Assembly (NCBI GenBank): GCA_963727625.1 | Contig: CAVSHR010000009.1 | Coordinates: 96,001 to 160,000, forward strand | DNA from: an uncultured delta proteobacterium | GTDB taxonomy: Bacteria > Desulfobacterota > Binatia > UBA9968 | Direction: 5' to 3' | DNA: 64,000 nucleotides | Shown here: piece after piece, positions 1-64,000 of the stretch | How the letters are laid out: the number at the start of each line of letters is the position of its first letter | Position numbering within the stretch: the stretch's first letter is position 1 | Program-made: the position numbers and the translations under genes | The notes under the pieces: model-generated | The model's database searches: none | What the model saw: only the letters and a program-made list of their open reading frames with translations | Told to the model about the DNA's origin: nothing

Positions 1-259
1 CCACCGACGCTTTGCCCTCGGCCAAAAGCTTGAGCTCGCGAAAACTGTCGGCCGCAAAGGCGAGCGAAATACAATCTCCCTGCTTACCTCTGGGCGACAA
101 AGATAGCTTCAAGTAATAACCGAGACGTGAATCGGTCTGCAACACGCCCTCGGCGGCCCGCCGCGTCCGGTGGGACAACGAAGTGTCATACAGGCCGGAA
201 GCCAACTCCAAAAAACCCTTTACCCGTTGAATGGCCGAATTGTAGCGTCGTTTGGTCAC
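1..259 (-). CDS. 5' part of a gene running off the window; possibly a TAXI/TRAP-like solute-binding protein
   Basis: AAGGAG then GTG at 259; frame MTKRRYNSAIQRVKGFLELASGLYD...SFRELKLLAEGKASV stays open to base 1; product is a tentative recollection. Confidence 0.4.
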   Translation of the reverse strand, partial: MTKRRYNSAIQRVKGFLELASGLYDTSLSHRTRRAAEGVLQTDSRLGYYLKLSLSPRGKQGDCISLAFAADSFRELKLLAEGKASV

Positions 260-552
260 AGCAGGGCTCCTTGCGATAAATTGCTTGTTGAAAAAGTGGT
301 TGCAGCGATGCGTTTTTAATTTACCTATGTGATTGGAAGCCGATTTGTCAACGAGCAACCGGCGCCTTGTCGTCTTTACGCGGGCTAAAGCTCGAAACAA
401 GAAACTAAAAATGGCAGGACGAGAAACTTTTTCGGCGAGAATGTTAATTTGGCAATCGGTATTGAAGCGCGGCGACGACCCCGAACCAATAGCGAATTTT
501 CATAGGCGCTCTCGTTCCCTCTCAGTTGATTTCGGTCAATAGCCGGCGCGTT

Positions 553-1269
553 TCACCGGTTCGGCAATACCGATTCGAGTAAACGCAAGTCGATTTCCCT
601 CTCGATCAAATCCACCGGGTCGTATTTTTCGCCCGCTGGCGTTTCAACGAACGGCAGTTCCCCCAGGCAAGGCACTCCGGTCAATCCGAACAAAACCTCG
701 CGATTGGTCGCCGCAGCGAGCGAGGTTTCGCCGGCGAGATGATTGAGCACAAAGCCGAGCACGCTCAAGGCCTTGCAGCTCGCGTGCTCCAAGGTCAGCA
801 AGAGATGGTTGATAACGCCGAGCCGATTGGCTGCGACGACCAGCGCCGGCAGTTTCAAGACCCGGGCAAAATCGGCGTAGGTGTAGCTCGGCAGGAGCGG
901 CACCATCAGGCCACCGGCGCCTTCGACCAGCGTGATGTCATTCCGCGCGCGGATATCATCATAAACCATGCGCAAATGATCGACATCAATTCTCACCCCC
1001 GCTCTTTCGGCGGCGATGCTCGGCGCCAGCGGTGCCGGTAGGCGGTAAGGGCAGATCGTTTCGATGGGATCGGCTGAGCCCGAAGCGTCTTTGAGAGCCA
1101 TCGCGTCTTGCGGAATTAAATTACCGTCGATTTCTCGACAACCGGTCTCCGCCGGTTTCATGACGCCGACGCGATAGCCGCAGGCGCGCAAATAGGCCGC
1201 CAGCGCCGCCGCGACAAAAGTCTTGCCCACGCCGGTGTCCGTGCCGGTGATGAAGATTCCCTTGCCCAT
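553..1269 (-). CDS. bioD: dethiobiotin synthase
   Basis: GIFITGTDTGVGKT P-loop, MKPAETG, VEGAGG, RLGVINH; ATG at 1269 overlaps the bioA stop. Confidence 0.95.
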   Translation of the reverse strand: MGKGIFITGTDTGVGKTFVAAALAAYLRACGYRVGVMKPAETGCREIDGNLIPQDAMALKDASGSADPIETICPYRLPAPLAPSIAAERAGVRIDVDHLRMVYDDIRARNDITLVEGAGGLMVPLLPSYTYADFARVLKLPALVVAANRLGVINHLLLTLEHASCKALSVLGFVLNHLAGETSLAAATNREVLFGLTGVPCLGELPFVETPAGEKYDPVDLIEREIDLRLLESVLPNR

Positions 1270-2627
1270 CAACTTTCCGTCACGGCGAGGATGGAGTCGT
1301 AGACGACGCCGAGCAGCGCCGTCAGTTCGTCGTCGGTAATCGACAGCGGCGGCATCAAGATGATGATATCGCCAAGCGGCCGCACCATGACGCTGCGTTT
1401 GCGCGCTTCAAGAATGACTTTGTGGCCGACGCGCCGCTCCGGCGCGTAACTCCGGCGCGCAACTTTGTCTTCGACCAGCTCGATGCCGACCATATAGCCC
1501 CACTGGCGCGCGTCGCTCACCTGCGGCAGGGCGAGAAAATCGTTGTGCAGCCGGCTCTGTAATAAAGCGATGCGCGGCTGCATCTTTCCCAGCACGTCGT
1601 CGCGCTCGAACAGTTCCAGGTTGGCGATCGCGGCGGCGCAGCCGAGCGGATTGCCCGTGTAGGTATGGCCGTGGAAAAAGGTTTTGAATTCCTTGTACTC
1701 GCCCAGGAAGGCGGTAAAGATCTCTTCCGTGGTCAGGGTCGCGGCCAGCGGCAAATAACCGCCGGTGATCCCCTTCGCCAGGCAGAGAATATCCGGCGAC
1801 ACGCCGGCATGCTCGCAGGCAAACATCTTACCGGTGCGGCCAAAGCCGGTGGCGACTTCATCGAGGATAAATAGAATGCCGTGGCGCCGGCAAACCTCGC
1901 TCAACGCCTGCACATAGCCGACCGGCTGGGACCACATGCCGGCTGCGCCTTGCATCAGCGGCTCCATCACCAGCGCCGCCAGCGTGTGCCGGTTTTCCGC
2001 AAGCTTTTCCTCTGCCTCTTTGATCGCCTCGGCGAGGGCGTCCTCATCGCTCTTTCCCTGGTAATAACGGAAAACATGCGGCGGCGTCAGGCGCAGCACC
2101 GGGAACAACAGGCTTTTGTAAAAGCGATGAAAGGTTTCCGAATAACCCATGCTCATCGAGCCCACCGTGTCGCCGTGGTAGGACTCCGCCAAGGAGGCGA
2201 TCTGCGTGCGCTTGGCTTCGCCTTTGAGCTGCCAGTACTGCACCGCCATCTTCATGGCGATCTCGACGGCGGTGGCGCCGCTATCGGAGTAAAATACCCG
2301 CTTCAGTCCTTGGGGAGCGATCTCGATCAGTTTTTCCGCGAGCTGGATGCCAGGCACATGGCTGAGTCCGAGGAAAGTCGAATGGGCGATGCGTTCGAGC
2401 TGGGCGCGGACGGCGTCATCGATCTCCTGCTTGCAATGGCCATGGACATTGCACCAGAGCGAGGAAACTCCGTCCAAGTACTTTCGTCCCTGCACATCGA
2501 TCAAAAAATGGCCGTCGCCGCGGCTGATGATGCACGGCTCCTCGTCCATCCACTCCTGCATCTGGGTGAACGGGTGCCAGAGAAAACTATGGTCGAGCTG
2601 TTTTAACTTTTCGTGAAAGGTCGTCAT
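1269..2627 (-). CDS. bioA: adenosylmethionine-8-amino-7-oxononanoate transaminase
   Basis: LWHPFTQM, SSLWCNVHGH, DEVATGFGRTG, AKGITGGYLP, HGHTYTGNP. Confidence 0.95.
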   Translation of the reverse strand: MTTFHEKLKQLDHSFLWHPFTQMQEWMDEEPCIISRGDGHFLIDVQGRKYLDGVSSLWCNVHGHCKQEIDDAVRAQLERIAHSTFLGLSHVPGIQLAEKLIEIAPQGLKRVFYSDSGATAVEIAMKMAVQYWQLKGEAKRTQIASLAESYHGDTVGSMSMGYSETFHRFYKSLLFPVLRLTPPHVFRYYQGKSDEDALAEAIKEAEEKLAENRHTLAALVMEPLMQGAAGMWSQPVGYVQALSEVCRRHGILFILDEVATGFGRTGKMFACEHAGVSPDILCLAKGITGGYLPLAATLTTEEIFTAFLGEYKEFKTFFHGHTYTGNPLGCAAAIANLELFERDDVLGKMQPRIALLQSRLHNDFLALPQVSDARQWGYMVGIELVEDKVARRSYAPERRVGHKVILEARKRSVMVRPLGDIIILMPPLSITDDELTALLGVVYDSILAVTES

Positions 2628-3787
2628 GCCGTCTCTCTTATTTCCTTGAACGCATCGAGTGCTTTTTCAATCTGCTCCGGGGTATGCGTCGCCATCAGCG
2701 TAATGCGCAAACGCGACGTGCCGAGCGGCACCGTCGGCGGACGAATACCCTGGGCGAAGATGCCCTTTTGCAAAAGCAGTTCGGAGAATCGCATGGTTTT
2801 CTCGGCGTCGCCGATGATCAGCGGCACGATCGGACTGTCGCCCGCGGCGAGCGAAAAACCCAAACTTCGCAACCCCTCTTTGAGCCTGCGACAGTTGCTG
2901 AATAATTGTTCCCGCCGCTCGGGCTCGCGCCGCACCAAGTCGATCGCCGCCAGCGCCATCGCCATCACCGCCGGCGGCAGCGCGGTTGTATAGATAAAAC
3001 TGCGGCAGCGATTAATCAAAAGCTCGCGCAACGCCCGGCTGCCGGCCACGTAGGCGCCGAAGCCGCCAAGCGCCTTGCCCAGAGTGCCCATCTGGACCAG
3101 CACGCGCTCGCCCAATCCCAACTGCGCCACGACTCCGGCGCCATTGGCGGCGAAAATACCCGTTGCGTGGGCTCCATCGACCATCACCATCGCGCCGTAA
3201 TTCTCGGACAACTCGACGATTTCTTTTAGCGGCGCCTGATCGCCGTCCATGCTGAAGATCGACTCGGTAACGATCAATTTCCGCCGTGCATGCGCCGCTT
3301 GCTCGAGTCCGGCTTCGAGCTTATCGAGGTCGCAATGATCATAAACCAGCGTCTTGGCTCGCGCCAGGCGACAGCCGTCGATGATGCTCGCGTGATTGAA
3401 CGCGTCGCTAAAGATTACGTCACCTTCGCCGGTGAGTGTCGAGAGAATACCGATGTTGGCCTGAAAGCCGGAGTTGAACACCAGCGCCGCTTCGGTGCCT
3501 TTGAATGCCGCCAGGCGATTCTCCAGTTGCTCGTGCAGGGTCATGTTGCCGGAGATCAACCGCGACGCGCCCGAGCCGCAGCCGTAGCGGTCGATGGCTT
3601 CCTTGGCGGCCGCGGCCAAGGCGGGATGATTGGCGATGCCGAGATAATTGTTCGAGGAAAAATTGATCACCTCGCGCCCGTCGAGCCAAAGCGTCGGCCC
3701 TTGAGCGTTTTCCACCCGGCGCAAACGGCGATACAGACCGGCAGCTTTGATCTGCTCCAACTCACTCTCGAACCAACCTGGCGACAT
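2624..3787 (-). CDS. bioF: 8-amino-7-oxononanoate synthase
   Basis: NFSSNNYLG, GSGASRLISG, FSMDGD, GTLGKALG, IRPPTVP; first gene of bioF-A-D. Confidence 0.93.
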   Translation of the reverse strand: MSPGWFESELEQIKAAGLYRRLRRVENAQGPTLWLDGREVINFSSNNYLGIANHPALAAAAKEAIDRYGCGSGASRLISGNMTLHEQLENRLAAFKGTEAALVFNSGFQANIGILSTLTGEGDVIFSDAFNHASIIDGCRLARAKTLVYDHCDLDKLEAGLEQAAHARRKLIVTESIFSMDGDQAPLKEIVELSENYGAMVMVDGAHATGIFAANGAGVVAQLGLGERVLVQMGTLGKALGGFGAYVAGSRALRELLINRCRSFIYTTALPPAVMAMALAAIDLVRREPERREQLFSNCRRLKEGLRSLGFSLAAGDSPIVPLIIGDAEKTMRFSELLLQKGIFAQGIRPPTVPLGTSRLRITLMATHTPEQIEKALDAFKEIRETA

Positions 3788-3876
3788 CGCTCAAGGATTA
3801 TTGCATCAACGGTTCAATTATCAACCGGGGCGGAACCGCTACAGCGGCGCACCGTTTCCTGTTATAAGAAACAAAC

Positions 3877-5247
3877 ATGGCCAAGGCTAAAACCATCTTT
3901 GCTTGCCAGTCTTGCGGCTTTCAATCGCCCAAGTGGCTCGGCAAATGCCCCGACTGTAATCAATGGAACACCTTCGCCGAGGAACGATTGGAAAGAGCCG
4001 CGACGCCGCGCGGCGAATTGAGCTTGGGCACCAAGGAGGATCCGGCGCCGATCCACGCGATCGACATGGCCGAAGAAGGGCGCGTGCTCTCGGGCATCGG
4101 CGAGTTCGATCGCGTGCTCGGTGGCGGCCTGGTGCCCGGCTCGGTGATCCTGATCGGCGGCGATCCCGGCATCGGCAAGTCGACGTTGCTGCTCCAAGCC
4201 TTCGCCGCCGTCAGTCAACAGGGGCTGACCTGCCTCTATGTCTCCGGCGAAGAATCGCCGCGTCAAATCAAAATGCGCGCGGAACGGCTCGGCATCGACG
4301 CGCCCAATCTCCTGGTGCTGAGCGAAACTTCGCTGGAAAGAATTCTCGACCACCTCAAGAAGATCAAACCCGGCCTGCTGGTCATCGACTCGGTGCAAAC
4401 GATTTTTTCCACGGCGATCCCTTCGGCGCCCGGCAGCATTGCCCAGGTCAGAGAAGCCTCCGGCTCGATCATCGTGCTGGCAAAAAAAACCGGGCTCACG
4501 ACCTTTTTGATCGGCCACGTCACTAAAGACGGCGCCATCGCCGGGCCGCGCCTGCTCGAGCACATGGTCGACACGGTGCTCTATTTCGAAGGCGACCGCG
4601 GCCACAGCTTTCGGATTCTCCGCGCGGTTAAAAACCGCTTCGGCTCGACCAACGAGATCGGTGTGTTCGAAATGAAGGAAGCGGGACTCAAAGAAGTCAG
4701 CAACCCGTCGGAAATTTTTCTGATGGAGCGGCCCCTGGCGGTGCCCGGTTCGGCGGTGGTCTGCAGCATGGAAGGGACCCGGCCGATTTTGGTCGAGTTG
4801 CAAGCCCTGGTCAGCCGTTCTTTTTTAGCCGTGCCGCGGCGCACGACCATCGGCGTCGATCACAACCGCGTCGCCTTGCTCGTTGCCGTTTTAGAGAAGA
4901 AGATGGGCGCCAAGCTCTTCGATCAGGATATTTTCGTCAACGTCGCCGGCGGCGTCCACGTCGACGAGCCGGCGGTCGACCTCGGCATCGTCACAGCGAT
5001 CGCGTCGAGCAGCCGGGAAAACGTGCTCGACGCCAAGACAGTCTTTTTCGGCGAAGTCGGCCTCGCCGGCGAAATTCGCGGCATATCCCAGGCCGAGGCG
5101 CGCGTCAAAGAAGCCGGTAAACTCGGCTTCGAACGCTGCATCTTGCCGTCGAGCAACATTCCGCAATTGAAGCATGTCAAGCATCCCAGCCTCGCCGGCG
5201 TCAGCTCGCTCAGCGAATGCTGGAAGCTGCTGTTCAAAAAGGACTGA
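3877..5247 (+). CDS. radA: DNA repair protein RadA/Sms
   Basis: N-terminal C4 zinc finger, GGDPGIGKST, KNRFG motif, Lon-like C-terminus. Confidence 0.97.
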   Translation: MAKAKTIFACQSCGFQSPKWLGKCPDCNQWNTFAEERLERAATPRGELSLGTKEDPAPIHAIDMAEEGRVLSGIGEFDRVLGGGLVPGSVILIGGDPGIGKSTLLLQAFAAVSQQGLTCLYVSGEESPRQIKMRAERLGIDAPNLLVLSETSLERILDHLKKIKPGLLVIDSVQTIFSTAIPSAPGSIAQVREASGSIIVLAKKTGLTTFLIGHVTKDGAIAGPRLLEHMVDTVLYFEGDRGHSFRILRAVKNRFGSTNEIGVFEMKEAGLKEVSNPSEIFLMERPLAVPGSAVVCSMEGTRPILVELQALVSRSFLAVPRRTTIGVDHNRVALLVAVLEKKMGAKLFDQDIFVNVAGGVHVDEPAVDLGIVTAIASSSRENVLDAKTVFFGEVGLAGEIRGISQAEARVKEAGKLGFERCILPSSNIPQLKHVKHPSLAGVSSLSECWKLLFKKD

Positions 5248-5330
5248 GTTGCTCAGGACTGAGGGCTGAGTTTGGCAAAAGCTGCTCAAACCTCGGTTGT
5301 CAGCACGTAGTCCTCGTTACTCAGTCCTGA
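5240..5330. repeat. inverted arrays of degenerate 7-mer repeats
   Basis: ggactgag..aggactgagggctgagt faces tcagcac gtagtcc tcgttac tcagtcc. Confidence 0.55.
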
Positions 5331-5384
5331 CCGACCTTGCTCTTGAAACCTGCGCCGTGGTTGGTTATCAATTAAAACTCTCGT

Positions 5385-5470
5385 GCCGGAGTGGTGGAAT
5401 GGCAGACGCGCCGGACTCAAAATCCGGTAGGGGAAACCCTGTGCGGGTTCAAGTCCCGCCTCCGGCACCA
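5385..5470 (+). tRNA. tRNA-Leu(CAA)
   Basis: GCCGGAG acceptor, GGAATGGCAGAC D-loop, CCGGA-CTCAAAA-TCCGG anticodon arm, long variable arm, GGTTCAAGTCC, encoded CCA. Confidence 0.97.
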
Positions 5471-5724
5471 CTTCCCTCTGATCTTACCCGACCTTTCTTT
5501 TTTGATAGGTGTTCGCTGAGTCAGCCGGCGGCGTGCCGTTCGACCATGAGACAATTGATGCACCCTTTACCTGAAGTGGAGGCGTCTCCGAGTACAAGAA
5601 AGGAACGTAATCCCTCGAATGCTCACGCTCAGCCCACCACGCACCAAGCGAATCCAGCCCTCGCGACGAATTGACAATGACCAAGATAATGCACAACTCA
5701 GGCCTGACCCCTCTGCGACACACT

Positions 5725-5950
5725 AAAGCAGGAGTGCTACGGTGAACCCCGCGTTTGATCTGTTGTTCGGTGAGCATAGCAAACCAACGCTCGACCAGAT
5801 TGAGCCAGGAGCCGCTAGTGGGAGTGAAGTGCAGATGAAAACGCGGACGCTTGGCCAGCCAGCGGTGAATCAGCGCCATTTTGTGAGTTCCATAGTTGTC
5901 GAGAATCAGATGGACTTCAAGATGAGTAGGGACCTGAGTATCAATGGCTA
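5725..5950 (-). pseudogene. IS630-family transposase fragment
   Basis: VHLILDNYGTHK...LHFTPTSGSWLNLVERWF...IKRGVHRS; truncated at both ends. Confidence 0.85.
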
Positions 5951-6082
5951 GGGTTTATTGTTTCCAAAATGTTTCCACCCTAACTGAACTAAACCATAGG
6001 GACGGCCTTCCCCCCTGCTCATTTGCCCTGTTTTTGTTGCTTTTTTTCTGGTTGAGCTGAGTCCGGAAGTCGGCTAGTGTTT

Positions 6083-6127
6083 TTCGTAATCAGTAGGTCG
6101 CCGGTTCGACTCCGGCGGGTGGCTCCA
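6083..6127 (+). pseudogene. 3' half of tRNA-Thr(CGT), att-site relic
   Basis: TTCGTAATCAGTAGGTCGCCGGTTCGACTCCGGCGGGTGGCTCCA has the anticodon loop, T-arm and CCA; no 5' half upstream. Confidence 0.8.
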
Positions 6128-6275
6128 GTCTTTTCCACTTTCAATTTCGACGGTTAGCACGTTCACTAAAATCCGATCAGAAGGCTCCAGCGGGTCATTG
6201 TAACGGTTTTGTAACGCTGGTGCCTGCTCGGGAGGCGAAAATCGACACCTGCTGGGTCAAAAGGCACATCGGTCA

Positions 6276-6647
6276 TTGATAATTGGATTTAACGGTTGTA
6301 ATTCCCCTGACCGTGCGTGTATAAAATTGACCGCGCCAAGGCTCGACGAAGGTTACAAAAGGGTCGTGTTTAAATTTTCGATGCCGCTATTCATTATTGA
6401 GATTTGGAGCGGATTTAGGCCGTTTCTTATTAAGATCACCATTGATTTTCTCGTAACTGCGAGTTTTTGGATAGGGCTATACCTTTTTAAAATCATGGCA
6501 CATAATATGCCTATACCTGAGCTGGCTGGAAAATTAGTCGTTTACATTCATGCGACGGGAACTGTAGCTGCTGTAGCAATCTTTATGTGGTATTCGATAA
6601 CAGATATAATAGAAATCAAAACAACCAAAATATTATGCCTCGCTTAG
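6276..6647 (+). CDS. small membrane protein, unknown; real start probably GTG 6366 or ATG 6381
   Basis: low-GC ORF with two hydrophobic segments. Confidence 0.5.
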   Translation: MIIGFNGCNSPDRACIKLTAPRLDEGYKRVVFKFSMPLFIIEIWSGFRPFLIKITIDFLVTASFWIGLYLFKIMAHNMPIPELAGKLVVYIHATGTVAAVAIFMWYSITDIIEIKTTKILCLA

Positions 6648-7270
6648 TAAGTTTTACAAAATTTTCAAGAGAATTGTCGAACAGTGTGGCACTGAAAGCT
6701 GGCTTGACTGGCTTTACAATTATCTCTGTGTGCGTTCCAGCGGCAATTTTACTGACCTTCGGTTTTCAGGAGCGTTACGTACTAACTGGAGTTTTAGCGG
6801 CAATTATCCCTTCTCAATATCTAGCGTTCTGTTTTTTAGAGAGTCTTGGCTACTCCACAACACACACTGTTAAGAAGGTCGAAATTCCTGCACCTCTACA
6901 TGAGAGTCCATTATTGCATGCCAATTGGAAACCCTTAACCGGTCAACTGAATAATTGGACATTCGATTTAGTTATTCAGGTTCAGTTGAGGCAACTAAAG
7001 CAGAAGGAAACCGACCAACTGAGAGAAATATTGATGCAAAAGTGGAAAAAGGACGTGCTTAACCTGACTCCGATATTGCAGAAGCCGTTGTTGGAAATTG
7101 TAGACGATTTCACGAGACCTGAAGAGAAATCAATCCAAACCGTAGAATTTAATGACGTCACTAAAATGTCTGCCGGACTGTCTGTAAGTGAGCTCAACCC
7201 ATTTACATCGTTGGATCCAGTAATTCGACTTCAACGAGCACCGTTTGAGCCGGACAATTCGTTTTCGTAA
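6635..7270 (+). CDS. hypothetical protein with 2 N-terminal TM segments
   Basis: ATG 6635 overlaps the upstream ORF end; hydrophobic stretches AGLTGFTIISVCVPAAILLTFG and YVLTGVLAAIIP. Confidence 0.6.
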   Translation: MPRLVSFTKFSRELSNSVALKAGLTGFTIISVCVPAAILLTFGFQERYVLTGVLAAIIPSQYLAFCFLESLGYSTTHTVKKVEIPAPLHESPLLHANWKPLTGQLNNWTFDLVIQVQLRQLKQKETDQLREILMQKWKKDVLNLTPILQKPLLEIVDDFTRPEEKSIQTVEFNDVTKMSAGLSVSELNPFTSLDPVIRLQRAPFEPDNSFS

Positions 7271-7316
7271 TTTTTTCCGAATTAGAAAAACGGAGCTTAA
7301 CAGGTAGGCTAAACCG

Positions 7317-8018
7317 ATGGTCAATTTCGGAAAAAATACTTATCAGTACGAAATCGTTTACAAATTCGATTGTCTATCGATAGAATTCGTAAACGAACTT
7401 GCAAGGCATTTTGTTGGACCAAAAAAACGCTTCTCGATGATCTCAAAAGATGCGGGCAACAATCATACGATAATGTCTACAGGAGCCGGAACGGAAGTAT
7501 CTCCCTTGTTTCAACTCAGAATAGGGGCAGATAGACTAATTTTTTGGGGCGGCTGGTTTGTTTCGCTTGATCAATGGCATCAACACGTCAACCAATTTCT
7601 TCCGGAAATATCGCAGTTTGTTCGGAACATTCCAGTTGAATTTATAGGAAACTTGACCAGCCAATGTAATTTCGCAGTACCTTCGTCGCGACTTAGACGT
7701 GCGACAACCGTTCCTGAATTGGAGCCGGTTGTCAATTTCTACCAAAAGTTTGTTCCAAAAGAACTTCTAAAGCGGGGTAATTTAGTTATGGCTTTTGCCG
7801 ATGAGCAAGGTCGAGAAGTCTTGAGTTGGGGGGTTGGAGGCGGGGTGCCAGTTGCAGGCCATGAAAACATTGGGTTTACTTTCCGATGGAACACCTTTGA
7901 AGACCAATTAGATCTGAAGAGTGCTTTATTGTCGCATTTTTCGAGGTATGAACGGTTTCTGGAAGATTTCCAAAGAGGTTTTTTATCCCTGATTGTTGAC
8001 GAACATGTTCATAATTAA
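7317..8018 (+). CDS. hypothetical protein (possible distant TIGR04255-like)
   Basis: 233-aa low-GC ORF; segment FQLRIGADRLIF...W loosely recalls that family (tentative). Confidence 0.6.
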   Translation: MVNFGKNTYQYEIVYKFDCLSIEFVNELARHFVGPKKRFSMISKDAGNNHTIMSTGAGTEVSPLFQLRIGADRLIFWGGWFVSLDQWHQHVNQFLPEISQFVRNIPVEFIGNLTSQCNFAVPSSRLRRATTVPELEPVVNFYQKFVPKELLKRGNLVMAFADEQGREVLSWGVGGGVPVAGHENIGFTFRWNTFEDQLDLKSALLSHFSRYERFLEDFQRGFLSLIVDEHVHN

Positions 8019-8097
8019 TCTCATACACCCACCGTTGAAACCGTTTTTGATTTAAACTGAAGGCCTTTTCTTAACAGCACTAGGCAACAAACCCTCC

Positions 8098-8232
8098 TCA
8101 CCGCCCCATCGGTATCACCTTAGCCTTCTGTGTCTCGAGATACAGTTGCATTTTCTCACTGGCAGCCTTCAGATCGTCTTCACTGACAATGTGATACCGA
8201 TCAAAGACCGACCTTGTCCGATGCCCACTGAG
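8098..8232 (-). pseudogene. C-terminal stub of a tyrosine integrase
   Basis: LSGHRTRSVFDRYHIVSEDDL = box II GH...Y; cut off at the RAYT-like element end. Confidence 0.8.
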
Positions 8233-8941
8233 AGAGCAGAAAAGGAGAGCAGAAAAGGGGATAAGTCCAATTTTCTCTACCGCTCCTTGCGAGGTCGGCC
8301 CCGCAAGCGCAATGTGGACTTCAATCCTAAACGTTCCGCGATCCATGGTTGCCAACGTTCGTTCCCGAACGGACGACCTCTCTGAGCCGATAACCTGAGC
8401 GTTTCCAATTCTTGATCTTCGGCTGTCTCGTTTACCAAAGTGAGCCAGTCGGCGGGTCTGGGAATCGGCCATTCGGATAACACCAGTCCGGTTGTCTCCG
8501 CAGTTTTAGTAGCCCGCAAACCGAGACTCGACCATCGCCAATCTTCTGCTCGGTCTACTAATTTGGCTCTCAGTGGATTTTGCTCCACGTATCGGCAGAC
8601 CGAAAGAAAATGGTTGTCGTCCTGGACTGGGAAACTCTTATAGGTGCCTTGATAAAGGTGCCCGTTGCCGACACTATGCCGGTTTAAGTGCCAGCGTCGC
8701 ACATGGGTTGTGGTTAGCCGTTGGACAAACCTTCCTAATTCTCCATCTCGCATCGGCCACAGAACCAAGTGCCAGTGATTCGGCATAATGCAATAGGCCA
8801 AAATTCTAACCGATGTTGTTCTTGCTGTCTCAACGAGAATCCGCTCAAAAGCGTTGTAGTCCTGATTCTTTTCAAAGATCTGTGATCGTGCGTTGCCTCG
8901 ATTGAGTACGTGGAAGATGACATCGCCCGGGGCAACCCTAG

Positions 8942-10426
8942 CAGCCCGTGGTAGAAGTCCGATTTTTACAAAACGCATGGGATCGCGGCGAAGCGGTGAC
9001 TTGGGAGCGCAAATAGTCTCAGGTCGAGTCCTCGGCGCCGATGAGCGGTTAGTTGGTCGCGCAGTAGCACCCACAGAGTAAAACAGATAGCCAGTACGGC
9101 GGCAAAACGGCCCTGTAGACCGCGTGGCGTTCCAATTCCCGTCAACGTGCGCATCCACAGGCCCAGATTGCAGGCCGCTACGTGCACGAGTAGCCGTTTG
9201 AGAATATTGCCGTGCCCGCGCAGATGAGTCCGGCGCATGCCGCCGGTCTCGTAGAGATGCGCATTGGGTCGCTCTAACAACTCACCTCGTTGCCGCATCA
9301 ATAGCTGCCCACGCTCGCCTCGAATGCGCCGCCGATTGGCATACACCGCGTCACGCTCAGCCTGCTGACCCTTCCAGTGCTGCCGGCCGCGATCCGGTTC
9401 ACTGATGTAGGTGCGCAGTCCTAGGTTCTGCATATCGAGCACGGTTTGCTTACTGTGATAGCCCTTGTCGGTGACCACTTCCTTGCCTATCTTCACCTTG
9501 TCGTCGATGATCGCAGCCACCGCTTCTAATTGCTCGATTGCCTCAGGCAGCGTCGTCTGGATCGTGGTGGTGTCGCCTTGATCGGCTTCCTGCAGCGTGA
9601 CCGCCACGATGGCACCGGTCTCCAGGTCCACGGCATGCTCGGCTTTGTGCGCTAAATGGGTCCGTCCGTCCTTCATCTTGGCGATCCGTGCGTCGGGGTC
9701 ATGCGGATGTTCCCAGTCCTGGTTAGATCCTTTCTTCTTACGTTTGCGATCCAACTTCGCCAGATCGGCTCGCGTTGGGGTCTCAATGCCGGATTCTTCA
9801 GCCAGCTTGGTCAAAAACTCGTTATAGCTCTCCCCGGTGTCGCGGCGCACGATGCTGCGCAAGGCCGCGTTCGCTTCGAGCGTGGTAGCATCGATCGCCA
9901 GCGTTTTCCCTTTGATGAGTCCGGCGATGCCCAGACACTGAAGTACCCATGTGAACACCGTCCGATGGGTTTCCAAATCGATCAATCGCCGAGTCCGCGA
10001 TATCGTCGAATGATCCGGTGCACACTCGGTCAGCCCCAGCTCAAGGAACGATCGCACTCCCGAGGAGTCCGCCGCGCGCCACGCCATGGCGCGTTCAGAG
10101 TCCAGGCATTCGAAGTAGCCAAGTAATAGAAAACGGAAATATCGTCCAGGCGCCAGACTGGGCCGCCCCATCTTCTCGGCATAGAACGCCCGGCACTGCG
10201 CTTCGACAAACTCGTCGAACCCATGCTTGGCCAATAACCCGTTGAGCTTCTCGTAGAACGGGTGGCTCACAGACTTCGGCAGCTCGCTCACTCCCACCCA
10301 CATCGCTCTCTGCTCTTCGTGTTTTCGTTGTCCCATCGCCATGCAAAAAATTCTACACGATCTATCGTTCCTGTCGACTACTCTCCATCACTCTCCCACT
10401 TCATTCTCGACTTTCACCACGGGCTG
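8942..10426 (-). mobile_element. IS1182-like insertion sequence, 1485 bp
   Basis: 18-bp IRs with 16/18 match (CAGCCCGTGGTAGAAGTC / GACTTTCACCACGGGCTG); CTAG duplicated at 8938-8941 and 10427-10430. Confidence 0.88.
8966..10342 (-). CDS. DDE transposase (IS1182/IS5-like)
   Basis: GRPS, PDHSTISRTR, IDATTLEANA, TDKGY, LLERP motifs. Confidence 0.88.
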   Translation of the reverse strand: MAMGQRKHEEQRAMWVGVSELPKSVSHPFYEKLNGLLAKHGFDEFVEAQCRAFYAEKMGRPSLAPGRYFRFLLLGYFECLDSERAMAWRAADSSGVRSFLELGLTECAPDHSTISRTRRLIDLETHRTVFTWVLQCLGIAGLIKGKTLAIDATTLEANAALRSIVRRDTGESYNEFLTKLAEESGIETPTRADLAKLDRKRKKKGSNQDWEHPHDPDARIAKMKDGRTHLAHKAEHAVDLETGAIVAVTLQEADQGDTTTIQTTLPEAIEQLEAVAAIIDDKVKIGKEVVTDKGYHSKQTVLDMQNLGLRTYISEPDRGRQHWKGQQAERDAVYANRRRIRGERGQLLMRQRGELLERPNAHLYETGGMRRTHLRGHGNILKRLLVHVAACNLGLWMRTLTGIGTPRGLQGRFAAVLAICFTLWVLLRDQLTAHRRRGLDLRLFALPSHRFAAIPCVL

Positions 10427-10618
10427 CTAGCGGTACGAGGCATGCGCCTAGACTAGTCCATGCAGTTACAAAATTGCAATTATTGGACTTATCCCCTTTT
10501 CTCTCCCCGAACTAGATTCACACCGAGCCGCCAGCGTATCGGAAAGGGTGCGCAACTCTCGGCAGAGACTAATGTCGAAACTCTTTTGCGGGAATGTGAG
10601 GAAAGTCCATTAACACCC

Positions 10619-13600
10619 CTAGATTTCTGGATCTCTGGAAACAAACCGACCGTATCTGAGCGCTAAGGTCGGGAGCACCAACAGATTCAGAGCCGTCGAA
10701 GTCACCAATCCGCCAAGAATCACTATCGCCATCGGGCCTTCGATCTCACGGCCAGGGGCGCCGCTGCCGATAGCCAACGGAAGCAAACCCAGGCCGGTAA
10801 CAAGCGCGGTCATGAGAATCGGGGCGAGCCGTTCAGAGGCACCGCGTATGGCTGCATCTATTCCCCAAAGCATTTCCTCGGAGGTGATCAAATGTTCATA
10901 GTGGGAGAGTAGCATGATGGAATTGCGCAGGGTGATACCGAACAGAGTGACGAAGCCGACCATTGATCCGAGCGAGAGTATTCCACCGGAGGCAAATACG
11001 GCCAGCACGCCGCCCAGCAGGGCAAAAGGCAAGTTGATGAGGACCAGGAAGAGATTACGTATATTGCCCACGACAATCGACAACAGCAAAACAATCCCAA
11101 GTCCCGCCAGCAGCGAGTGAACCAACAAATCTCGTCTGGATTGCGCTTGAGCTTCACTTGTACCGGTGAAATCAAGATAAACACCGGGAGGCAAAGAGAC
11201 GGCGGAAAGGATCTGCCGTTTTGCCTGAGCGACAAAGGAACTCACGCTGCGGCCCGCCACATTGCAAGTCACGGTTTGTACTCTTCTGGCCCCCTCGTGT
11301 AGAAGCGCATACCGGCCTGACATTTCATACACGTCGGCCAGCTGTTGCAGGCGCACGTATGTTCCATCGGGGTTGCGAAGCGGCAAAGCCGCCACATCAG
11401 CTATGCTTTTGCGCATCTGTGGATCAAGGATCACCGTTACGTCGGAAACTCGATTCCCTTCGTAGGTTTGACCTACCACATCTCCCTCATAGGCCGCGCG
11501 CACCACTTCGAGGGCATCAACCGGGTCAATACCCCAGCGAGCCAGATCCGCCTTGCGAAGCCGAATTACGAGTTGTGGCGCTCCAGGCGGAGATTGGATC
11601 TGGATGTCGGCGGCCCCTGGTATTTGAGCCAGTAACTTCGCAACGGTCTGAGCCGTGTTGTCTAAAATATCGAGATCATCGCCGAAGATATTAATGACGA
11701 CCGCAGACGTATAACCGGAGAGCGTTTCCTCAACCCGCTCGGTCAAGAAGGTGTTTACGGCAAAGGCCACGCCGACGAACCGCATGAGTATTTTACGGAT
11801 CTCCGACTGCGCCAGCTCGGACTCCCTTTCTCCTCTTAGCGGTTTGAGATCAACCTCAAACTCGCTGTCCTGAGTCCCCAGGATGTCATCGCCTTTTTCC
11901 GCCCTCCCCACGCGCTGGGCAACGGAGCGAACGTAAGGGAGTTTGAGCATTTCACTCGTGAGACGCCGTCCAAGCCGCAGCGATTCCTCCAGCGAGGTGC
12001 CGGGAGCCGCCGACATATGAATAACGAAGTGCCCTTCGTTGAGCTCCGGCAAGAATTCCCCACCGAAGAAGGGAAGCGTTGCCAGTCCTAGGACCGTCAA
12101 AAGCGCTATAATGCCTATTACAAATCGCGACCGACGTTCTATCCGAAGAAGCAGAGCGGAATAGCGCGCTTTCAGCCACCGGACAAGCGGAGGCGCGTCT
12201 TCTTGCATGTTTCGACGACCTAGGACAACAAAGCACAGGGCAGGGGTGACGGTGAGAGCGACGAGCAGAGATGCCAAAATGGCAAAAATGTAGGCAAGGC
12301 CCAATGGGGCAAACAGCCGGCCGGCGAGACCCGACAGGGTTAGGATCGGGATGAAAACCAACACCACCGCAAACGTGGCGTAGACTACTGCGCTGCGCAC
12401 CTCGACCGAAGCGTCAAGAACCACGCGAAAAACCGGTCGCGGAGTCTCCATCTGACGATTCTCACGTAGACGCCTCAGAATATTTTCTACGTCGATGACC
12501 GCATCATCGACCACTTCGCCAATTGCGATGGCCAGCCCGCCGAGAGTCATCGTGTTGAGACTGACACCTAACTGTTGCAGGATCTCTACCGAAGCGAGCA
12601 ATGACAAGGGAATGGCCGTGCAAGAGATGGCCGCCGTGCGGAAGTTGAACAAAAACAGAAACAGGACAATCACGACCAGCAGAGCTCCGATAAGCAAGGA
12701 CGACCGTATATTACTGATGGCAGTGTCGATAAAATTAGCGGGCCGGAACAGGCCCGGATATAACGCAACGTCCTGAGCGATCAGCCCGGCGCGAAGTTCC
12801 TCTAGAGCTTGTTCAACGCGCTCCGATACTTGAAGAGTGTTTGAACCGTACTGCGCTGAAATCATCAGAATGACGCCGGGGCGACCCATAATGGCGGCGG
12901 CGCCGATCGGCGGCGCCGGAGCTTCGACGACCCGGGCGACATCACCCAATGTGATAGCAGCACCGTCGTGATACCCGAGAACCGTGCTTGCGAGCTGATT
13001 TGAGGTGAGCGATTGTCCTTCGCTCCGCAGGACGATGCGCTGGTTCTCGGTATCGATGACGCCTGCCCCCCGAATCCCGGTGGCCTTGCGCGCCGCGCGT
13101 AAGACATCCTCGATCGCGAGGTTGTACTGAATCAGCCGATCCGGTTGCATTTGGATCTGTAGCTGTTTCACGTCGCTGCCGAATACGGCCACTTTAGCGA
13201 CCCCCGGAACGGCTAGAAGGCGCTGCTTCACCGTCCAGTCGGCGAGGCTCCTGAGCTCCATAAGCGAACGTGTTTCGGAGGTCAGGCCTACCGCCAAGAC
13301 CACGCTAGTGGACGACGTTAAGGGCGTCATGACCGGCGCGTCTATCCCTCCCGGTAATTGCCCCGAAACAGAAGCCAAGCGCTCTGCCACCATCTGGCGG
13401 TCAAGATAAATGTCGCTATTCGGACGAAAGGTGACCGTTACGACAGACAGCCCCTGAATCGAGCCGGATCGTAGCGATTCGACCCCCACCACGCCATTGA
13501 CGGCGTTTTCGATCGGTCGAGTAATCAGCACCTCGACCTGCTCGGGTGACAGACCCGGAGCCTCGGTTTGAATCACCGCCTGAGGCGGAGCAAACTCGGG

Positions 13601-13717
13601 GAAGACATCGTAGGTAGCCCGCGAAAGTGTATATAGACCATAGCCCAACCATGCGCATGCCAAGGCCATAACGACACCACGGAAGCGAAGCGAGAAGCGC
13701 ACGATTGCGGCGAGCAC
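10619..13717 (-). CDS. CusA/CzcA-family heavy-metal RND permease
   Basis: DVFPEF, APGLSPEQVE, GEVVDDAVIDVENI, ERLAPILMTAL; 1032 aa. Confidence 0.93.
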   Translation of the reverse strand: MLAAIVRFSLRFRGVVMALACAWLGYGLYTLSRATYDVFPEFAPPQAVIQTEAPGLSPEQVEVLITRPIENAVNGVVGVESLRSGSIQGLSVVTVTFRPNSDIYLDRQMVAERLASVSGQLPGGIDAPVMTPLTSSTSVVLAVGLTSETRSLMELRSLADWTVKQRLLAVPGVAKVAVFGSDVKQLQIQMQPDRLIQYNLAIEDVLRAARKATGIRGAGVIDTENQRIVLRSEGQSLTSNQLASTVLGYHDGAAITLGDVARVVEAPAPPIGAAAIMGRPGVILMISAQYGSNTLQVSERVEQALEELRAGLIAQDVALYPGLFRPANFIDTAISNIRSSLLIGALLVVIVLFLFLFNFRTAAISCTAIPLSLLASVEILQQLGVSLNTMTLGGLAIAIGEVVDDAVIDVENILRRLRENRQMETPRPVFRVVLDASVEVRSAVVYATFAVVLVFIPILTLSGLAGRLFAPLGLAYIFAILASLLVALTVTPALCFVVLGRRNMQEDAPPLVRWLKARYSALLLRIERRSRFVIGIIALLTVLGLATLPFFGGEFLPELNEGHFVIHMSAAPGTSLEESLRLGRRLTSEMLKLPYVRSVAQRVGRAEKGDDILGTQDSEFEVDLKPLRGERESELAQSEIRKILMRFVGVAFAVNTFLTERVEETLSGYTSAVVINIFGDDLDILDNTAQTVAKLLAQIPGAADIQIQSPPGAPQLVIRLRKADLARWGIDPVDALEVVRAAYEGDVVGQTYEGNRVSDVTVILDPQMRKSIADVAALPLRNPDGTYVRLQQLADVYEMSGRYALLHEGARRVQTVTCNVAGRSVSSFVAQAKRQILSAVSLPPGVYLDFTGTSEAQAQSRRDLLVHSLLAGLGIVLLLSIVVGNIRNLFLVLINLPFALLGGVLAVFASGGILSLGSMVGFVTLFGITLRNSIMLLSHYEHLITSEEMLWGIDAAIRGASERLAPILMTALVTGLGLLPLAIGSGAPGREIEGPMAIVILGGLVTSTALNLLVLPTLALRYGRFVSRDPEI

Positions 13718-13732
13718 AGCGATTCTTTCCTC

Positions 13733-14779
13733 TCACTCGCCGACATGAATCTGCGATCGCAGTTCTTCCGAGAGAAGTAACTGCGCGCCGGTAGTCACGA
13801 TTTGATCATTAGGGGAGAGATCCGGTTTAACAACCCACCCCTGTTTAACCACAGCCTCGGTTGAAATCTCGCGCCGAACGAATCGGTCGGAGTCTTTCTT
13901 CACATAAACCCACCTCTTTCCCTGCCACCGGACAACGGCTGCGCGAGGCACGATGATGCCGGTCGTCGTCGAGCCGCTCGGCAAATAAGCAAGCACGTTC
14001 ATTCCGGGAAAAAGGCCTGTTGCCCGAGCTGGGGCAATATAGAAAAGGCTCATTCCTTGAATGCGTGGGTCCGTGCTCGGTGCGGGTGAGACTAAGCTAG
14101 CCGATGTAAGGTTTCCCTCTGGGCTCTGGACCCGCACGTTCCGCGGCGTGGAAGAGAGGGCTGAGCCCGGCGGAAGCGTAATCCGCAGTAAGACATCTTG
14201 TCTTTGCATCAAACGTTCAAATTCCTTGGAGTCGTTCAAAAGCCACTGTGCTAGGACGCTGCCCCATCGTTGTCGCACAGTGCTCTCTACGGCATTAAGG
14301 GCAATATCTGCAGCACGCGCGCTTGCGTCATCCGACCGCCAAGCGGCTTCCGCGGACTGGAAAACCTTGACGGAAATATTCCGGTTTTCCTGCAGGGCTT
14401 TTACGCGTTCATATTCTTTGCGCGAAGCCTCAAGCCTTGCTCGTGCCTTTTCCACCTCCGCATGGGCCGCGGCAACGCTGTTGCGAAGATCAACGAGGGG
14501 CTGAAGCTCTATGACCGTTCCGTAGCCTCTGAGCTCTTCCTGATAAGAGACGGCTTTGACTGGAGCGACCTCGATTCCACTCATTTTCTGGGTGGCTCGA
14601 TCTACATTGATGATGCTTTCACCCTTTTCTGTAGATACTCGCGGCGGCGCCTTGACGGGGCGCTCCCGCTCCCGTTCCATAGCCGCCTCTTTACGACTTT
14701 CGACAAAAGCCCAGATCAGAAGCGATCCAATGCCGAGAACAACGATGATCGCCAAAATTATTTTTAGCCTAGGCCTCAT
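13733..14779 (-). CDS. RND periplasmic adaptor (MFP)
   Basis: N-terminal TM anchor, coiled hairpin, PGM and VP-AAVV motifs; between TolC and RND genes. Confidence 0.88.
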   Translation of the reverse strand: MRPRLKIILAIIVVLGIGSLLIWAFVESRKEAAMERERERPVKAPPRVSTEKGESIINVDRATQKMSGIEVAPVKAVSYQEELRGYGTVIELQPLVDLRNSVAAAHAEVEKARARLEASRKEYERVKALQENRNISVKVFQSAEAAWRSDDASARAADIALNAVESTVRQRWGSVLAQWLLNDSKEFERLMQRQDVLLRITLPPGSALSSTPRNVRVQSPEGNLTSASLVSPAPSTDPRIQGMSLFYIAPARATGLFPGMNVLAYLPSGSTTTGIIVPRAAVVRWQGKRWVYVKKDSDRFVRREISTEAVVKQGWVVKPDLSPNDQIVTTGAQLLLSEELRSQIHVGE

Positions 14780-16200
14780 TGGTCTTTCCCCTCGCTCGGT
14801 CGAGGATCTTTCTCAATGATATTTGTGACCGCTTGCGTCGGGTTGAGCGGTTGATGCACCGCATCCTCAAGCGAGCCGATGGTCCGCTGAACTATGGTGA
14901 GGGTGTTGAAGCGGGAAAGTTCGGCGGCGGCGACCTCCAGATCAGCGCTGCGCAGGACCAGCCGATCCACTTGCCCGACGTCGAACTGCGCCTGTACGGA
15001 GTGCTGCTGATTTTTACGGGCGTCCACGAGTCGATCGGCCGTTTCCAGAGCTTGCCGTGCCGCGCGGTATCCGGCCAAAGCCCGGTCGATCGCGCCCATC
15101 ACTTGAGCTTGCAAGGCGATAAAGCGGGCTGCTGCTTCGTGGCGGCGCGCTTCCGCCTCCGCAATGGGTCCTTGATTTTGATTGAAGACCGGCAGCGTCA
15201 ACGATACGCCCAGTGACCATTTATTGTCACCTTGATCCCACGAATAACCCGGACCGAGATGAATGTCGGGATATTGTCTGGCTGTCTCCAGCTGTAAAGC
15301 CGATTGCCTGGCAGCGTAATCCGAAAGTGCGCTCAAAATATCAGGTCGGTTAAGTAACGCTCGACGTTGTACTCTTTCGGAAGGAAGGTCCACCGATGTC
15401 CGAGCAAAAAAGCCAAAAGAGAGATCGATTCCGTCAAGCGCGGCCACTGATAATCCGAGTGCATCGGCGAGCCGTACCCGCGCCTCGGCGCTTTGTTTTT
15501 GCGCATCGCGCAGAGAAAGCTGAGTGCGAGCAAGAGCGATACGCTCCTGGGTAAGATCAGGCTGGGATGCTTCGCCAAGCTCAAGCCGCTGTTCGAGAAG
15601 TTTAACAACCTCCTGTTGAACCGTTTCCTGTTTCAATAAAAAGGTTTCAGTCTGACGCGACGCGTAAAGCTCGACTAGGCGCGCTCGCAAACGGCTTCGC
15701 ACTTGCCACGCCACAGTGGAGATATTTAGACGGGCCGCTTCGAAAAGGTGCTTCGCTTGATCGATGCGATATCCTCGCTTACCAGCGGTTTCTATCGGGA
15801 TGTCGAGGGTCGGGGTCACGATCCAAGGCGAAATCCCACCTGTGGCGCTAAAGTTGTATTCGGGGAGGAAGCTAACATTCGGATTGGGATGTTCACCAGC
15901 GGTGATCACGATGGCCTCGGCAATGCCCCACTTGGCACGCACAACGTCCAGGTCCGGATGGTAATAAAATGCCGCGAGCCTGAGCATCTGAAAATCCCAG
16001 ATCTTAGGCGGCCAAGACGCTAATTCATGGCCAAGGTTGGTCCTGAGAAATTCTTTTAAACCCGCGGTATCGAGCGTGCGGGCTTTAAACTCTGCGGCTG
16101 TCTGAGTCGGAGCAAGTGGCCTCGGCCGGAATGTCGCACACCCGTCAAGGAGGGCGGCGATGGTTATAAACGCCAGAGTGCGACTAATCCGCTTCTCCAT
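14776..16200 (-). CDS. TolC-family outer membrane factor (lipoprotein)
   Basis: lipobox LLDGC, ETAGKR, YPDIHLG, LPVFNQNQGPI. Confidence 0.9.
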   Translation of the reverse strand: MEKRISRTLAFITIAALLDGCATFRPRPLAPTQTAAEFKARTLDTAGLKEFLRTNLGHELASWPPKIWDFQMLRLAAFYYHPDLDVVRAKWGIAEAIVITAGEHPNPNVSFLPEYNFSATGGISPWIVTPTLDIPIETAGKRGYRIDQAKHLFEAARLNISTVAWQVRSRLRARLVELYASRQTETFLLKQETVQQEVVKLLEQRLELGEASQPDLTQERIALARTQLSLRDAQKQSAEARVRLADALGLSVAALDGIDLSFGFFARTSVDLPSERVQRRALLNRPDILSALSDYAARQSALQLETARQYPDIHLGPGYSWDQGDNKWSLGVSLTLPVFNQNQGPIAEAEARRHEAAARFIALQAQVMGAIDRALAGYRAARQALETADRLVDARKNQQHSVQAQFDVGQVDRLVLRSADLEVAAAELSRFNTLTIVQRTIGSLEDAVHQPLNPTQAVTNIIEKDPRPSEGKDQ

Positions 16201-16498
16201 GAATATAAAACCTCCTCCAATATCCCCAACACTGAGCTAGGGACTCAGCTGTGCATTGCCACTGGTTGAGGGTCTCGCTGTGCATTAGAATTCCTTCGGG
16301 TTTTTAAACAAACTGATTGCTGTCCAAGCGAATTTTGGTGAGCAATAAGAATAGCCAAGGCTGAAAAATAGTCTAATCCCTGGAAACATCAATTCAATCG
16401 CAATATTAACGACTCATCTCGCCATTGCATCGCTTCGGCCCAGACATTTGCCGGAACGTCCCGTTAGGCGATAGTTTTTACTTTTCTGAGTACGTGCC

Positions 16499-16530
16499 TT
16501 GACTCTGTACCTAGGTACGGAGTGTACATT
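16499..16530 (+). promoter_or_regulatory. MerR-type promoter/operator
   Basis: TTGACT-20 bp-TACATT with dyad CTGTAC-CTAG-GTACGG in the long spacer. Confidence 0.85.
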
Positions 16531-16550
16531 ACCTTTTAGAGGGCAATGAA

Positions 16551-17027
16551 ATGCATGGCTTGACCATAGGGCAGCTCGCCAAAGAGAGCAACGTGCACGT
16601 TGAAACGATCCGTTATTACGAGCGCCGAGGATTAATTTCCAAGCCGCCGCGATCGGTCTCAAATTACAGGATGTATTCCTCCGAGAATCTACGCCGCTTA
16701 AAATTTATCAAGCATGCACAGGGACTCGGCTTCTCCCTAAAAGAAATTAAGGAGATTCTGTCTTTGCGTGCAATCCCGCGCGCTAGGTGTGCCGATGTTC
16801 AAAAATACACGACTCGCAAAATCGAAGAACTTCAAGAGAGAATTCATTCGCTAACACGCATGCGCAGAAGCCTAGAAAAGCTCCTGCGTGAGTGCTCCGG
16901 AGACCTGCCGGCGACAGAGTGTCCGATACTTGAGTCGATGGAATCTGAAAACCGAAAAAACCGATCAATTAAATTCAAACGAAAAGGAGCGGTTTATGAG
17001 CAAAAAAAGGGAAATCGAAATTTATAG
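16551..17027 (+). CDS. merR: MerR-family metal-responsive regulator
   Basis: TIGQLA...VETIRYYERRGL HTH; three-Cys pattern ARC...ECSGDLPATECPIL. Confidence 0.85.
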   Translation: MHGLTIGQLAKESNVHVETIRYYERRGLISKPPRSVSNYRMYSSENLRRLKFIKHAQGLGFSLKEIKEILSLRAIPRARCADVQKYTTRKIEELQERIHSLTRMRRSLEKLLRECSGDLPATECPILESMESENRKNRSIKFKRKGAVYEQKKGNRNL

Positions 17028-17265
17028 TGCGGGCTGCCCGGCATGTGAGGACGCGATCAAACTGGTAAACGGCATCGCCTGTGACTCTTGCGAGGTCACG
17101 GTACTCGATATGCAGGATCGGGCGGTAGCCCAGAGAGCGAAGACTCTTGGGATCCAAAGCATACCGGCAGTCGTGATCGATGGAAAGCTCGCCGCCTGCT
17201 GCAAAGGACGCGGTATCAGTGAATCCGCGCTGCGCAGCGAGGGGATCGGTCAACCGTTGCCTTAG
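16996..17265 (+). CDS. small thioredoxin-fold protein
   Basis: AGGAG RBS, ATG 16996; GCPAC, IPAVVIDGKL, CC pair. Confidence 0.8.
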   Translation: MSKKREIEIYSAGCPACEDAIKLVNGIACDSCEVTVLDMQDRAVAQRAKTLGIQSIPAVVIDGKLAACCKGRGISESALRSEGIGQPLP

Positions 17266-17278
17266 CATCTAGAAATTT

Positions 17279-17623
17279 ATGCAATTTGAAACCGTTAAGG
17301 CCGGTGTTATAGGCATGTCGGCCGCCATCGTGGCGTCTCTTTGTTGTCTATTGCCTTTGATTGTTGTGCTCCTGGGTTTTGGAAGCGGCGCTTTCATGAT
17401 GGTGACCATGCAATACCGCGCGTTATTCCTGCCCATGGGCGTGCTCGGCGTGTCGTTGGGTTATTATTTGTATTTTCAGAAAAGACGCCGATGTGCCAGC
17501 GCCGGCTGCACCTTCGTGGGCGGGACATTCAATTTGGTTCTTCTTTCCTTGGCCACAGTCATGGTCGCGCTGGCGCTTGGATTAGATTTTTTTCGCAATT
17601 ATCGTCTGAGATGTTGCAGATGA
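17279..17623 (+). CDS. merT: MerT-like membrane metal transporter
   Basis: ASLCCLLP in TM1, YR-LF, cytoplasmic C-x4-C loop, 3 TM; possible frameshift in the T-run near 17587-17593. Confidence 0.75.
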   Translation: MQFETVKAGVIGMSAAIVASLCCLLPLIVVLLGFGSGAFMMVTMQYRALFLPMGVLGVSLGYYLYFQKRRRCASAGCTFVGGTFNLVLLSLATVMVALALGLDFFRNYRLRCCR

Positions 17624-17648
17624 TCATGTAGGCCGGGAGGTCCTCGTT

Positions 17649-17972
17649 ATGAAAGAAAAGCGTATCCTGATCCGTCTTTTTCTTGTTCTTCTCCCTCTTT
17701 GTTGGCTAACCGTCTTTTCGCTGTACACTGAGCCGCTGCATGGGGCTGAACTTAATCAAGTCAACCTACAAATCGAAGGAATGACCTGAGGGGCATGTCC
17801 CGTCACCGTGCGGGCAGCCCTGGAAGGGCTAAAGGGAGTGAAAAAGGCACAAGTGAGTTTCGCCGAAAAAACCGCCACTGTTACCTATGATCCTCAGGCG
17901 ATTGATATCCCGGCAATGGTTCAGGCCGTGAAGAGGGCCGGATTTTTCGCGCGCACGAGCGCGACGAAATGA
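17649..17972 (+). CDS. merP: MerP-like periplasmic HMA protein with in-frame TGA (putative selenocysteine, GMT-U-GAC)
   Basis: GGGAGG RBS; signal peptide; LQIEGMT*GACPVTVRAALEGLKGVKKAQVSF...VTYDP; TGA at 17787-17789 is codon 47; hairpin follows. Confidence 0.8.
17790..17820 (+). promoter_or_regulatory. candidate bacterial SECIS hairpin
   Basis: GGGC-A-TG(T)CCCG-TCACCGTG-CGGGCA-GCCC directly 3' of the TGA. Confidence 0.5.
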
Positions 17973-18002
17973 CTCCTGAAAACGGATCCAGAGGAGGGAT
18001 AT

Positions 18003-18338
18003 ATGAATGACGATCACGGGTCCCGGCAAGGGAACAAGTGTTTTAAGACAGGCGTGTTCGGGACAATTATCGCAGCCATTTGTTGCGCCACCCCTGTCCT
18101 GGCGGTTGCGTTGGCTTCTATAGGCTTGGCGGTCATAGTGCCGAAACTTGATTACGTTCTCCTTCCTGCGCTGCTGATTTTCCTGCTTCTGGCTCTTTAC
18201 GGATTGCGAAAGGGAAGACATGACGGAGACCACCCGAAATGGAGATTGAATCCCCGAACTGTTGTTCAACAGCCGGTCCCGAAACGGTCGAGGACCATTG
18301 CCCGCGTTGTGCCGGCAAAGGAAAGACCGTTTCGCTGA
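18003..18338 (+). CDS. merF: MerF-like transporter with extended C-terminus
   Basis: GTIIAAICCATPVL...LDYVLLPALLIF matches the MerF pattern; GAGGAGG RBS. Confidence 0.8.
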   Translation: MNDDHGSRQGNKCFKTGVFGTIIAAICCATPVLAVALASIGLAVIVPKLDYVLLPALLIFLLLALYGLRKGRHDGDHPKWRLNPRTVVQQPVPKRSRTIARVVPAKERPFR

Positions 18339-18703
18339 TAACTGTTGGGTCAATGGCGAAAACTTCGGTAGAGGCCTGCAAACTCGCCCGGTCATCATAC
18401 CAGCTCTGCCACAATCCCGATTGCTCGGTCGTGTATTTTGCCCCTGGAATTACAATACAAAAAACAGAGCTTCGGGTTCCCGTCAACTTCAAGGAAAAAA
18501 ACTACGACGGCCCTGTCTGTTATTGTTTCAATCACACCGTGGCGAGCATCAGAGCGGAAATTCAATCCACCGGTCGTTCCACAGTCCAAACGGCGATCAC
18601 CAAGGAAATACAAGCGGGGCGTTGCGCCTGCGAGGTCAAGAACCCGGCTGGCTCATGTTGCTTGGGGGATATCACACGGGCTGTGCGAGCTGTGGTTGTT
18701 TAG
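18239..18703 (+). CDS. Cys-rich CopZ N-terminal-like Zn/[2Fe-2S] (BFD-like) protein
   Basis: CPRC, CHNPDCSVVYF, VCYCF, CACEVKNPAGSCC. Confidence 0.82.
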   Translation: MEIESPNCCSTAGPETVEDHCPRCAGKGKTVSLITVGSMAKTSVEACKLARSSYQLCHNPDCSVVYFAPGITIQKTELRVPVNFKEKNYDGPVCYCFNHTVASIRAEIQSTGRSTVQTAITKEIQAGRCACEVKNPAGSCCLGDITRAVRAVVV

Positions 18704-18862
18704 TATGCGGAGACTCGTCTGGGGTACGCGTTGAACGACGGTGATAGTCGTCTTCAACCTGTTGATAGGTTAGAAACAATGCTATCCGATTGGAGTGTTT
18801 GACTCTCACATTTTCACAATTAAGAAAAAATTATCCAAGAATTCTAAATATTTAGTATTACG

Positions 18863-18926
18863 CGCGCCGGACTCAAAATCCGGTAGGGGAAATCCTGTGC
18901 GGGTTCAAGTCCCGCCTCCGGCACCA
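18863..18926 (+). repeat. attR: duplicated 3' part of tRNA-Leu
   Basis: 63/64 identical to 5407-5470; preceded by an AT-rich tract. Confidence 0.93.
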
Positions 18927-19024
18927 ATCTTCGCTCTATCCGCTGCAAATCCGCCCGTCCACCCGGGACCTATTCAAAAAGTGCCGTTCGCTGCTATATT
19001 GAGATCCAATCCAGGAGGACGACG

Positions 19025-20146
19025 ATGGCAAAAAACGGTTTTAAGATCCTCGATAGCGATATGCACATCATGGAACCGCCGGATCTCTGGGAGCGCTACA
19101 TCGATCGGAAATTCAAAGCGCGCGCGCCGCGCGGGGTGACCAGCAGTAACGTGCGCGACCTCCGCATGGTCTATCCGGACGGCCGGGATTGGGCGCGCAC
19201 CACGACCCGGAAAAATGATTCGGCGCGCGGCCACAACTTCGAACGCAACCAGAGCGTTTATCGCGCCGACGCCGAGCGCGGCTGGACGCCGCAAATTCAG
19301 CTGGAAGCTATGGACATCGAGGGCATCGATGTCGCCGTGCTCTATCCGACGCGCGGCCTGCGCGCGCTCGTCGTCGAGGACATGGATGCGGAGTTCGCCG
19401 CCGCACTGGCGCGAGCTTACAACGATTGGCTCCATGATTTTTGCAAATTGGCGCCCAATCGTCTGATCGGCTCCGGGATGATTTCGCCTTACGACATGAA
19501 TGATGCAATCTCGGAAGCGCGCCGTTGTGCCGAGCAACTCGGTTTTCGCGCGGTATTTCTTCGCGCCAATCCCTTGGTTAACCATCAGTGGCATGACGAC
19601 TACTACACGCCGCTGTGGAACGCTTTGGAGGGGTTAAATCTCGCCCTGGGATTTCACGAATCCACCGGCACCGGCAAGCGGCAGATCGGCGAGCGGCTGG
19701 AACCGAATCTGATGCTGCGCCGAGTCTATGCGCAACCGATGGAGCAAATGTTGGCGCTCGGCAGTTTTTGCGCCGGCGGCGTGCTGGCGCGTCACCCGCG
19801 GCTGCGGGTAGCTTTCTTGGAAGCCAACTGCAGCTGGCTACCGTGGTTGCTATGGCGCTTGGATGAGGGCTGGGAACGCGAAGGGGATGTTTGGGCCCCT
19901 GACTTAAAAGCAGCGCCGAGCGAATATTTTAAACGGCAGTGCGTGGTGTCCGTGGAGCCGGACGAGACCACGGTCAAACAAGCGATCGATTATCTTGGCG
20001 GCAGAGGCATTGTGTTTTCCACCGACTATCCGCATGGCGATTCGAAATATCCGGAAGCGGTGAATCATTTTTTGAAACTGCCGATCACCGAGTCTGACAA
20101 ACGGAAGATCCTCTGGGACAATTGCGCGGCCTATTACGCAATGTAA
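19025..20146 (+). CDS. Amidohydro_2 family metallohydrolase/decarboxylase
   Basis: DSDMH, FHE, FLEA, FSTDYPHGD. Confidence 0.9.
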   Translation: MAKNGFKILDSDMHIMEPPDLWERYIDRKFKARAPRGVTSSNVRDLRMVYPDGRDWARTTTRKNDSARGHNFERNQSVYRADAERGWTPQIQLEAMDIEGIDVAVLYPTRGLRALVVEDMDAEFAAALARAYNDWLHDFCKLAPNRLIGSGMISPYDMNDAISEARRCAEQLGFRAVFLRANPLVNHQWHDDYYTPLWNALEGLNLALGFHESTGTGKRQIGERLEPNLMLRRVYAQPMEQMLALGSFCAGGVLARHPRLRVAFLEANCSWLPWLLWRLDEGWEREGDVWAPDLKAAPSEYFKRQCVVSVEPDETTVKQAIDYLGGRGIVFSTDYPHGDSKYPEAVNHFLKLPITESDKRKILWDNCAAYYAM

Positions 20147-20166
20147 ACCGCGCCGACTGTTGGAAA

Positions 20167-20204
20167 TCGCGGAGCCGCTCCGATTTTCCGGAGTGGCTCC
20201 GCGA
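20167..20204. terminator. hairpin terminator between convergent genes
   Basis: TCGCGGAGCCGCTCCG-loop-CGGAGTGGCTCCGCGA. Confidence 0.75.
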
Positions 20205-20209
20205 CGAAT

Positions 20210-20320
20210 TTATCGGCGGTAGTAGCTGTCGGAATAATTATGCCGGCGATGACCCCAGTGACAGCCCGCCACCGTGATCAGCCCGAAAGTTAACAGGGCA
20301 AATAGAGCCATGGTTTTCAT
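20210..20320 (-). CDS. 36-aa putative lipoprotein
   Basis: AGGAGA RBS; MKTMALFALLTFGLITVAG-CHWGHRRHNYSDSYYRR; lipobox VAGC. Confidence 0.7.
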   Translation of the reverse strand: MKTMALFALLTFGLITVAGCHWGHRRHNYSDSYYRR

Positions 20321-20404
20321 ATTCTCTCCTTTCTCCGCGGTCCGGTTCGCCTAGACTTCACCGAAGCATTTCGTCCACGAATCTTGTTTCCTGCCTCTGT
20401 CTTT

Positions 20405-20433
20405 TTAGACGAACGCGGCAAGCGTTTGTGACA
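20405..20433 (-). promoter_or_regulatory. putative ECF sigma promoter
   Basis: TGTCAC-N16-CGTCTAA, same architecture as the motif before the ECF gene. Confidence 0.6.
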
Positions 20434-20499
20434 ATCACAAATCAGATGATTAACGGAAACCCTGGAGAGATAAACGCCATGAATCAATTTGTTGCCGAT

Positions 20500-20529
20500 A
20501 AAATAGCCGGGTGTTGACCCGGCGCTTTT
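20500..20529. terminator. intrinsic terminator downstream of the ECF operon
   Basis: GCCGGGT-GTTG-ACCCGGC flanked by A and T tracts. Confidence 0.6.
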
Positions 20530-20740
20530 GGAAATGGGTAAGAGGGTTCGAAAACCAAGACAAGAACTGCGACGGGAATTTTACCGGCGAGTCACAAAGC
20601 CGCATCGAGCCCGGCGACAATGCAAAACGCACCGCCGGCCGCAGAGTGAGTCGAACTGCCGCAAGACCATGAATCAGCGGCGCCACCGCAGCAACCAAGA
20701 ATCACGATTCCCTATGGGTCTGTACGGTGAGGTGAAAGGC

Positions 20741-21031
20741 TCAATCTCGATCGCGGTCACGGTTGCGGTCGCGGTCGCGCCGCTCATCGTCGAAACGCTG
20801 TTTGAGTCGATCGCGTCGATCCTTCGGAAGATTCTGCCAACGATGCCACTCTTCGCGCAGGTGTTGTTTATCTTTGGGCGGAAGATCTTGCCAGCGTTGG
20901 TAGTTCCGCAAAATTCTGTCTTTTTCGCGCGGCGACAGATTGCGCCAATTGTCGCTTGCCGTCCACGCATTGTTGACGGCTAGGAGCAAAAACGATCCGA
21001 GAACTAAAATTGAAACAATTCGCTTTTTCAT
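20741..21031 (-). CDS. DUF3106-like secreted protein
   Basis: signal peptide; W-x-x-L-(S/P)-P/K repeats; RD-rich tail. Confidence 0.75.
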   Translation of the reverse strand: MKKRIVSILVLGSFLLLAVNNAWTASDNWRNLSPREKDRILRNYQRWQDLPPKDKQHLREEWHRWQNLPKDRRDRLKQRFDDERRDRDRNRDRDRD

Positions 21032-21060
21032 CGCGTGATCTACTCGCTGTTTACATCCAG

Positions 21061-21621
21061 CTAGGCTACGCCATTTCCCAATCCAGCTCGGCTGGAGTCG
21101 CTGATCGGCGCGTCTGTAGTCTGGTCGTCTTGAGCCTCCAGTTTGCTCAGTGACTCGAGGATGTCCATGGACTCGAAAAATTCCAACTGGCTTCTATCGG
21201 TTATAATCTCCTGGGGAATTTGTTCCTGTCGCGGTTCAACAAACAGCTTGAGGTTTCCTTTGCCAAATACCAGGCCGATAACCAGTACCGCTACCGCAAC
21301 CGTGCCGAAGGCCGGCACCAGCCAAGTCCGCATCGGCGGAAACAGAGATTGCCACCAGGACTTTTGCTCGTCCTGCTCGGCCAGTTTAGACAGCGTTTCG
21401 CGGTAGTAATTATCCCAGAAAGTTTGCGGCATCTCCTCGGCGCGGGTTATCTGCGGCAGCAAACCGCGCAGATCGTCAAGAAAACGCCGGCAGGAATGGC
21501 AACCGGAAAGATGCTTTTCCACGTGGCGCCGCTCGTCCTCGCTGTTCTCGCCGTAGTAGTGGAGAACTAGATCCTCTTCGTATTGCTTGCAGGCGCTTTC
21601 CAGCGGCTCGATGGTATTCAT
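21061..21621 (-). CDS. zf-HC2 anti-sigma factor
   Basis: HLSGCHSC (HxxxCxxC), single TM, follows the ECF sigma gene. Confidence 0.88.
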   Translation of the reverse strand: MNTIEPLESACKQYEEDLVLHYYGENSEDERRHVEKHLSGCHSCRRFLDDLRGLLPQITRAEEMPQTFWDNYYRETLSKLAEQDEQKSWWQSLFPPMRTWLVPAFGTVAVAVLVIGLVFGKGNLKLFVEPRQEQIPQEIITDRSQLEFFESMDILESLSKLEAQDDQTTDAPISDSSRAGLGNGVA

Positions 21622-21632
21622 ATACTTTCTCC

Positions 21633-22208
21633 CTAAACGAACTCGACGAGACTTTGACGCAAGGCGGCGACCGCGCGATGGAGATATACGCGCACCGTAC
21701 CCTCCGTCGTTTTCATCACCTTGGCGACGTCCGCGATCGATAAACCTTGATGGTTTCTTAACAAAAAAGCCGTGCGTTGTTTCTTCGGCATATCTTCCAA
21801 GGTTTTGTCCACTCTTCTTTTGGTCTCACCGGCGATCGCATGTTGATCCGGCGCGAAGGTTGAGTCGGCGAACTGGCTTTGCTCCCCTGAGTCTTCGGTC
21901 ATTTTCTCAAGTGACTCCCAAACCACGCGGCGACGGCGACGGGCATAGTCTAAACAAATATTGACTACGATCCGGTAAAACCAAGTATAAAAGCTCGACC
22001 TCCCGTCAAACTGTTTAATATTCGCGAAGGCGCGCAGAAATGCATCCTGTGACAGATCCTTGGCCATCTCGGTATCGCGCGTGAAACCGAAGGCGATATG
22101 AAACGCCTTTTCCATATAGCGGCGCACGAGGATTTCGAAACACTCGCGCTTGCCTTGTTGAGACAAAGCGACCAGCTCTTCGTCGCGCAATTCTTGATGG
22201 TCGACCAT
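21633..22208 (-). CDS. ECF RNA polymerase sigma factor
   Basis: AKDLSQDAFLRAF, SSFYTWFYRIVVN, region-4 HTH GTVRVYLHRA. Confidence 0.93.
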   Translation of the reverse strand: MVDHQELRDEELVALSQQGKRECFEILVRRYMEKAFHIAFGFTRDTEMAKDLSQDAFLRAFANIKQFDGRSSFYTWFYRIVVNICLDYARRRRRVVWESLEKMTEDSGEQSQFADSTFAPDQHAIAGETKRRVDKTLEDMPKKQRTAFLLRNHQGLSIADVAKVMKTTEGTVRVYLHRAVAALRQSLVEFV

Positions 22209-22247
22209 ATCTAACTCGCCGTGGGATCGATCACGCCTTACGAACCT

Positions 22248-22277
22248 TTAGACGCCAAATGACGGCAAAGGTTAACA
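22248..22277 (-). promoter_or_regulatory. putative autoregulatory ECF promoter
   Basis: TGTTAAC-N16-CGTCTAA about 40 bp before the ATG. Confidence 0.65.
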
Positions 22278-22385
22278 GTCTGGTGAAATTTCGCCGGAGA
22301 AAGCTAAGGTGTCAAAAATAGAAAGGAATACTGCAAGAAGCAGTATCCCCGGCCGACCAGGGAACGAGGGCCAGGAATGACGGCG

Positions 22386-22823
22386 TTACTGGCCGGTCGA
22401 CAGGGCGATGACGTCTTCGATAATGTCGAGAATCCGGTTGGTGCGCCGGTCGAGCAGAATTACGTCCCGTTCCACGATTACCCGCTCCCAATAGTCAGGT
22501 AGCCGCGGCAACCGCCGGCTCAAGTCGCCTGGTAGAGGTTCGAGCCGTTTCTGTAGGCCAGGCGGCAACTGACCATTTTTTTCCAGATGTTTTTGCAGCC
22601 CCGGCGGAAGATTACCGCCGCGCTTGGCCAACCCCGGGGGCAGCCCCTTCGATTTACCTTTCTTCTTTTTTTCGGGACGATAGTATTCCTTAATAATGCG
22701 CCGCTCGTCATCGAGAAAATGCGCCGGCCTATCACGATCCCGTGCCTGTACCGGCCCGCGTTCCAACAGGGTCGCAGCGCTGGCAAGCGAAAATAGGATG
22801 AAGGCTCGTCTCTGCTTAATCAC
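22386..22823 (-). CDS. secreted LPPGL-repeat protein (RcnB-like C-terminus)
   Basis: signal-like N-terminus; LPPGLAKR / LPPGLQK repeats. Confidence 0.7.
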   Translation of the reverse strand: MIKQRRAFILFSLASAATLLERGPVQARDRDRPAHFLDDERRIIKEYYRPEKKKKGKSKGLPPGLAKRGGNLPPGLQKHLEKNGQLPPGLQKRLEPLPGDLSRRLPRLPDYWERVIVERDVILLDRRTNRILDIIEDVIALSTGQ

Positions 22824-22862
22824 GCGAATTCGCCTCCCGTAGGTAAATATATGCTAGTCTAA

Positions 22863-23792
22863 CTATTTGTTGTGGCCTTTTCCATTTGCCACACCGTTAC
22901 CGTTGCCACCACCAGCCGAGACGATGCCGCCGTTCGCGCCGGCAGCGTTGCCGGAACCGGTGAAAATGCTGCTCCGATTGAGGCCGTAGGCGTTGCCATT
23001 ACCTTTGCCGGCGGCCGAGACAATTCCCGCGCCCGAGCCCTTGCCGCTGGAAATACCGTTTGAAGCGCCGCCGTTCGCCTTGCCGCTCGCCGAAACAATA
23101 CCGCGGTTGGACGAACCATTGGCCTTTCCGCTTGCAGTCTTCACACCGCTGCTTTTTGAAGCGGCGGCAGTCGTACTGGCCAAACTCCGATTAGCGCTCT
23201 TCATACTGGACATCACCGGCCCCAGCTTGAAGCCAAGTTTCTGCGCGATCTGCCCCCACCCCATCTTTTGACTGCGCATGGTGAGAATGCCCTGCAGATT
23301 GGATGTCGTCGTCGTAGCCGTGACACCGCTACCGGTCGTCTGGGTGATCGTGCCGCCGGTTAGCGCCGCCTGCAACTGTTCCGGAGTCGGCTGGGTAATA
23401 GGAGGATCTAAGCTAGCGAGCTGCTGTTTGGCCAGCGCAAGCGAGATGTAGACATTGCCGAATCCAATGGGTCCCGTCGGCGGGGCAATCACGGTCGTAG
23501 TTATCGTAGTTACCGGCAACCCACCCGGGATCGGACTTGGCGTTGTGGTCGTCGAAGTTAAATTAATCGGCGTGCCGTTACGCAGTCCGGTTACTACGGC
23601 ATTTGCATCGGAGCCGAGAAACGAATTGAAATCGCTACTAATCTTGTTGGTCACGTTAGTCTGACCCGGGCTCGAGGTTACATTATTCATCGTCGTGACC
23701 TGGTTGTTTAACTCCCCGGCCGTTTGGGCAAATGCCAAACCGGGCGCGCCGGCGACTAGTCCAAAAGTCAAAGCGATCGCAGAAATCTTCAT
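22863..23792 (-). CDS. secreted Thr/Gly/Ser-rich protein
   Basis: AFA signal; MGWGQIAQKLG motif; repeated GIVSA(S/A)GK low-complexity tail. Confidence 0.75.
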   Translation of the reverse strand: MKISAIALTFGLVAGAPGLAFAQTAGELNNQVTTMNNVTSSPGQTNVTNKISSDFNSFLGSDANAVVTGLRNGTPINLTSTTTTPSPIPGGLPVTTITTTVIAPPTGPIGFGNVYISLALAKQQLASLDPPITQPTPEQLQAALTGGTITQTTGSGVTATTTTSNLQGILTMRSQKMGWGQIAQKLGFKLGPVMSSMKSANRSLASTTAAASKSSGVKTASGKANGSSNRGIVSASGKANGGASNGISSGKGSGAGIVSAAGKGNGNAYGLNRSSIFTGSGNAAGANGGIVSAGGGNGNGVANGKGHNK

Positions 23793-23812
23793 AAACTTTC
23801 CTCCAAAGGTGC

Positions 23813-24241
23813 TCAGCCCACACCCAAAGCTCGTTCCGTTTGAATGATAATTTCAGTGGCCGTGGCCCGGTCTTTAAAAAACAATCCTTGCTTCGCCACC
23901 GTGCGGATCCGGGTTGTCCGAGGACTGATCCTTTCCAATTCGATCTCGATCTCACGATCCAAGGTCACAGCCTTGATCGCTTTCCCCTGTTCGATCTTTG
24001 AAGTCGCTTCGATCTTGATGCCCATGCGATCCAGAGCCGTTCGGGTTGCGGTTTCCACCTGCGGCAACGGGGCTGTGAAGGTGCGATACGCTATGCCATC
24101 CAACGTGTATGCCACCGAGGTGCCGGTCGTGACCCCCGCACCCACGCCGAACAGCGTCAAACCGACGCCCGCGCAACTTTGCAAGAGGAGAAGTGAAGTG
24201 AGAAAAACGACCCCACGGAATCGATGGTTTAGGTTAGTCAT
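23813..24241 (-). CDS. DUF3568-like lipoprotein
   Basis: LQSC lipobox then GVGAGV glycine stretch; D-ATA-EII C-terminus. Confidence 0.7.
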   Translation of the reverse strand: MTNLNHRFRGVVFLTSLLLLQSCAGVGLTLFGVGAGVTTGTSVAYTLDGIAYRTFTAPLPQVETATRTALDRMGIKIEATSKIEQGKAIKAVTLDREIEIELERISPRTTRIRTVAKQGLFFKDRATATEIIIQTERALGVG

Positions 24242-24254
24242 GGGACTAACCCTA

Positions 24255-24270
24255 GGCAATTAACGAGCCA
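24255..24270 (-). promoter_or_regulatory. sigma54 promoter
   Basis: TGGCTCGTTAATTGCC = GG-N10-GC, close to consensus TGGCACG-N4-TTGC. Confidence 0.65.
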
Positions 24271-24417
24271 ACTCCTGCGAGATGGCTAATAACGGAAAGT
24301 TTGGAAGGATTTTGTCCTCGGGAGCGGTTTCTTGGGCGCTACCACAGCCAAAAATGTCAATCGATAGGTAATTTTTCCCTGGCTCGGGCCCGGGGCGTGA
24401 TCGCGGTTGGCAGCGGG

Positions 24418-25071
24418 CTAATGAGTGGTGATGCCGGTAATCTTGATGCTGCCGTGTTTGGACTTGTACTTGCGGTTGAGGGAAATGATGACGCCGGTAA
24501 GTCCTTCGATGACATAGGCGTTGCTGGCAGGCCCAGCGTCATAAGCCGTGGCGCCGATGCGCTGAATAATCTCCATCACTTTCTGCTTGGCTTCGGCGTT
24601 ATCGCCGCAAACCAGCACGTCGCCGAGCGGCGCATCGACGTCGCCCAAATCAACGGCAGAGATATTATGCAGCGCGCCGATCACCGGAGCTTCGTCGCCG
24701 ATGATCTGCTGCGCCTCCTGTAGTGCGGAGCCCGCCGCCGGCACGAACGGCTTTACTTTATTGAGCGGCACCACCGTGTTGATGACGATTTTACCCGCCA
24801 GTTGGCCTTTGAGATCGGTTACCATTGGCGCGTGACCTTCGTACGGCACTGCGATTACCACGAAATCGGCGTCCTTGACCGCCTCTCGATTGGTCCTGCC
24901 GATCATTTCGCCGAAGCGCAGTTTGGGCTGCAAGGTTGCGACGGCGTTCTTGGCCTTCTCCGCGTCACGTGAGCCGATGATAATTTTTACTCCAGGGGCG
25001 CTGAGCCTGAGCGCCAAGGCGCTGCCTAAATTGCCCGTGCCGCCGACGATCGCTACACTGAAATTTTCCAT
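24418..25071 (-). CDS. npdG: F420-dependent NADP oxidoreductase
   Basis: GGTGNLG, GSRDAEKA, VIAVPY; end of the cof operon. Confidence 0.85.
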   Translation of the reverse strand: MENFSVAIVGGTGNLGSALALRLSAPGVKIIIGSRDAEKAKNAVATLQPKLRFGEMIGRTNREAVKDADFVVIAVPYEGHAPMVTDLKGQLAGKIVINTVVPLNKVKPFVPAAGSALQEAQQIIGDEAPVIGALHNISAVDLGDVDAPLGDVLVCGDNAEAKQKVMEIIQRIGATAYDAGPASNAYVIEGLTGVIISLNRKYKSKHGSIKITGITTH

Positions 25072-25087
25072 ATTTTTTTATCCGGTG

Positions 25088-25840
25088 CTAACGAAAAAGA
25101 TCCTCTGTCTCGGGACGCAGGAGCTCTTTCACCGAACCTTCCTCCTTTTTGTCAATTTCATAGCCGCGCACGACGACGACTGGAACACCGTCGCGTTTAC
25201 CCATGACCAATTCCGCCGCAGCGGCAATTTCATCGGCGATCGCCGCTACCGCAGCCTTGAGTCGATAGCCGTAACGGTCGTTCAATCCTCTTTCGTCTTT
25301 GATCGCACCCATACCGGCAATGCCGACGGCGACGTCCACCGTGCCAAGACGCCAAGTCCGGCCGAAGCTGTCGCTGATAATCACAGCGGGTGATTTACCA
25401 GTGCAATTGGCGATGGTATCGCGAATCGCGCGCGCCGAACCATCCGGGTCGATCGGCAGCAAAGCGACTCGGCGCAACCCAATGTTGGATTGATCCACGC
25501 CGGCATTGGCGCAGACAAATCCATGGTGCGTTTCGACGATCAGAGCCCGGCCGCCGGTGCGAATCACTCTACGGCTTTCGCCGAGGATGACCTCGACCAG
25601 TTCCGGCTCTTTATCCAACTGTTCGGCCAACTCACGCGCCCGCTCCGACGGCGTTACGTCATCGAGACAGACCATACGTCCTTCGCTTTTGGAAACAATT
25701 TTCTGGGCGACCACTAAAACATCATCGTCGGCCAGCGCAAGCTCCTGGCGCGCGCAGGCGTCGCAGATCAGCGCGCCGATGGAATCACCGGCGTTGATTT
25801 CACCGATGCCTTCCACGCCGATCAACTCAAGCCGCTTCAT
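25088..25840 (-). CDS. cofE: F420-0:L-glutamate ligase
   Basis: AQKIVSKSEG, CANAGVDQSN, DSFGR, DLFR. Confidence 0.92.
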   Translation of the reverse strand: MKRLELIGVEGIGEINAGDSIGALICDACARQELALADDDVLVVAQKIVSKSEGRMVCLDDVTPSERARELAEQLDKEPELVEVILGESRRVIRTGGRALIVETHHGFVCANAGVDQSNIGLRRVALLPIDPDGSARAIRDTIANCTGKSPAVIISDSFGRTWRLGTVDVAVGIAGMGAIKDERGLNDRYGYRLKAAVAAIADEIAAAAELVMGKRDGVPVVVVRGYEIDKKEEGSVKELLRPETEDLFR

Positions 25841-26526
25841 AGGCTCTCGGAGCGCCTATGGCCTCGCGCCACTTGTTCCGCCATCAACCGCCGCGCCACC
25901 CGCGTCGCTTCGCCATCGGCGAGATCATAGGTCAAAAACCGTTCGAGATCTTTCGGTTCGTCTATATCGAGCGCGATATGCTCGTTCTCGAAGCAACGGA
26001 CCGGCAATCCCTGGGCGCGCACCTGAGCCAGGTGAAAATTGAAACTGTCGTGGCCGAAGCGCAGCTCAATGATGTCCGGCGGCGCCAGCAGCAGCGCATT
26101 GGTACCCAAGCGGTCATGGGACGGCACGAGCATAGCAAAGGGCGCCGATGCATCATCGGGAACTTGCGCCATAACCACTTCCAGATCTGCGGCACGCACC
26201 AACGGCATGTCGCCGGGGATGATCATTACGCCCTCGCACCCCGCCCGCTTCAATTCCAAACGGGCGAAATCCACCGCGCCGGTCTCGCCGGTTTCCGCGC
26301 TCTCCCGAATCACTTCAGCGCCGGCGGTTAAAGCCATGCTGGCGACCTTGTCGTCGCCGGTCACAACGAAAGTTGCGGCGATGCCCCGCACCATCCTTGC
26401 CTGGGTCAAAACATCGTGGAACATCGCTTTAGCCAAAAGTTCGCGCGCGGCGCAGCTCAGGATCGGGCTCAAGCGCTGCTTCGCGTTGCGGAAGCCTTTA
26501 ACGGGAATCAATGCGACAACATTCAT
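25837..26526 (-). CDS. cofC: 2-phospho-L-lactate/PEP guanylyltransferase
   Basis: IPVKGFRNAKQRL, GTNALL, FGHDSF, DIDEPKDL. Confidence 0.92.
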   Translation of the reverse strand: MNVVALIPVKGFRNAKQRLSPILSCAARELLAKAMFHDVLTQARMVRGIAATFVVTGDDKVASMALTAGAEVIRESAETGETGAVDFARLELKRAGCEGVMIIPGDMPLVRAADLEVVMAQVPDDASAPFAMLVPSHDRLGTNALLLAPPDIIELRFGHDSFNFHLAQVRAQGLPVRCFENEHIALDIDEPKDLERFLTYDLADGEATRVARRLMAEQVARGHRRSESL

Positions 26527-26553
26527 GGGCAGTCCGAAAACAGATTCTCTAGA

Positions 26554-27480
26554 CTATTTTTCGCCTGCGGCCAAGACCTGCCGCGCCAAGCGCTGTTTGT
26601 CGACGCCGGTCGGCATGCGAATACCCGTGCAAACCGGGTTGATTTTCAGATCTCTGATCTGCGGCGCCGACTCGGCGTCTTCATCCGCGATCAGCAGCGT
26701 ATCGAGAAAATCGCCGTAACCTCGCGCCACGCCCAGCGCCGAAGCTTCGAAGCCGCACGCGATCATCAATTTGTGCGCCGGGCCGGAGATCGCCGCCGTC
26801 CCGATAATCGGGCTTACTCCGACCACTGGTACACTCGCTTCCTGCAACGCCGCCCGGATTCCCGGCACCGCGAGAATCGGGCCGATGCTGGTGATCGGAT
26901 TGCTCGGGCAAATGATAATTGCGTCGGCGCGCTGGATCGCCTCGAGGACGCCCGGGCCGGGCCGGCTTTGCTCAGCGCCGAGAAATCGAACCGCCTGCAC
27001 CTCCGGCGACCAGCGCTGTTTGACAAAGAACTCTTGAAAGGAAATTTCTCCTTGCGGCGTCTCGACGCTGGTTTCGACTCGCTCATCCGACATCGGCAAA
27101 ATTTGCGACCGGACGGCGAGTGCGCGGCGAATCTGTTCGCTGATTTCGGAAAGCTTTCGGCCTTCTTTCAACAAGCGGGTTCGAGTGATATGCGTCGCCA
27201 GATCTTTGTCACCGAGATTAAACCACGGATCGTCACCCAAGAGACGCAGTTGCTCCAACACCGCGAAGGTATCGCCCTTGATTCCCCATCCTTTTTCGGT
27301 ATCGCTCAGGCCGGCGAGTGTGTACGTAATCGTGTCGATGTCGGGTGAAATATGCAGGCCGTGAAAGACGCAATCGTCGCCGGTGTTGCAGACAATCATC
27401 AACTCCGACGGATCGACGACCGCGGCGAGCCCTTCGACCAGCTTGGCGCCGCCGGTGCCGCCGGTGAGCGCGACGATCAT
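26554..27480 (-). CDS. cofD: 2-phospho-L-lactate transferase
   Basis: MIVALTGGTGGAK, NTGDD, WFNLGDKD, PSNPITSIGPIL. Confidence 0.93.
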   Translation of the reverse strand: MIVALTGGTGGAKLVEGLAAVVDPSELMIVCNTGDDCVFHGLHISPDIDTITYTLAGLSDTEKGWGIKGDTFAVLEQLRLLGDDPWFNLGDKDLATHITRTRLLKEGRKLSEISEQIRRALAVRSQILPMSDERVETSVETPQGEISFQEFFVKQRWSPEVQAVRFLGAEQSRPGPGVLEAIQRADAIIICPSNPITSIGPILAVPGIRAALQEASVPVVGVSPIIGTAAISGPAHKLMIACGFEASALGVARGYGDFLDTLLIADEDAESAPQIRDLKINPVCTGIRMPTGVDKQRLARQVLAAGEK

Positions 27481-28742
27481 CAGCGCAACTCCGACGGCGA
27501 AGGAGTGATGGAGTGTTGGAGTCCTGGTAAATTCCGTAGCGGTCCGTTGTCCTTCACCAAGCCGTCTTCGCCGCAAAGGCGTTCGACGTATGCAATGAGC
27601 GGCCGGGGAAGATATTTGGCGCCTTGTTGAATGTATTCAGGATAGATCGGCAAGCGCGCTCTCAGCTCGAAACCGGCTTGCTTGCTTTTTTCTTGCAGCA
27701 ATTGCAGCGCTGGCCAGGGCGCCTCGGGATTGATAAAGTCCGGCGTCAGCGGCGACACACCGCCCCAGTCGTTGATCCCCGCTTCGAGATAAAGCTCGTA
27801 GCCGTCGGGCGTCAAATTGGGCGGTGCCTGGATATTCATCTCACCGCCGAAAATCAACCGCGCCAGCGCGATGGTCTTGCGCATATCGTCACGCGTCGCA
27901 TCGGGATGCTCGCGCATGGGAATCGTCGGCTTGGCGCGAAAGTTCTGCACGATCACTTCCTGAATGTGCCCGTAGCGCTCATGCAGCTCGCGAATGGCGA
28001 AGAGCGAGTCGATCCGCTCCTGCCAGTTCTCGCCGATGCCGATGAGGATCCCGGTGGTGAAAGGAATGCGCAGCTTGCCGGCTAGCTCCAAAGTGCGCAG
28101 GCGCGCCGCCGGTCTTTTATCTGGCGCGTTGTCGTGCGCGCCGCCGGGAAGCAGCAAGCGTTCGCTGACGCTTTCGAGCATCAACCCCATGCTCGGATTG
28201 ACTTCCTTGAGGCGTCGCAGATCCCCTTGGCCCATCACGCCGGGATTCGAGTGCGGCAACAGACCGGTTTCGTTTAAAACCGTGCGGCAAGCTTCGTAAA
28301 GGTAATCGAGCGTGCGCTGGTGGCCGTGCTCGGCCAGAAACTGTTTCATCTCCGGATAGATCGCTTCGGGTTTGTCGCCGAGACTGAACAACACTTCCGT
28401 GCAGCCGAGCAGCTTGCCCTGCCGCACGACTTCCAGCACTTCATCGAGCGTCATCGTCTTCGCATTCCGCTCGTCCGGTGCCTTGCGAAACGTGCAATAC
28501 CCGCAAAAATCCCGGCAAAGATTGGTGAGCGGGACGAAAACTTTCGGCGAAAACGTGACCACATGACCTTTGTGCCGATCGCGCACCTCAGCCGCCGAAG
28601 TTAAGAGAGCTCGCAGTTCATCGTCTTGTGCAGCGACCAGTCCGAGCGCTTCCGAGCGGCCGAGCCACTTGCCCCGCAGGTAATCAGTTAACACGTGCGA
28701 TGTCACATTTGGTTGAATATCGGATCGGCGCCCACGATTCAA
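27480..28742 (-). CDS. cofG: FO synthase subunit CofG (radical SAM); start may be GTG 28706
   Basis: PLTNLCRDFCGYCTF, LPHSNPG, FTTGILIGIGE, GINDWGGVSP. Confidence 0.92.
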   Translation of the reverse strand: MNRGRRSDIQPNVTSHVLTDYLRGKWLGRSEALGLVAAQDDELRALLTSAAEVRDRHKGHVVTFSPKVFVPLTNLCRDFCGYCTFRKAPDERNAKTMTLDEVLEVVRQGKLLGCTEVLFSLGDKPEAIYPEMKQFLAEHGHQRTLDYLYEACRTVLNETGLLPHSNPGVMGQGDLRRLKEVNPSMGLMLESVSERLLLPGGAHDNAPDKRPAARLRTLELAGKLRIPFTTGILIGIGENWQERIDSLFAIRELHERYGHIQEVIVQNFRAKPTIPMREHPDATRDDMRKTIALARLIFGGEMNIQAPPNLTPDGYELYLEAGINDWGGVSPLTPDFINPEAPWPALQLLQEKSKQAGFELRARLPIYPEYIQQGAKYLPRPLIAYVERLCGEDGLVKDNGPLRNLPGLQHSITPSPSELR

Positions 28743-28862
28743 TTCGCCGCAGGACGCCGATGTCTTCCAATAAATATATTCCAGTTGCCCTACAGACTTT
28801 TGCTGTGGTAGGTCATTAACCGTAAGTTACAAGCGCGACGCAGAAAAAGCGGAGGAAACGCC

Positions 28863-30062
28863 ATGGATAGCTTCGATAACGTGCTGGTCGTCGACGCCGA
28901 CGGCCATGTCTATGAGGGCAACGTCGATCTCGCGAGCCGGATGCCGGAAAAGTGGCGCTCGCAGGCGCCGATTCGTTTAAAGGACAACGAAGGCAATTCG
29001 CGAATTTTACTTGAGGGCCGCCTGTGGTCGACGTCGCAGGGCCTTGGGCCGGGCGTCTCCGGACCGATGACCGACAAAGCGCGTGGTTTCCGCGAAGGGA
29101 TGGTTGATCCCCGTGCCAGGCTCAAAGACATGGACGAGGAAGGCATCGACGTCGCGATCCTTTTCGGCACGCAAATCGCGCTGACGGTCAACGGACTCAT
29201 GAACAAGGAACTCGCCGCCGTGCTCTGCCGCGCCTGCAATGAATGGCTTGTCGAATATTGCTCCGCCGACCCCAAGCGTCTGCTCGCCGTCGGTCTGATT
29301 CCCTGTCAGGACCCGTCGGCTGCGGTGAAAGAATTGGAGTATCTCAAGAAGGCCGGCGCCGTCACCGCCATGTTACCGACCAACGTCTACGGTTTGAACA
29401 ACATGGGCGACCGCATGTTCGACCCGATTTACGAATGCGCTCAGGCCATTGAAATGCCGCTCAGCGTCCATCCGCAGACCGGCCACGACGGCGTGCTCGG
29501 GGTCTCCGGTGTGATGGGCGCGGGCAGCGAGCGTATGCGCAAATACGCCTACGTGCACATGACCGCCTTCCCGTTCGAGCTTATGATCGCCATGATGCAC
29601 ATGATCGGCGAAGGCGTCTTCGATCGCTACCCCAAGCTGCGCGTCGGTTTCATGGAAGGCGGCGCGGGCTGGCTGCCTTTCTGGGCCGAGCGCTTCGACG
29701 AGCATATCGAAAAACTCGCGCCGCAAATGCCAGACTTGAAACGGCGGCCGAGCGCGATCATTCGCGGCGAGCAAGTCACGCTCACCTGCGAATCGGAAGA
29801 GACCGGCCTCGACCGCGTCTTTGCCGCCAACGGCGAGAACACGGTAATGTACGCTTCCGACTATTGCCACTGGGATTGCCATTTCCCCTATTCAGTCAAG
29901 GACGTGGTGGATGCCAAGGATCTGTCTTTTGCGCAGAAGGAAAAGTTGCTCAACAAGAACGCCAGCGAATTTTTCAAGCTCAAAAACCTGCCGCAGCCCA
30001 ATGCACTCAAAATCGCCCAGCGGAGCTGGAAAAACGGCCAGGCTAAAGCCGCCAACGCCTAG
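28863..30062 (+). CDS. Amidohydro_2 family protein
   Basis: DADGH, SVH, FMEGG, YASDYCHWD. Confidence 0.9.
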   Translation: MDSFDNVLVVDADGHVYEGNVDLASRMPEKWRSQAPIRLKDNEGNSRILLEGRLWSTSQGLGPGVSGPMTDKARGFREGMVDPRARLKDMDEEGIDVAILFGTQIALTVNGLMNKELAAVLCRACNEWLVEYCSADPKRLLAVGLIPCQDPSAAVKELEYLKKAGAVTAMLPTNVYGLNNMGDRMFDPIYECAQAIEMPLSVHPQTGHDGVLGVSGVMGAGSERMRKYAYVHMTAFPFELMIAMMHMIGEGVFDRYPKLRVGFMEGGAGWLPFWAERFDEHIEKLAPQMPDLKRRPSAIIRGEQVTLTCESEETGLDRVFAANGENTVMYASDYCHWDCHFPYSVKDVVDAKDLSFAQKEKLLNKNASEFFKLKNLPQPNALKIAQRSWKNGQAKAANA

Positions 30063-30075
30063 CAGGAGTGACACA

Positions 30076-31026
30076 ATGAAACTTGCCAAAGCGCTGATAA
30101 TCTCATCGCTCGTCACCGTCGTTTTCTTTCCACGGTTCACCCGAGCGGCGGAGAGTCTACAAAAAATTCGCATCGGCTTTCCATCGCTGGCGTTTTCCTA
30201 CATGCCCTTTTACGTCGCTCGAGAAAAGGGCTTGTTGAAAAAACACGGATTGGAAGGCGAGTACATTCAGATGCGCACGCCGATCCAACCCCAGGCCGTG
30301 GTCAACGGCAACATCGACTTTTTCACTTCGGTATCCACAGGTCTATCAGCGGCGGTTTCCGGCCTGCCGCTCGTCATCGTGCTCAACTTCTGCGACGGCT
30401 CGCCGTGGGTACTGGTCACGAACAAAGAGATCAACAAACCGCAAGACCTGGTCGGCAAGACGGTCGCGGTCTCTGGCATCAGAACGTCACCCTATTATTT
30501 TCTGCAAGCGGCGCTAAAAAAGTGGGAAATCAGCGATAAGGACGTTGGAATCATTACCACCGGCGGCACCTCGGACAGTTTTCTCGCACTCACGACCAAC
30601 CGTGTCGTTGGCACGGTCTTGACGCCTCCTTTCGACGACAAGGCGGTTTCCTTAGGCTATAAGAAATTCATGTTCCTCGGCGACCTGGCCCCCATTCCCT
30701 ACGTCGGCTTGGTGGCCTCTCAAGCAAAAATGAAAACCAACCGGGACGTCGTGCAGCGCACGATTGCAGCGCTCTTCGACGCCGTCGCCTGGCTGCGCGC
30801 CAACCGAGCCGAAAGCGCCAAGATGATCGTCGAGAAATTCAAAGTTAGCCAGACCGAAGCGGATAACACCTACGCGACATTGATCAAGCTGCTCAACAAG
30901 GACGGCCGGCTCAACCCTAAAGTCGCGCGCGACTATATTGAGATGCTGCGCCGGGAGCGGCCGATCCCGGCCGGTTTCGATCCGCAGAAGCTGCTCGATT
31001 TCTCGCTATTGCCCGCCGGACGGTGA
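30076..31026 (+). CDS. NitT/TauT-family ABC substrate-binding protein
   Basis: AGGAG RBS, ATG 30076; signal peptide, KIRIGFP, DLVGKTVAV. Confidence 0.85.
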   Translation: MKLAKALIISSLVTVVFFPRFTRAAESLQKIRIGFPSLAFSYMPFYVAREKGLLKKHGLEGEYIQMRTPIQPQAVVNGNIDFFTSVSTGLSAAVSGLPLVIVLNFCDGSPWVLVTNKEINKPQDLVGKTVAVSGIRTSPYYFLQAALKKWEISDKDVGIITTGGTSDSFLALTTNRVVGTVLTPPFDDKAVSLGYKKFMFLGDLAPIPYVGLVASQAKMKTNRDVVQRTIAALFDAVAWLRANRAESAKMIVEKFKVSQTEADNTYATLIKLLNKDGRLNPKVARDYIEMLRRERPIPAGFDPQKLLDFSLLPAGR

Positions 31027-31043
31027 ACCGGTCATAATGAGTA

Positions 31044-31709
31044 ATGATTCGAGCTCCGGATAGCACGCGCTATTTAATCGCGACTACGGTTGCCGCAGTT
31101 CTGCTTTGCGGTTTGGCGGCGCGAGTCGATTCACAAACAAGTCGCAACATTAAAGTCCTCCTCGAAACTCGCCAGAGCGGCAAGAGCAGCCGCGAGGGGA
31201 TTCAAGGTTTGGGGAGCGTCATCATACGACGGGACACGGTTTATCCATCCGGCCGCGTTACCGGATCCGACCGCCAAACCACCGTCCGGCGCTCGAGCGG
31301 TATCTTTACCTTGGTCATGGACGGCGGCGAATCGATCCTAACTATCGGCACCCGCGTGCCACAGAGCGAAATCGCCTACTATTACAATTACGCTCTGAAC
31401 CTGGGCGTCATCGAACGGCGCATTGTCTTTACCGATGTCGGCACTTCGCTGCGCGTCAGCGCCGCGGCTTTGCCGGATGGGCAGATTCAATTGCGCCTGA
31501 CGCCCAGGATCAGCTATTTCTCGGTGGACCGCCCCGGCGCGATTGATTTCACCGAAGCGGCCACGGAATTAATTGTGCCCGACGGCCAGCCGGTATCGCT
31601 GGGCGGCTCGACCGCGAGCCTGCAAGAGATTACCCGGCAGATCCTCGGTTATCGCAGCCGCGCCAGCAACAGCGAAACAAACCTGGTGGTCAGCGCAACT
31701 GTTCAGTAA
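31044..31709 (+). CDS. short secretin-domain-like protein
   Basis: signal peptide; VGTSLRVS...QIQLRLTPRIS...TELIVPDGQPVSLGG resembles the secretin beta domain. Confidence 0.6.
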   Translation: MIRAPDSTRYLIATTVAAVLLCGLAARVDSQTSRNIKVLLETRQSGKSSREGIQGLGSVIIRRDTVYPSGRVTGSDRQTTVRRSSGIFTLVMDGGESILTIGTRVPQSEIAYYYNYALNLGVIERRIVFTDVGTSLRVSAAALPDGQIQLRLTPRISYFSVDRPGAIDFTEAATELIVPDGQPVSLGGSTASLQEITRQILGYRSRASNSETNLVVSATVQ

Positions 31710-31866
31710 TGATTTTGGGCGGTCTTGCCGCCGGCACCGTTCGCCGCGACCTGGATGAAAAGAACGGCACTTTTCCCCGCCCTGGTCCCGAGCCCGGCGA
31801 GTCTTGACAATCGCGGTGCACCTTGATGACCTACATTCGAATTGGACCAACTAGGAGGAGTGAGTT

Positions 31867-32961
31867 ATGGGTTTCAACGGACATACGATTATCGACGGCG
31901 ACGGCCATGTGATTGAGGACTGTCAAGCGATCATCAACTACATGCCCAAACCCTATCGCGACAAATACGACACCCATAGTTTCTTCAATCCATTTCCGCC
32001 CCTGGACCATCTCCACTCGTCCAACCTGCACGACTTTCAACCGGGCGCATTCAATAAAGTCGGTCCCGACGGCTGGGTCGACTTCTTGGAAGACGTCGGT
32101 ATCGAGACCACCGTTCTTTACACCACCCTCGGGCTCGCCTTCGGCAAGATCGTCAGCCGGGATTGGGCCATTGATGTGGCGCGGGCGTATAACGACTGGC
32201 TCTATAACACTTACATGAAACGGAGCCCGCGCTTTAGGGGAATGGGCTTGATTCCGTTACAGGAACCGCAAGCGGCCGTGGACGAACTGCGCCGGATCGT
32301 CAAGGAGCTCGGCATGAGCGGCGCCATGCTGCCATCGACAGGTATCCAAGCGAACTTGGGCGATCAACGCTACTGGCCGATTTACGAAGAAGCCAATCGC
32401 CTCGGCTGCGCCATCGGCGTGCATGGCGGTGCCCACGAGAATCTCGGGCTTGATGACTTGACTCCTTATGCTCCGGTGCACTCCCTGGGCCATCCCTTCG
32501 GCCAGATGATTTCCTTCGGCGGCATGGTGTTCAACGGCATCTTTGATAAATTTCCCAACGTGAAATTCGGCTTCATGGAAGGCGGCGTCGCCTGGTTCCT
32601 GGTCTGTATGGAGCGCTTTGACCGCTCGTGGGAAACCCATATTCAGCAAGACCCGCGCAAACGCTTTTTGGAACTCCGTCCCAAAGAAAAAGTCAGCCAA
32701 TACATCCAGAGACAGATCGACGCGGGGCGCATCTTCGTCGGCTGCGAAGGCGAAGAGCCGGATATCGCACACGCCATCAAGCGATTCGGCAATAAGCCTT
32801 GGGTTTTTTCCAGCGACTACCCGCACGAAGTCAACAACGAGTTCTGCAAACACGAGATCAACGAGTTTATTGAAAACGAAGAGATCGGCGCCGCCGATAA
32901 AGCGGCGTTCTTGCATGGCAACGCGCGCCGGTTTTACAGCCTCGGAGCACCGGGACTGTGA
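31867..32961 (+). CDS. Amidohydro_2 family protein
   Basis: DGDGH, GVHGG, FMEGG, FSSDYPHE. Confidence 0.9.
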   Translation: MGFNGHTIIDGDGHVIEDCQAIINYMPKPYRDKYDTHSFFNPFPPLDHLHSSNLHDFQPGAFNKVGPDGWVDFLEDVGIETTVLYTTLGLAFGKIVSRDWAIDVARAYNDWLYNTYMKRSPRFRGMGLIPLQEPQAAVDELRRIVKELGMSGAMLPSTGIQANLGDQRYWPIYEEANRLGCAIGVHGGAHENLGLDDLTPYAPVHSLGHPFGQMISFGGMVFNGIFDKFPNVKFGFMEGGVAWFLVCMERFDRSWETHIQQDPRKRFLELRPKEKVSQYIQRQIDAGRIFVGCEGEEPDIAHAIKRFGNKPWVFSSDYPHEVNNEFCKHEINEFIENEEIGAADKAAFLHGNARRFYSLGAPGL

Positions 32962-33659
32962 GCACCCCGACGAGCATTGGCCTGATCATTCCGTCCGGCA
33001 ATCGCCTGACGGAGCCACAATTTAATCGATATCTCCCGCCAGACGTGGGCGCTCATGTCACGCGCTTGCGCATGACCGGAAAATTTCGCAAACCGCTAGC
33101 GGAACTGAAGCGCCCGCTGATTGAAGCGGCCGAAGCGCTGTCGGATTTGAATCCAAGCCTGATGGTGTTTCACTGCACGGCCAACTCGATGGAGAGCGGT
33201 CTGGCGCATGAAAAAGCTATCGTCGATATTGTCGAGCAAGCCAGCGGCTGCCCAACGATCACGACGGCGCAAGCGCTGACGCAAGCCTTTGACCGGGTCG
33301 GCATCAAGAAACTGGTGCTCATCAGTCCCTACGTCAAGGAAACCAACGCCCACGAGGTTGAGTATCTCAACGAGGCTGGCTATACCGTGTTACACGAGTT
33401 GGGCCTCGGCTTGGAACCCCACGCCTATTCCCAAGTCACACCGGCAGAATGGCAAAAAGTCGTCAAAGAAAATACTCGCGCCGACGCCGACGGATATTTT
33501 CTCAGCTGCACCAACACGCGCATGATCGAAGCGATTGAGAATTTAGAACAGGATCTGGGCAAACCGGTGATCAACAGCAATCAGGCGACGCTCTGGGCCT
33601 GCTTGAAAAAACTCGGCATTAAACACAGCGACACCAAGCTTGGCCGGCTGTTTCAGTAA
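32958..33659 (+). CDS. maleate isomerase / Asp-Glu racemase family
   Basis: IGLIIPSGN, FHCTA, SPY, LSCTN, VINSNQA (two catalytic Cys). Confidence 0.85.
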   Translation: MSTPTSIGLIIPSGNRLTEPQFNRYLPPDVGAHVTRLRMTGKFRKPLAELKRPLIEAAEALSDLNPSLMVFHCTANSMESGLAHEKAIVDIVEQASGCPTITTAQALTQAFDRVGIKKLVLISPYVKETNAHEVEYLNEAGYTVLHELGLGLEPHAYSQVTPAEWQKVVKENTRADADGYFLSCTNTRMIEAIENLEQDLGKPVINSNQATLWACLKKLGIKHSDTKLGRLFQ

Positions 33660-33661
33660 AC

Positions 33662-35908
33662 TCAGAGCAGCCGTCCGGCTTTGGCCAGCTCGGCCAACTT
33701 CTCTCTCAAACCGGTGTTTCTTTTCTCCACCCGCAGGTTGCGAATTGCCATGGCCACCGCCTTGCGGCTACCGACCAACACGACCAGTTTTTTGCCGCGC
33801 GTCACCGCGGTGTAGAGAATGCTGCGGTGCAGCATCATGTAGTGGGAAGTGTGGAGCGGAATGACCACGGCCGGATATTCGCTGCCTTGGCTTTTGTGCA
33901 CCGAAGTGGCGTAGGCCAGACTGATCTCATCGAGCTCATCGGACTCGTAATCAACCACCTTATCGAAAAAATCGACTTTGACGCTGCCGTCTTCGCTGTC
34001 GATGCCGACGATCCGCCCGAGGTCGCCGTTGAACACACCCTTGTCGTAATTGTTGCGCAGCTGCATGACTTTGTCGCCCAGGCGCAGAGTGAAGCCGCCG
34101 CGCTCTAGCGTCTGCCCCTGCGGATTGAGCAGGCTCTGCATCTCGCGGTTGAGATTGACGGTGCCGAGCAAGCCTCGGTGCATCGGCGTCAAGAGTTGGA
34201 TTGTCTGAGCCACCTCAAGCGGTTCCAACTGCAGCGACCTCGGGATGCTTTCGTGCATCAGCTCTTTCACCGTGTCGAGAATCTCATCTTCGGACTCCCG
34301 CGCTATGAAGACAAAATCCTGCGCTTCGCCTTCGTCGCTCAACACCAGGGATTGTCCCTGCAAAATCCGGTGCGCGTTCACCACGATCAAGCTCTCGCGA
34401 TCCTGACGGAAAATGCGCCGCAACACGACCTTGGGCACGACTCCGGAATCGATCAAATCGCGCAGCACGCTGCCCGGTCCTACCGACGGCAATTGATCGA
34501 CGTCGCCGACCAAAATGACATGGCTGTGCGGATCGACGGCGCGCAGCAGATGATCCATCAGCGAAATGTCAACCATCGAAGTTTCGTCGACGATGATGAA
34601 ATCCACTTGCAGAGGGTTATCTTCGCTGCGCTGAAAGCCGCCTTCGCGCGGATTGTATTCGAGCAGCCGGTGGATCGTCATCGCTTCTTCGCCGGCGCTT
34701 TCCGCCATGCGCTTGGCGGCCCGTCCGGTGGGCGCCGCGAGCGCGAAAGTCACCTTGGCGCGGCGCAGGATCGTCAGCAGCGCCATCAATAACGTGGTTT
34801 TGCCGGTTCCCGGCCCGCCGGTAATGACCAGCACCTTTTCCCGCAGGGCTTGCTGGGTGGCGTACACTTGATCCTCATCCAAGGTAAGCGCGACGGGCCC
34901 GAACAACTCGGGGTTGACCAGATCGACCGCGCCCCGCGCGGCGCGGGCCGAGCGATCCCAGGGTCCGATGAACTTTTCGCTCTGCACATAGGAAGGAGTC
35001 GACAACAAATTTTGCAACGTCGCCGCCACGCGTCGCTCGGCATGATAGAGCTCGGCAAGATAAATCTGCGTGGCCTCGCCTTCGCTCCATTCTTGCAGCA
35101 CCAGATCACCCTTCGACGCCAGCTTGCGCACCGCCGCATCGACCGGATCCTCGTCGATGTTCAACAGCGCGGCGGCGTTGCGCTTGAGTGAATCGAGATG
35201 CGCGTAGCAATGACCGCGCTCAGCCAGCTCGCGCAACACGTGCAAAACCCCGGCCTGCGCTCTGAGCGGAAAATCACCGCGAATGCCGATATGATGGGCG
35301 AGTCGATCGGCAAGTAGAAAGCCGATGCCGTGCACTTGCTGCGCCAGCGCATAGGGATTTTCCCTAACCTGGGCGATGGTATCGGCGCCAAAGACCCGGT
35401 AAATTCGCAGCGCCAGCGAAGCGCCCACACCGTGGCCTTGGAGAAACACCATTACATCCTGCATGCCGCGCTGTGTTTGCCAGGCTTCCATGATCCGGCG
35501 CGCGCGCACTTCGCCGATGCCGTCCACGTCAAGGATGCGCAAAGGTTCTTCGGACAACACGCGCAAGGTGTCGAGGCCGAAGGCGGTGACCAGGCGCTTC
35601 GCATAGCTCGGGCCGATCCCTTTGATCAGCCCCGAGCCGAGATATTTTTCGATGCCTTCGATGGTGGCGGGATCGATCTTTTCCCAGTGCTCGACTTGAA
35701 ACTGCAGGCCGTAACGCGGATGGCGTTTCCACATGCCGGAGACTTTTATCTCTTCGCCCTCGGCGACGGGGAAAAGCGTGCCGACCACTGTAACGGCGGG
35801 ACCGCCGTCCTCGTCCAACCGTGCCACCGTGTAATGGGTTTCCGGGCTGTGGTAGGTGATCCGGCTGATAGTGCCTTGTAACGCTGTTTCGCTCTGTTTT
35901 TCGGCCAA
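33662..35908 (-). CDS. recD2: RecD-like helicase RecD2
   Basis: HhH repeats, GGPGTGKTT, APTGRAAKR, DETSM, HKSQGSE. Confidence 0.93.
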   Translation of the reverse strand: MAEKQSETALQGTISRITYHSPETHYTVARLDEDGGPAVTVVGTLFPVAEGEEIKVSGMWKRHPRYGLQFQVEHWEKIDPATIEGIEKYLGSGLIKGIGPSYAKRLVTAFGLDTLRVLSEEPLRILDVDGIGEVRARRIMEAWQTQRGMQDVMVFLQGHGVGASLALRIYRVFGADTIAQVRENPYALAQQVHGIGFLLADRLAHHIGIRGDFPLRAQAGVLHVLRELAERGHCYAHLDSLKRNAAALLNIDEDPVDAAVRKLASKGDLVLQEWSEGEATQIYLAELYHAERRVAATLQNLLSTPSYVQSEKFIGPWDRSARAARGAVDLVNPELFGPVALTLDEDQVYATQQALREKVLVITGGPGTGKTTLLMALLTILRRAKVTFALAAPTGRAAKRMAESAGEEAMTIHRLLEYNPREGGFQRSEDNPLQVDFIIVDETSMVDISLMDHLLRAVDPHSHVILVGDVDQLPSVGPGSVLRDLIDSGVVPKVVLRRIFRQDRESLIVVNAHRILQGQSLVLSDEGEAQDFVFIARESEDEILDTVKELMHESIPRSLQLEPLEVAQTIQLLTPMHRGLLGTVNLNREMQSLLNPQGQTLERGGFTLRLGDKVMQLRNNYDKGVFNGDLGRIVGIDSEDGSVKVDFFDKVVDYESDELDEISLAYATSVHKSQGSEYPAVVIPLHTSHYMMLHRSILYTAVTRGKKLVVLVGSRKAVAMAIRNLRVEKRNTGLREKLAELAKAGRLL

Positions 35909-36122
35909 GAGTCGCTCCCGGCCGCTATCCTACTTGAAAGCTTGGGTGGCGTAAACGACGGCCTTGCCTTTTCCATGTTGGGCGCTACAATTCCAGCCAA
36001 ATCAAGGATGTCCAAACCCGCTTCCTATAATAGGCTGTCCCCCGCCTAAACCTTTTGGCCAAAGCGCGACACACCGCCGCGGTACCGACCGGCCGGCCGA
36101 TCGATACCAGGAGAGGTTGAAT

Positions 36123-37430
36123 ATGACCATAGATGACTTTTGGCTCGAAGCGCTTCTGATCTTCGCCTTAATTTTTGCCAACGGTTTTTTTGCCGCTTCG
36201 GAAATCGCCATGATTACGATGCGCAAGAGCCGCATCGCCACCTTGTTGGAAAGAGGCGTCAAATCCGCCGCCATCGTCGCCCGATTAAAAGACGATCCCG
36301 ATCGCTTCCTCGCTACCGTGCAGATCGGCGTCACCCTGGTCAGTTCTCTGGCATCCGCCATCGGCGGCGCAGCGGCCATCGGCTACTTGAAGCCGCAGAT
36401 CGCCGCATTGCCTTTCGCCGCGCGTTGGTCTGAAGCGATCGCCCTGATAATCGTTGTCGTGCCGATTTCTTATTTTTCGCTCGTGCTCGGCGAGCTCGTG
36501 CCTAAATCTCTCGCGCTCAGATACTCTGAGCAGATCGCCTGTTTCGTCGCCCGGCCCATCGAGCTCCTCGCCCGCACCAGCTTTGTCTTCGTCAAGGCGC
36601 TGACGGCGTCGAGCAACGCGGTGCTGCGCCTGCTCGGCGGCAAGGACGCCGAAGGCGCAAGCTTCATTTCGGTGGACGAAGTCAAGTCGCTGATCCGCGA
36701 GGGCGCTGCCAAGGGAATCTTCAACGAGACCGAGAAGGAGCTGATTCACAGCGTATTCGAATTCGCCGACACGGCGGTCAAAGCGGTGATGATCCCACGC
36801 ACAGAGATTCACGCGATCGAGGCCCACTCCTCCCTCGCCGATGCCGCCAAGAGCTTTGTCGAAAGCGGCTTCTCACGCATTCCCGCTTATGAAAGCGAAC
36901 TCGATAAAATCATCGGTATTGTTTACAACAAAGACGTTTTTAAAGCGCTCCAGGAAAAGAGTGATTTTCGCGTGCGCGACCATCTCCACCCGGCCTTTTT
37001 CGTGCCCAGCACGCTGCCGATCAGCGAGCTCTTAAAGCAGCTTCAGCGCCGCCGCCTAGCCATGGCTCTGGTGGTCAACGAGTTCGGCGAAGTCGAAGGG
37101 CTGGTCACCCTGGAAGATCTGGTTGAAGAGATCGTCGGCGAGATTCGCGACGAATATGATCGCGAAGAACGCGGGCCGGTGGAGCGCCTGCCAGACGGCT
37201 CCATGGTGATTCAAGGCTCGGCGCTGCTCAAAGACTTAAAAACCGATTTTGATCTACCCTTTGAAGAGTCCCCGGACTACCACACGCTTGCGGGATTTAT
37301 GCTCGCCCGGCTAAAGCGCATTCCGCGTGGCGGCGAATGGGTCGAGGAGCACGGCCACAAGCTAACCATCGTCGATATGGAAGGGCGGCGCATCTTGAAA
37401 ATCAAGTCGGAAAAAACCGTCGCGGCGTGA
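36123..37430 (+). CDS. CNNM/HlyC-CorC family membrane protein
   Basis: NGFFAASEIA, GELVPK, CBS pair, CorC domain; GGAGAGG RBS. Confidence 0.9.
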   Translation: MTIDDFWLEALLIFALIFANGFFAASEIAMITMRKSRIATLLERGVKSAAIVARLKDDPDRFLATVQIGVTLVSSLASAIGGAAAIGYLKPQIAALPFAARWSEAIALIIVVVPISYFSLVLGELVPKSLALRYSEQIACFVARPIELLARTSFVFVKALTASSNAVLRLLGGKDAEGASFISVDEVKSLIREGAAKGIFNETEKELIHSVFEFADTAVKAVMIPRTEIHAIEAHSSLADAAKSFVESGFSRIPAYESELDKIIGIVYNKDVFKALQEKSDFRVRDHLHPAFFVPSTLPISELLKQLQRRRLAMALVVNEFGEVEGLVTLEDLVEEIVGEIRDEYDREERGPVERLPDGSMVIQGSALLKDLKTDFDLPFEESPDYHTLAGFMLARLKRIPRGGEWVEEHGHKLTIVDMEGRRILKIKSEKTVAA

Positions 37431-37464
37431 CCGCGTAAACACCCACTACACATTGTATGGCGGA

Positions 37465-37878
37465 TCAGTAACAACGGATCTCAATCTCGTTGCCGTCGGG
37501 ATCGAGAAAATAAACCGAAGTCGCACGACCGCACGCGCCCCAGCGTGACACCGGTCCTTCGCGGACGGAAACTCTATGTGCCGCCAGATAGTTGACGATA
37601 CCGGCAAAACCCGCGGCGTCGACGACCATGCAAAAATGATTTAGGTTGCCGTCATTTTTCGCGCCGCTGAGCGCCGGCATCTTCTCCTTGGCGGGAAACA
37701 AATCGATGATCGTCGCATCATTGATGCGCACCGATGGGAAGCCGACCCGGCCGGCTCTAAACTCCTCGACCCGCTCGCCCTTTAGGCCGAGAATTTCACC
37801 GTAGAATGCCAGGGAGCGCTCAACGTCGCCGACGTTGAGCACGATATGGTCCAACCCCGTGATGTTTAGCCTTGCCAT
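37465..37878 (-). CDS. VOC/glyoxalase family protein
   Basis: LDHIVLNV, NHFC, YFLDPDGNEIE. Confidence 0.88.
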   Translation of the reverse strand: MARLNITGLDHIVLNVGDVERSLAFYGEILGLKGERVEEFRAGRVGFPSVRINDATIIDLFPAKEKMPALSGAKNDGNLNHFCMVVDAAGFAGIVNYLAAHRVSVREGPVSRWGACGRATSVYFLDPDGNEIEIRCY

Positions 37879-37891
37879 GGTCGAACTCCTT

Positions 37892-38977
37892 TCACGGCAC
37901 CGCCGCCGCAGCGGTCACTGAGAGCGTGCCGATTGCCGCCAACTCTTTCAAGAGTACTTGAACTTCCTTGGGTTTGCCCACTGTGATGCGCAGGCAGTCT
38001 TGCAACCCCGGCAGATCGAAATAACGCACCAGTATCATCCTGCGCTTGAGCGCCTCATAGACCGGTTTCAAGCTCGCTCCCTGCTTGCGCGCCAAAACGA
38101 AATTCGCATGGGACGGATAAACCTGAAAGCCCAGCCGCTTGAGCGCCGTAGTGAGCCGCTTGCGGCTCTGTCGAATGCGCCGCGCGTTGCGATTCATCCA
38201 GGGCAGGTCTTGTAACGCCGCGGTCGCAGCGACAAGACTCAGGCGGTTCAAGTTGTAGGAATCTTTGACCTTCATCATGCCGGCGATGATTTCCTCTGAC
38301 GCGAAGGCCAGGCCGATGCGCATGCCGGCAAGGGAAAAGGATTTAGACAAGGTTCGCAGCACGACCAAATTGGGCAACCGCTGGATCAGCGGCATCGACG
38401 AGGCCCCTTCGCTATCGGCAAAGTCGATATAGGCTTCGTCGACGACCAGGATACCGGAAATCGCACGCGCCAGTTTTTCGATTTCTGGCGAGGGTACGAG
38501 CGTACCCGATGGCGCGTTGGGATTACATAGAAACGTTAGCGCCGCCTCCTGCCCGGCCAGTGCCAAGGGCATGGAAAAATCTGCCGGGTAATCGACCGTG
38601 GCCCGGATACCGTCGTGGATCTCAACCAGGGTATCGTAAAGCGAGTAAGTGGGAATCGGAAAAGCGACCCGGTCGCCCGGACCGACAAAACAACGGAGCA
38701 ACATCGACAAGAGCTCATCCGAACCGTTGCCGGCGATGATATTTGCCGGCCTGACGCCGAACACGCCCGCAGCCACCGTGCGCAAGCTATCGCTCAATGG
38801 TTCCGGATAGAGCCGCAGAGATGCGTTGACCGCTTGCCGAAGTGCGGCGTACACCTTGGGCGACGGCGGGTAGGGGTTTTCGTTGGTATTTAACTTAATA
38901 ATCCCCGGGTCCTGTAGCTGTTCGCCCGGGACATACCCCGCCATGGTGGCAATGTTCGATCGAAAATAATTCGCCAT
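37892..38977 (-). CDS. hisC: histidinol-phosphate aminotransferase
   Basis: KLNTNENPYPPS, GNGSDE, CNPNAPSG, DEAY, RTLSKSFSLAGMRIG. Confidence 0.93.
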   Translation of the reverse strand: MANYFRSNIATMAGYVPGEQLQDPGIIKLNTNENPYPPSPKVYAALRQAVNASLRLYPEPLSDSLRTVAAGVFGVRPANIIAGNGSDELLSMLLRCFVGPGDRVAFPIPTYSLYDTLVEIHDGIRATVDYPADFSMPLALAGQEAALTFLCNPNAPSGTLVPSPEIEKLARAISGILVVDEAYIDFADSEGASSMPLIQRLPNLVVLRTLSKSFSLAGMRIGLAFASEEIIAGMMKVKDSYNLNRLSLVAATAALQDLPWMNRNARRIRQSRKRLTTALKRLGFQVYPSHANFVLARKQGASLKPVYEALKRRMILVRYFDLPGLQDCLRITVGKPKEVQVLLKELAAIGTLSVTAAAAVP

Positions 38978-39262
38978 AGCCCTGAAGTTTATCGGCAGCC
39001 AGAACGCTTTTCAAATCGTCTTTCGCCGTCGAGGTGAAATGTCAAACTTGCAGAATTGCCACCTTCATCAATCCCGAACTCTGATTTAGCGGTTGATCCA
39101 AGTATCGCCAAGAGAGTCCGGTACACCGACAACTAATGAGACAAATTTGTCCAACGATTCCTGGAATTGTCCAAATTTCCTCAATTTTCCGGTTTACGCG
39201 GGATCCGGCCCAAGACCCTGGTTTTTAACTATATGATTTTAAATGACTCTTTATTCCGCCAG

Positions 39263-39278
39263 TGGCATGTTTTTGGCT
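39263..39278 (+). promoter_or_regulatory. putative sigma54 promoter
   Basis: TGGCATGTTTTTGGCT = GG-N10-GC; palindrome GACAAATTTGTC at 39140-39151 upstream. Confidence 0.55.
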
Positions 39279-39360
39279 ATAGCGTCATAGTTGGCTGAGC
39301 CCTTGGACCGTTGCAGCATTGATTTTCCAGCTCACCCGGCCGAGGCAGAGTTTTAGTTGC

Positions 39361-42300
39361 ATGGACTTCAGCAAATTCCCCAAAAGCGATCCTGCAGCCC
39401 TGCTGCTCAATGAGATCGAGATCTTGCAGGCGCAAGCCCGCTTGATCGAGCTTTACCTTAAACAAGCCCAGGCCACCTCCGATGATGAAATCGCGCGCCT
39501 GCACGCTCGTTATGAAAACGAGCTCACGGCGCTGCGCGCCGAGCTCGCTGCCAAAGAAGCTTCTGCGCGTCGCGAGTCCGAACCGGCGCCCGATGCCGGG
39601 CTGCGCGAACAATTCGAGTCTTTGAAAAACCAACTAGCCGAAGAACAACGGGCGGTCGAAAGCCGCAATGCCGAGCTGCATAGCGCCAAGTCGGATGCCG
39701 ATGATTTGCGCGACCGGATCAGCCAATTGGAATTCGTGCACCAGCAAGCGCAGGCGGCCGTGAGCCAGACTGTGCAAGCGCGACAAGAATTGGAGGCGGA
39801 CCTCGCGACCGTTCGCGGCCAACTGGCGGATCAGCAAGAGGGTCTCCAACAACACCAACGGGTCGCCCACCAGATTCAGGAGAGCTTACAGAGTCAACTC
39901 GCTCAACTACACGACCAGCTGGCAACGCAATCCTATAATGCCGCCACGGAGCTCGAAGCAGCAGCCAATGAAATCGCCGCTCTGCGTTACCACATCGGCG
40001 AGCTGCAAGCGAGCTTGCAAGAGACTCAAGGGCGCGCGGCGCGGGAAATCGAACAGGCTCGGGCGCAATCTGACGCCGAGCTGGCCATCCTGCGCTCTAC
40101 CCTGGAGACACGCGAGCAAAGCCTACGGGAAAATCAGGCCGCAACGATCGAGATCGAGGGCAATCTCAAGAGCGAAATACTCGGGATTCGGAACCAGCTC
40201 GCACAAAAACAGGCACTGGTGGAGTCGCGCGTTCAGGAACTCAGCGCCGCCAGCGCGCGCGTCGCCCTACTTGAGCAAGAGCTCGCCGAGCGCGTTGCAG
40301 CCCACCACTCGGCGCACGCGAAAGCCGAGGAGCTCGACGCCCTGCGTCGCGCCAATGAAAACCAGATCGCTGAACTAGAGCATCAAGTGGCAGTCAAAGA
40401 GCGCGCCCTCGGCGAGCGCCAAGAAGCAGTCACCGCCGTCGAGCTGGCGTTGCATAGTCGAATTCAAGCACTCCAACAGGAGCTCGCCCGCAACCGTAGC
40501 GAAATCCAGGAGCGCGAAGTTGACGCGAGCACAGCGCGGGCTGAAGCGGAAAGTCTGCGGGGGAGAATCAGCGCGCTGGAATCCGCAGCCGCCGACGCCG
40601 CGCTTCGCGCACAAGAGCTCGCCGAGGCCGCAAGTCGCGACCTGCAAAAGGAGATTAACGGCTTGCGCGCGACCCTGGCGCGACAAGAATCGACCGCCGC
40701 GTATCGAGAGAACGCTCTGAAATCCGCCCTCGATGAATTGAACGCCGAGATCAACCAAAGACGCAGGGAGCTGGAACAGCAACATGAATTAACCGACCAG
40801 CTCAACAGCGAGATCGAGCAGGTGCGGGGAAATATAGCTGCCGCCGAGAAGCAAAAGGCGCAGTCCGAGCAAGCCCGCAGCCGGGTCGAGGAGAACTGGC
40901 TGGAGGCTAGCAATATTTGCCGGGATCTGGAAACCCGTCTGGAAGCGAAAGACGCCGAGCTTAACGCGCGCCTCGCCGATTTGCGTGAGCACAATGAGTC
41001 GACGCTGCGCGAGCGGGAAGGCACCTTTCAAGCTCATGAAGCGCAGTTACAAGACGAGCTACGGCGCCTACGCGAGCAATGCCAAAACCACCACGATGCT
41101 ATGGCCGAGGCGCATCTGGAGCTCGATGCGCTGCGCGCCGAGATCGCCGCGCTTGAAGTCCGCCATTCTCAAACCGAACAATTTCGCTGCGAACTCGAAA
41201 AGAACTTGGAAGAAGCTCTCGCCCACGGCAAAGATTTACAATCCCGGCTTGATGCTAAAGACCAAGAGCTCCGTGACTCAGCCGCGGCCGCGCAGCTTGA
41301 AAAAGAAGTGGCGCTCACTGCGCGAGACGAAGCCCTCAAATCTCTAGTAGGGCAACTGAGCGGAGAGATCGATCAGTTGCGCGCTCAGACCCAAGAACAA
41401 CAGAGCGAAGCCGCCGAGGCACAAAATGAAATCAATCGACTGCGCGAGGCGATCACCGCGCTCGATGCAGGCGTACACGCCAAAGACGAAGAGCTCAAAG
41501 CCACGCGAATTACCGCCGTCGATCAAGCGCGCCAGCTCGACAGCAAAATTAAAGAACTGCAATGTCAAATCGCCGAAAAGCAATTGCTCGTCGAAAGTCG
41601 CGTGGCCGAGGTTGCCGGGCTGGAGGCCGAACTGAGCCGCGCCACGGAGCATCTTGCCCGAAGGGACGCCGCCGAAGACGAAACTAGAAACACCTATTTG
41701 AGAGACACCGAAGCCATCCGCACGGCGCACCTGGCCGAGCTATCAAGCTTGCAGGAACAATTCCGCGCCGAGCGGCAAGGCCCTGAGAACGAGCTTGCCC
41801 GCGCGCAGTTAGATGTCGCCCTTTTGAACCAGCAAGTTTCTGAGATGGAGGAGCAACGTCGTGCCGCCGAGACGCGACTGCAAGAGCGGGAACAGGAATT
41901 AGCCGCGGTAGCGGCCGAAGCTTCTCATTTGCACACGCGACTCGATCAAGTCGAAGCCCTGCGACAGAAAGAACAAGCTGCCACGGAAGCAGACGAGCAA
42001 GCTCGCCAAGGGCTGGATGGCGAGCTGGCCACGTTGCGCTACGAGCTGCAACAGAAAGCTTGGGCTCTGGCCCAGCAGCAGGCGACCCTGGACAATTCGG
42101 CGCTGGCCCATAAAAATCAGATCCAAAAGTTCGAAAGCAGGATCGACGAACAGCAACGCGGCATTGAAGAGCGGGACGGAGCACTCGAAAGTGCCCACCT
42201 GCGCGCCCAATCCTTGGAGCAGCGCGTTAACGAGCTGCAAGCCGAACTGCAACAAGCCGAACGGACGGCTCTGGAGCAAACCCAGCAGCTAACCGAAGAT

Positions 42301-42954
42301 TATGCCATCAAGATCGATGACATGACCCGGCGTCTTGCGCAAAACCCGGCTGAGCTACAGGATCGCGGCGAGACACAGGCCAACCGTGAACAAAGCCTCC
42401 GCAGCGAGATCGACCGGCTGATTCGCGAAGCACAGGAGAGGAATCAAATCCTCCAGGACCGCAACGAGGAGCTGGTACGGGTCAAGGCCGAGATGGACCA
42501 ACTGCACGATCGGCTTAATCAAATCGAATCGTCAGCGTCTCAAGCCGAGAACGCCCTTGCCAGCGAAACTGAACGCATGCGCGCTGAATTTCAAGCCCAG
42601 CTTGCCCTATTGCAGGCCGAGCTCAGTCAGAAGGAATGGGCGCTGGAGGAGCAGCGCGGCGCGGCCAAGGGAATCGACCAGACACAATCTCAACAAATCG
42701 AATCGTTGCACCAGCAGTATCGCCATCAGATTGAAACCCTGCGCCAACAGTTGACCCAAGCGGAATCTGGTCCAAAAGAAGCCAATGATCGATTCGTTCT
42801 CGGCGAAGATCGATTGAAACAGGAAAGAGAAGATCGGCTGAAAAAGTACCGAGAAGCGATGGCCGAAATATCGCATGGTCCGGATTCGTCATCTCCCGCT
42901 TCGGAGAATCGCCGCTGGCGCAGCCGGTTTAACTGGAAACGACGCTGGAAATGA
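39361..42954 (+). CDS. ~1200-aa coiled-coil protein of unknown function
   Basis: A/E/Q/L/R-rich heptads throughout, internal repeats, no Walker motifs, W/R-rich tail. Confidence 0.85.
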   Translation: MDFSKFPKSDPAALLLNEIEILQAQARLIELYLKQAQATSDDEIARLHARYENELTALRAELAAKEASARRESEPAPDAGLREQFESLKNQLAEEQRAVESRNAELHSAKSDADDLRDRISQLEFVHQQAQAAVSQTVQARQELEADLATVRGQLADQQEGLQQHQRVAHQIQESLQSQLAQLHDQLATQSYNAATELEAAANEIAALRYHIGELQASLQETQGRAAREIEQARAQSDAELAILRSTLETREQSLRENQAATIEIEGNLKSEILGIRNQLAQKQALVESRVQELSAASARVALLEQELAERVAAHHSAHAKAEELDALRRANENQIAELEHQVAVKERALGERQEAVTAVELALHSRIQALQQELARNRSEIQEREVDASTARAEAESLRGRISALESAAADAALRAQELAEAASRDLQKEINGLRATLARQESTAAYRENALKSALDELNAEINQRRRELEQQHELTDQLNSEIEQVRGNIAAAEKQKAQSEQARSRVEENWLEASNICRDLETRLEAKDAELNARLADLREHNESTLREREGTFQAHEAQLQDELRRLREQCQNHHDAMAEAHLELDALRAEIAALEVRHSQTEQFRCELEKNLEEALAHGKDLQSRLDAKDQELRDSAAAAQLEKEVALTARDEALKSLVGQLSGEIDQLRAQTQEQQSEAAEAQNEINRLREAITALDAGVHAKDEELKATRITAVDQARQLDSKIKELQCQIAEKQLLVESRVAEVAGLEAELSRATEHLARRDAAEDETRNTYLRDTEAIRTAHLAELSSLQEQFRAERQGPENELARAQLDVALLNQQVSEMEEQRRAAETRLQEREQELAAVAAEASHLHTRLDQVEALRQKEQAATEADEQARQGLDGELATLRYELQQKAWALAQQQATLDNSALAHKNQIQKFESRIDEQQRGIEERDGALESAHLRAQSLEQRVNELQAELQQAERTALEQTQQLTEDYAIKIDDMTRRLAQNPAELQDRGETQANREQSLRSEIDRLIREAQERNQILQDRNEELVRVKAEMDQLHDRLNQIESSASQAENALASETERMRAEFQAQLALLQAELSQKEWALEEQRGAAKGIDQTQSQQIESLHQQYRHQIETLRQQLTQAESGPKEANDRFVLGEDRLKQEREDRLKKYREAMAEISHGPDSSSPASENRRWRSRFNWKRRWK

Positions 42955-43062
42955 TAGCAACGACGAATCCGATCCGGGGTCAAAACTAAGCTTCAGGCCC
43001 TGCGCGCTATTCAACAATGAGGTGATCGCTTTGGGCGCTAAATTAGCCGCAAAAGGAAGAAC

Positions 43063-43791
43063 ATGATACAAACCGAACGCATCCCGACGGGAATCACAGG
43101 GCTCGACCCATTGATCGAAGGCGGCCTGCCGAAAGGGCGGTCGTTTCTCATAACCGGGGAGCCGGGGACGGGAAAAACCATATTTGCACTGCAATTTCTT
43201 TTTGATGGACTGAAGCGCGGAGACAAAGGCATCTATGTAACCGCCGATGAAAGTCCCGTGGATGTTCTCGAACAGGCGGCGTCCTTGGGATGGGATTTCG
43301 AGTCCTACGTCGAGACCAAAGAACTGGCGATCTTGAACGCCGGAACCTATCTCACCACACTGCCGGGGCAAGGCAAGGAGCGGCCCATCGATCTCATTAA
43401 AGCAGTCGGCGATCTTGCCGGCTTCGTCAACCAGATCGGCGCCAAGCGCCTCGTGCTCGATCCCGCCGGTCCGTTCGTGCTGCTGCGCGACAGCACGGTC
43501 AGAATCCAAGATCAAACCCGCTTGCTGATTAAGCTGCTGCGCTCATCCATGCAGACGACGAATCTTCTGACGACCTACGCGGTGCCGCGCACCGGCGAAC
43601 GCAGCATGCACGGCATCGAGGAATACCTCGTCGCCGGCGCCATCGTGCTCGAGATGATATGGAAGGACGAAGGCCTTGGCCGAAGCTTGATCGTCGAAAA
43701 AATGCGCTGCACGGACGTCAAACCGAGGCAAATCGAATTCGATATCATCAAAGGCCAGGGCATCGTCGTACAACCGCCGCCGGAGCTTTAG
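43063..43791 (+). CDS. single-domain KaiC/RAD55-like ATPase
   Basis: IPTGITGLD, GEPGTGKT, RLVLD, EEYL, VEKMR. Confidence 0.88.
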   Translation: MIQTERIPTGITGLDPLIEGGLPKGRSFLITGEPGTGKTIFALQFLFDGLKRGDKGIYVTADESPVDVLEQAASLGWDFESYVETKELAILNAGTYLTTLPGQGKERPIDLIKAVGDLAGFVNQIGAKRLVLDPAGPFVLLRDSTVRIQDQTRLLIKLLRSSMQTTNLLTTYAVPRTGERSMHGIEEYLVAGAIVLEMIWKDEGLGRSLIVEKMRCTDVKPRQIEFDIIKGQGIVVQPPPEL

Positions 43792-44040
43792 TTGGCCGGT
43801 GCTACAAATTCATCCGTCATCCTACGGTCCTAAATTCCGCCCATCCGGCAGGTTGTTCTTCCGCGTCCAACCGCCGTCCCATCTCTCGGCGCCAACGACC
43901 CATTTCAGCGGTTGACTGTCGCCACAAACCGGTTCGGGATTAAATCAACCTCAACAAACAGAGTTTTTCGCTTTCGGTGATTCCGTGTTTCTGTCCTGGG
44001 CGCAATATTTTTCTGAGATTTCTTGCGATTTTTCATTTTC

Positions 44041-44069
44041 TTGACAGCCGGCGCAATGATGCTTAGCTT
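44041..44069 (+). promoter_or_regulatory. sigma70-type promoter of clpB
   Basis: TTGACA-17 bp-TAGCTT. Confidence 0.55.
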
Positions 44070-44091
44070 TTTAGCATACGCGAGGTGAGAA

Positions 44092-46715
<2,624 letters not shown>

Positions 46716-46719
<4 letters not shown>

Positions 46720-46880
46720 GCGCGTCGTCGAGAAGAATCGCTCCGGGACTGGCGCGGGTTCGAAAAGCAATTCCTCCCCCTGGCAAGGTCTTCAGAGACC
46801 AGAAGAGAGCGAGTCGCACTCGGTCTAAAGTGGAACTCCAACAAGAGCTGAAAGCATCTCAGCCGCGTAAATCTTGTTAA
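46716..46880 (+). CDS. 54-aa basic protein coupled to clpB
   Basis: TTG overlaps the clpB TGA; AAGGA upstream; [54 protein letters not shown]. Confidence 0.55.
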
Positions 46881-46906
46881 CCGTCCTCTGCGATCTGCGA
46901 TGAGAG

Positions 46907-46940
46907 GGGGGCAGTCCGATAAGGCGTGCCCCCTTTTTTT
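46907..46940 (+). terminator. intrinsic terminator
   Basis: GGGGGCA...TGCCCCC followed by T7. Confidence 0.8.
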
Positions 46941-46945
46941 AAGTC

Positions 46946-47281
46946 ATGGCCGATTCAATGATCGCGGACGAGCAAAAAGCCCGCTCTCGACGGGTCCTGT
47001 ACCGGGTTTCGCTCGGCCTTGCCCAAGTCGCCGTCAATCATCGCGCGATTCAGATCGCCTTGCCGACCCTGACTCATGGATTTGGGGCGAATTGTCGTTT
47101 ATCGAGTGGGTACGGATTGGCCGCCGGCGGCTTGACGACGCAGCAGACCGAATCGCCCGAGGGTGGGTCGGCCGCGCCCAAGCAATTTCTCCAGGTGTTC
47201 GGCTCCACCGTTCATTTCGTCAATGGCTTCGCGCTTTTGGCGATTTTGTTTTCAGCTTTGCGCGGGGGTAATAGAAGTTAA
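46946..47281 (+). pseudogene. internally deleted MFS paralog
   Basis: N-terminal part matches TM1 and C-terminal part matches the last helix of the two downstream MFS proteins. Confidence 0.75.
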
Positions 47282-47323
47282 CCGCCGACCGGGTGATCAC
47301 GCTACCGCGGCCGCTAGGACACC

Positions 47324-48760
47324 ATGGAATCCTCCGAAGCAAAACCCGCCAATCAACGCCGTCTCACGCTCATTCTTTTCAACGTCTGTGTCGGTCAATT
47401 CATCGTCGGTCTCGACCAGCGCGCCTTGTTGGTCGCGCTGCCGACGCTGACCCAGACGTTCAAGACCAGCCTGTCCACCATCCAGTGGGTGCTGCTTATT
47501 TATGATTTGCTCCTGATCGGCACGGTGATCACCGTCGGGCGCCTCGGTGATCTATTCGGCCGGCGGCGCTTTTACAGCTGCGGCTTTCTGGTTTTTGTGC
47601 TGAGCTCGGCGCTCTGCGGCGCCGCCCAGTCGGCCTGGCAGATTATTTTATTTCGTGGCATGCAGGCCATCGGCGGCGCGATGATCTCGGCCAATGGACG
47701 CGCGGTCGCTTCCATCGCCTTGCCCGCGAGCGAGCGCGGCAAGGCAATGGGCTTCGCCTCCATGGCGTTTCACATCGGTTTTTTAACCGGCCCGACGCTC
47801 GGCGGATTTTTAATCGACAGCATCGGTTGGCGCTGGATTTTTTACCTTAATCTACCGGTCGGTCTTTGGGGCGCCTACCTGGCGTGGACGCTTCTGGAAG
47901 AAAGCAAAGAAACGGTCAAAGGCATCACGGTCGATTTGCCGGGGGCGATTCTGCTCATGCTGACTTGCACGCTGTTAATCTACGGCATGAACCAGCTACC
48001 GCATGTCGGTTGGGACAGCCCCTTGGTGACCTGGATGCTCGCGCTCGCCGCCGTCGCCCTGGTGCTGTTCGTGATCGTCGAGCTTAAATCGCCCATGCCG
48101 ATTCTGAGTTTTTCGCTGTTTCACAATCGGCTGTTTAGCGCATCCATCCTTAGCCTGTTTTTCATCACCTCGACGCAATCCGCCATCAGCTTTCTAATGC
48201 CATTTTACCTGCAAAACATTTTGCTTTTTTCGCCGACCCAAATGGGCTGGATCATCATCGCCAATTCGGTCGTCATCGTGATGGTCGCACCGGTCGCCGG
48301 CTGGCTGTCGGACCGCATGGGCTCGCGACTGCTCTGCTCGGTCGGTTCGGCCTTGATCGTCGCCGGGCAGTTTTTCATCGCCTCCCTGGGCGCCGACTCG
48401 TCTGTCCCGCGCATCATCTTTCCGCTTGTGCTGACCGGTTTCGGCTGGGCGATCTTCAATTCGCCGAACCAAAGCGCGATCTTGGGTTCCGTGCCGCGCG
48501 ACAAAGTCGGCACGGCGTCGGGCATGAATACCACCACGGCTCGCACCGGCGGCGCCATGGGCGTAGCCCTCTCCACCACCTTGTTTACCTACGGCCTGGC
48601 CGCCGCTGGGATGACCCGGGCACAAATCGAAGCGCCGCAATCTTGGGGCAGCGCGCCGGAGATTTTCGTTCACTCGTTCAATCACACGGTTCATATCGTC
48701 AATCTTTTCACCCTGCTATCGGTGCTTTTTTCGGCGGTCCGAGGCCAGCGTCAGGAATAA
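47324..48760 (+). CDS. DHA2-family MFS transporter
   Basis: GRLGDLFGRRR, GPTLGG, WRWIFYLNLP; 14-TM pattern. Confidence 0.9.
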   Translation: MESSEAKPANQRRLTLILFNVCVGQFIVGLDQRALLVALPTLTQTFKTSLSTIQWVLLIYDLLLIGTVITVGRLGDLFGRRRFYSCGFLVFVLSSALCGAAQSAWQIILFRGMQAIGGAMISANGRAVASIALPASERGKAMGFASMAFHIGFLTGPTLGGFLIDSIGWRWIFYLNLPVGLWGAYLAWTLLEESKETVKGITVDLPGAILLMLTCTLLIYGMNQLPHVGWDSPLVTWMLALAAVALVLFVIVELKSPMPILSFSLFHNRLFSASILSLFFITSTQSAISFLMPFYLQNILLFSPTQMGWIIIANSVVIVMVAPVAGWLSDRMGSRLLCSVGSALIVAGQFFIASLGADSSVPRIIFPLVLTGFGWAIFNSPNQSAILGSVPRDKVGTASGMNTTTARTGGAMGVALSTTLFTYGLAAAGMTRAQIEAPQSWGSAPEIFVHSFNHTVHIVNLFTLLSVLFSAVRGQRQE

Positions 48761-48783
48761 GCCGACCGGGCAAGGAAACTTTA

Positions 48784-50220
48784 ATGACGCCCTCGGTTGC
48801 ACAAGGAACTTCGCGGCGAACCTCGCAGCTCATTTTGTTGAGCGTCTGCCTCGGCCAGACTATCGTCGGCCTCGATCAGCGCGCCATCACCGTCGCGCTG
48901 CCGACGCTGACGACAACTTTCCACACGGCGTTCACGACCATTCAGTGGACCATTCTAGTCTACGATTTGGTGCTCATCGGCCTGATCATCACCATGGGCC
49001 GCCTCGGCGATATTTTTGGCCGGCGCCGCTTTTACACCCTGGGCTTTCTTATTTTCGTAAGCGCATCGGCGCTCTGTGGTCTATCGCAAAGCACCGGGCA
49101 ATTGATTTTCTTTCGCGCTATTCAGGCCCTCGGCGGTTCGATGATCGCGGCCAACGGCCGGGCCATCGTCTCGGTCAACTTGCCGCCTGAGGAGCGCGGC
49201 CGTGCTCTTGGGTTGACTTCCACGGCATTTCACATCGGCTTTCTCACCGGCCCGGCACTAGGGGGCTTTCTCATCGACACCATCGGCTGGCGCTGGATTT
49301 TCTACATCAACATGCCGTTCAGCCTATGCGGCGCCTACCTGGCCTGGAAAGTCGTCCCCGAGACCCGCATAACGGAGAAGACGGCGGTCGATATTCCGGG
49401 CGCCTTGCTGCTGCTTGCGACCAACGGTCTGTTTATCTACGCCATCGATCAATTGCCGCGCACCGGCTGGTTGCACCCGACCTTTCTAACAATCCTGTCG
49501 CTCGCCGTCGCGGCGCTGGTGGTCTTGTTGCGCGTCGAAGCCCGGACTCCAACTCCGATTCTGATCTTGTCCATGTTTCGCACCCGGCTGTTTAGCGCCG
49601 GCATCTCGAGCCTGTTTCTCGTTGCCGGCACCCTCTCGGCGATCAATTTTCTGCTGCCGTTCTTTTTGCAAAACCTGCTCGGCTACTCACCCTCGCAGGT
49701 CGGCTGGATCATCGTCGCCGACTCGGTGATCATCATGGTCATGGCGCCCATCGCCGGCTCCCTCTCCGACCGCTTCGGTTCGCGCCTGCTCTGCACGGTC
49801 GGCTGTGCCGTCATTGCCGTCGCGCAATTTTTCCTGGCCACACTGCACATGGACGCGACGCTGGCGCGGATCATCTTGCCGCTCGGCCTTTGGGGAATCG
49901 GCTGGGCGCTGTTCAATGCGCCAAACCAAAGCTCGATCCTGGGCGCGGTCGGTCCGGATAAGATCGGCGCCGCCGCCGGCATGATCGCAACCACCGCCCG
50001 TACCGGCGGTGCCATGGGCGTGGCGCTGTCGGCAACGCTGTTCGGCTATCTACTGGCGTCCGCAGGTTTGACCGGCGCGCAAATCGGCGCGCCCGAAAGC
50101 TGGCGCGCCGCGCCGGAAACATTTCTGCACGCATTCTCAACCACCATCTATGTGCTTAATCTCTTCACTCTGGCGGCGGTATTTTGCTCGGCGGTCAGGG
50201 GCCGGCGCCGGGTCGATTGA
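48784..50220 (+). CDS. DHA2-family MFS transporter (tandem paralog)
   Basis: AAGGA RBS, ATG 48784; GRLGDIFGRRR, WRWIFYINMP. Confidence 0.9.
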   Translation: MTPSVAQGTSRRTSQLILLSVCLGQTIVGLDQRAITVALPTLTTTFHTAFTTIQWTILVYDLVLIGLIITMGRLGDIFGRRRFYTLGFLIFVSASALCGLSQSTGQLIFFRAIQALGGSMIAANGRAIVSVNLPPEERGRALGLTSTAFHIGFLTGPALGGFLIDTIGWRWIFYINMPFSLCGAYLAWKVVPETRITEKTAVDIPGALLLLATNGLFIYAIDQLPRTGWLHPTFLTILSLAVAALVVLLRVEARTPTPILILSMFRTRLFSAGISSLFLVAGTLSAINFLLPFFLQNLLGYSPSQVGWIIVADSVIIMVMAPIAGSLSDRFGSRLLCTVGCAVIAVAQFFLATLHMDATLARIILPLGLWGIGWALFNAPNQSSILGAVGPDKIGAAAGMIATTARTGGAMGVALSATLFGYLLASAGLTGAQIGAPESWRAAPETFLHAFSTTIYVLNLFTLAAVFCSAVRGRRRVD

Positions 50221-50488
50221 CCGGCGACCCTTATTGATATTGAATTGCCGAATCGAGTGTTTTTTTGCACTTGACACAGATCATGGCGGCTCACTACTCT
50301 CCGGCGATCAAATAGCCGGCAGTCTACCCGGAGGTAGCCCTTAGAAATTGGATGGTGAAACAGTTCCATGCTGATAGTCCTGCTGGCTGTGGCAAGGCAA
50401 ATTTTATTTGGCTCCCCTATCTTCGCCGCCGAAGCGATCTCGGTGATTCGGCGCGACCAATGACTAAGAACACGACGCATCGCAACTC

Positions 50489-51610
50489 ATGAGCTGGTAT
50501 CTCCATATCGACATGGATGCGTTTTACGCATCGGTTGAACAGGTGCTCGACCCGAGCCTGAAGGGCAAACCGGTGATCGTCGGCGGCCGCAACGGCCGCG
50601 GCGTGGTCACTTCGGCTTCTTATGAAGCGCGCAAATTTGGCGTCCACTCGGCAATGCCGGGGTTTCAAGCGAAAAAGCTCTGCCCGCAAGGAATATTTTT
50701 GGCCAATCGGCGCCGTATCTATTCTGAATTCTCCGATAAAGTTTTTGCAATTCTGGAGCAGTATTCGCCAAATGTTAAGGCCCTTTCCATCGACGAAGGA
50801 CTCGTCGATTTAACCGGCACCGAGCGGCTCTTCGGCCCGCCGCTCACGACCGCCGACGGGATCATTCGTCGCATCGCGAGCGAGCTCGGCCTGCCCTCTT
50901 CCGGCGGGCTTTCGACCAGCAGAGTGACGGCGAAAATCGCTGCAACCCTGGCCAAGCCGCGCGGGCTTGTTTACGTGCCGGCCGGCTCGGAAGAAGATTT
51001 TCTCGAGCCCTTGGCCGTGGAAATGATTCCCGGCGTCGGCCCGAAAACGCTCAAGGCGCTTAATCTTAAAAAGATTAAAACTATCGCCGAGCTCTTACAA
51101 CGCGCTGATTTAGCGGCGCGCTATTTGGATCTCGGCGCAACGGCCGAGCGCCGCCATCATCACGATCATTCCGTCGGCAATGAAACGACTCTCGAAAAGC
51201 CGCTCAAGGGAATTGCCGAGATGGAAAAAATCCTCTGGGAGCTGGTCGAGGAAGTGGGCGGCAGATTGCGCAGGGAAGAATTATTCGCGCGCTGCCTGAC
51301 CGTAAAAATTCGCTACAGCGATTTTCACACGATCACCCGGTCGCGCACCCTGGCGGCACCGACTTGCTTCGACAAGGAAATGTTTGAAGTCACCGCCGGC
51401 TTGCTCCGGCAAAACCTCGCGCGCGGCCGAGCCGTGCGCCTGCTCGGCGTGAGCGCCAGCGCGCTGCAAAACTCGGGCTGGCAAGAACCGCTGTTGCAAC
51501 GTGACCGGCGCGAGTCTTTCGAGCGGCTTTATAAAGGCATCGACGCGCTGCGCCGGAAGTACGGCGAGAATGCTATCGGCGCAGCCACGCCGCGACAGCG
51601 CGCCGGTTGA
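50489..51610 (+). CDS. dinB: DNA polymerase IV
   Basis: HIDMDAFYASVE, SYEARKFGVHSAMP, SIDE, VRLLGV. Confidence 0.93.
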   Translation: MSWYLHIDMDAFYASVEQVLDPSLKGKPVIVGGRNGRGVVTSASYEARKFGVHSAMPGFQAKKLCPQGIFLANRRRIYSEFSDKVFAILEQYSPNVKALSIDEGLVDLTGTERLFGPPLTTADGIIRRIASELGLPSSGGLSTSRVTAKIAATLAKPRGLVYVPAGSEEDFLEPLAVEMIPGVGPKTLKALNLKKIKTIAELLQRADLAARYLDLGATAERRHHHDHSVGNETTLEKPLKGIAEMEKILWELVEEVGGRLRREELFARCLTVKIRYSDFHTITRSRTLAAPTCFDKEMFEVTAGLLRQNLARGRAVRLLGVSASALQNSGWQEPLLQRDRRESFERLYKGIDALRRKYGENAIGAATPRQRAG

Positions 51611-51655
51611 TTTTCCCCTCAAAGCTCCTTACTGTTTTTTCACACGTTACCGATC

Positions 51656-52708
51656 ATGGCCAATTCTACCCATGCTTTTCTCGCGGCTTGCCGGCGCGAG
51701 GCGGCTTCATACACGCCAATCTGGCTGATGCGCCAAGCCGGCCGCTATATGGAAGATTATCGCAAACTGCGAGCGCGGCATGATTTTCTTGAATTGTGCA
51801 AAAATCCCGACCTTGCCGCGGAAATTACGATCACGCCGGTGGAGCGACTCGGCGTCGACGCGGCGATTCTGTTCGCCGATATTTTACTGATCCTCGAACC
51901 CATGGGTGTCGGCTTGGAATATTCCAAAGGCGATGGCCCGGTGATCCATCGCCCGGTGCGCAGCGGCAAGGACGTCGACGGCCTGAAGGATTTCGCGCCG
52001 GCGAAAGATTTGGAGTTTGTTTACGATGCAGTGAAAAAAATCAGCAAGGCGCTGAAAAACAAAGTGCCGCTCATCGGCTTCGCCGGCGCGCCGTTCACGC
52101 TAGCATCCTATCTGATCGAAGGCGGCGGCTCACGCAACTACGTGCATACCAAGAAACTTTTCTATAACGCTCCGGAGGCGTGGCAGCGCCTGATGGAGCG
52201 GCTCGCCAATGCGGTCGCGGAATATTTGAATTGCCAGATCGCCGCTGGCGCCCAGGCGGTCCAGTTGTTCGACAGCTGGGCCGGCTGTTTGACGCCGATG
52301 GATTATGAACGCTTTGCTCAGCCCTACACCAAGACAGTGATCGACGCCATTACCCCGGGCGTTCCGGTGATTAACTTCAGCACCGGCACCACCGGCGCGC
52401 TCAAACAGATTCGCGCCGCCGGCGGCGACGTGATCGGTCTGGACTGGCGCGTGAACCTCGACGAGGGTTGGGCCACGGTCGGCCACGATGTTGCGGTGCA
52501 AGGCAATCTCGATCCGGTCGCCCTGTTCGCCGCACCCAAGGAAATTAAAGCACGCGCCGGCGATATTCTGCGCCGCGCCGGCGGACGGCCCGGCCATATT
52601 TTCAATCTCGGGCACGGCGTTTTGCCCGAAACGCCGGTGGACCACGTGATCGCCTTGGTCGAAGCGGTGCACGAGCTCAGCGCGAGGAATACTGGAGTAA
52701 TGGAGTGA
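51656..52708 (+). CDS. hemE: uroporphyrinogen decarboxylase
   Basis: PIWLMRQAGRY, DAAILFADIL, QGNLDP, HIFNLGHG. Confidence 0.96.
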   Translation: MANSTHAFLAACRREAASYTPIWLMRQAGRYMEDYRKLRARHDFLELCKNPDLAAEITITPVERLGVDAAILFADILLILEPMGVGLEYSKGDGPVIHRPVRSGKDVDGLKDFAPAKDLEFVYDAVKKISKALKNKVPLIGFAGAPFTLASYLIEGGGSRNYVHTKKLFYNAPEAWQRLMERLANAVAEYLNCQIAAGAQAVQLFDSWAGCLTPMDYERFAQPYTKTVIDAITPGVPVINFSTGTTGALKQIRAAGGDVIGLDWRVNLDEGWATVGHDVAVQGNLDPVALFAAPKEIKARAGDILRRAGGRPGHIFNLGHGVLPETPVDHVIALVEAVHELSARNTGVME

Positions 52709-52810
52709 TGGAGTACTGGAGTGACGGAGTACTGGAGTAATGTTTCATACGCGATGACCGATCAAGCCGTTATTCCATCATTCCAACACTCCATCACTCC
52801 AGTATTCCAG
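52686..52810. repeat. inverted arrays of 8-mer GGAGTRNT repeats
   Basis: 7 units at 52686-52741 and 5 complementary units at 52769-52808. Confidence 0.85.
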
Positions 52811-52819
52811 TAAGTTCCC

Positions 52820-53764
52820 ATGCCGGAATCTTACCAGGCTATTCTTCTCATCGCCTTCGGCGGCCCCACGGCACCGGAAGAAATTCGCCCTTATCTGGCC
52901 CGTGTAACCAAGGGAATTCCGATCCCGCCCGAACGCCTCGAGGAAGTCGCGCATCACTACGAAGCGGTTGGCGGCAAGTCGCCGCTTAACGAAATCACTT
53001 TCCGTCAAGCAGCCGCGGTGCAAACATTATTAAACGCGCGCGGCATGAAACTTCCGGTGTATGTCGGCATGCGCAACTCGCCGCCCTTCTTTGTCGAAAC
53101 GCTAAAGACAATGGCCGGCGACGGCGTTAGCCGCGCGCTGGGTTTTATTCTCTCATCGCACCGCACCGAAGCGAGCTGGGAGCGCTATCAGAAAAATATC
53201 GCTGAAGGGAGCGCGGAGCTGGGCGGTAACGCGCCCGCCGTCGATTATTGCGACAGCTGGCACGATCATCCGCTTTTTATCCAAACTTGGTCGGAGCTCA
53301 TCGATGCCGCTTTTGCGAAGATTAAAGCGGATCGGAAAAATTCACCGTCGCTGGTTTTCACCGCTCATAGCCTGCCCGTGCCGATGGCGGCGAGATCGCC
53401 CTACGTCGAGCAACTTGAAACCAGCGCTCGCCTGATCGCCGAGCGGCTGGGCCGTCGACGCTGGTCGCTCGCCTATCAAAGCCGCAGCGGCAAACCAAGC
53501 GATCCTTGGCTCGAGCCCGACATCGACTCAGCCCTGCGCAAGCTCGCCGCCAATGGATGCCGGGAAGCCGTCGTCGCACCCATTGGTTTCGTTTGCGACC
53601 ACGTCGAGGTGCTCTACGATCTCGATATCGAAGCTCGGAACTTCGCCGCCGATTTGGGCGTGAATCTGGTCCGCGCAAGCTGCCCCAACGATCATTCGAC
53701 GTTTATACGCATGATCGCAGAAGTGATCACGCAAAGGATGAAACCGATCGACGATCGAGGATAG
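52820..53764 (+). CDS. hemH: ferrochelatase
   Basis: GGKSPL, FTAHSLP, YQSRSG...WLEP, GFVCDHVEVLYDLD. Confidence 0.93.
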   Translation: MPESYQAILLIAFGGPTAPEEIRPYLARVTKGIPIPPERLEEVAHHYEAVGGKSPLNEITFRQAAAVQTLLNARGMKLPVYVGMRNSPPFFVETLKTMAGDGVSRALGFILSSHRTEASWERYQKNIAEGSAELGGNAPAVDYCDSWHDHPLFIQTWSELIDAAFAKIKADRKNSPSLVFTAHSLPVPMAARSPYVEQLETSARLIAERLGRRRWSLAYQSRSGKPSDPWLEPDIDSALRKLAANGCREAVVAPIGFVCDHVEVLYDLDIEARNFAADLGVNLVRASCPNDHSTFIRMIAEVITQRMKPIDDRG

Positions 53765-53804
53765 AAAATGGAGAATCGTCATCCTCAATCATCGATCCTC
53801 CACC
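53746..53804. repeat. inverted arrays of 7-mer GATCGAG-like repeats
   Basis: gatcgac gatcgag gatagaa aatggag / catcctc aatcatc gatcctc. Confidence 0.6.
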
Positions 53805-53817
53805 TGCGACCTACGGT

Positions 53818-55248
53818 ATGATGAAGCGCATCGTTGTCATCGGCGGAGGAATCGCTGGACTTGCCGCCGCCCATCGAGTCGTCGAGCTCAGTAACGAACG
53901 AGCCCTCGGTCTCGACGTGCAGCTCCTTGAAGCCTCGGCTCGCCTCGGCGGTTCCATCGCCACCGAGCGCGTCGGCGACTTTATCGTCGAAGCCGGCCCG
54001 GATTCCTTCATTACCGAAAAGCCCTGGGCGCTGCGCCTCTGCGAGCGCATCGGTCTCTCGTCCCGCCTTGTGTCGACCCAGTCGGCGTATCAAAAAATTT
54101 ACATCATCCAGGGCGGCAAGCTCGTCGCTTTGCCTGAAGGGTTTTTCTTGCTGGCGCCGACGCGTCTTCGGCCGTTCGTCGAAACGCCGCTCTTTTCCTG
54201 GTCCGGCAAATTCCGCATAGCGGCCGAGCTATTCTTGCCTCGCGGTAAAGTTGACGGCGATGAAAGTCTCGGCGCTTTCGTGCGCCGCCGCTTCGGCAGC
54301 GAAGCCCTCGAGCGGGTGGCCCAACCGCTGGTCGGCGGCATTTACGCCTCCGACCCCGACCAGCTCAGCCTCGGCGCCACCATGCCGCGCTTCAAAGCGA
54401 TGGAGCGCCGGCGGCGCAGCGTGATCTGGGCGATGTGGTCCGAGCAACGCCGACGCGCGCGCAGCCGGGAATCCGGCAGCGGCGCTCGCTGGAGTTTATT
54501 CGTTACCCTTAAGGGAGGAATGCAGGAACTGGTCGAGGCTGTCGCCGAGCGTTTGCCCAAAGGCGCCCTGCGCGCCAACGCGGCGGTCACCCGTTTGAGT
54601 CTGGGCGAAAGCGGAAAGCATTGGCGCATCACGATTGCCGGTGACGAGACGATTTCGGCTGATGGTGTGATTCTCGCCACGCCGGCGTTTCAAAGCGGCA
54701 CAATCCTTTCATCGGTTGCCGGGAATACGGCCGGCGAGCTTAAGCAGATCGAGTACGCATCCACGGCGACCGTGAGCCTCGCCTATCGCCGCGCAGATTT
54801 TCCCAAGCCGCCCGACAGCTTCGGCTTTGTCGTGCCGGCTGCCGAGCGGCGCAAGATCATGGCCTGCACCTTCAGCAGCTTGAAATATCCCGGCAGAGCG
54901 CCCGAGACTGACATTCTTTTGCGCTGCTTTGTTGGCGGCGCTCTGCAGCCGGAGCTCTTCGACGTCGACGACGCAACGATGAAGAAAATTGTCCGCGACG
55001 AACTGGCGAGCCTGCTCGGTGTGACCGCACCGCCGCAAGTTTCACGCGTCTGGCGCCATCCTCTTTCGATGCCGCAGTATCACGTCGGCCACGAGGCGCG
55101 TATCCGAAGGATCGAAACCGCGTTGAAACAATTTTCAAGCCTTGCTCTAGCCGGCAGCGCGTACCATGGCGTCGGCATCCCCGACTGCGTCCGCACCGGC
55201 GAGGAAGCCGCGGAAAAAATCGTCAGTTATTTAGCATCGAACTCGTAG
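53818..55248 (+). CDS. hemY: HemY-type proto/coproporphyrinogen oxidase
   Basis: IGGGIAGLAAA, EAGPDSF, GIYASDP, MPQYHVGH, GVGIPDC. Confidence 0.92.
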   Translation: MMKRIVVIGGGIAGLAAAHRVVELSNERALGLDVQLLEASARLGGSIATERVGDFIVEAGPDSFITEKPWALRLCERIGLSSRLVSTQSAYQKIYIIQGGKLVALPEGFFLLAPTRLRPFVETPLFSWSGKFRIAAELFLPRGKVDGDESLGAFVRRRFGSEALERVAQPLVGGIYASDPDQLSLGATMPRFKAMERRRRSVIWAMWSEQRRRARSRESGSGARWSLFVTLKGGMQELVEAVAERLPKGALRANAAVTRLSLGESGKHWRITIAGDETISADGVILATPAFQSGTILSSVAGNTAGELKQIEYASTATVSLAYRRADFPKPPDSFGFVVPAAERRKIMACTFSSLKYPGRAPETDILLRCFVGGALQPELFDVDDATMKKIVRDELASLLGVTAPPQVSRVWRHPLSMPQYHVGHEARIRRIETALKQFSSLALAGSAYHGVGIPDCVRTGEEAAEKIVSYLASNS

Positions 55249-55419
55249 GCTGCCTTGCCCACCCATCTTTGAATTCGACGCTGCCGGCGGGTACGGTGCC
55301 CAGGCGCTTCCTACGGCTCTTGTTCACGTTGATAGCGCAACCCGGCGTTAGGAAACTCCGACCCGAAAGAGCGATCATTTCCCTTGACGCCCATAGGAAA
55401 GCGAGGCTATGACTCGGGC

Positions 55420-56259
55420 ATGCTGATCATCGATTCTCAAGTTCACCTCTGGGCGCCCGAGACTCCGGAGAAACCCTACGCCACGGAAAACGCCTCCAAG
55501 CCGCACCGACAAGTTCCGCTCGGTGCCGACGAACTATTGCGCGAAATGGACGGTGCCGGCGTCGCGCGCTGCGTGCTCGTGCCGCCGACCTGGGAAGCCG
55601 ATCGCAACGATACTTCTCTCGACGCCGCGCGAAAGCACCCCGACCGGTTTGGCGTGATGGGACGATTGTCTCTGACCGACCCGGACAGCCGAGCTCGAAT
55701 CGCGACCTGGAAACAGCAGCCGCATATGTTAGGCGTCCGTATGGTTTTCAATCGGGGACAATCCGGCGCTTGGTTGACCGACGGCACTGCTGATTGGTTT
55801 TGGGACGCTGCCGAACGTTACGGCGTTCCGGTCATGGCTATGGCGCCGAACGATGTGCCGAAGCTGGGCGACGTCGCCGAACGCCATCCGGGCTTGCGGC
55901 TGATCATCGACCACATGGGGCTCAACTCGGTGTTGCGCGGCAAACCGCTCGGTCCGTCGGTTGAGAATGTTATCAAGCTCGCGCGGCTGAAAAATGTCGC
56001 CGTGAAAGTTTCCGCTCTGCCCTGCTACGTCGCCGAGCCCTATCCGTTTCCTACACTCCATCCGCTGGTGCGCCGTGTCGTCGACGCCTTCGGGTCACAG
56101 CGCTGTTTTTGGGGCACGGATCTCTCCCATCTCCCCTGCCCCTACAATCAAGTTGTGACGCTCTTTACCGAAGAGATGAAGTCGCTGTCGGCACCCGAGT
56201 TGGAATGGATCATGGGCCGCGGCCTCGCCCAATGGCTGAACTGGCCCTTGCCCGAATAA
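55420..56259 (+). CDS. Amidohydro_2 family (lactonase-like)
   Basis: IIDSQVHLW, IIDHMG, VKVS, FWGTD. Confidence 0.88.
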   Translation: MLIIDSQVHLWAPETPEKPYATENASKPHRQVPLGADELLREMDGAGVARCVLVPPTWEADRNDTSLDAARKHPDRFGVMGRLSLTDPDSRARIATWKQQPHMLGVRMVFNRGQSGAWLTDGTADWFWDAAERYGVPVMAMAPNDVPKLGDVAERHPGLRLIIDHMGLNSVLRGKPLGPSVENVIKLARLKNVAVKVSALPCYVAEPYPFPTLHPLVRRVVDAFGSQRCFWGTDLSHLPCPYNQVVTLFTEEMKSLSAPELEWIMGRGLAQWLNWPLPE

Positions 56260-56412
56260 CCCCCCACGTGTCGTACGTTCGACTTGAATTCGTCCCCGGT
56301 GTGGATGAATCGATCAGGAGATTATAGCGAGCCCTTTTTTAAGCCGAATATTCCCATAAAATAAGTCATAGATTCCACGGCGCAAGGCGCGCCGCAGGAA
56401 ATTGATTGGATC

Positions 56413-57699
56413 ATGACCATCGCCATAACAATCCTCATTGCCATTGCGTTCACCTTTTGTCTCGACAGCGTGAGTGCGCCCGCTCAGGAGAGCACGCTTC
56501 GTTTCGTCATCTGGAAGTCGGAAGCTCCCAAGCTGTGGGAAGACGCGATGCGCGAATTCGAGAGGCGCAATCCCGGCGTCCGCATGATTCAAGAGGTCGG
56601 TCCGCACTCGTCTACACAATTTCACGATCTGGTCACGCAGAAACTGAAGAACCGCGATCGCGAGATGGACGTGTTCCTGATGGACGTCGTGTGGCCCGCG
56701 GAGTTTGCCTCGGCGGGATGGGCTTTGCCGTTGGAAAAATTTTTCCCCGAGGCGGAGCAGAAAAAGTTTCTCGCCGCTCCGCTTCTGGCCAATCGTTATC
56801 GCGGCCGCATTTACGGCGTGCCCCTGTTCGTCGACGCCGGCCTGCTCTATTACCGAAAGGACTTGCTGGAAAAATATCACCTGACACCCCCGCGCACGTG
56901 GCCCGAGCTGGTCGACCAAGCCAAGCAGATTCTCGGGCGCGAAAACGATCCGCAATTGGTCGGCTACTCCGGCCAGTTCAAACAGTACGAAGGCCTCATC
57001 TGCGACATGATGGAGTTCATTCTCAGCAACGGCGGGGCGCTGTGGGACAAAAAACGGCTGGTGAGCGCGCTGCAGCATCCACCGGCCGTGGCGGCGGTCC
57101 GTTTCGTGCGCGACCAAATCATCGGCGAGATCTCCCACCGCGGCGTGCTTGCCTACCAAGAACCCGAGTCGCTGGCGCTTTTTACTCAGGGAAGAGCCAT
57201 CTTTCATCGCAACTGGCCCTATGCATGGAAGATCGCCAACGACCCTGAGCGCTCGAAGGTCGCGGGCAGAATCGCCATGGCGACCCTGCCTCACTTTCCC
57301 GGAGGGCACGGAGTCGCAACCCTCGGCGGCTGGCAAATGGGAATCAGCAGCTTCTCGCGAAAACCCGAGCTGGCGTGGCGCTTCGTCGACTTCATGACGA
57401 GCCCCGAGATGCAGAAGCGGATCGCTCTCGCCACCGGCCGTCCGCCCACACGCCTTGCGCTCTACGACGATTCGGAACTGCGCCGAAAAATACCGCAGCT
57501 CATGTCCCTTCTGGAAAATTTCAAGCAGGCGGTGCCGCGCCCCACAACGCCGGTGTACGTGCCGCTCTCGAATATCATGCAGCGCTATTTCAGCTCGGTG
57601 CTGTCCTTGCCGGACACCAACATCAAGGAGCGCGCCGCCCTGGCGGCCCGGGAAATGGACCGCGTCCTGGATCTTTTGCGCGGGGCGCCGGCGCCATGA
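56413..57699 (+). CDS. carbohydrate ABC substrate-binding protein
   Basis: DVVWPAEFA, LYYRKDLL, YEGL-C, RNWPYA, LGGW. Confidence 0.9.
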   Translation: MTIAITILIAIAFTFCLDSVSAPAQESTLRFVIWKSEAPKLWEDAMREFERRNPGVRMIQEVGPHSSTQFHDLVTQKLKNRDREMDVFLMDVVWPAEFASAGWALPLEKFFPEAEQKKFLAAPLLANRYRGRIYGVPLFVDAGLLYYRKDLLEKYHLTPPRTWPELVDQAKQILGRENDPQLVGYSGQFKQYEGLICDMMEFILSNGGALWDKKRLVSALQHPPAVAAVRFVRDQIIGEISHRGVLAYQEPESLALFTQGRAIFHRNWPYAWKIANDPERSKVAGRIAMATLPHFPGGHGVATLGGWQMGISSFSRKPELAWRFVDFMTSPEMQKRIALATGRPPTRLALYDDSELRRKIPQLMSLLENFKQAVPRPTTPVYVPLSNIMQRYFSSVLSLPDTNIKERAALAAREMDRVLDLLRGAPAP

Positions 57700-58583
57700 G
57701 ACGCTATCATCGGCTGGCGTTGCTCTTTCTCTTTCCGAGTTTGATCTTCGTCGGCCTATTCACTTTCTATCCGATCTTCGAATCTTTCCGGTTGAGCTTT
57801 TACCGGATGATTTTGACCCTGCCATGGCTCGGTCAGAAAATGGTCGGCTGGGAAAACTACGCCGATCTCTGGACCGATCCCGTCGCGATGCAGTCGCTCA
57901 AGACCACTCTGACATTCGTCGCCGTGACCATCCCGCTGGAGCTTTTGTTCGGGTTGGGCATGGCGCTGGTGATGAACGAGGTTTTTCACGGCCGCGGACT
58001 GCTGCGGGCGATCGTGCTGGTGCCCTGGGCGATCCCCACGGTGGTTTCCTCGCAGATGTGGCGCTTTATTTTTAACGATCGCTACGGCTTGTTTAATTTC
58101 CTCTTGTTCGGCGACGATACCACGCGCTATATGGCACCGCTGGCTGAGCCGGGGCTAGCGCTCGTCGCGATCATGGTGGCGGAGATCTGGAAAACTACGC
58201 CCTTCGCGGCGCTGATACTTTTGGCTGGTTTACAGACGATCCCCGATGACTTTTACGAAGCGGCCGGCATCGACGGTGCCGGAACTTGGCAGAAGTTCCG
58301 TTACGTGACCCTGCCGTTGATCCGACCGGCTCTGCTCTTGGCGCTTTTGTTTCGCAGCATCGATGCCCTGCGGGTGTTCGATCTCGTCTTCGTCATGACC
58401 CAGGGCGGTCCCGCAGACGCGACCAATGTGCTGCAATTCTACGGCTACAAGAAAAGCTTCGCCGAAGGGATGATCGGTTACGGCTCCGCCATCGCCGTCG
58501 GAGTTTTTATCCTGTCATTGGCGCTCTCACTGGCCTATTTGCGGCTGCTTCGGGGAAGCCGGTTGGAAGGAGCGGCGCGATGA
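57696..58583 (+). CDS. carbohydrate ABC permease
   Basis: ATGA overlap; PWAIP, WKTTPF, EAAGIDGA. Confidence 0.9.
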   Translation: MRRYHRLALLFLFPSLIFVGLFTFYPIFESFRLSFYRMILTLPWLGQKMVGWENYADLWTDPVAMQSLKTTLTFVAVTIPLELLFGLGMALVMNEVFHGRGLLRAIVLVPWAIPTVVSSQMWRFIFNDRYGLFNFLLFGDDTTRYMAPLAEPGLALVAIMVAEIWKTTPFAALILLAGLQTIPDDFYEAAGIDGAGTWQKFRYVTLPLIRPALLLALLFRSIDALRVFDLVFVMTQGGPADATNVLQFYGYKKSFAEGMIGYGSAIAVGVFILSLALSLAYLRLLRGSRLEGAAR

Positions 58584-59395
58584 AGCGTGGCGCCGCTTGG
58601 TTGATTTTTTCCCTCGGTATTAGTCTCTATTGCCTTTTACCCTTTCTCTGGTTCGTGCTCACCTCTTTTAAAAGCCAGACCGAGCTCACGGCGATTCCGC
58701 CGATCGTGATACCGTCTTTTCATTTGAATTTTTACCGGGCGGCGCTGGAAAAGTACGGCCTGCTAGGTTACGTCGGCAACAGCGCAATCGTCGCCGGCTC
58801 GGCGACGTTCGTGACCGTCGTCATCGGCTCGCTGGCGGCCTACGCCATTGCGCGCTTGGAACTGTGGTGGATGAAATATTATCTGCTCGCGTTGCTCTCG
58901 ATCTCCATGTTTCCACAGATTGCCATCGCCGGTCCGGTGTGGACCATACTCAATCGTCTGGACTGGCTGAATACCTATCACGGACTCGTATGCGCCTATG
59001 TTGCGCTGACACTGCCGCTGGCGACCTGGATTCTCACGACTTTTTTTCGCGAGGTGCCGCGGGAGATCGAAGACGCTGCGCTCATCGACGGCTGCAGCCG
59101 TTTGCAAGCGTTGCGCAAAGTCGTGCTGCCCCTGGCAGCTCCGGGGATATTGACCGCCGCGCTGCTGGTTTTTATCTATGACTGGAACGAGTTTTTCTTC
59201 GCGCTCATCATCATGACCAATCCCAACGTGCAAACATTGCCGGTGGGAATCGCGCTTTTTCCGGGAGAATACACCATGCCCTGGGGCGAGATCGCCGCGG
59301 CGTCCACCATGGCGACTCTGCCCTTGATCGCTCTCACGCTGCTGTTCCAACGAGGTATCGTCCGCGGCCTTTCAGCCGGTGCCGTAAAAGGCTAA
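58580..59395 (+). CDS. carbohydrate ABC permease
   Basis: ATGA overlap; EDAALIDGCS, WNEFFFA. Confidence 0.9.
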   Translation: MKRGAAWLIFSLGISLYCLLPFLWFVLTSFKSQTELTAIPPIVIPSFHLNFYRAALEKYGLLGYVGNSAIVAGSATFVTVVIGSLAAYAIARLELWWMKYYLLALLSISMFPQIAIAGPVWTILNRLDWLNTYHGLVCAYVALTLPLATWILTTFFREVPREIEDAALIDGCSRLQALRKVVLPLAAPGILTAALLVFIYDWNEFFFALIIMTNPNVQTLPVGIALFPGEYTMPWGEIAAASTMATLPLIALTLLFQRGIVRGLSAGAVKG

Positions 59396-59426
59396 ACATC
59401 GAACTAAACGTTGAGGAGGAAGAACC

Positions 59427-60503
59427 ATCGCTTCTTTATCTGTCAAAGCCCTGGTCAAAAACTTCGGCGCCAACGAAATCCTGAAGAATATTTCCTTCGA
59501 CGTCGCCGACGGCGAGTTTTGCATTCTGCTCGGACCTTCGGGCTGCGGCAAGTCGACGATCCTGCGCTTGATCGCGGGCCTTGAGGAATCAACCAAAGGC
59601 GAGATCAGCGTCGGCGAAGAGCGCATCGATGCCCTGCAGCCGCGCGACCGCGATATCGCTTTCGTTTTTCAAAACTACGCGCTCTATCCGCACATGAGCG
59701 TGTTTGAAAATCTCGCCTTTTCGCTGCGCCTGCGAGGCCTATCGAAAGACGCCATCGACCGGAAAGTCGCGGAGGCGGCGCGCTTGTTGGAAATTGACGA
59801 TCTGTTAAAGCGCCGGCCGCAAGCGCTGAGCGGCGGCCAGCGCCAGCGAGTGGCGCTGGGGAGAGCCATCGTGCGCCAGCCGCGGGTGTTTCTCTTCGAT
59901 GAGCCGCTGTCGAATTTGGACGCCACGTTGCGCGCCAGCATGCGCGTCGAGCTGGCGCGGCTACACCGCCGGCTCAAAGCGACGATCCTTTACGTCACCC
60001 ATGACCAAGCGGAGGCCTTGACCCTAGGTGAAAAAATTATCGTGCTCAATCGCGGCACGATCCAGCAAATCGGCACCGCTTCGGAAATCTATCACAAGCC
60101 CGCCAACACCATGGTCGCGCGCTTCGTCGGCACGCCGCAGATGAATCTTCTCGAAGGCAGATTGGACGATAACGGCGCCCTATTCCGGCGTCAAAGTCTG
60201 CGCTTGGATCTCGCCAGGCTGCCGCAAACGCGCTTGGCGCGGCTAGCCGGAAAACCTTTAACCCTCGGGATTCGTCCTGAAGATTTTCACGTGGCGGACG
60301 CCGCTCAGGCATGGATTTCCGGCGAGATTGACCTGATCGAGGACCTCGGCTCCGACCGGTTTCTGCACGTCCAATGCGACGGCATCGAAGTGATCGCCAG
60401 GAATGGTCGAGAACAAAACGTTCGGCCGGGGGATCGCGTCGGTCTCAATGTCGACAGTGAACGCGTGCATCTTTTTTTCGACGATAAACGCTTCGAACCC
60501 TGA
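59427..60503 (+). CDS. MalK-type ABC ATPase with apparent ATC start
   Basis: GAGGAGG then ATC GCT TCT; GPSGCGKS lies upstream of the ORF-track start; LSGGQRQR, DEPLSNLD. Confidence 0.88.
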   Translation: MASLSVKALVKNFGANEILKNISFDVADGEFCILLGPSGCGKSTILRLIAGLEESTKGEISVGEERIDALQPRDRDIAFVFQNYALYPHMSVFENLAFSLRLRGLSKDAIDRKVAEAARLLEIDDLLKRRPQALSGGQRQRVALGRAIVRQPRVFLFDEPLSNLDATLRASMRVELARLHRRLKATILYVTHDQAEALTLGEKIIVLNRGTIQQIGTASEIYHKPANTMVARFVGTPQMNLLEGRLDDNGALFRRQSLRLDLARLPQTRLARLAGKPLTLGIRPEDFHVADAAQAWISGEIDLIEDLGSDRFLHVQCDGIEVIARNGREQNVRPGDRVGLNVDSERVHLFFDDKRFEP

Positions 60504-60592
60504 CTCGCGGCGGCGCACAATCCACCCCGCGATTGAGTTTTGGTTTCAATCGTAATAACAGCAAGCCAACAGACTGACGGAGGAACCCGCCC

Positions 60593-61300
60593 ATGAATAT
60601 CATCAACCGAGACCTTTCGGCGGAGAAAGACGGCGTGCCCGGCTATCTCGCCCATCCCGACCGCAAAGAGCCCGGACCCGCCGTGATGATCGTCCATCAT
60701 CATTTCGGCGTGACCGGAAACATGAAGGTCAACGTCTGCAACTACGCCAAGCTCGGCTACACGACCCTGGTGCCGGATCTGTATAAAATGCTCGGCGAAG
60801 CCGAGGGCGTCCATGAAGCCCAAAAGAAAACCAGCGACGGCCGCTTCAATGAAATCCTCACCAGCGCCTGGCGTTATTTGACGACCAGGCCCGAAGTCGA
60901 CGCCAAGCGCTGCGCCGTGGTCGGTTACTGCATGGGCGGGCGCATCGGCATTCACTTCGCCGCCGCCACGCCGAGCGTGCGCGCCTTCGTCGGCTACTAT
61001 CCATCGGTGCGCGAGGAGGGGCCGAGCCAACTCCGGCCGCGTCATCCGAACGACGCCGTCAAGGATATGAAGTGTCCGTCGCAGATTTTCTTCGGCGCCC
61101 ACGATCATGTCGCCAGCATCCCGGTACAGCAAAAACTGATGGAGAGTTTCCAAGCCAACGGCCAGCCGCTGGACTGGCATTTCTTCTACCGCGTCGGCCA
61201 TGGTTTCGCCATGGCCGACGGCGAATGCTACGATCCAAAACTAGCCGAGGTCGCCTGGAGTCTCACCGAAGACTTTTTGGCGCGCGAGTTGAGTGATTAA
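60593..61300 (+). CDS. dienelactone hydrolase family
   Basis: GYCMGG, D and HGF catalytic motifs. Confidence 0.9.
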   Translation: MNIINRDLSAEKDGVPGYLAHPDRKEPGPAVMIVHHHFGVTGNMKVNVCNYAKLGYTTLVPDLYKMLGEAEGVHEAQKKTSDGRFNEILTSAWRYLTTRPEVDAKRCAVVGYCMGGRIGIHFAAATPSVRAFVGYYPSVREEGPSQLRPRHPNDAVKDMKCPSQIFFGAHDHVASIPVQQKLMESFQANGQPLDWHFFYRVGHGFAMADGECYDPKLAEVAWSLTEDFLARELSD

Positions 61301-61307
61301 TAATGAT

Positions 61308-61709
61308 TTAGCCGAGCGGCAAGCCCATCTGGCGAAACTCGGCTGCGGAGTCGCGCGCGCCCCAGCGGCGGCGGATCAGGCCGTCTTTCAGCTCGAACCA
61401 TTCCATCGCCACTACTTCGTACGTACGGCCGGTCACCGGCCCGCCGCGGAAGGAGTTTGCCGACTTTCCTCGCTCGACGTAGCGAACCGCGACGAGTTCA
61501 CTCTCGGCGATCATCGCAACGATCTCCAGCTTTATCTGGAAGCACTCGATAATTTCGCGCCAGATGGGTCTGACCTCGTCGAGGGAACCCCACCCGAGTA
61601 CGCCGTAAATCAGCGCATCGGCGCTAAATAACTTACACAGTCCCTCGATATCCCCATGATTGAAAGCGTCGACGTATTGCATGACCGTCTGCTTGTTCCG
61701 CTCTTCCAT
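61308..61709 (-). CDS. SnoaL-like ester cyclase family
   Basis: NTF2-like pattern, TGR-YEV-AMEWF, RRWGARD. Confidence 0.8.
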   Translation of the reverse strand: MEERNKQTVMQYVDAFNHGDIEGLCKLFSADALIYGVLGWGSLDEVRPIWREIIECFQIKLEIVAMIAESELVAVRYVERGKSANSFRGGPVTGRTYEVVAMEWFELKDGLIRRRWGARDSAAEFRQMGLPLG

Positions 61710-61810
61710 TGAAAGCCTCGCCTTGTTTAGCTCATTCGTTCCTGGCGCGTCGTGAATGCTCGTTTAGATTGACCTGCGCGCAAAAAAAAGCTGCCCCTTT
61801 GCGATAGCCG

Positions 61811-62989
61811 TTAGACCACCTGACCGGCCGCCCAGCCAGACGACCACGCCCATTGAAAATTGAAACCGCCCAGGTGGCCGGTCACATCGACCACTTCGCC
61901 GATGAAAAATAATCCCAGCACGACTTTCGATTCCATCGTCGTCGATGACAGCTCGTCGGTGCTCACACCGCCGACCGTCACCTCGGCGGTCCGATAGCCC
62001 TCGGTGCCGGCCGGGCTCATGGGCCAAGCCTGCAAGCGCTCGCAAAGCGCGGCCAATTCGCGCGGCGCATATTGGCGCAAAGACCGGCTGCCGAGTTCAA
62101 TTTCGCATAGACGCTGCGCCAGCCGCTTGGGCAAAAATCCGCCGAGCGCGGTTTTCAGCTCGGCATCGGAGCGAGATGAATGGCGGGGCTTTAGCCATTC
62201 AGAAAGATCGGCAAGCGGCAAAAAATTTACTGACAGTTCATCGCCAGGCTGCCAATAAGACGAAATCTGGAGAACCGCCGGGCCGCTGATACCGCGATGG
62301 GTAAACAGCAGGGCGTTGGCAAAACTCTGGCGCTTGCAACGGAGTTGGACCGGCAGACTCACGCCGGACAAATCACGATAACGAACTAAATCGTCCGGGC
62401 CAAAGGTCAACGGCACCAGCCCTGCGCGCGTCGGCTCGATGCTATGACCGAATTGCCTGGCAAGCTCATAACCGAAAGCGGTCGCGCCCATCTTGGGGAC
62501 CGATAAACCGCCGGTGGCAACGACGAGAGAGGTTGTCTGAGTCGCGCCACGATTGGATTTGAGTGTGAAGCCATCGGCGCGCCGTACCACCGAACTCATC
62601 ACACAGCCCGTCTCAATCCGTACTCCCGCCGCCCGCGCTTCATCGGTGAGCATCTTTACGATCAGTTTGGCCGACTGATCGCAAAAAAGCTGTCCGAGTT
62701 CTTTCTCGTGATAGGCGATGCCATGGCGCTCGACCAGGGCGATGAAATCCGCCTGGCTGTAACGCGCCAGCGCGCTTTTGCAAAAATGCGGATTGGCGGA
62801 AAGAAAGTTTTCCGGCGTGACGTGCAGATTGGTGAAATTACAGCGCCCGCCGCCCGAGATCAAAATCTTATTGCCGACTTTTTCGCTGCGTTCGATCACG
62901 AGAACGCGCCGGCCGCGCTTGCCCGCCTCGATGGCGCACATCAAGCCGGCCGCACCGCCGCCGAAAATGACCACGTCGTAACGAATCAT
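61811..62989 (-). CDS. HI0933/YhiN-family flavoprotein
   Basis: GGGAAG, KILISGGGRCNFTN, LFTHRGISGP, GGFNFQWA; ATG 62989. Confidence 0.92.
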   Translation of the reverse strand: MIRYDVVIFGGGAAGLMCAIEAGKRGRRVLVIERSEKVGNKILISGGGRCNFTNLHVTPENFLSANPHFCKSALARYSQADFIALVERHGIAYHEKELGQLFCDQSAKLIVKMLTDEARAAGVRIETGCVMSSVVRRADGFTLKSNRGATQTTSLVVATGGLSVPKMGATAFGYELARQFGHSIEPTRAGLVPLTFGPDDLVRYRDLSGVSLPVQLRCKRQSFANALLFTHRGISGPAVLQISSYWQPGDELSVNFLPLADLSEWLKPRHSSRSDAELKTALGGFLPKRLAQRLCEIELGSRSLRQYAPRELAALCERLQAWPMSPAGTEGYRTAEVTVGGVSTDELSSTTMESKVVLGLFFIGEVVDVTGHLGGFNFQWAWSSGWAAGQVV

Positions 62990-63044
62990 TAAAAAGAAGG
63001 CTGAACCGGCGGCGGGCGGCGCCAGTCGCCGCCCGAATGTTTCG

Positions 63045-64000
63045 TCAAATAATCCCCTTCTCTTTAAAGTCCGCGAGTTGTTGATCGCTATAGCCGAGCG
63101 GTTTGAGATATTCGGCATTGTGCTCGCCGAGCTCGGGCGGCGGGAGCGGGTGGGGAATTTTGCTGTCGCTGTATTCATTGGGAAACCCCACCGTTCGTAT
63201 ATTCGGCTTGTCTTTGCGCTCGATGGTGATCTCCAGGCCCATGTGCTTGATCTGCTCGTCTTGAAAGACTTCTTGTAAATTGTACACCGGCGTGTGCGGT
63301 ACGTCGTTGGCTTCCAATTGCGCCATCCAGTAAGCGCGCGGCTTTCCCTTGAAAAAATCCCCGAAGACTTTGGCCAGTTCGTTATAATTCTTGCGCCGGT
63401 TGGGACGCGTATTGAAGCGCGGGTCGTCGATCGTCTCGGCATGTCCCGCGGCTTTGCACAAACCCTCCCAAAATTTCTGCGGCGACGACAGATGAATCGC
63501 AAACGGCAAACCGTCCGAGCCGCTAAAGGCGTAGGTCTGCGATTGCGTCGGCCGGGTATACGGCCCGGGGATCTTGCCGGTGGCGAGAGAGTCCGTCGCC
63601 GGTGCGATCAAGAAAGCCAGAATCGACCCGGCCATGGTGGTATCGACCCTCTGGCCTTTGCCGGTTTTCGCGCGCGCGGCGATGGCGCCGAGCACGCCGA
63701 TGCAGGCGAACATACCGCTCAAACTATCGGCAAAGTTAGGGCCGATGGGGCGGGGATTTTTCGCGTCCATGAGTAGGCTCAACATGCCGCCGAGCCCCTG
63801 CCCCACGGTATCGTAGGCCGGCCGCTTGGCGTATGGGCCGGTCGGACCGGTGCCCGTGATCGACAGATAAATCACACCCGGATTGGTCTTGCTCACGGTG
63901 TCGTAATCGATGCCGAGTTTTTTCATGACGCCGGGACGATAGTTGTCGAGCACCACATCGGCCTTGTTGGCGAGGCTGAGAAAGATTTCCTTTCCCTCCG
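63045..64000 (-). CDS. family III CoA-transferase (CaiB/BaiF), 5' end outside window
   Basis: ADVVLDNYRPG, RPAYD, PPELGEHN. Confidence 0.9.
   Translation of the reverse strand, partial: EGKEIFLSLANKADVVLDNYRPGVMKKLGIDYDTVSKTNPGVIYLSITGTGPTGPYAKRPAYDTVGQGLGGMLSLLMDAKNPRPIGPNFADSLSGMFACIGVLGAIAARAKTGKGQRVDTTMAGSILAFLIAPATDSLATGKIPGPYTRPTQSQTYAFSGSDGLPFAIHLSSPQKFWEGLCKAAGHAETIDDPRFNTRPNRRKNYNELAKVFGDFFKGKPRAYWMAQLEANDVPHTPVYNLQEVFQDEQIKHMGLEITIERKDKPNIRTVGFPNEYSDSKIPHPLPPPELGEHNAEYLKPLGYSDQQLADFKEKGII

Follow-up and report, generated by a model that had tools for sequence, protein, structure and literature searches.

Organisation of the operon and its genomic island

The window, by which we mean the whole 64-kb stretch of DNA that was analysed, carries six co-oriented open reading frames between positions 16499 and 18703: merR, a thioredoxin-fold gene, a MerT-like gene, merP, merF and a gene for a cysteine-rich protein here called CopZN. 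This six-gene anatomy had been described in a first-pass annotation of the DNA and was recovered in full, with every ORF in the place and orientation it had been given. The parts of the operon belong to catalogued families, and its features are as follows.

16499..16530, + strand: MerR-type promoter/operator, with -35 box TTGACT (16499-16504) and -10 box TACATT (16525-16530)
16551-17027, + strand: merR, first gene of the operon (Pfam MerR_1, 5.7e-22)
16996-17265, + strand: thioredoxin-fold gene, 89 aa (Thioredoxin_3, 3.5e-8)
17279-17623, + strand: MerT-like gene (PF02411, 21.9 bits against a cut-off of 32.9)
17649-17972, + strand: merP, a periplasmic MerP/HMA protein with a signal peptide (HMA, 3.9e-16)
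17790..17829, + strand: candidate SECIS hairpins, just 3' of the merP UGA
18003-18338, + strand: merF (NF033565, 79.4 bits against a cut-off of 50)
18239-18703, + strand: CopZN gene, 154 aa (NF047645, 117.8 bits against a cut-off of 100; zf_CopZ, 1.1e-16)

The operon forms the end of a 13.4-kb island whose borders are 64-nt tRNA-Leu repeats; the attR site named in the first-pass annotation is thus real, and the two copies are identical at 63 of 64 positions (98%) and lie 13,456 nt apart. The landmarks of the island are listed below.

5385..5470, + strand: tRNA-Leu(CAA), whose 3' 64 nt are attL
5407-5470 and 18863-18926, + strand: attL and attR, 64-nt copies of the 3' part of tRNA-Leu(CAA)
10619..16200, - strand: RND efflux genes (CusA/CzcA-type pump, adaptor and outer-membrane factor), divergent from the operon and on the same island

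The RND pump scored 689.5 bits with TIGR00914 (cut-off 701). The island also holds two transposase genes, while the scan of its ORFs for an intact integrase returned no integrase family; by eye, the ORF at 8098-8472 resembles a C-terminal fragment of a tyrosine integrase. PADLOC gave no match for the island ORFs that had no family assignment.

Regulator and promoter

The promoter boxes are separated by a 20-nt spacer that holds the dyad CTGTACCTAGGTACGG at 16505-16520 (CTGTAC-N4-GTACGG), which was found once in the window against a chance expectation of 0.05 matches. The predicted operator, the -35 box and the 20-nt spacer are common to MerR-CopZN modules on Stenotrophomonas, Cohnella and Peribacillus plasmids, and the merR genes of these three modules are annotated as Hg(II)-responsive. 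The best NCBIfam match of the MerR protein of the window was TIGR02051 (142.2 bits, 8.7 under the cut-off of 150.85), and its closest solved homologue was Bacillus MerR (4UA1, E = 4.1e-29), followed by CadR (2.7e-24), Tn501 MerR (6.7e-23) and CueR (3.2e-22). Cys80, Cys115 and Cys124 align with all three Hg-ligand cysteines of 4UA1, and their spacing of 35 and 9 residues is the same as that of the ligands Cys82, Cys117 and Cys126 given for Tn501 MerR in PMC5027573. Judged by sequence, the MerR and its predicted operator both belong to the Hg(II) class.

Importers and the probable selenocysteine codon of merP

A scan of genome contigs returned seven CopZN loci (L001-L007), which were used for comparison. 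Because its PF02411 score lies far under the cut-off, the product of the third gene is named ‘MerT-like’ only; it has a CC pair in the first TM segment, a C-x4-C motif in the loop and a CC pair at the C-terminus, and is 62-64% identical to the neighbours of CopZN in L001 and L004. The corresponding protein of L002 has a tail that looks CusF-like by eye.

The merP gene contains an in-frame TGA at 17787-17789, at the position of the first metal-binding cysteine, where the frame reads GMT-U-GAC. With C scored for U, MerP reached 93.9 bits against NF041115, ‘UxxU metal-binding (seleno)protein’ (cut-off 95), and lay 21 bits under the TIGR02052 cut-off. TGA occupies the same codon in all four homologues compared (window, L001, L002 and L004), and in merP of L001 both ligand codons are UGA; the first metal ligand of MerP is therefore probably selenocysteine. 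The first candidate SECIS hairpin, folded as a single sequence, was no better than shuffles (z = -0.47), and the second (17817-17829) shows compensatory changes in L002 that retain pairing among the four sequences compared. An Rfam scan of the window returned tRNA only, with no SECIS or other family, and the search of the 64 kb for selA, selB, selD and tRNA-Sec gave no sel family and a single tRNA, that for Leu.

MerF has two TM segments with a CC pair in TM1 and lacks the cytoplasmic C-terminal Cys pair. Its ORF overlaps the CopZN gene by 100 nt in a different frame; the stop and terminal Cys of five of six merF relatives are missing, and in the alignment nothing in the relatives corresponds to the C-terminal 36-39 residues. 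Production of a MerF-CopZN fusion by read-through of the TGA that follows merF was considered and dropped because the frame relation is not conserved (same frame in L003 and L004, different in L001, L005 and L006).

The thioredoxin-fold protein

The second gene encodes a protein with six cysteines in CPAC, CDSC and CC motifs, and all three motifs are present in 119 of the 120 homologues listed. Its best PDB match was 2K8S (E = 3e-6), and it shares 43% identity with the Trx of a Trx-MerR-MerF-CopZN cluster in Stanieria. Many metagenome clusters hold homologues of both this protein and CopZN at 70-90% identity; six pairs of matches lie on contigs of identical size (122552, 35865, 6406, 6386, 3993 and 2643), which indirectly suggests that the two genes stay linked.

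The CopZN protein and its family

CopZN consists of a stand-alone Zn-ribbon and [2Fe-2S]-type domain preceded by an N-terminal Cys-Cys arm, with metal sites predicted by homology. Its counterpart of known structure is the N-terminal domain of Archaeoglobus CopZ (PDB 2HU9, E = 1.5e-14, all eight aligned cysteines kept), which was also the sole Foldseek match at E <= 0.001; the AlphaFold model itself was of moderate quality (mean pLDDT 62.5) and low in the cluster region. The conserved cysteines, aligned with 2HU9, are C7/C8, C21, C24, C57, C62, C94, C96, C131 and C140/141; for 2HU9 we take the division of individual cysteines between the Zn and the [2Fe-2S] site as assumed. All four plasmid homologues tested also scored above the NF047645 cut-off. 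A predicted complex of CopZN (with Zn and 2Fe-2S) and residues 1-80 of MerF scored 0.00 against a mark of 0.32, which speaks neither for nor against binding.

An exhaustive profile search placed 1,697 representative clusters in the CopZN family at E <= 0.001. Among the best 150 of these representatives, 39 were long forms of at least 230 aa, where a word-indexed search had given one, a miss of sensitivity. By Pfam, the 39 comprise 16 CopZN-MerT-HMA, 10 CopZN-MerT and 4 MerT(2 TM)-CopZN proteins, single examples of CopZN-MerC, HMA-CopZN and CopZN-MerB, and 6 in which no partner was found; none contains a MerA-type domain. Fusions to MerT or MerC thus make up 31 of the 39 long forms, or about one-fifth of the best 150 representatives, and because of them CopZN is best read as a cytoplasmic acceptor of Mer-type importers. 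In one MerT(2 TM)-CopZN fusion (P0269) a CC pair stands right after TM2, as does the cytoplasmic CC of canonical MerF. An N-terminal CC occurs in 50 of the 75 short forms in which the ribbon pattern matched (the pattern failed on 42 of the 150 proteins), and L002, L003 and L006 have it in degraded form. The N-terminal 100 residues of the CopZN-MerB protein (P0331) were considered as a member of the Trx-like family and rejected (BLASTP E = 2.1; Pfam DUF2703 at 0.055 only).

Absence of merA and gene neighbourhoods

The first-pass annotation had noted that no mercuric reductase occurs before attR, and the absence extends to the whole window: tblastn searches with MerA and MerB queries (two of each) gave a best E of 0.14 in the 64 kb, the best for the two MerA proteins being 0.92, and scans of the window ORFs returned no Pyr_redox family. 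That homologous operons might nearly always include merA, which the same annotation had named as the outcome that would speak against its reading, was not borne out, as a true merA was present in only one of 18 CopZN neighbourhoods examined with flanks of 5-8 kb, and the merA-less layout recurs across phyla. The merA-less operon is not a one-off deletion.

The single exception is L004, in which a true merA (TIGR02053, 490 bits against 454, with a C-terminal CC) lies directly upstream of the module. Because the L004 module follows a true merA directly, a helper role for such modules fits as well as the replacement of MerA by the thioredoxin and FeS proteins that the first-pass annotation had put forward as a possibility. 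The gene directly upstream of CopZN is merF in the window, in Stanieria and in all six genome loci for which the upstream side can be seen, and in Deinococcus wulumuqiensis (L020) merB directly follows CopZN. The ‘lpdA’ of D. wulumuqiensis was rejected as a MerA (397.7 against a cut-off of 454.45, C-terminal Cys pair absent).

NmerA, the HMA domain at the N-terminus of MerA, acts as the cytoplasmic acceptor of Hg(II) from the importer Cys pair. On alphaproteobacterial plasmids, MerA proteins that have no NmerA and are encoded directly after merF start with M-S-D-C-C in two of three distinct cases and with M-T-D-C-R in the third. These N-terminal tails resemble the CopZN arm.

Comparison with known metal-handling systems

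The closest known counterparts are the narrow-spectrum mer operons (Tn501/Tn21; Bacillus RC607/Tn MERI1), which share with the window a three-Cys Hg-type MerR, a dyad in an over-long spacer, a MerF importer and, with scores in the window under the family cut-offs, importers of the MerP and MerT types. As PMC5027573 describes for Gram-positive mer operons, merR is the first gene of the transcript and the spacer is 20 nt long, an arrangement that is also seen in the window. Unlike these operons, that of the window lacks merA, merB and merD and adds the thioredoxin-fold gene and CopZN, its MerP probably contains selenocysteine, and its MerT is divergent and falls under the family cut-offs.

The homologous domain of Archaeoglobus fulgidus CopZ (2HU9) shares with CopZN the eight cysteines aligned with the Zn and [2Fe-2S] sites, but CopZN has no fused HMA/CopZ domain (zf_CopZ only) and carries the added Cys-Cys arm; it is found with mer-type importers under an Hg-type MerR, whereas the Archaeoglobus protein belongs to a copper export pathway. 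The curated family to which CopZN belongs, NF047645 (‘CopZ_Nterm_CC, putative iron-sulfur cluster-binding metallochaperone’), has a Sec sister, NF045877 (Csac_0668 family), and its name implies no partner, metal or pathway. In MerTP fusions and in NF045683 (‘MerT/CopZ fusion-like heavy metal transport selenoprotein’) a periplasmic HMA is chained to the importer, with selenocysteine at metal ligands, whereas the parts in the window are separate genes; the 16 CopZN-MerT-HMA representatives add a cytoplasmic module beyond these descriptions. The role proposed for CopZN below is that of NmerA, although the folds are unrelated and CopZN is a stand-alone protein with a probable Fe-S cluster. A further relative, on Burkholderia contaminans pB1701, has the order Trx-MerR-MerT-MerP-GDCCVxC (seleno)protein, with a Trx 57.5% identical to that of the window, and is likewise without merA within the flanks examined; a 76-aa GDCCVxC-domain protein (NF041374) stands where the window has merF and CopZN.

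A proposed import-and-capture relay

On balance, and with a little better than even confidence, we favour an Hg(II)-inducible import-and-capture relay. The gene content, the class of MerR and operator, the recurrence of the module with no merA beside it and the joining of the CopZN domain to Mer transporters in other organisms are observed; we infer the metal, the direction of transfer, the roles of the CC arm and of the thioredoxin-fold protein, and the end point. MerR would sense Hg(II) and turn on its own operon, and periplasmic MerP, whose first ligand is probably selenocysteine, would bind the metal and hand it on to vicinal Cys pairs in MerF and in the MerT-like protein. CopZN would then take the metal at the cytoplasmic face, its flexible N-terminal Cys-Cys arm replacing the cytoplasmic Cys pair absent from this MerF, while the six-Cys thioredoxin-fold protein may keep the relay thiols reduced or take part of the metal load. 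The operon would stop at capture, and disposal would fall to a factor that the operon does not encode, most likely a MerA elsewhere in the genome (as in L004) or the cell thiol pool. Going by constructs with merT and merP only, import without disposal should be harmful, which speaks against the relay; a capture-only operon would for that reason need a partner elsewhere or very tight binding.

Points in favour of such a relay are the family assignments, the Hg-class MerR, the shared operator, the adjacency of merF and CopZN, the Mer fusions, the CC of P0269, the MerA tails and the merA and merB neighbours. Points against it are that MerR lies under the TIGR02051 cut-off and the MerT-like protein under its family cut-offs, that some neighbourhoods have a copper or cadmium flavour, that the N-terminal CC is not universal and that the AlphaFold model is moderate. 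In addition, the only relative of CopZN described as characterised, in PMC7558416, is a copper protein (2HU9).

Alternative explanations

The operon might instead be a complete resistance determinant independent of MerA, in which the [2Fe-2S] cluster of CopZN reduces the Hg(II) brought in by the importers to volatile Hg(0) and is itself re-reduced by a host ferredoxin or by the thioredoxin-fold protein, an iron-sulfur reductase thereby standing in for the flavoenzyme; we consider this unlikely. The 17 of 18 neighbourhoods without true merA fit it, many of them being carried by plasmids or islands, where one would expect self-sufficient units, as do the two-gene MerR-CopZN modules found on plasmids of five species. 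CopZN also directly follows merF, the slot of merA in canonical merF operons, and conserves every cysteine aligned with the cluster and Zn sites of 2HU9. Reduction of Hg(II) to Hg(0) takes two electrons, however, of which one [2Fe-2S] cluster supplies one, and the operon holds no gene for an electron donor. Exposed Fe-S clusters are moreover targets of Hg(II), and in L004 a true merA stands right beside the module. For its part, PMC7558416, citing Sazinsky 2007, reports that the homologous N-terminal domain of the archaeal CopZ mediates Cu(II) reduction, and Christakis et al. (PMC8261052) mention low-potential ferredoxins as candidates for reduction without MerA, both of which count for reduction by CopZN.

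The first-pass annotation had raised, as one possibility, a soft metal other than mercury (Cu, Ag, Au or Cd). On such a reading the ‘mer’ names would reflect family resemblance only and CopZN would ready copper for chaperones or exporters as in Archaeoglobus, in concert with the neighbouring RND pump. Much of the wider context points this way: the sole solved relative of CopZN is part of a copper chaperone; CopZN follows ArsR and a P-type ATPase on Enterococcus and Paenibacillus plasmids; in Stanieria, Peribacillus, L001 and L002 it has copper genes nearby; Trx-like homologues in Hymenobacter adjoin a CsoR-type repressor and a P-type ATPase; the copper- or cadmium-flavoured neighbourhoods of CopZN and the Trx-like protein also include multicopper oxidases and SCO1; the cysteines of the Stanieria regulator are not spaced as in the Hg type; and the divergent neighbour in the window is a CusA/CzcA-type pump, with the CusF-like-looking L002 tail as a further hint. 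Against this stand the three-Cys Hg pattern of the window MerR and its closeness to the Bacillus Hg-MerR, the operator also found in the modules whose merR genes carry an Hg(II)-responsive annotation, and the 31 of 39 long forms fused to Mer-type importers rather than copper exporters. With merA in L004, merB in L020 and the CopZN-MerB fusion, support leans to mercury, and a metal of the copper type, whether Cu(I), Ag, Au or Cd, seems to us quite improbable.

That the operon is a decaying remnant of an immobilised, eroding island, with merA lost and the remaining genes free of selection, is very unlikely: the two transposase genes, the integrase-like fragment at 8098-8472 (by eye), the lost merF stop and terminal Cys with an ORF running 100 nt into CopZN, and the TGA that interrupts merP under the standard code would suit decay, but the six frames are otherwise intact, four of them with recognisable ribosome-binding sites (by eye), the merP TGA is at the same codon in 4/4 homologues, the merA-less layout is found again across phyla, and the apparently linked Trx-like and CopZN pair has 70-90% identical homologues in many metagenome clusters.

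Implications for mercury handling

Mercury resistance is usually equated with merA, and environmental surveys count merA, merB and hgcAB. Among open-licence PMC papers and bioRxiv we found no report that places CopZ-N-type proteins in a mer-like operon or describes their fusion to MerT, which is weak evidence of absence. Alongside the relay, it is conceivable, if doubtful, that CopZN represents a widespread MerA-independent route of Hg detoxification, in which an FeS protein, often fused to MerT or MerTP, accepts Hg(II) at the membrane and either reduces or sequesters it, with a thioredoxin-fold partner and selenocysteine ligands tuning the relay. If this were true, surveys based on merA only would underestimate mercury handling in soils, sediments and uncultivated lineages. 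How cells without MerA cope with Hg(II) is posed as an open question by Christakis et al. (PMC8261052), and the operon bears on that question. It adds one more probable case in which a periplasmic metal carrier has selenocysteine in place of a cysteine that binds metal. More broadly, it points to a recurrent alternative layout in which an Hg-type MerR drives Mer importers and a cysteine-rich Fe-S protein with no reductase, and the large CopZN family with its Mer fusions yields a testable hypothesis for a family that is uncharacterised.

A mer-like operon without merA closes a genomic island

One promoter drives six close-packed genes on the + strand (window 16499-18703):

16551-17027, +: merR, with MerR HTH and DNA-binding domains (top NCBIfam match the Hg-regulator model TIGR02051, 142.2 bits vs cut-off 150.85)
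16996-17265, +: thioredoxin-fold gene (Trx), 89 aa, with motifs CPAC, CDSC and CC
17279-17623, +: MerT-like membrane protein with CC in helix 1, scoring under the family cut-offs
17649-17972, +: merP, with signal peptide and HMA domain and TGA at the expected first Cys of GMTCxxC
18003-18338, +: merF (NF033565, 79.4 bits vs 50)
18239-18703, +: CopZN, 154 aa (NF047645 'CopZ_Nterm_CC, putative iron-sulfur cluster-binding metallochaperone', 117.8 bits vs 100)

The six-gene operon lacking merA that the first-pass annotation had described was borne out in all parts: the ORFs are in place and, since tblastn revealed no MerA or MerB homologues in the whole 64 kb (best E = 0.14), the observation is confirmed. 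The cluster is the final cargo of a 13.4-kb island bordered by 64-nt repeats of the tRNA-Leu(CAA) 3' end (5407-5470 and 18863-18926). The island also encodes a divergently oriented CusA/CzcA-type RND pump, its adaptor and its outer-membrane factor, along with two transposases; an integrase-like ORF is present as a fragment only, and the capacity for excision has probably now been lost. The end of the ORF at 8098-8472 (-) resembles, by eye, a tyrosine integrase C-terminus, and the ORF adjoins two transposition genes, one IS200-like (8277-9158) and one for a DDE transposase (8966-10342). GC content is low at 6000-8100 (42-44% vs about 58% elsewhere), and the ORFs of this stretch (6276-6647, 6587-7270 and 7317-8018) matched no Pfam or PADLOC family. 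Between genes at 16225-16290, upstream of the outer-membrane gene of the divergent RND system, there are two copies of the ten-base word GCTGTGCATT spaced about 30 nt apart, which could be bound by a regulator of the pump. The pump itself (10619-13717, -) has the fourth-helix motif A-I-G-x3-D-D-A-x3-V-E-N, which we take to be intermediate between the motifs of the monovalent and divalent heavy-metal RND classes.

Elsewhere, the window holds a coenzyme F420 cluster (24418-28742, -; npdG, cofE, cofC, cofD and cofG, all exceeding NCBIfam cut-offs) and, at 39319-43791 (+), genes for a coiled-coil protein of 1211 aa, SMC-like by weak matches only, and downstream of it a KaiC-like ATPase with a single domain; AT skew is very strong (0.32-0.35) across 39319-43791.

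CopZN and its fusions to Mer importers

A profile of 22 CopZN family members matches one solved structure, the Archaeoglobus fulgidus CopZ N-terminal Zn/[2Fe-2S] domain (2HU9, E 1.5e-14), with 8/8 aligned Cys conserved; the AlphaFold model has moderate confidence (pLDDT 62.5, and low across the cluster region), and 2HU9 was its sole Foldseek match at E <= 0.001. Unlike A. fulgidus CopZ, the window protein has no HMA domain and possesses an additional N-terminal Cys-Cys. This arm is common but not universal, being present in 50 of the 75 short forms where the pattern located the ribbon (42 of the 150 proteins were not resolved by the pattern).

The cytoplasmic C-terminal Cys pair of canonical MerF (alphaproteobacterial plasmid loci L024 and L026) is missing from window MerF, and CopZN starts with a Cys pair. 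MerF ends in a Cys codon then TGA in five of six relatives (genome loci L001:7975, L003:1152, L004:7968, L005:1873 and L006:4972), the frame continuing into CopZN in L003 and L004; window MerF has neither the terminal Cys nor that stop. MerA lacking the N-terminal HMA domain (NmerA) and encoded directly after merF on alphaproteobacterial plasmids starts M-S-D-C-C in two of three distinct cases and M-T-D-C-R in the other, and this short Cys-bearing start (L022:4224, L026:3270, L024:3269) resembles the CopZN N-terminus and the canonical MerF C-terminal motif.

Domain fusions are the strongest functional clue for CopZN. At E <= 0.001 an exhaustive profile search gave 1,697 representative clusters, the best 150 of which include 39 long forms (at least 230 aa); in 31 of these, CopZN is physically linked to MerT or MerC. 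Their Pfam architectures were CopZN-MerT-HMA (16/39), CopZN-MerT (10), two-helix MerT-CopZN (4), CopZN-MerC, HMA-CopZN and CopZN-MerB (1 each) and no partner domain (6, two with sub-threshold MerT/HMA); a MerA-type domain was found by Pfam in 0/39. By established MerT topology, CopZN presumably lies on the cytoplasmic side of MerT in the fusions, in agreement with the MerTP fusion model NF033556. P0269, a MerT(2 TM)-CopZN representative, has a two-helix MerF-like part followed immediately by a Cys-Cys motif and the CopZN ribbon, and thereby corresponds to the window's merF-CopZN gene pair joined into a single protein. In open-licence PMC and bioRxiv, no paper was found that describes CopZ-N-type proteins within mer-like operons or fused to MerT.

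The archaeal CopZ N-terminal domain is described as mediating Cu(II) reduction (review PMC7558416, citing Sazinsky 2007), and the operon could likewise be a self-contained Fe-S-based reductase or sink; because locus L004 has the module paired with merA, a helper/acceptor role is favoured, and we consider the self-contained system unlikely.

Regulator and promoter

The nearest solved homologue of window MerR is Bacillus Hg-MerR (4UA1, E 4.1e-29), followed by CadR (2.7e-24), Tn501 MerR (6.7e-23) and CueR (3.2e-22). Cys80, Cys115 and Cys124 align with the three Cys of 4UA1, and their spacings (35 and 9) are those of the Tn501 MerR Hg ligands, given as Cys82, Cys117 and Cys126 in PMC5027573. The merR promoter consists of TTGACT, a 20-nt spacer with the dyad CTGTAC-N4-GTACGG, and TACATT; a 20-bp spacer is ascribed to Gram-positive mer promoters (PMC5027573). 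The dyad occurs once in the window (chance expectation 0.05 matches), and the whole arrangement from -35 box to -10 region, dyad and spacer included, recurs 5' of merR in Stenotrophomonas, Cohnella and Peribacillus plasmid modules, where merR bears the annotation Hg(II)-responsive or merR1 and immediately precedes a CopZN homologue. The window operator may also resemble that of Tn501. The regulator class points to mercury; a different soft metal, above all copper, would suit the archaeal CopZ homologue and the copper-flavoured setting of several CopZN neighbourhoods, and seems to us distinctly unlikely.

Recurrence of the merA-less layout

We compared 18 CopZN neighbourhoods: the window, seven genome loci (species-representative genomes from Binatia, 'Deltaproteobacteria' and Udaeobacter MAGs, flanks <=8 kb) and ten plasmid contexts (5-6 kb flanks, picked among 20 listed of 34 matching plasmids).

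Gene layouts around CopZN
[ArsR]-MerT-like-MerP-MerF-CopZN: L001, L004
MerP-MerF-CopZN: L002
MerF-CopZN: L003, L005, L006
MerR-CopZN: plasmids of five species (two Deinococcus, Stenotrophomonas, Cohnella, Peribacillus)
MerR-CopZN-MerB-MerE-like-TlpA-CcdA-TlpA-flavoprotein: Deinococcus wulumuqiensis plasmid (L020:5535-10607)
ArsR-P-type ATPase-CopZN: Enterococcus, Paenibacillus
YnfA-CopZN: Alicyclobacillus
Trx-MerR-MerF-CopZN-methyltransferase: Stanieria plasmid

A deletion derivative, which the first-pass annotation had named as refuting its reading, would have homologous operons that nearly always include merA; within the flanks examined, true merA occurs in one of the 18 neighbourhoods, L004 (TIGR02053, 490 bits vs 454; C-terminal Cys pair), where it immediately precedes arsR, merT-like, merP, merF and CopZN on one strand. 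The merA-less layout is not a deletion accident, and a decaying remnant is a very improbable description of the operon. Canonical merF operons retrieved had merA in 4/4 distinct cases, immediately after merF in three.

The D. wulumuqiensis flavoprotein disulfide reductase was rejected as MerA, as it falls under the MerA cut-off and has no C-terminal Cys pair; this is therefore a merB operon without true merA. Class I SAM methyltransferases lie beside or near CopZN at four loci (L009:5458-6090, L002:4708-5334, L005:2701-3408 and L007:4572-6059), that of L005 being ArsM-like at sub-cut-off score (190 bits vs 263).

The window Trx shares 43% identity with its Stanieria counterpart (E 1e-25). On a Burkholderia contaminans plasmid (L012:5001-6609), a Trx of the same family with 57.5% identity to the window protein heads Trx-MerR-MerT-MerP-GDCCVxC (seleno)protein, with no merA in the flanks examined; this represents another type of mer-like operon lacking merA, in which the small Cys-rich protein at the end is a different one. 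Trx-like genes were found in 0/7 genome CopZN loci, and six Trx and six CopZN metagenome homologues come from contigs of pairwise identical size, a hint that the two travel together in closer relatives.

In-frame TGA codons

TGA occupies the same merP codon in 4/4 available homologues, with the frame kept on either side, giving UxxC in the window, L002 and L004 and UxxU in L001. With C substituted for U, window MerP reaches 93.9 bits on NF041115 'UxxU metal-binding (seleno)protein' (cut-off 95). The first hairpin 3' of the UGA is no better than shuffled sequence; the second (17817-17829) is preserved by compensatory changes in L002, in a set of four sequences only. The codon most likely specifies selenocysteine.

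A MerT-like gene at L002:3154-3720 has an in-frame TGA after Cys in the first helix (a Cys-Sec pair), and its C-terminal periplasmic tail is CusF-like by eye. AhpC/redoxin genes near CopZN are also split by active-site in-frame TGA at L007:379-969 (W-U-P-Y-C when translated through), L001:8590-8832 and L006:5882-6187, and probably encode Sec redoxins. All operon parts fall in curated families, and selenoprotein versions of HMA, MerT and CopZ-family proteins have been catalogued before (reviews PMC13188914 and PMC9312934, and the Haft preprint 10.1101/2022.07.06.499078).

Proposed role of the operon

On balance, we lean towards an Hg(II)-induced relay in which CopZN is a helper or acceptor and disposal would proceed via a MerA elsewhere or the thiol pool. 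Gene content, regulator class, recurrence of the layout without merA and the physical joining of CopZN to Mer importers are established by the sequences; the direction of transfer, metal and end point of the relay, and the role of the Cys-Cys arm, we infer. Periplasmic Sec-MerP would bind the metal first, the MerT-like protein and MerF would move it across the membrane, and CopZN would be the cytoplasmic acceptor, while the thioredoxin-fold protein may maintain reduced thiols or take part of the load.

Follow-up and report, generated by a model that had tools for sequence, protein, structure and literature searches.

A very probable selenocysteine codon in the metal-binding motif of a MerP-like gene, encoded in a merA-less mer-type module on a tRNA-Leu island

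Selenocysteine (Sec) in proteins of the HMA/MerP type has been predicted since 2008 and is represented in curated family models, and the findings presented here do not overturn this knowledge. The GOS table of 2008 contains the rows 'Mercuric transport protein MerP' and 'Putative mercuric transport protein' (PMC2398784), MerT-family selenoproteins are mentioned in Haft's 2022 preprint, and a selenoproteome review from 2026 has NF041115, with UxxU as its motif, in its list of families 'predicted with high confidence' (PMC13188914). The textbook role of MerP, MerT and MerF is summarised in the introduction of PMC8261052. In this study we analyzed a stretch of 64,000 nucleotides from an uncultured delta proteobacterium of the Binatia (the window), in which an initial annotation, made from the letters alone, had noticed a hidden MerP-like gene with a TGA inside its metal-binding motif. 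That annotation had also cautioned that Sec-HMA proteins might already be present in computational surveys. The caution was justified: NF041115 is a curated family, and both the GOS table and the 2026 review contain such proteins. For the single-Sec form, the six-gene module and the island location we found no description in the literature, supplementary tables being outside the search. The island location and the merA-less module are the only parts of our findings with some novelty.

The gene forms a single open reading frame of 107 codons on the forward strand, from the ATG at 17649 to a TGA ending at 17972 (Table 1). Its sole internal stop, the TGA at codon 47 (17787-17789), replaces the first Cys of a GMTCxxC motif. 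Exactly 60 sense codons follow it before the terminal TGA (17970-17972), and the second motif position is TGT, giving the motif U-G-A-C. Both the placement of the TGA and the 60 intact codons behind it had been claimed from the outset and can be read directly from the sequence; the claimed ribosome-binding site and HMA fold were recovered as well, the former as a GGGAGG upstream of the ATG and the latter as a Pfam HMA match over residues 40-99 (E 3.8e-16). Among the PDB sequence matches of the protein is MerP 1AFI (residues 37-100, E 1.5e-11), and with the Pfam and PDB matches combined there is no doubt about the fold. The N-terminus carries four K/R residues followed by a hydrophobic stretch, with a mean Kyte-Doolittle hydropathy of at least 1.6 in the 15-residue segments starting at residues 4-13. 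By this charge and hydropathy it fits a signal peptide, and the protein would be exported. Translation under table 11 divides the frame into a first part of 46 aa (17649-17789) and a GTG-started second part of 54 aa (17808-17972). Gene callers split the gene in two, and counts of selenoproteins and of metal-handling functions in soil bacteria would therefore come out too low.

Table 1. Features of the locus, with positions in the window
Feature	Position	Strand	Details
tRNA-Leu(CAA), integration site	5385..5470	+	tRNA call
Left 64-nt direct repeat (3' part of the tRNA)	5407..5470	+	repeat search
IS1182-family transposase	8966..10342	-	inside the island; multi-copy in the genome
CusA/CzcA-type RND pump, adaptor, outer-membrane factor	10619..16200	-	TIGR00914 689.5 bits vs cut-off 701.45
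MerR-type promoter	16499..16530	+	TTGACT, 19-20-nt spacer with 22-nt dyad (16502-16523), GTACAT/TACATT
MerR-family metal sensor	16551..17027	+	Cys80, Cys115, Cys124
Small thioredoxin-fold protein	16996..17265	+	CPAC, CDSC and CC motifs; Thioredoxin_3 3.5e-8
MerT-like membrane protein	17279..17623	+	CC in first TM helix, C72/C77, C-terminal CC
Shine-Dalgarno-like GGGAGG	17635..17640	+	8 nt 5' of the ATG; direct sequence reading
Sec-MerP-like gene	17649..17972	+	predicted signal peptide and HMA domain, motif GMT-U-GAC
In-frame TGA (probable Sec codon)	17787..17789	+	first Cys position of the metal-binding motif; same-codon TGA in relatives
H1, hairpin of the initial annotation	17790..17821	+	12 bp, two bulges, -17.7 kcal/mol
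H2, best SECIS candidate	17816..17830	+	6-bp stem, GGA loop, -8.6 kcal/mol
MerF transporter	18003..18338	+	NF033565 79.4 bits vs cut-off 50
CopZ-N-terminal-type Cys-rich putative Fe-S metallochaperone	18239..18703	+	NF047645 117.8 bits vs cut-off 100; zf_CopZ
Right 64-nt direct repeat, right island end	18863..18926	+	63/64 identical

The best NCBIfam model for the protein is NF041115, which gave 94.0 bits with U read as C (cut-off 95), and in a six-frame search the same model reached 87.5 bits; automatic pipelines would miss the gene by 1 bit. The MerP model TIGR02052 scored 71.2 bits, below its equivalog cut-off of 92.55. NF041115 was also the best family for all five relatives tested, and one of these, the metagenome locus L028 (50% identity), passed the cut-off with 105.7 bits. 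By these scores the gene is a borderline member or a sister of NF041115, with one Sec in its motif (UxxC). Members of the family differ in this motif, as the family name '(seleno)protein' and the Cys-form members indicate. In a sample of 401 genomes of the phylum, five genomes held Cys-form NF041115 matches over the cut-off, and few of the 150 matches listed contained a TGA.

We collected 67 related metagenome loci and read both motif codons: 59 are CxxC, three UxxU, two UxxC and one CxxU, and two loci do not cover the motif. A TGA at the first Cys occurs in exactly the loci that are at least 50% identical to the query (five out of five that cover the motif, 50-73%). Among the 61 related genomes searched, including the unpublished G035, three further UxxU genes were found (L013, L014 and L019). 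Together with the metagenome loci L026, L027, L028/L029 and L030, the same-codon TGA is present in eight other sequences at 39-73% protein identity, located on separate contigs or genomes; seven of them are distinct, the UxxU metagenome loci L028 and L029 being identical to each other. All 56 loci from named genomes are CxxC, each at most 49% identical, and a match at E <= 1e-8 was found in none of the 30 same-genus genomes, the unpublished G005 among them. Cys-form and more distant family members have TGC or TGT at the Sec column, and all four forms (CxxC, UxxC, CxxU and UxxU) occur in this HMA/MerP-like protein group. The initial annotation had proposed to look at this codon in homologs: the nearest ones carry TGA and not TGC or TGT, and their downstream frame is conserved. 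It had also considered a sequence error; as the TGA recurs on independent contigs, a one-off error of assembly can be ruled out.

Some further observations concern the same codon. In two loci, L048 and L173, Sec is found only at the second motif position (C-G-L-U and C-S-G-U). L015 was rejected as a Sec site, its TGA lying upstream of a CxxC motif. A word-index protein search returned only three relatives, one of them a 59-aa fragment that starts after the TGA position. The closest database protein, P0002 (107 aa, 77% identity), shows W at the Sec position; its contig could have been translated under a code with TGA as Trp, or the codon could be a true TGG. A 169-nt contig of run X2 covers 17734-17900 with five differences.

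The window gene and its relatives L026, L027 and L028 are all full-length, with 107 codons each and no indels. For the part 3' of the TGA, comparison of the window gene with these three gave dN/dS values of 0.12/0.80 = 0.15 (L026), 0.16/0.43 = 0.37 (L027) and 0.33/1.41 = 0.23 (L028). Judged by these ratios, the frame after the UGA is under purifying selection. The genome carries the cluster a second time (MerR/MerT/Sec-MerP/MerF; L018, G000:C12:54630-57743, minus strand), in decayed form: the MerP of this copy has kept the motif TGA-GGG-GCC-TGC but lacks an N-terminus and has at least two frameshifts, and the MerT of this copy is frameshifted too.

The host genome (6.6 Mb in 15 contigs, 98.45% complete) encodes a tRNA-Sec that scores 76.7 bits, over the cut-off, and is called tRNA-SeC(tca) by ARAGORN. 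It also contains selA (607.5 bits), selB (397.5 bits) and selD (377 bits), each over its curated cut-off and adjacent in the order selA-selB-selD, so that the full set of Sec genes the initial annotation had suggested searching for is present. The selD gene (G000:C5:718540-719466, L011), directly 3' of selA and selB, has one in-frame TGA of its own, and the host SelD is probably itself a selenoprotein. In a search of sequencing runs, no RNA run containing the stretch was found, the best share of words being 0.19. On the evidence of the host Sec genes, the TGA shared with relatives and the dN/dS values, the Sec-MerP-like gene is very probably a real selenoprotein gene in which the TGA encodes Sec. 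This reading goes beyond chance because the TGA and the downstream frame are conserved in relatives, and not because of a hairpin.

As to the hairpin, published rules for the bacterial SECIS (bSECIS) prescribe a stem of 4-16 bp that closes a loop of 3-9 nt, a G among the first two nucleotides of this loop, a distance of 16-37 nt from UGA to loop and a minimum free energy of at most -7.5 kcal/mol (PMC13188914, legend of Fig. 2). H2, with the sequence AGCCCU-GGA-AGGGCU and a loop that starts 32 nt after the UGA, satisfies all four constraints as quoted in that legend, on loop and stem size, G, spacing and energy. The initial annotation had described a GC-rich hairpin starting directly after the TGA. 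Such a hairpin exists (H1, its 3' arm overlapping the 5' arm of H2), but by its energy alone it is not beyond chance, and it misses two of the rules, its loop CACCGU starting 14 nt after the UGA and having no G in positions 1-2; H2 fits instead. Folding energy of the 65-nt stretch gave z = -1.21, with 25 of 200 shuffles at least as stable, and an Rfam scan of 17600-18000 (E <= 10) returned no SECIS family, only a chance snoRNA match.

Covariation lends the hairpins little support, as it was judged on eight related sequences with only two pairs changed on both sides. Across these eight, 91% of the cells of H2 are paired; H2 is kept in seven, and its outer pair is GC in some sequences and CG in others. 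For the inner stem of H1, 65% of the cells are paired, and the long stem occurs only in the closest relatives. Synonymous sites are invariant in the H2 codons 57, 58 and 60 (GCC, CTG and GGG) and codon 59 is GAA in seven of the eight sequences, while synonymous sites of other conserved-residue codons near H2 vary freely. By the published rules and by its conservation, H2 is most likely the acting SECIS. However, L027 has kept both TGAs and has no H2 (-2.2 kcal/mol), H1 being the only stable hairpin there, so H1 or both hairpins together may be the functional element. In the UxxU relatives, two hairpins could serve two UGAs.

We consider it very improbable that the gene is a nonsense pseudogene, i.e. 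a MerP gene killed by a mutation of TGC or TGT to TGA, or the product of an assembly error. It is true that table 11 splits the ORF and that a decayed paralogous cluster is present in the same genome. However, the TGA is found at the same codon in eight other sequences (seven distinct, 39-73% protein identity), the gene shows no indels and a dN/dS of 0.15-0.37 after the TGA, and synonymous sites are conserved around the hairpins; true decay in this genome, as in the C12 copy, takes the form of several frameshifts. Taken together, the Sec genes, the conservation of the TGA, the dN/dS values and the contrast to the decayed copy rule out that the TGA arose by a recent nonsense mutation or by faulty assembly. 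We give slightly less credit still to a UGA that is read through by another route than Sec, be it near-cognate insertion of Trp or Cys or a reassigned code. The W of P0002 at this site would agree with it; against it, the gene itself ends in TGA and long normal table 11 ORFs extend across the window, which means that TGA is a stop here. Moreover, the metal loop would lose a ligand if Trp were inserted, relatives show either Sec or Cys in this column (UxxC, CxxU, UxxU, CxxC), and the host has a complete Sec system.

The Sec-MerP-like gene is the fourth in a same-strand set of six genes: MerR, Trx-like, MerT, MerP, MerF and CopZ-N-terminal-type. A promoter with an over-long spacer precedes the set, a layout typical of MerR-activated promoters, and we take it to resemble the Tn501 mer operator. 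A simple promoter scan missed it because such a scan allows only spacers of 16-18 nt. The MerR-family sensor scored 142.2 bits with TIGR02051 (cut-off 150.85) and 128.7 bits with the CueR model (cut-off 147.4), and matches of the MerT-like protein to MerT families are weak and below the cut-offs. All six module genes are collinear in L027 (73-89% identity); L026 has five of them, its contig starting inside the module. In all six other distinct Sec loci with upstream DNA, the gene immediately before the Sec gene is MerT-like. The Cys-form loci have the same partner genes, and the Trx-like protein is also conserved in the module.

Three side observations were made in these genes. The stop codon of merF in the relatives is a TGA that shares bases with the start codon of the following gene (ATGA); in the window this stop codon reads TGG, so that MerF has lost its stop and runs on for about 33 extra codons to 18338 (18228-18338), overlapping the CopZ-N-terminal-type gene in a different frame. 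A 196-nt soil metagenome contig (X1, depth 2.4) joins 17713 to 18271 without mismatches and skips 557 nt, i.e. most of merP and merF; this junction may reflect either a deletion variant or an artefact of the assembly. Finally, L028 contains two more candidate selenoprotein genes, one at 4965-5219 for a small cytoplasmic HMA protein with V-T-U-E-R-C and one at 5756-6121 for a glutaredoxin-like protein with G-U-A-S-C.

We put the odds that the metal handled is Hg(II) at somewhat better than even. A canonical merA was found neither at the cut-off in the 98.45% complete genome (best TIGR02053 score 380.7 against 454.45; the two best MerA candidates are PRK06370-type FAD oxidoreductases) nor in the homologous 8-kb metagenome locus L028, which leaves a gap in the textbook pathway, where reduction follows import, and makes Hg(II) less than certain. 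It is possible, if less likely, that the protein is a real exported Sec-HMA protein for another thiophilic metal (Cu(I), Ag, Au, Cd or Zn), or that it serves sensing or sequestration and not the uptake of mercury for detoxification. Besides the missing merA, this alternative is favored by the cytoplasmic partners, which are thioredoxin-fold and CopZ-N-terminal-type proteins, by the CusA/CzcA-type pump that adjoins here and the P-type ATPase that adjoins in L028, by the regulator's score near that of CueR (128.7 bits, cut-off 147.4), and by the copper-ATPase HMA domains that outscore MerP in the PDB sequence matches. On the other side, MerR is the top family of the regulator, whose cysteines 80, 115 and 124 form what we take to be a Hg-type pattern; MerF is over its equivalog cut-off (79.4 against 50), and MerP TIGR02052 outscores every CopZ model on the Sec-MerP-like protein.

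The module is part of a 13,456-bp insert at tRNA-Leu(CAA), bounded by 64-nt repeats. DNA of same-genus genomes matches the window only up to about 5470 and again from 18863. In the same genus, G015:C472 represents the empty site, in which an intact tRNA-Leu(CAA) joins the left flank to the right flank without interruption, and in G025:C53 the tRNA directly adjoins the right flank. The mobile island that had been proposed in the initial annotation has thereby been given its ends, its repeats and an empty counterpart. Besides the module, the island contains the CusA/CzcA-type RND efflux operon, an IS630 remnant, a RAYT-like gene, an IS1182-family element and two ORFs without a family. No integrase was found among the five ORFs scanned between the tRNA and the efflux operon (5484-10342; ORFs 6276-6647 and 8098-8472 left out), namely the IS630 remnant, the RAYT-like gene, the IS1182-family transposase and the two without a family. 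The IS1182-family element (8231-10431) has 100%-identical copies in at least three other places of the genome (C14, and C4 twice) as well as diverged copies, and it looks recently active. From 6000 to 8000 the GC content drops to 0.42-0.44, compared with about 0.56 around; the ORFs in this low-GC stretch (6587-7270 and 7317-8018) have no NCBIfam match.

The explanation that we consider best, and in which we have good confidence, is an intact gene for an exported MerP-type HMA protein in which UGA is read as Sec and which captures a soft metal as part of a mer-like module on an island. In the proposed mechanism, the UGA at 17787-17789 would be decoded by the host's SelB and tRNA-Sec, directed by a hairpin in the coding sequence, most likely that at 17816-17830, and the metal site would be Sec-x-x-Cys. 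Once exported, the protein would bind a soft metal in the periplasm, with Hg(II) as the likeliest ion, and would hand it on through ligand exchange to vicinal Cys pairs in the neighboring MerT-like and MerF membrane proteins; the exposed first ligand would be a selenolate, which should speed capture as well as exchange. We infer this periplasmic capture and the hand-off to membrane Cys pairs from the textbook role of MerP, MerT and MerF as summarised in PMC8261052. Induction of the set would fall to the MerR-type sensor, whose gene opens the operon, and the six-gene module would have arrived together with the RND metal-efflux operon on the 13.5-kb island at tRNA-Leu.

A more tentative hypothesis goes further: the six genes might constitute a self-contained, undescribed and MerA-independent soft-metal system, with very tight periplasmic capture by the selenolate, that travels between Sec-decoding soil bacteria as cargo of tRNA-Leu islands. 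If this were true, a selenoprotein gene would be spreading horizontally together with metal-efflux genes. A Sec gene on a mobile island works only in a Sec-decoding recipient, and the locus would be a natural case for studying how selenoprotein genes spread. As for the module without merA, it is a testable candidate for handling mercury-like metals by a non-reductive route.

How does the locus compare with systems that have been described? NF041115 (UxxU_metal_bind) is likewise a small protein with an HMA domain whose metal-binding motif contains Sec, and its Cys-form members have signal-peptide-like N-termini as well; it differs in that UxxU has both Cys as Sec, whereas the gene in the window has only the first. 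With the GOS entries it shares the computational prediction of Sec in mer-type transport proteins; those entries, which we compared by their description only, come from marine metagenome reads, and the table row carries no motif (PMC2398784). The 'MerT/CopZ fusion-like heavy metal transport selenoprotein' (NF045683) and the MerTP fusions (NF033556) likewise combine a MerT part with an HMA domain able to carry Sec. In our locus, however, MerT and HMA are separate genes, and the HMA part reaches 54.7 bits with NF045683 against a cut-off of 375. CopZ/Atx1-type copper chaperones and the N-terminal HMA domains of P-type ATPases share the fold and the MxCxxC loop; they are cytoplasmic and have Cys only, in contrast to the predicted export signal, the Sec and the mer-type neighborhood found here. 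MerP itself (TIGR02052; PDB 1AFI/1AFJ/2HQI and 1OSD) resembles the protein in its HMA fold and its GMTCxxC-type loop and, to judge by charge and hydropathy, probably in a signal peptide; the resemblance extends to the gene's position immediately behind a merT-like gene and ahead of merF, with a MerR-family regulator. The gene described here differs from it in a score below the TIGR02052 cut-off, in a predicted Sec in place of the first Cys of the loop, and in an operon that contains no merA.
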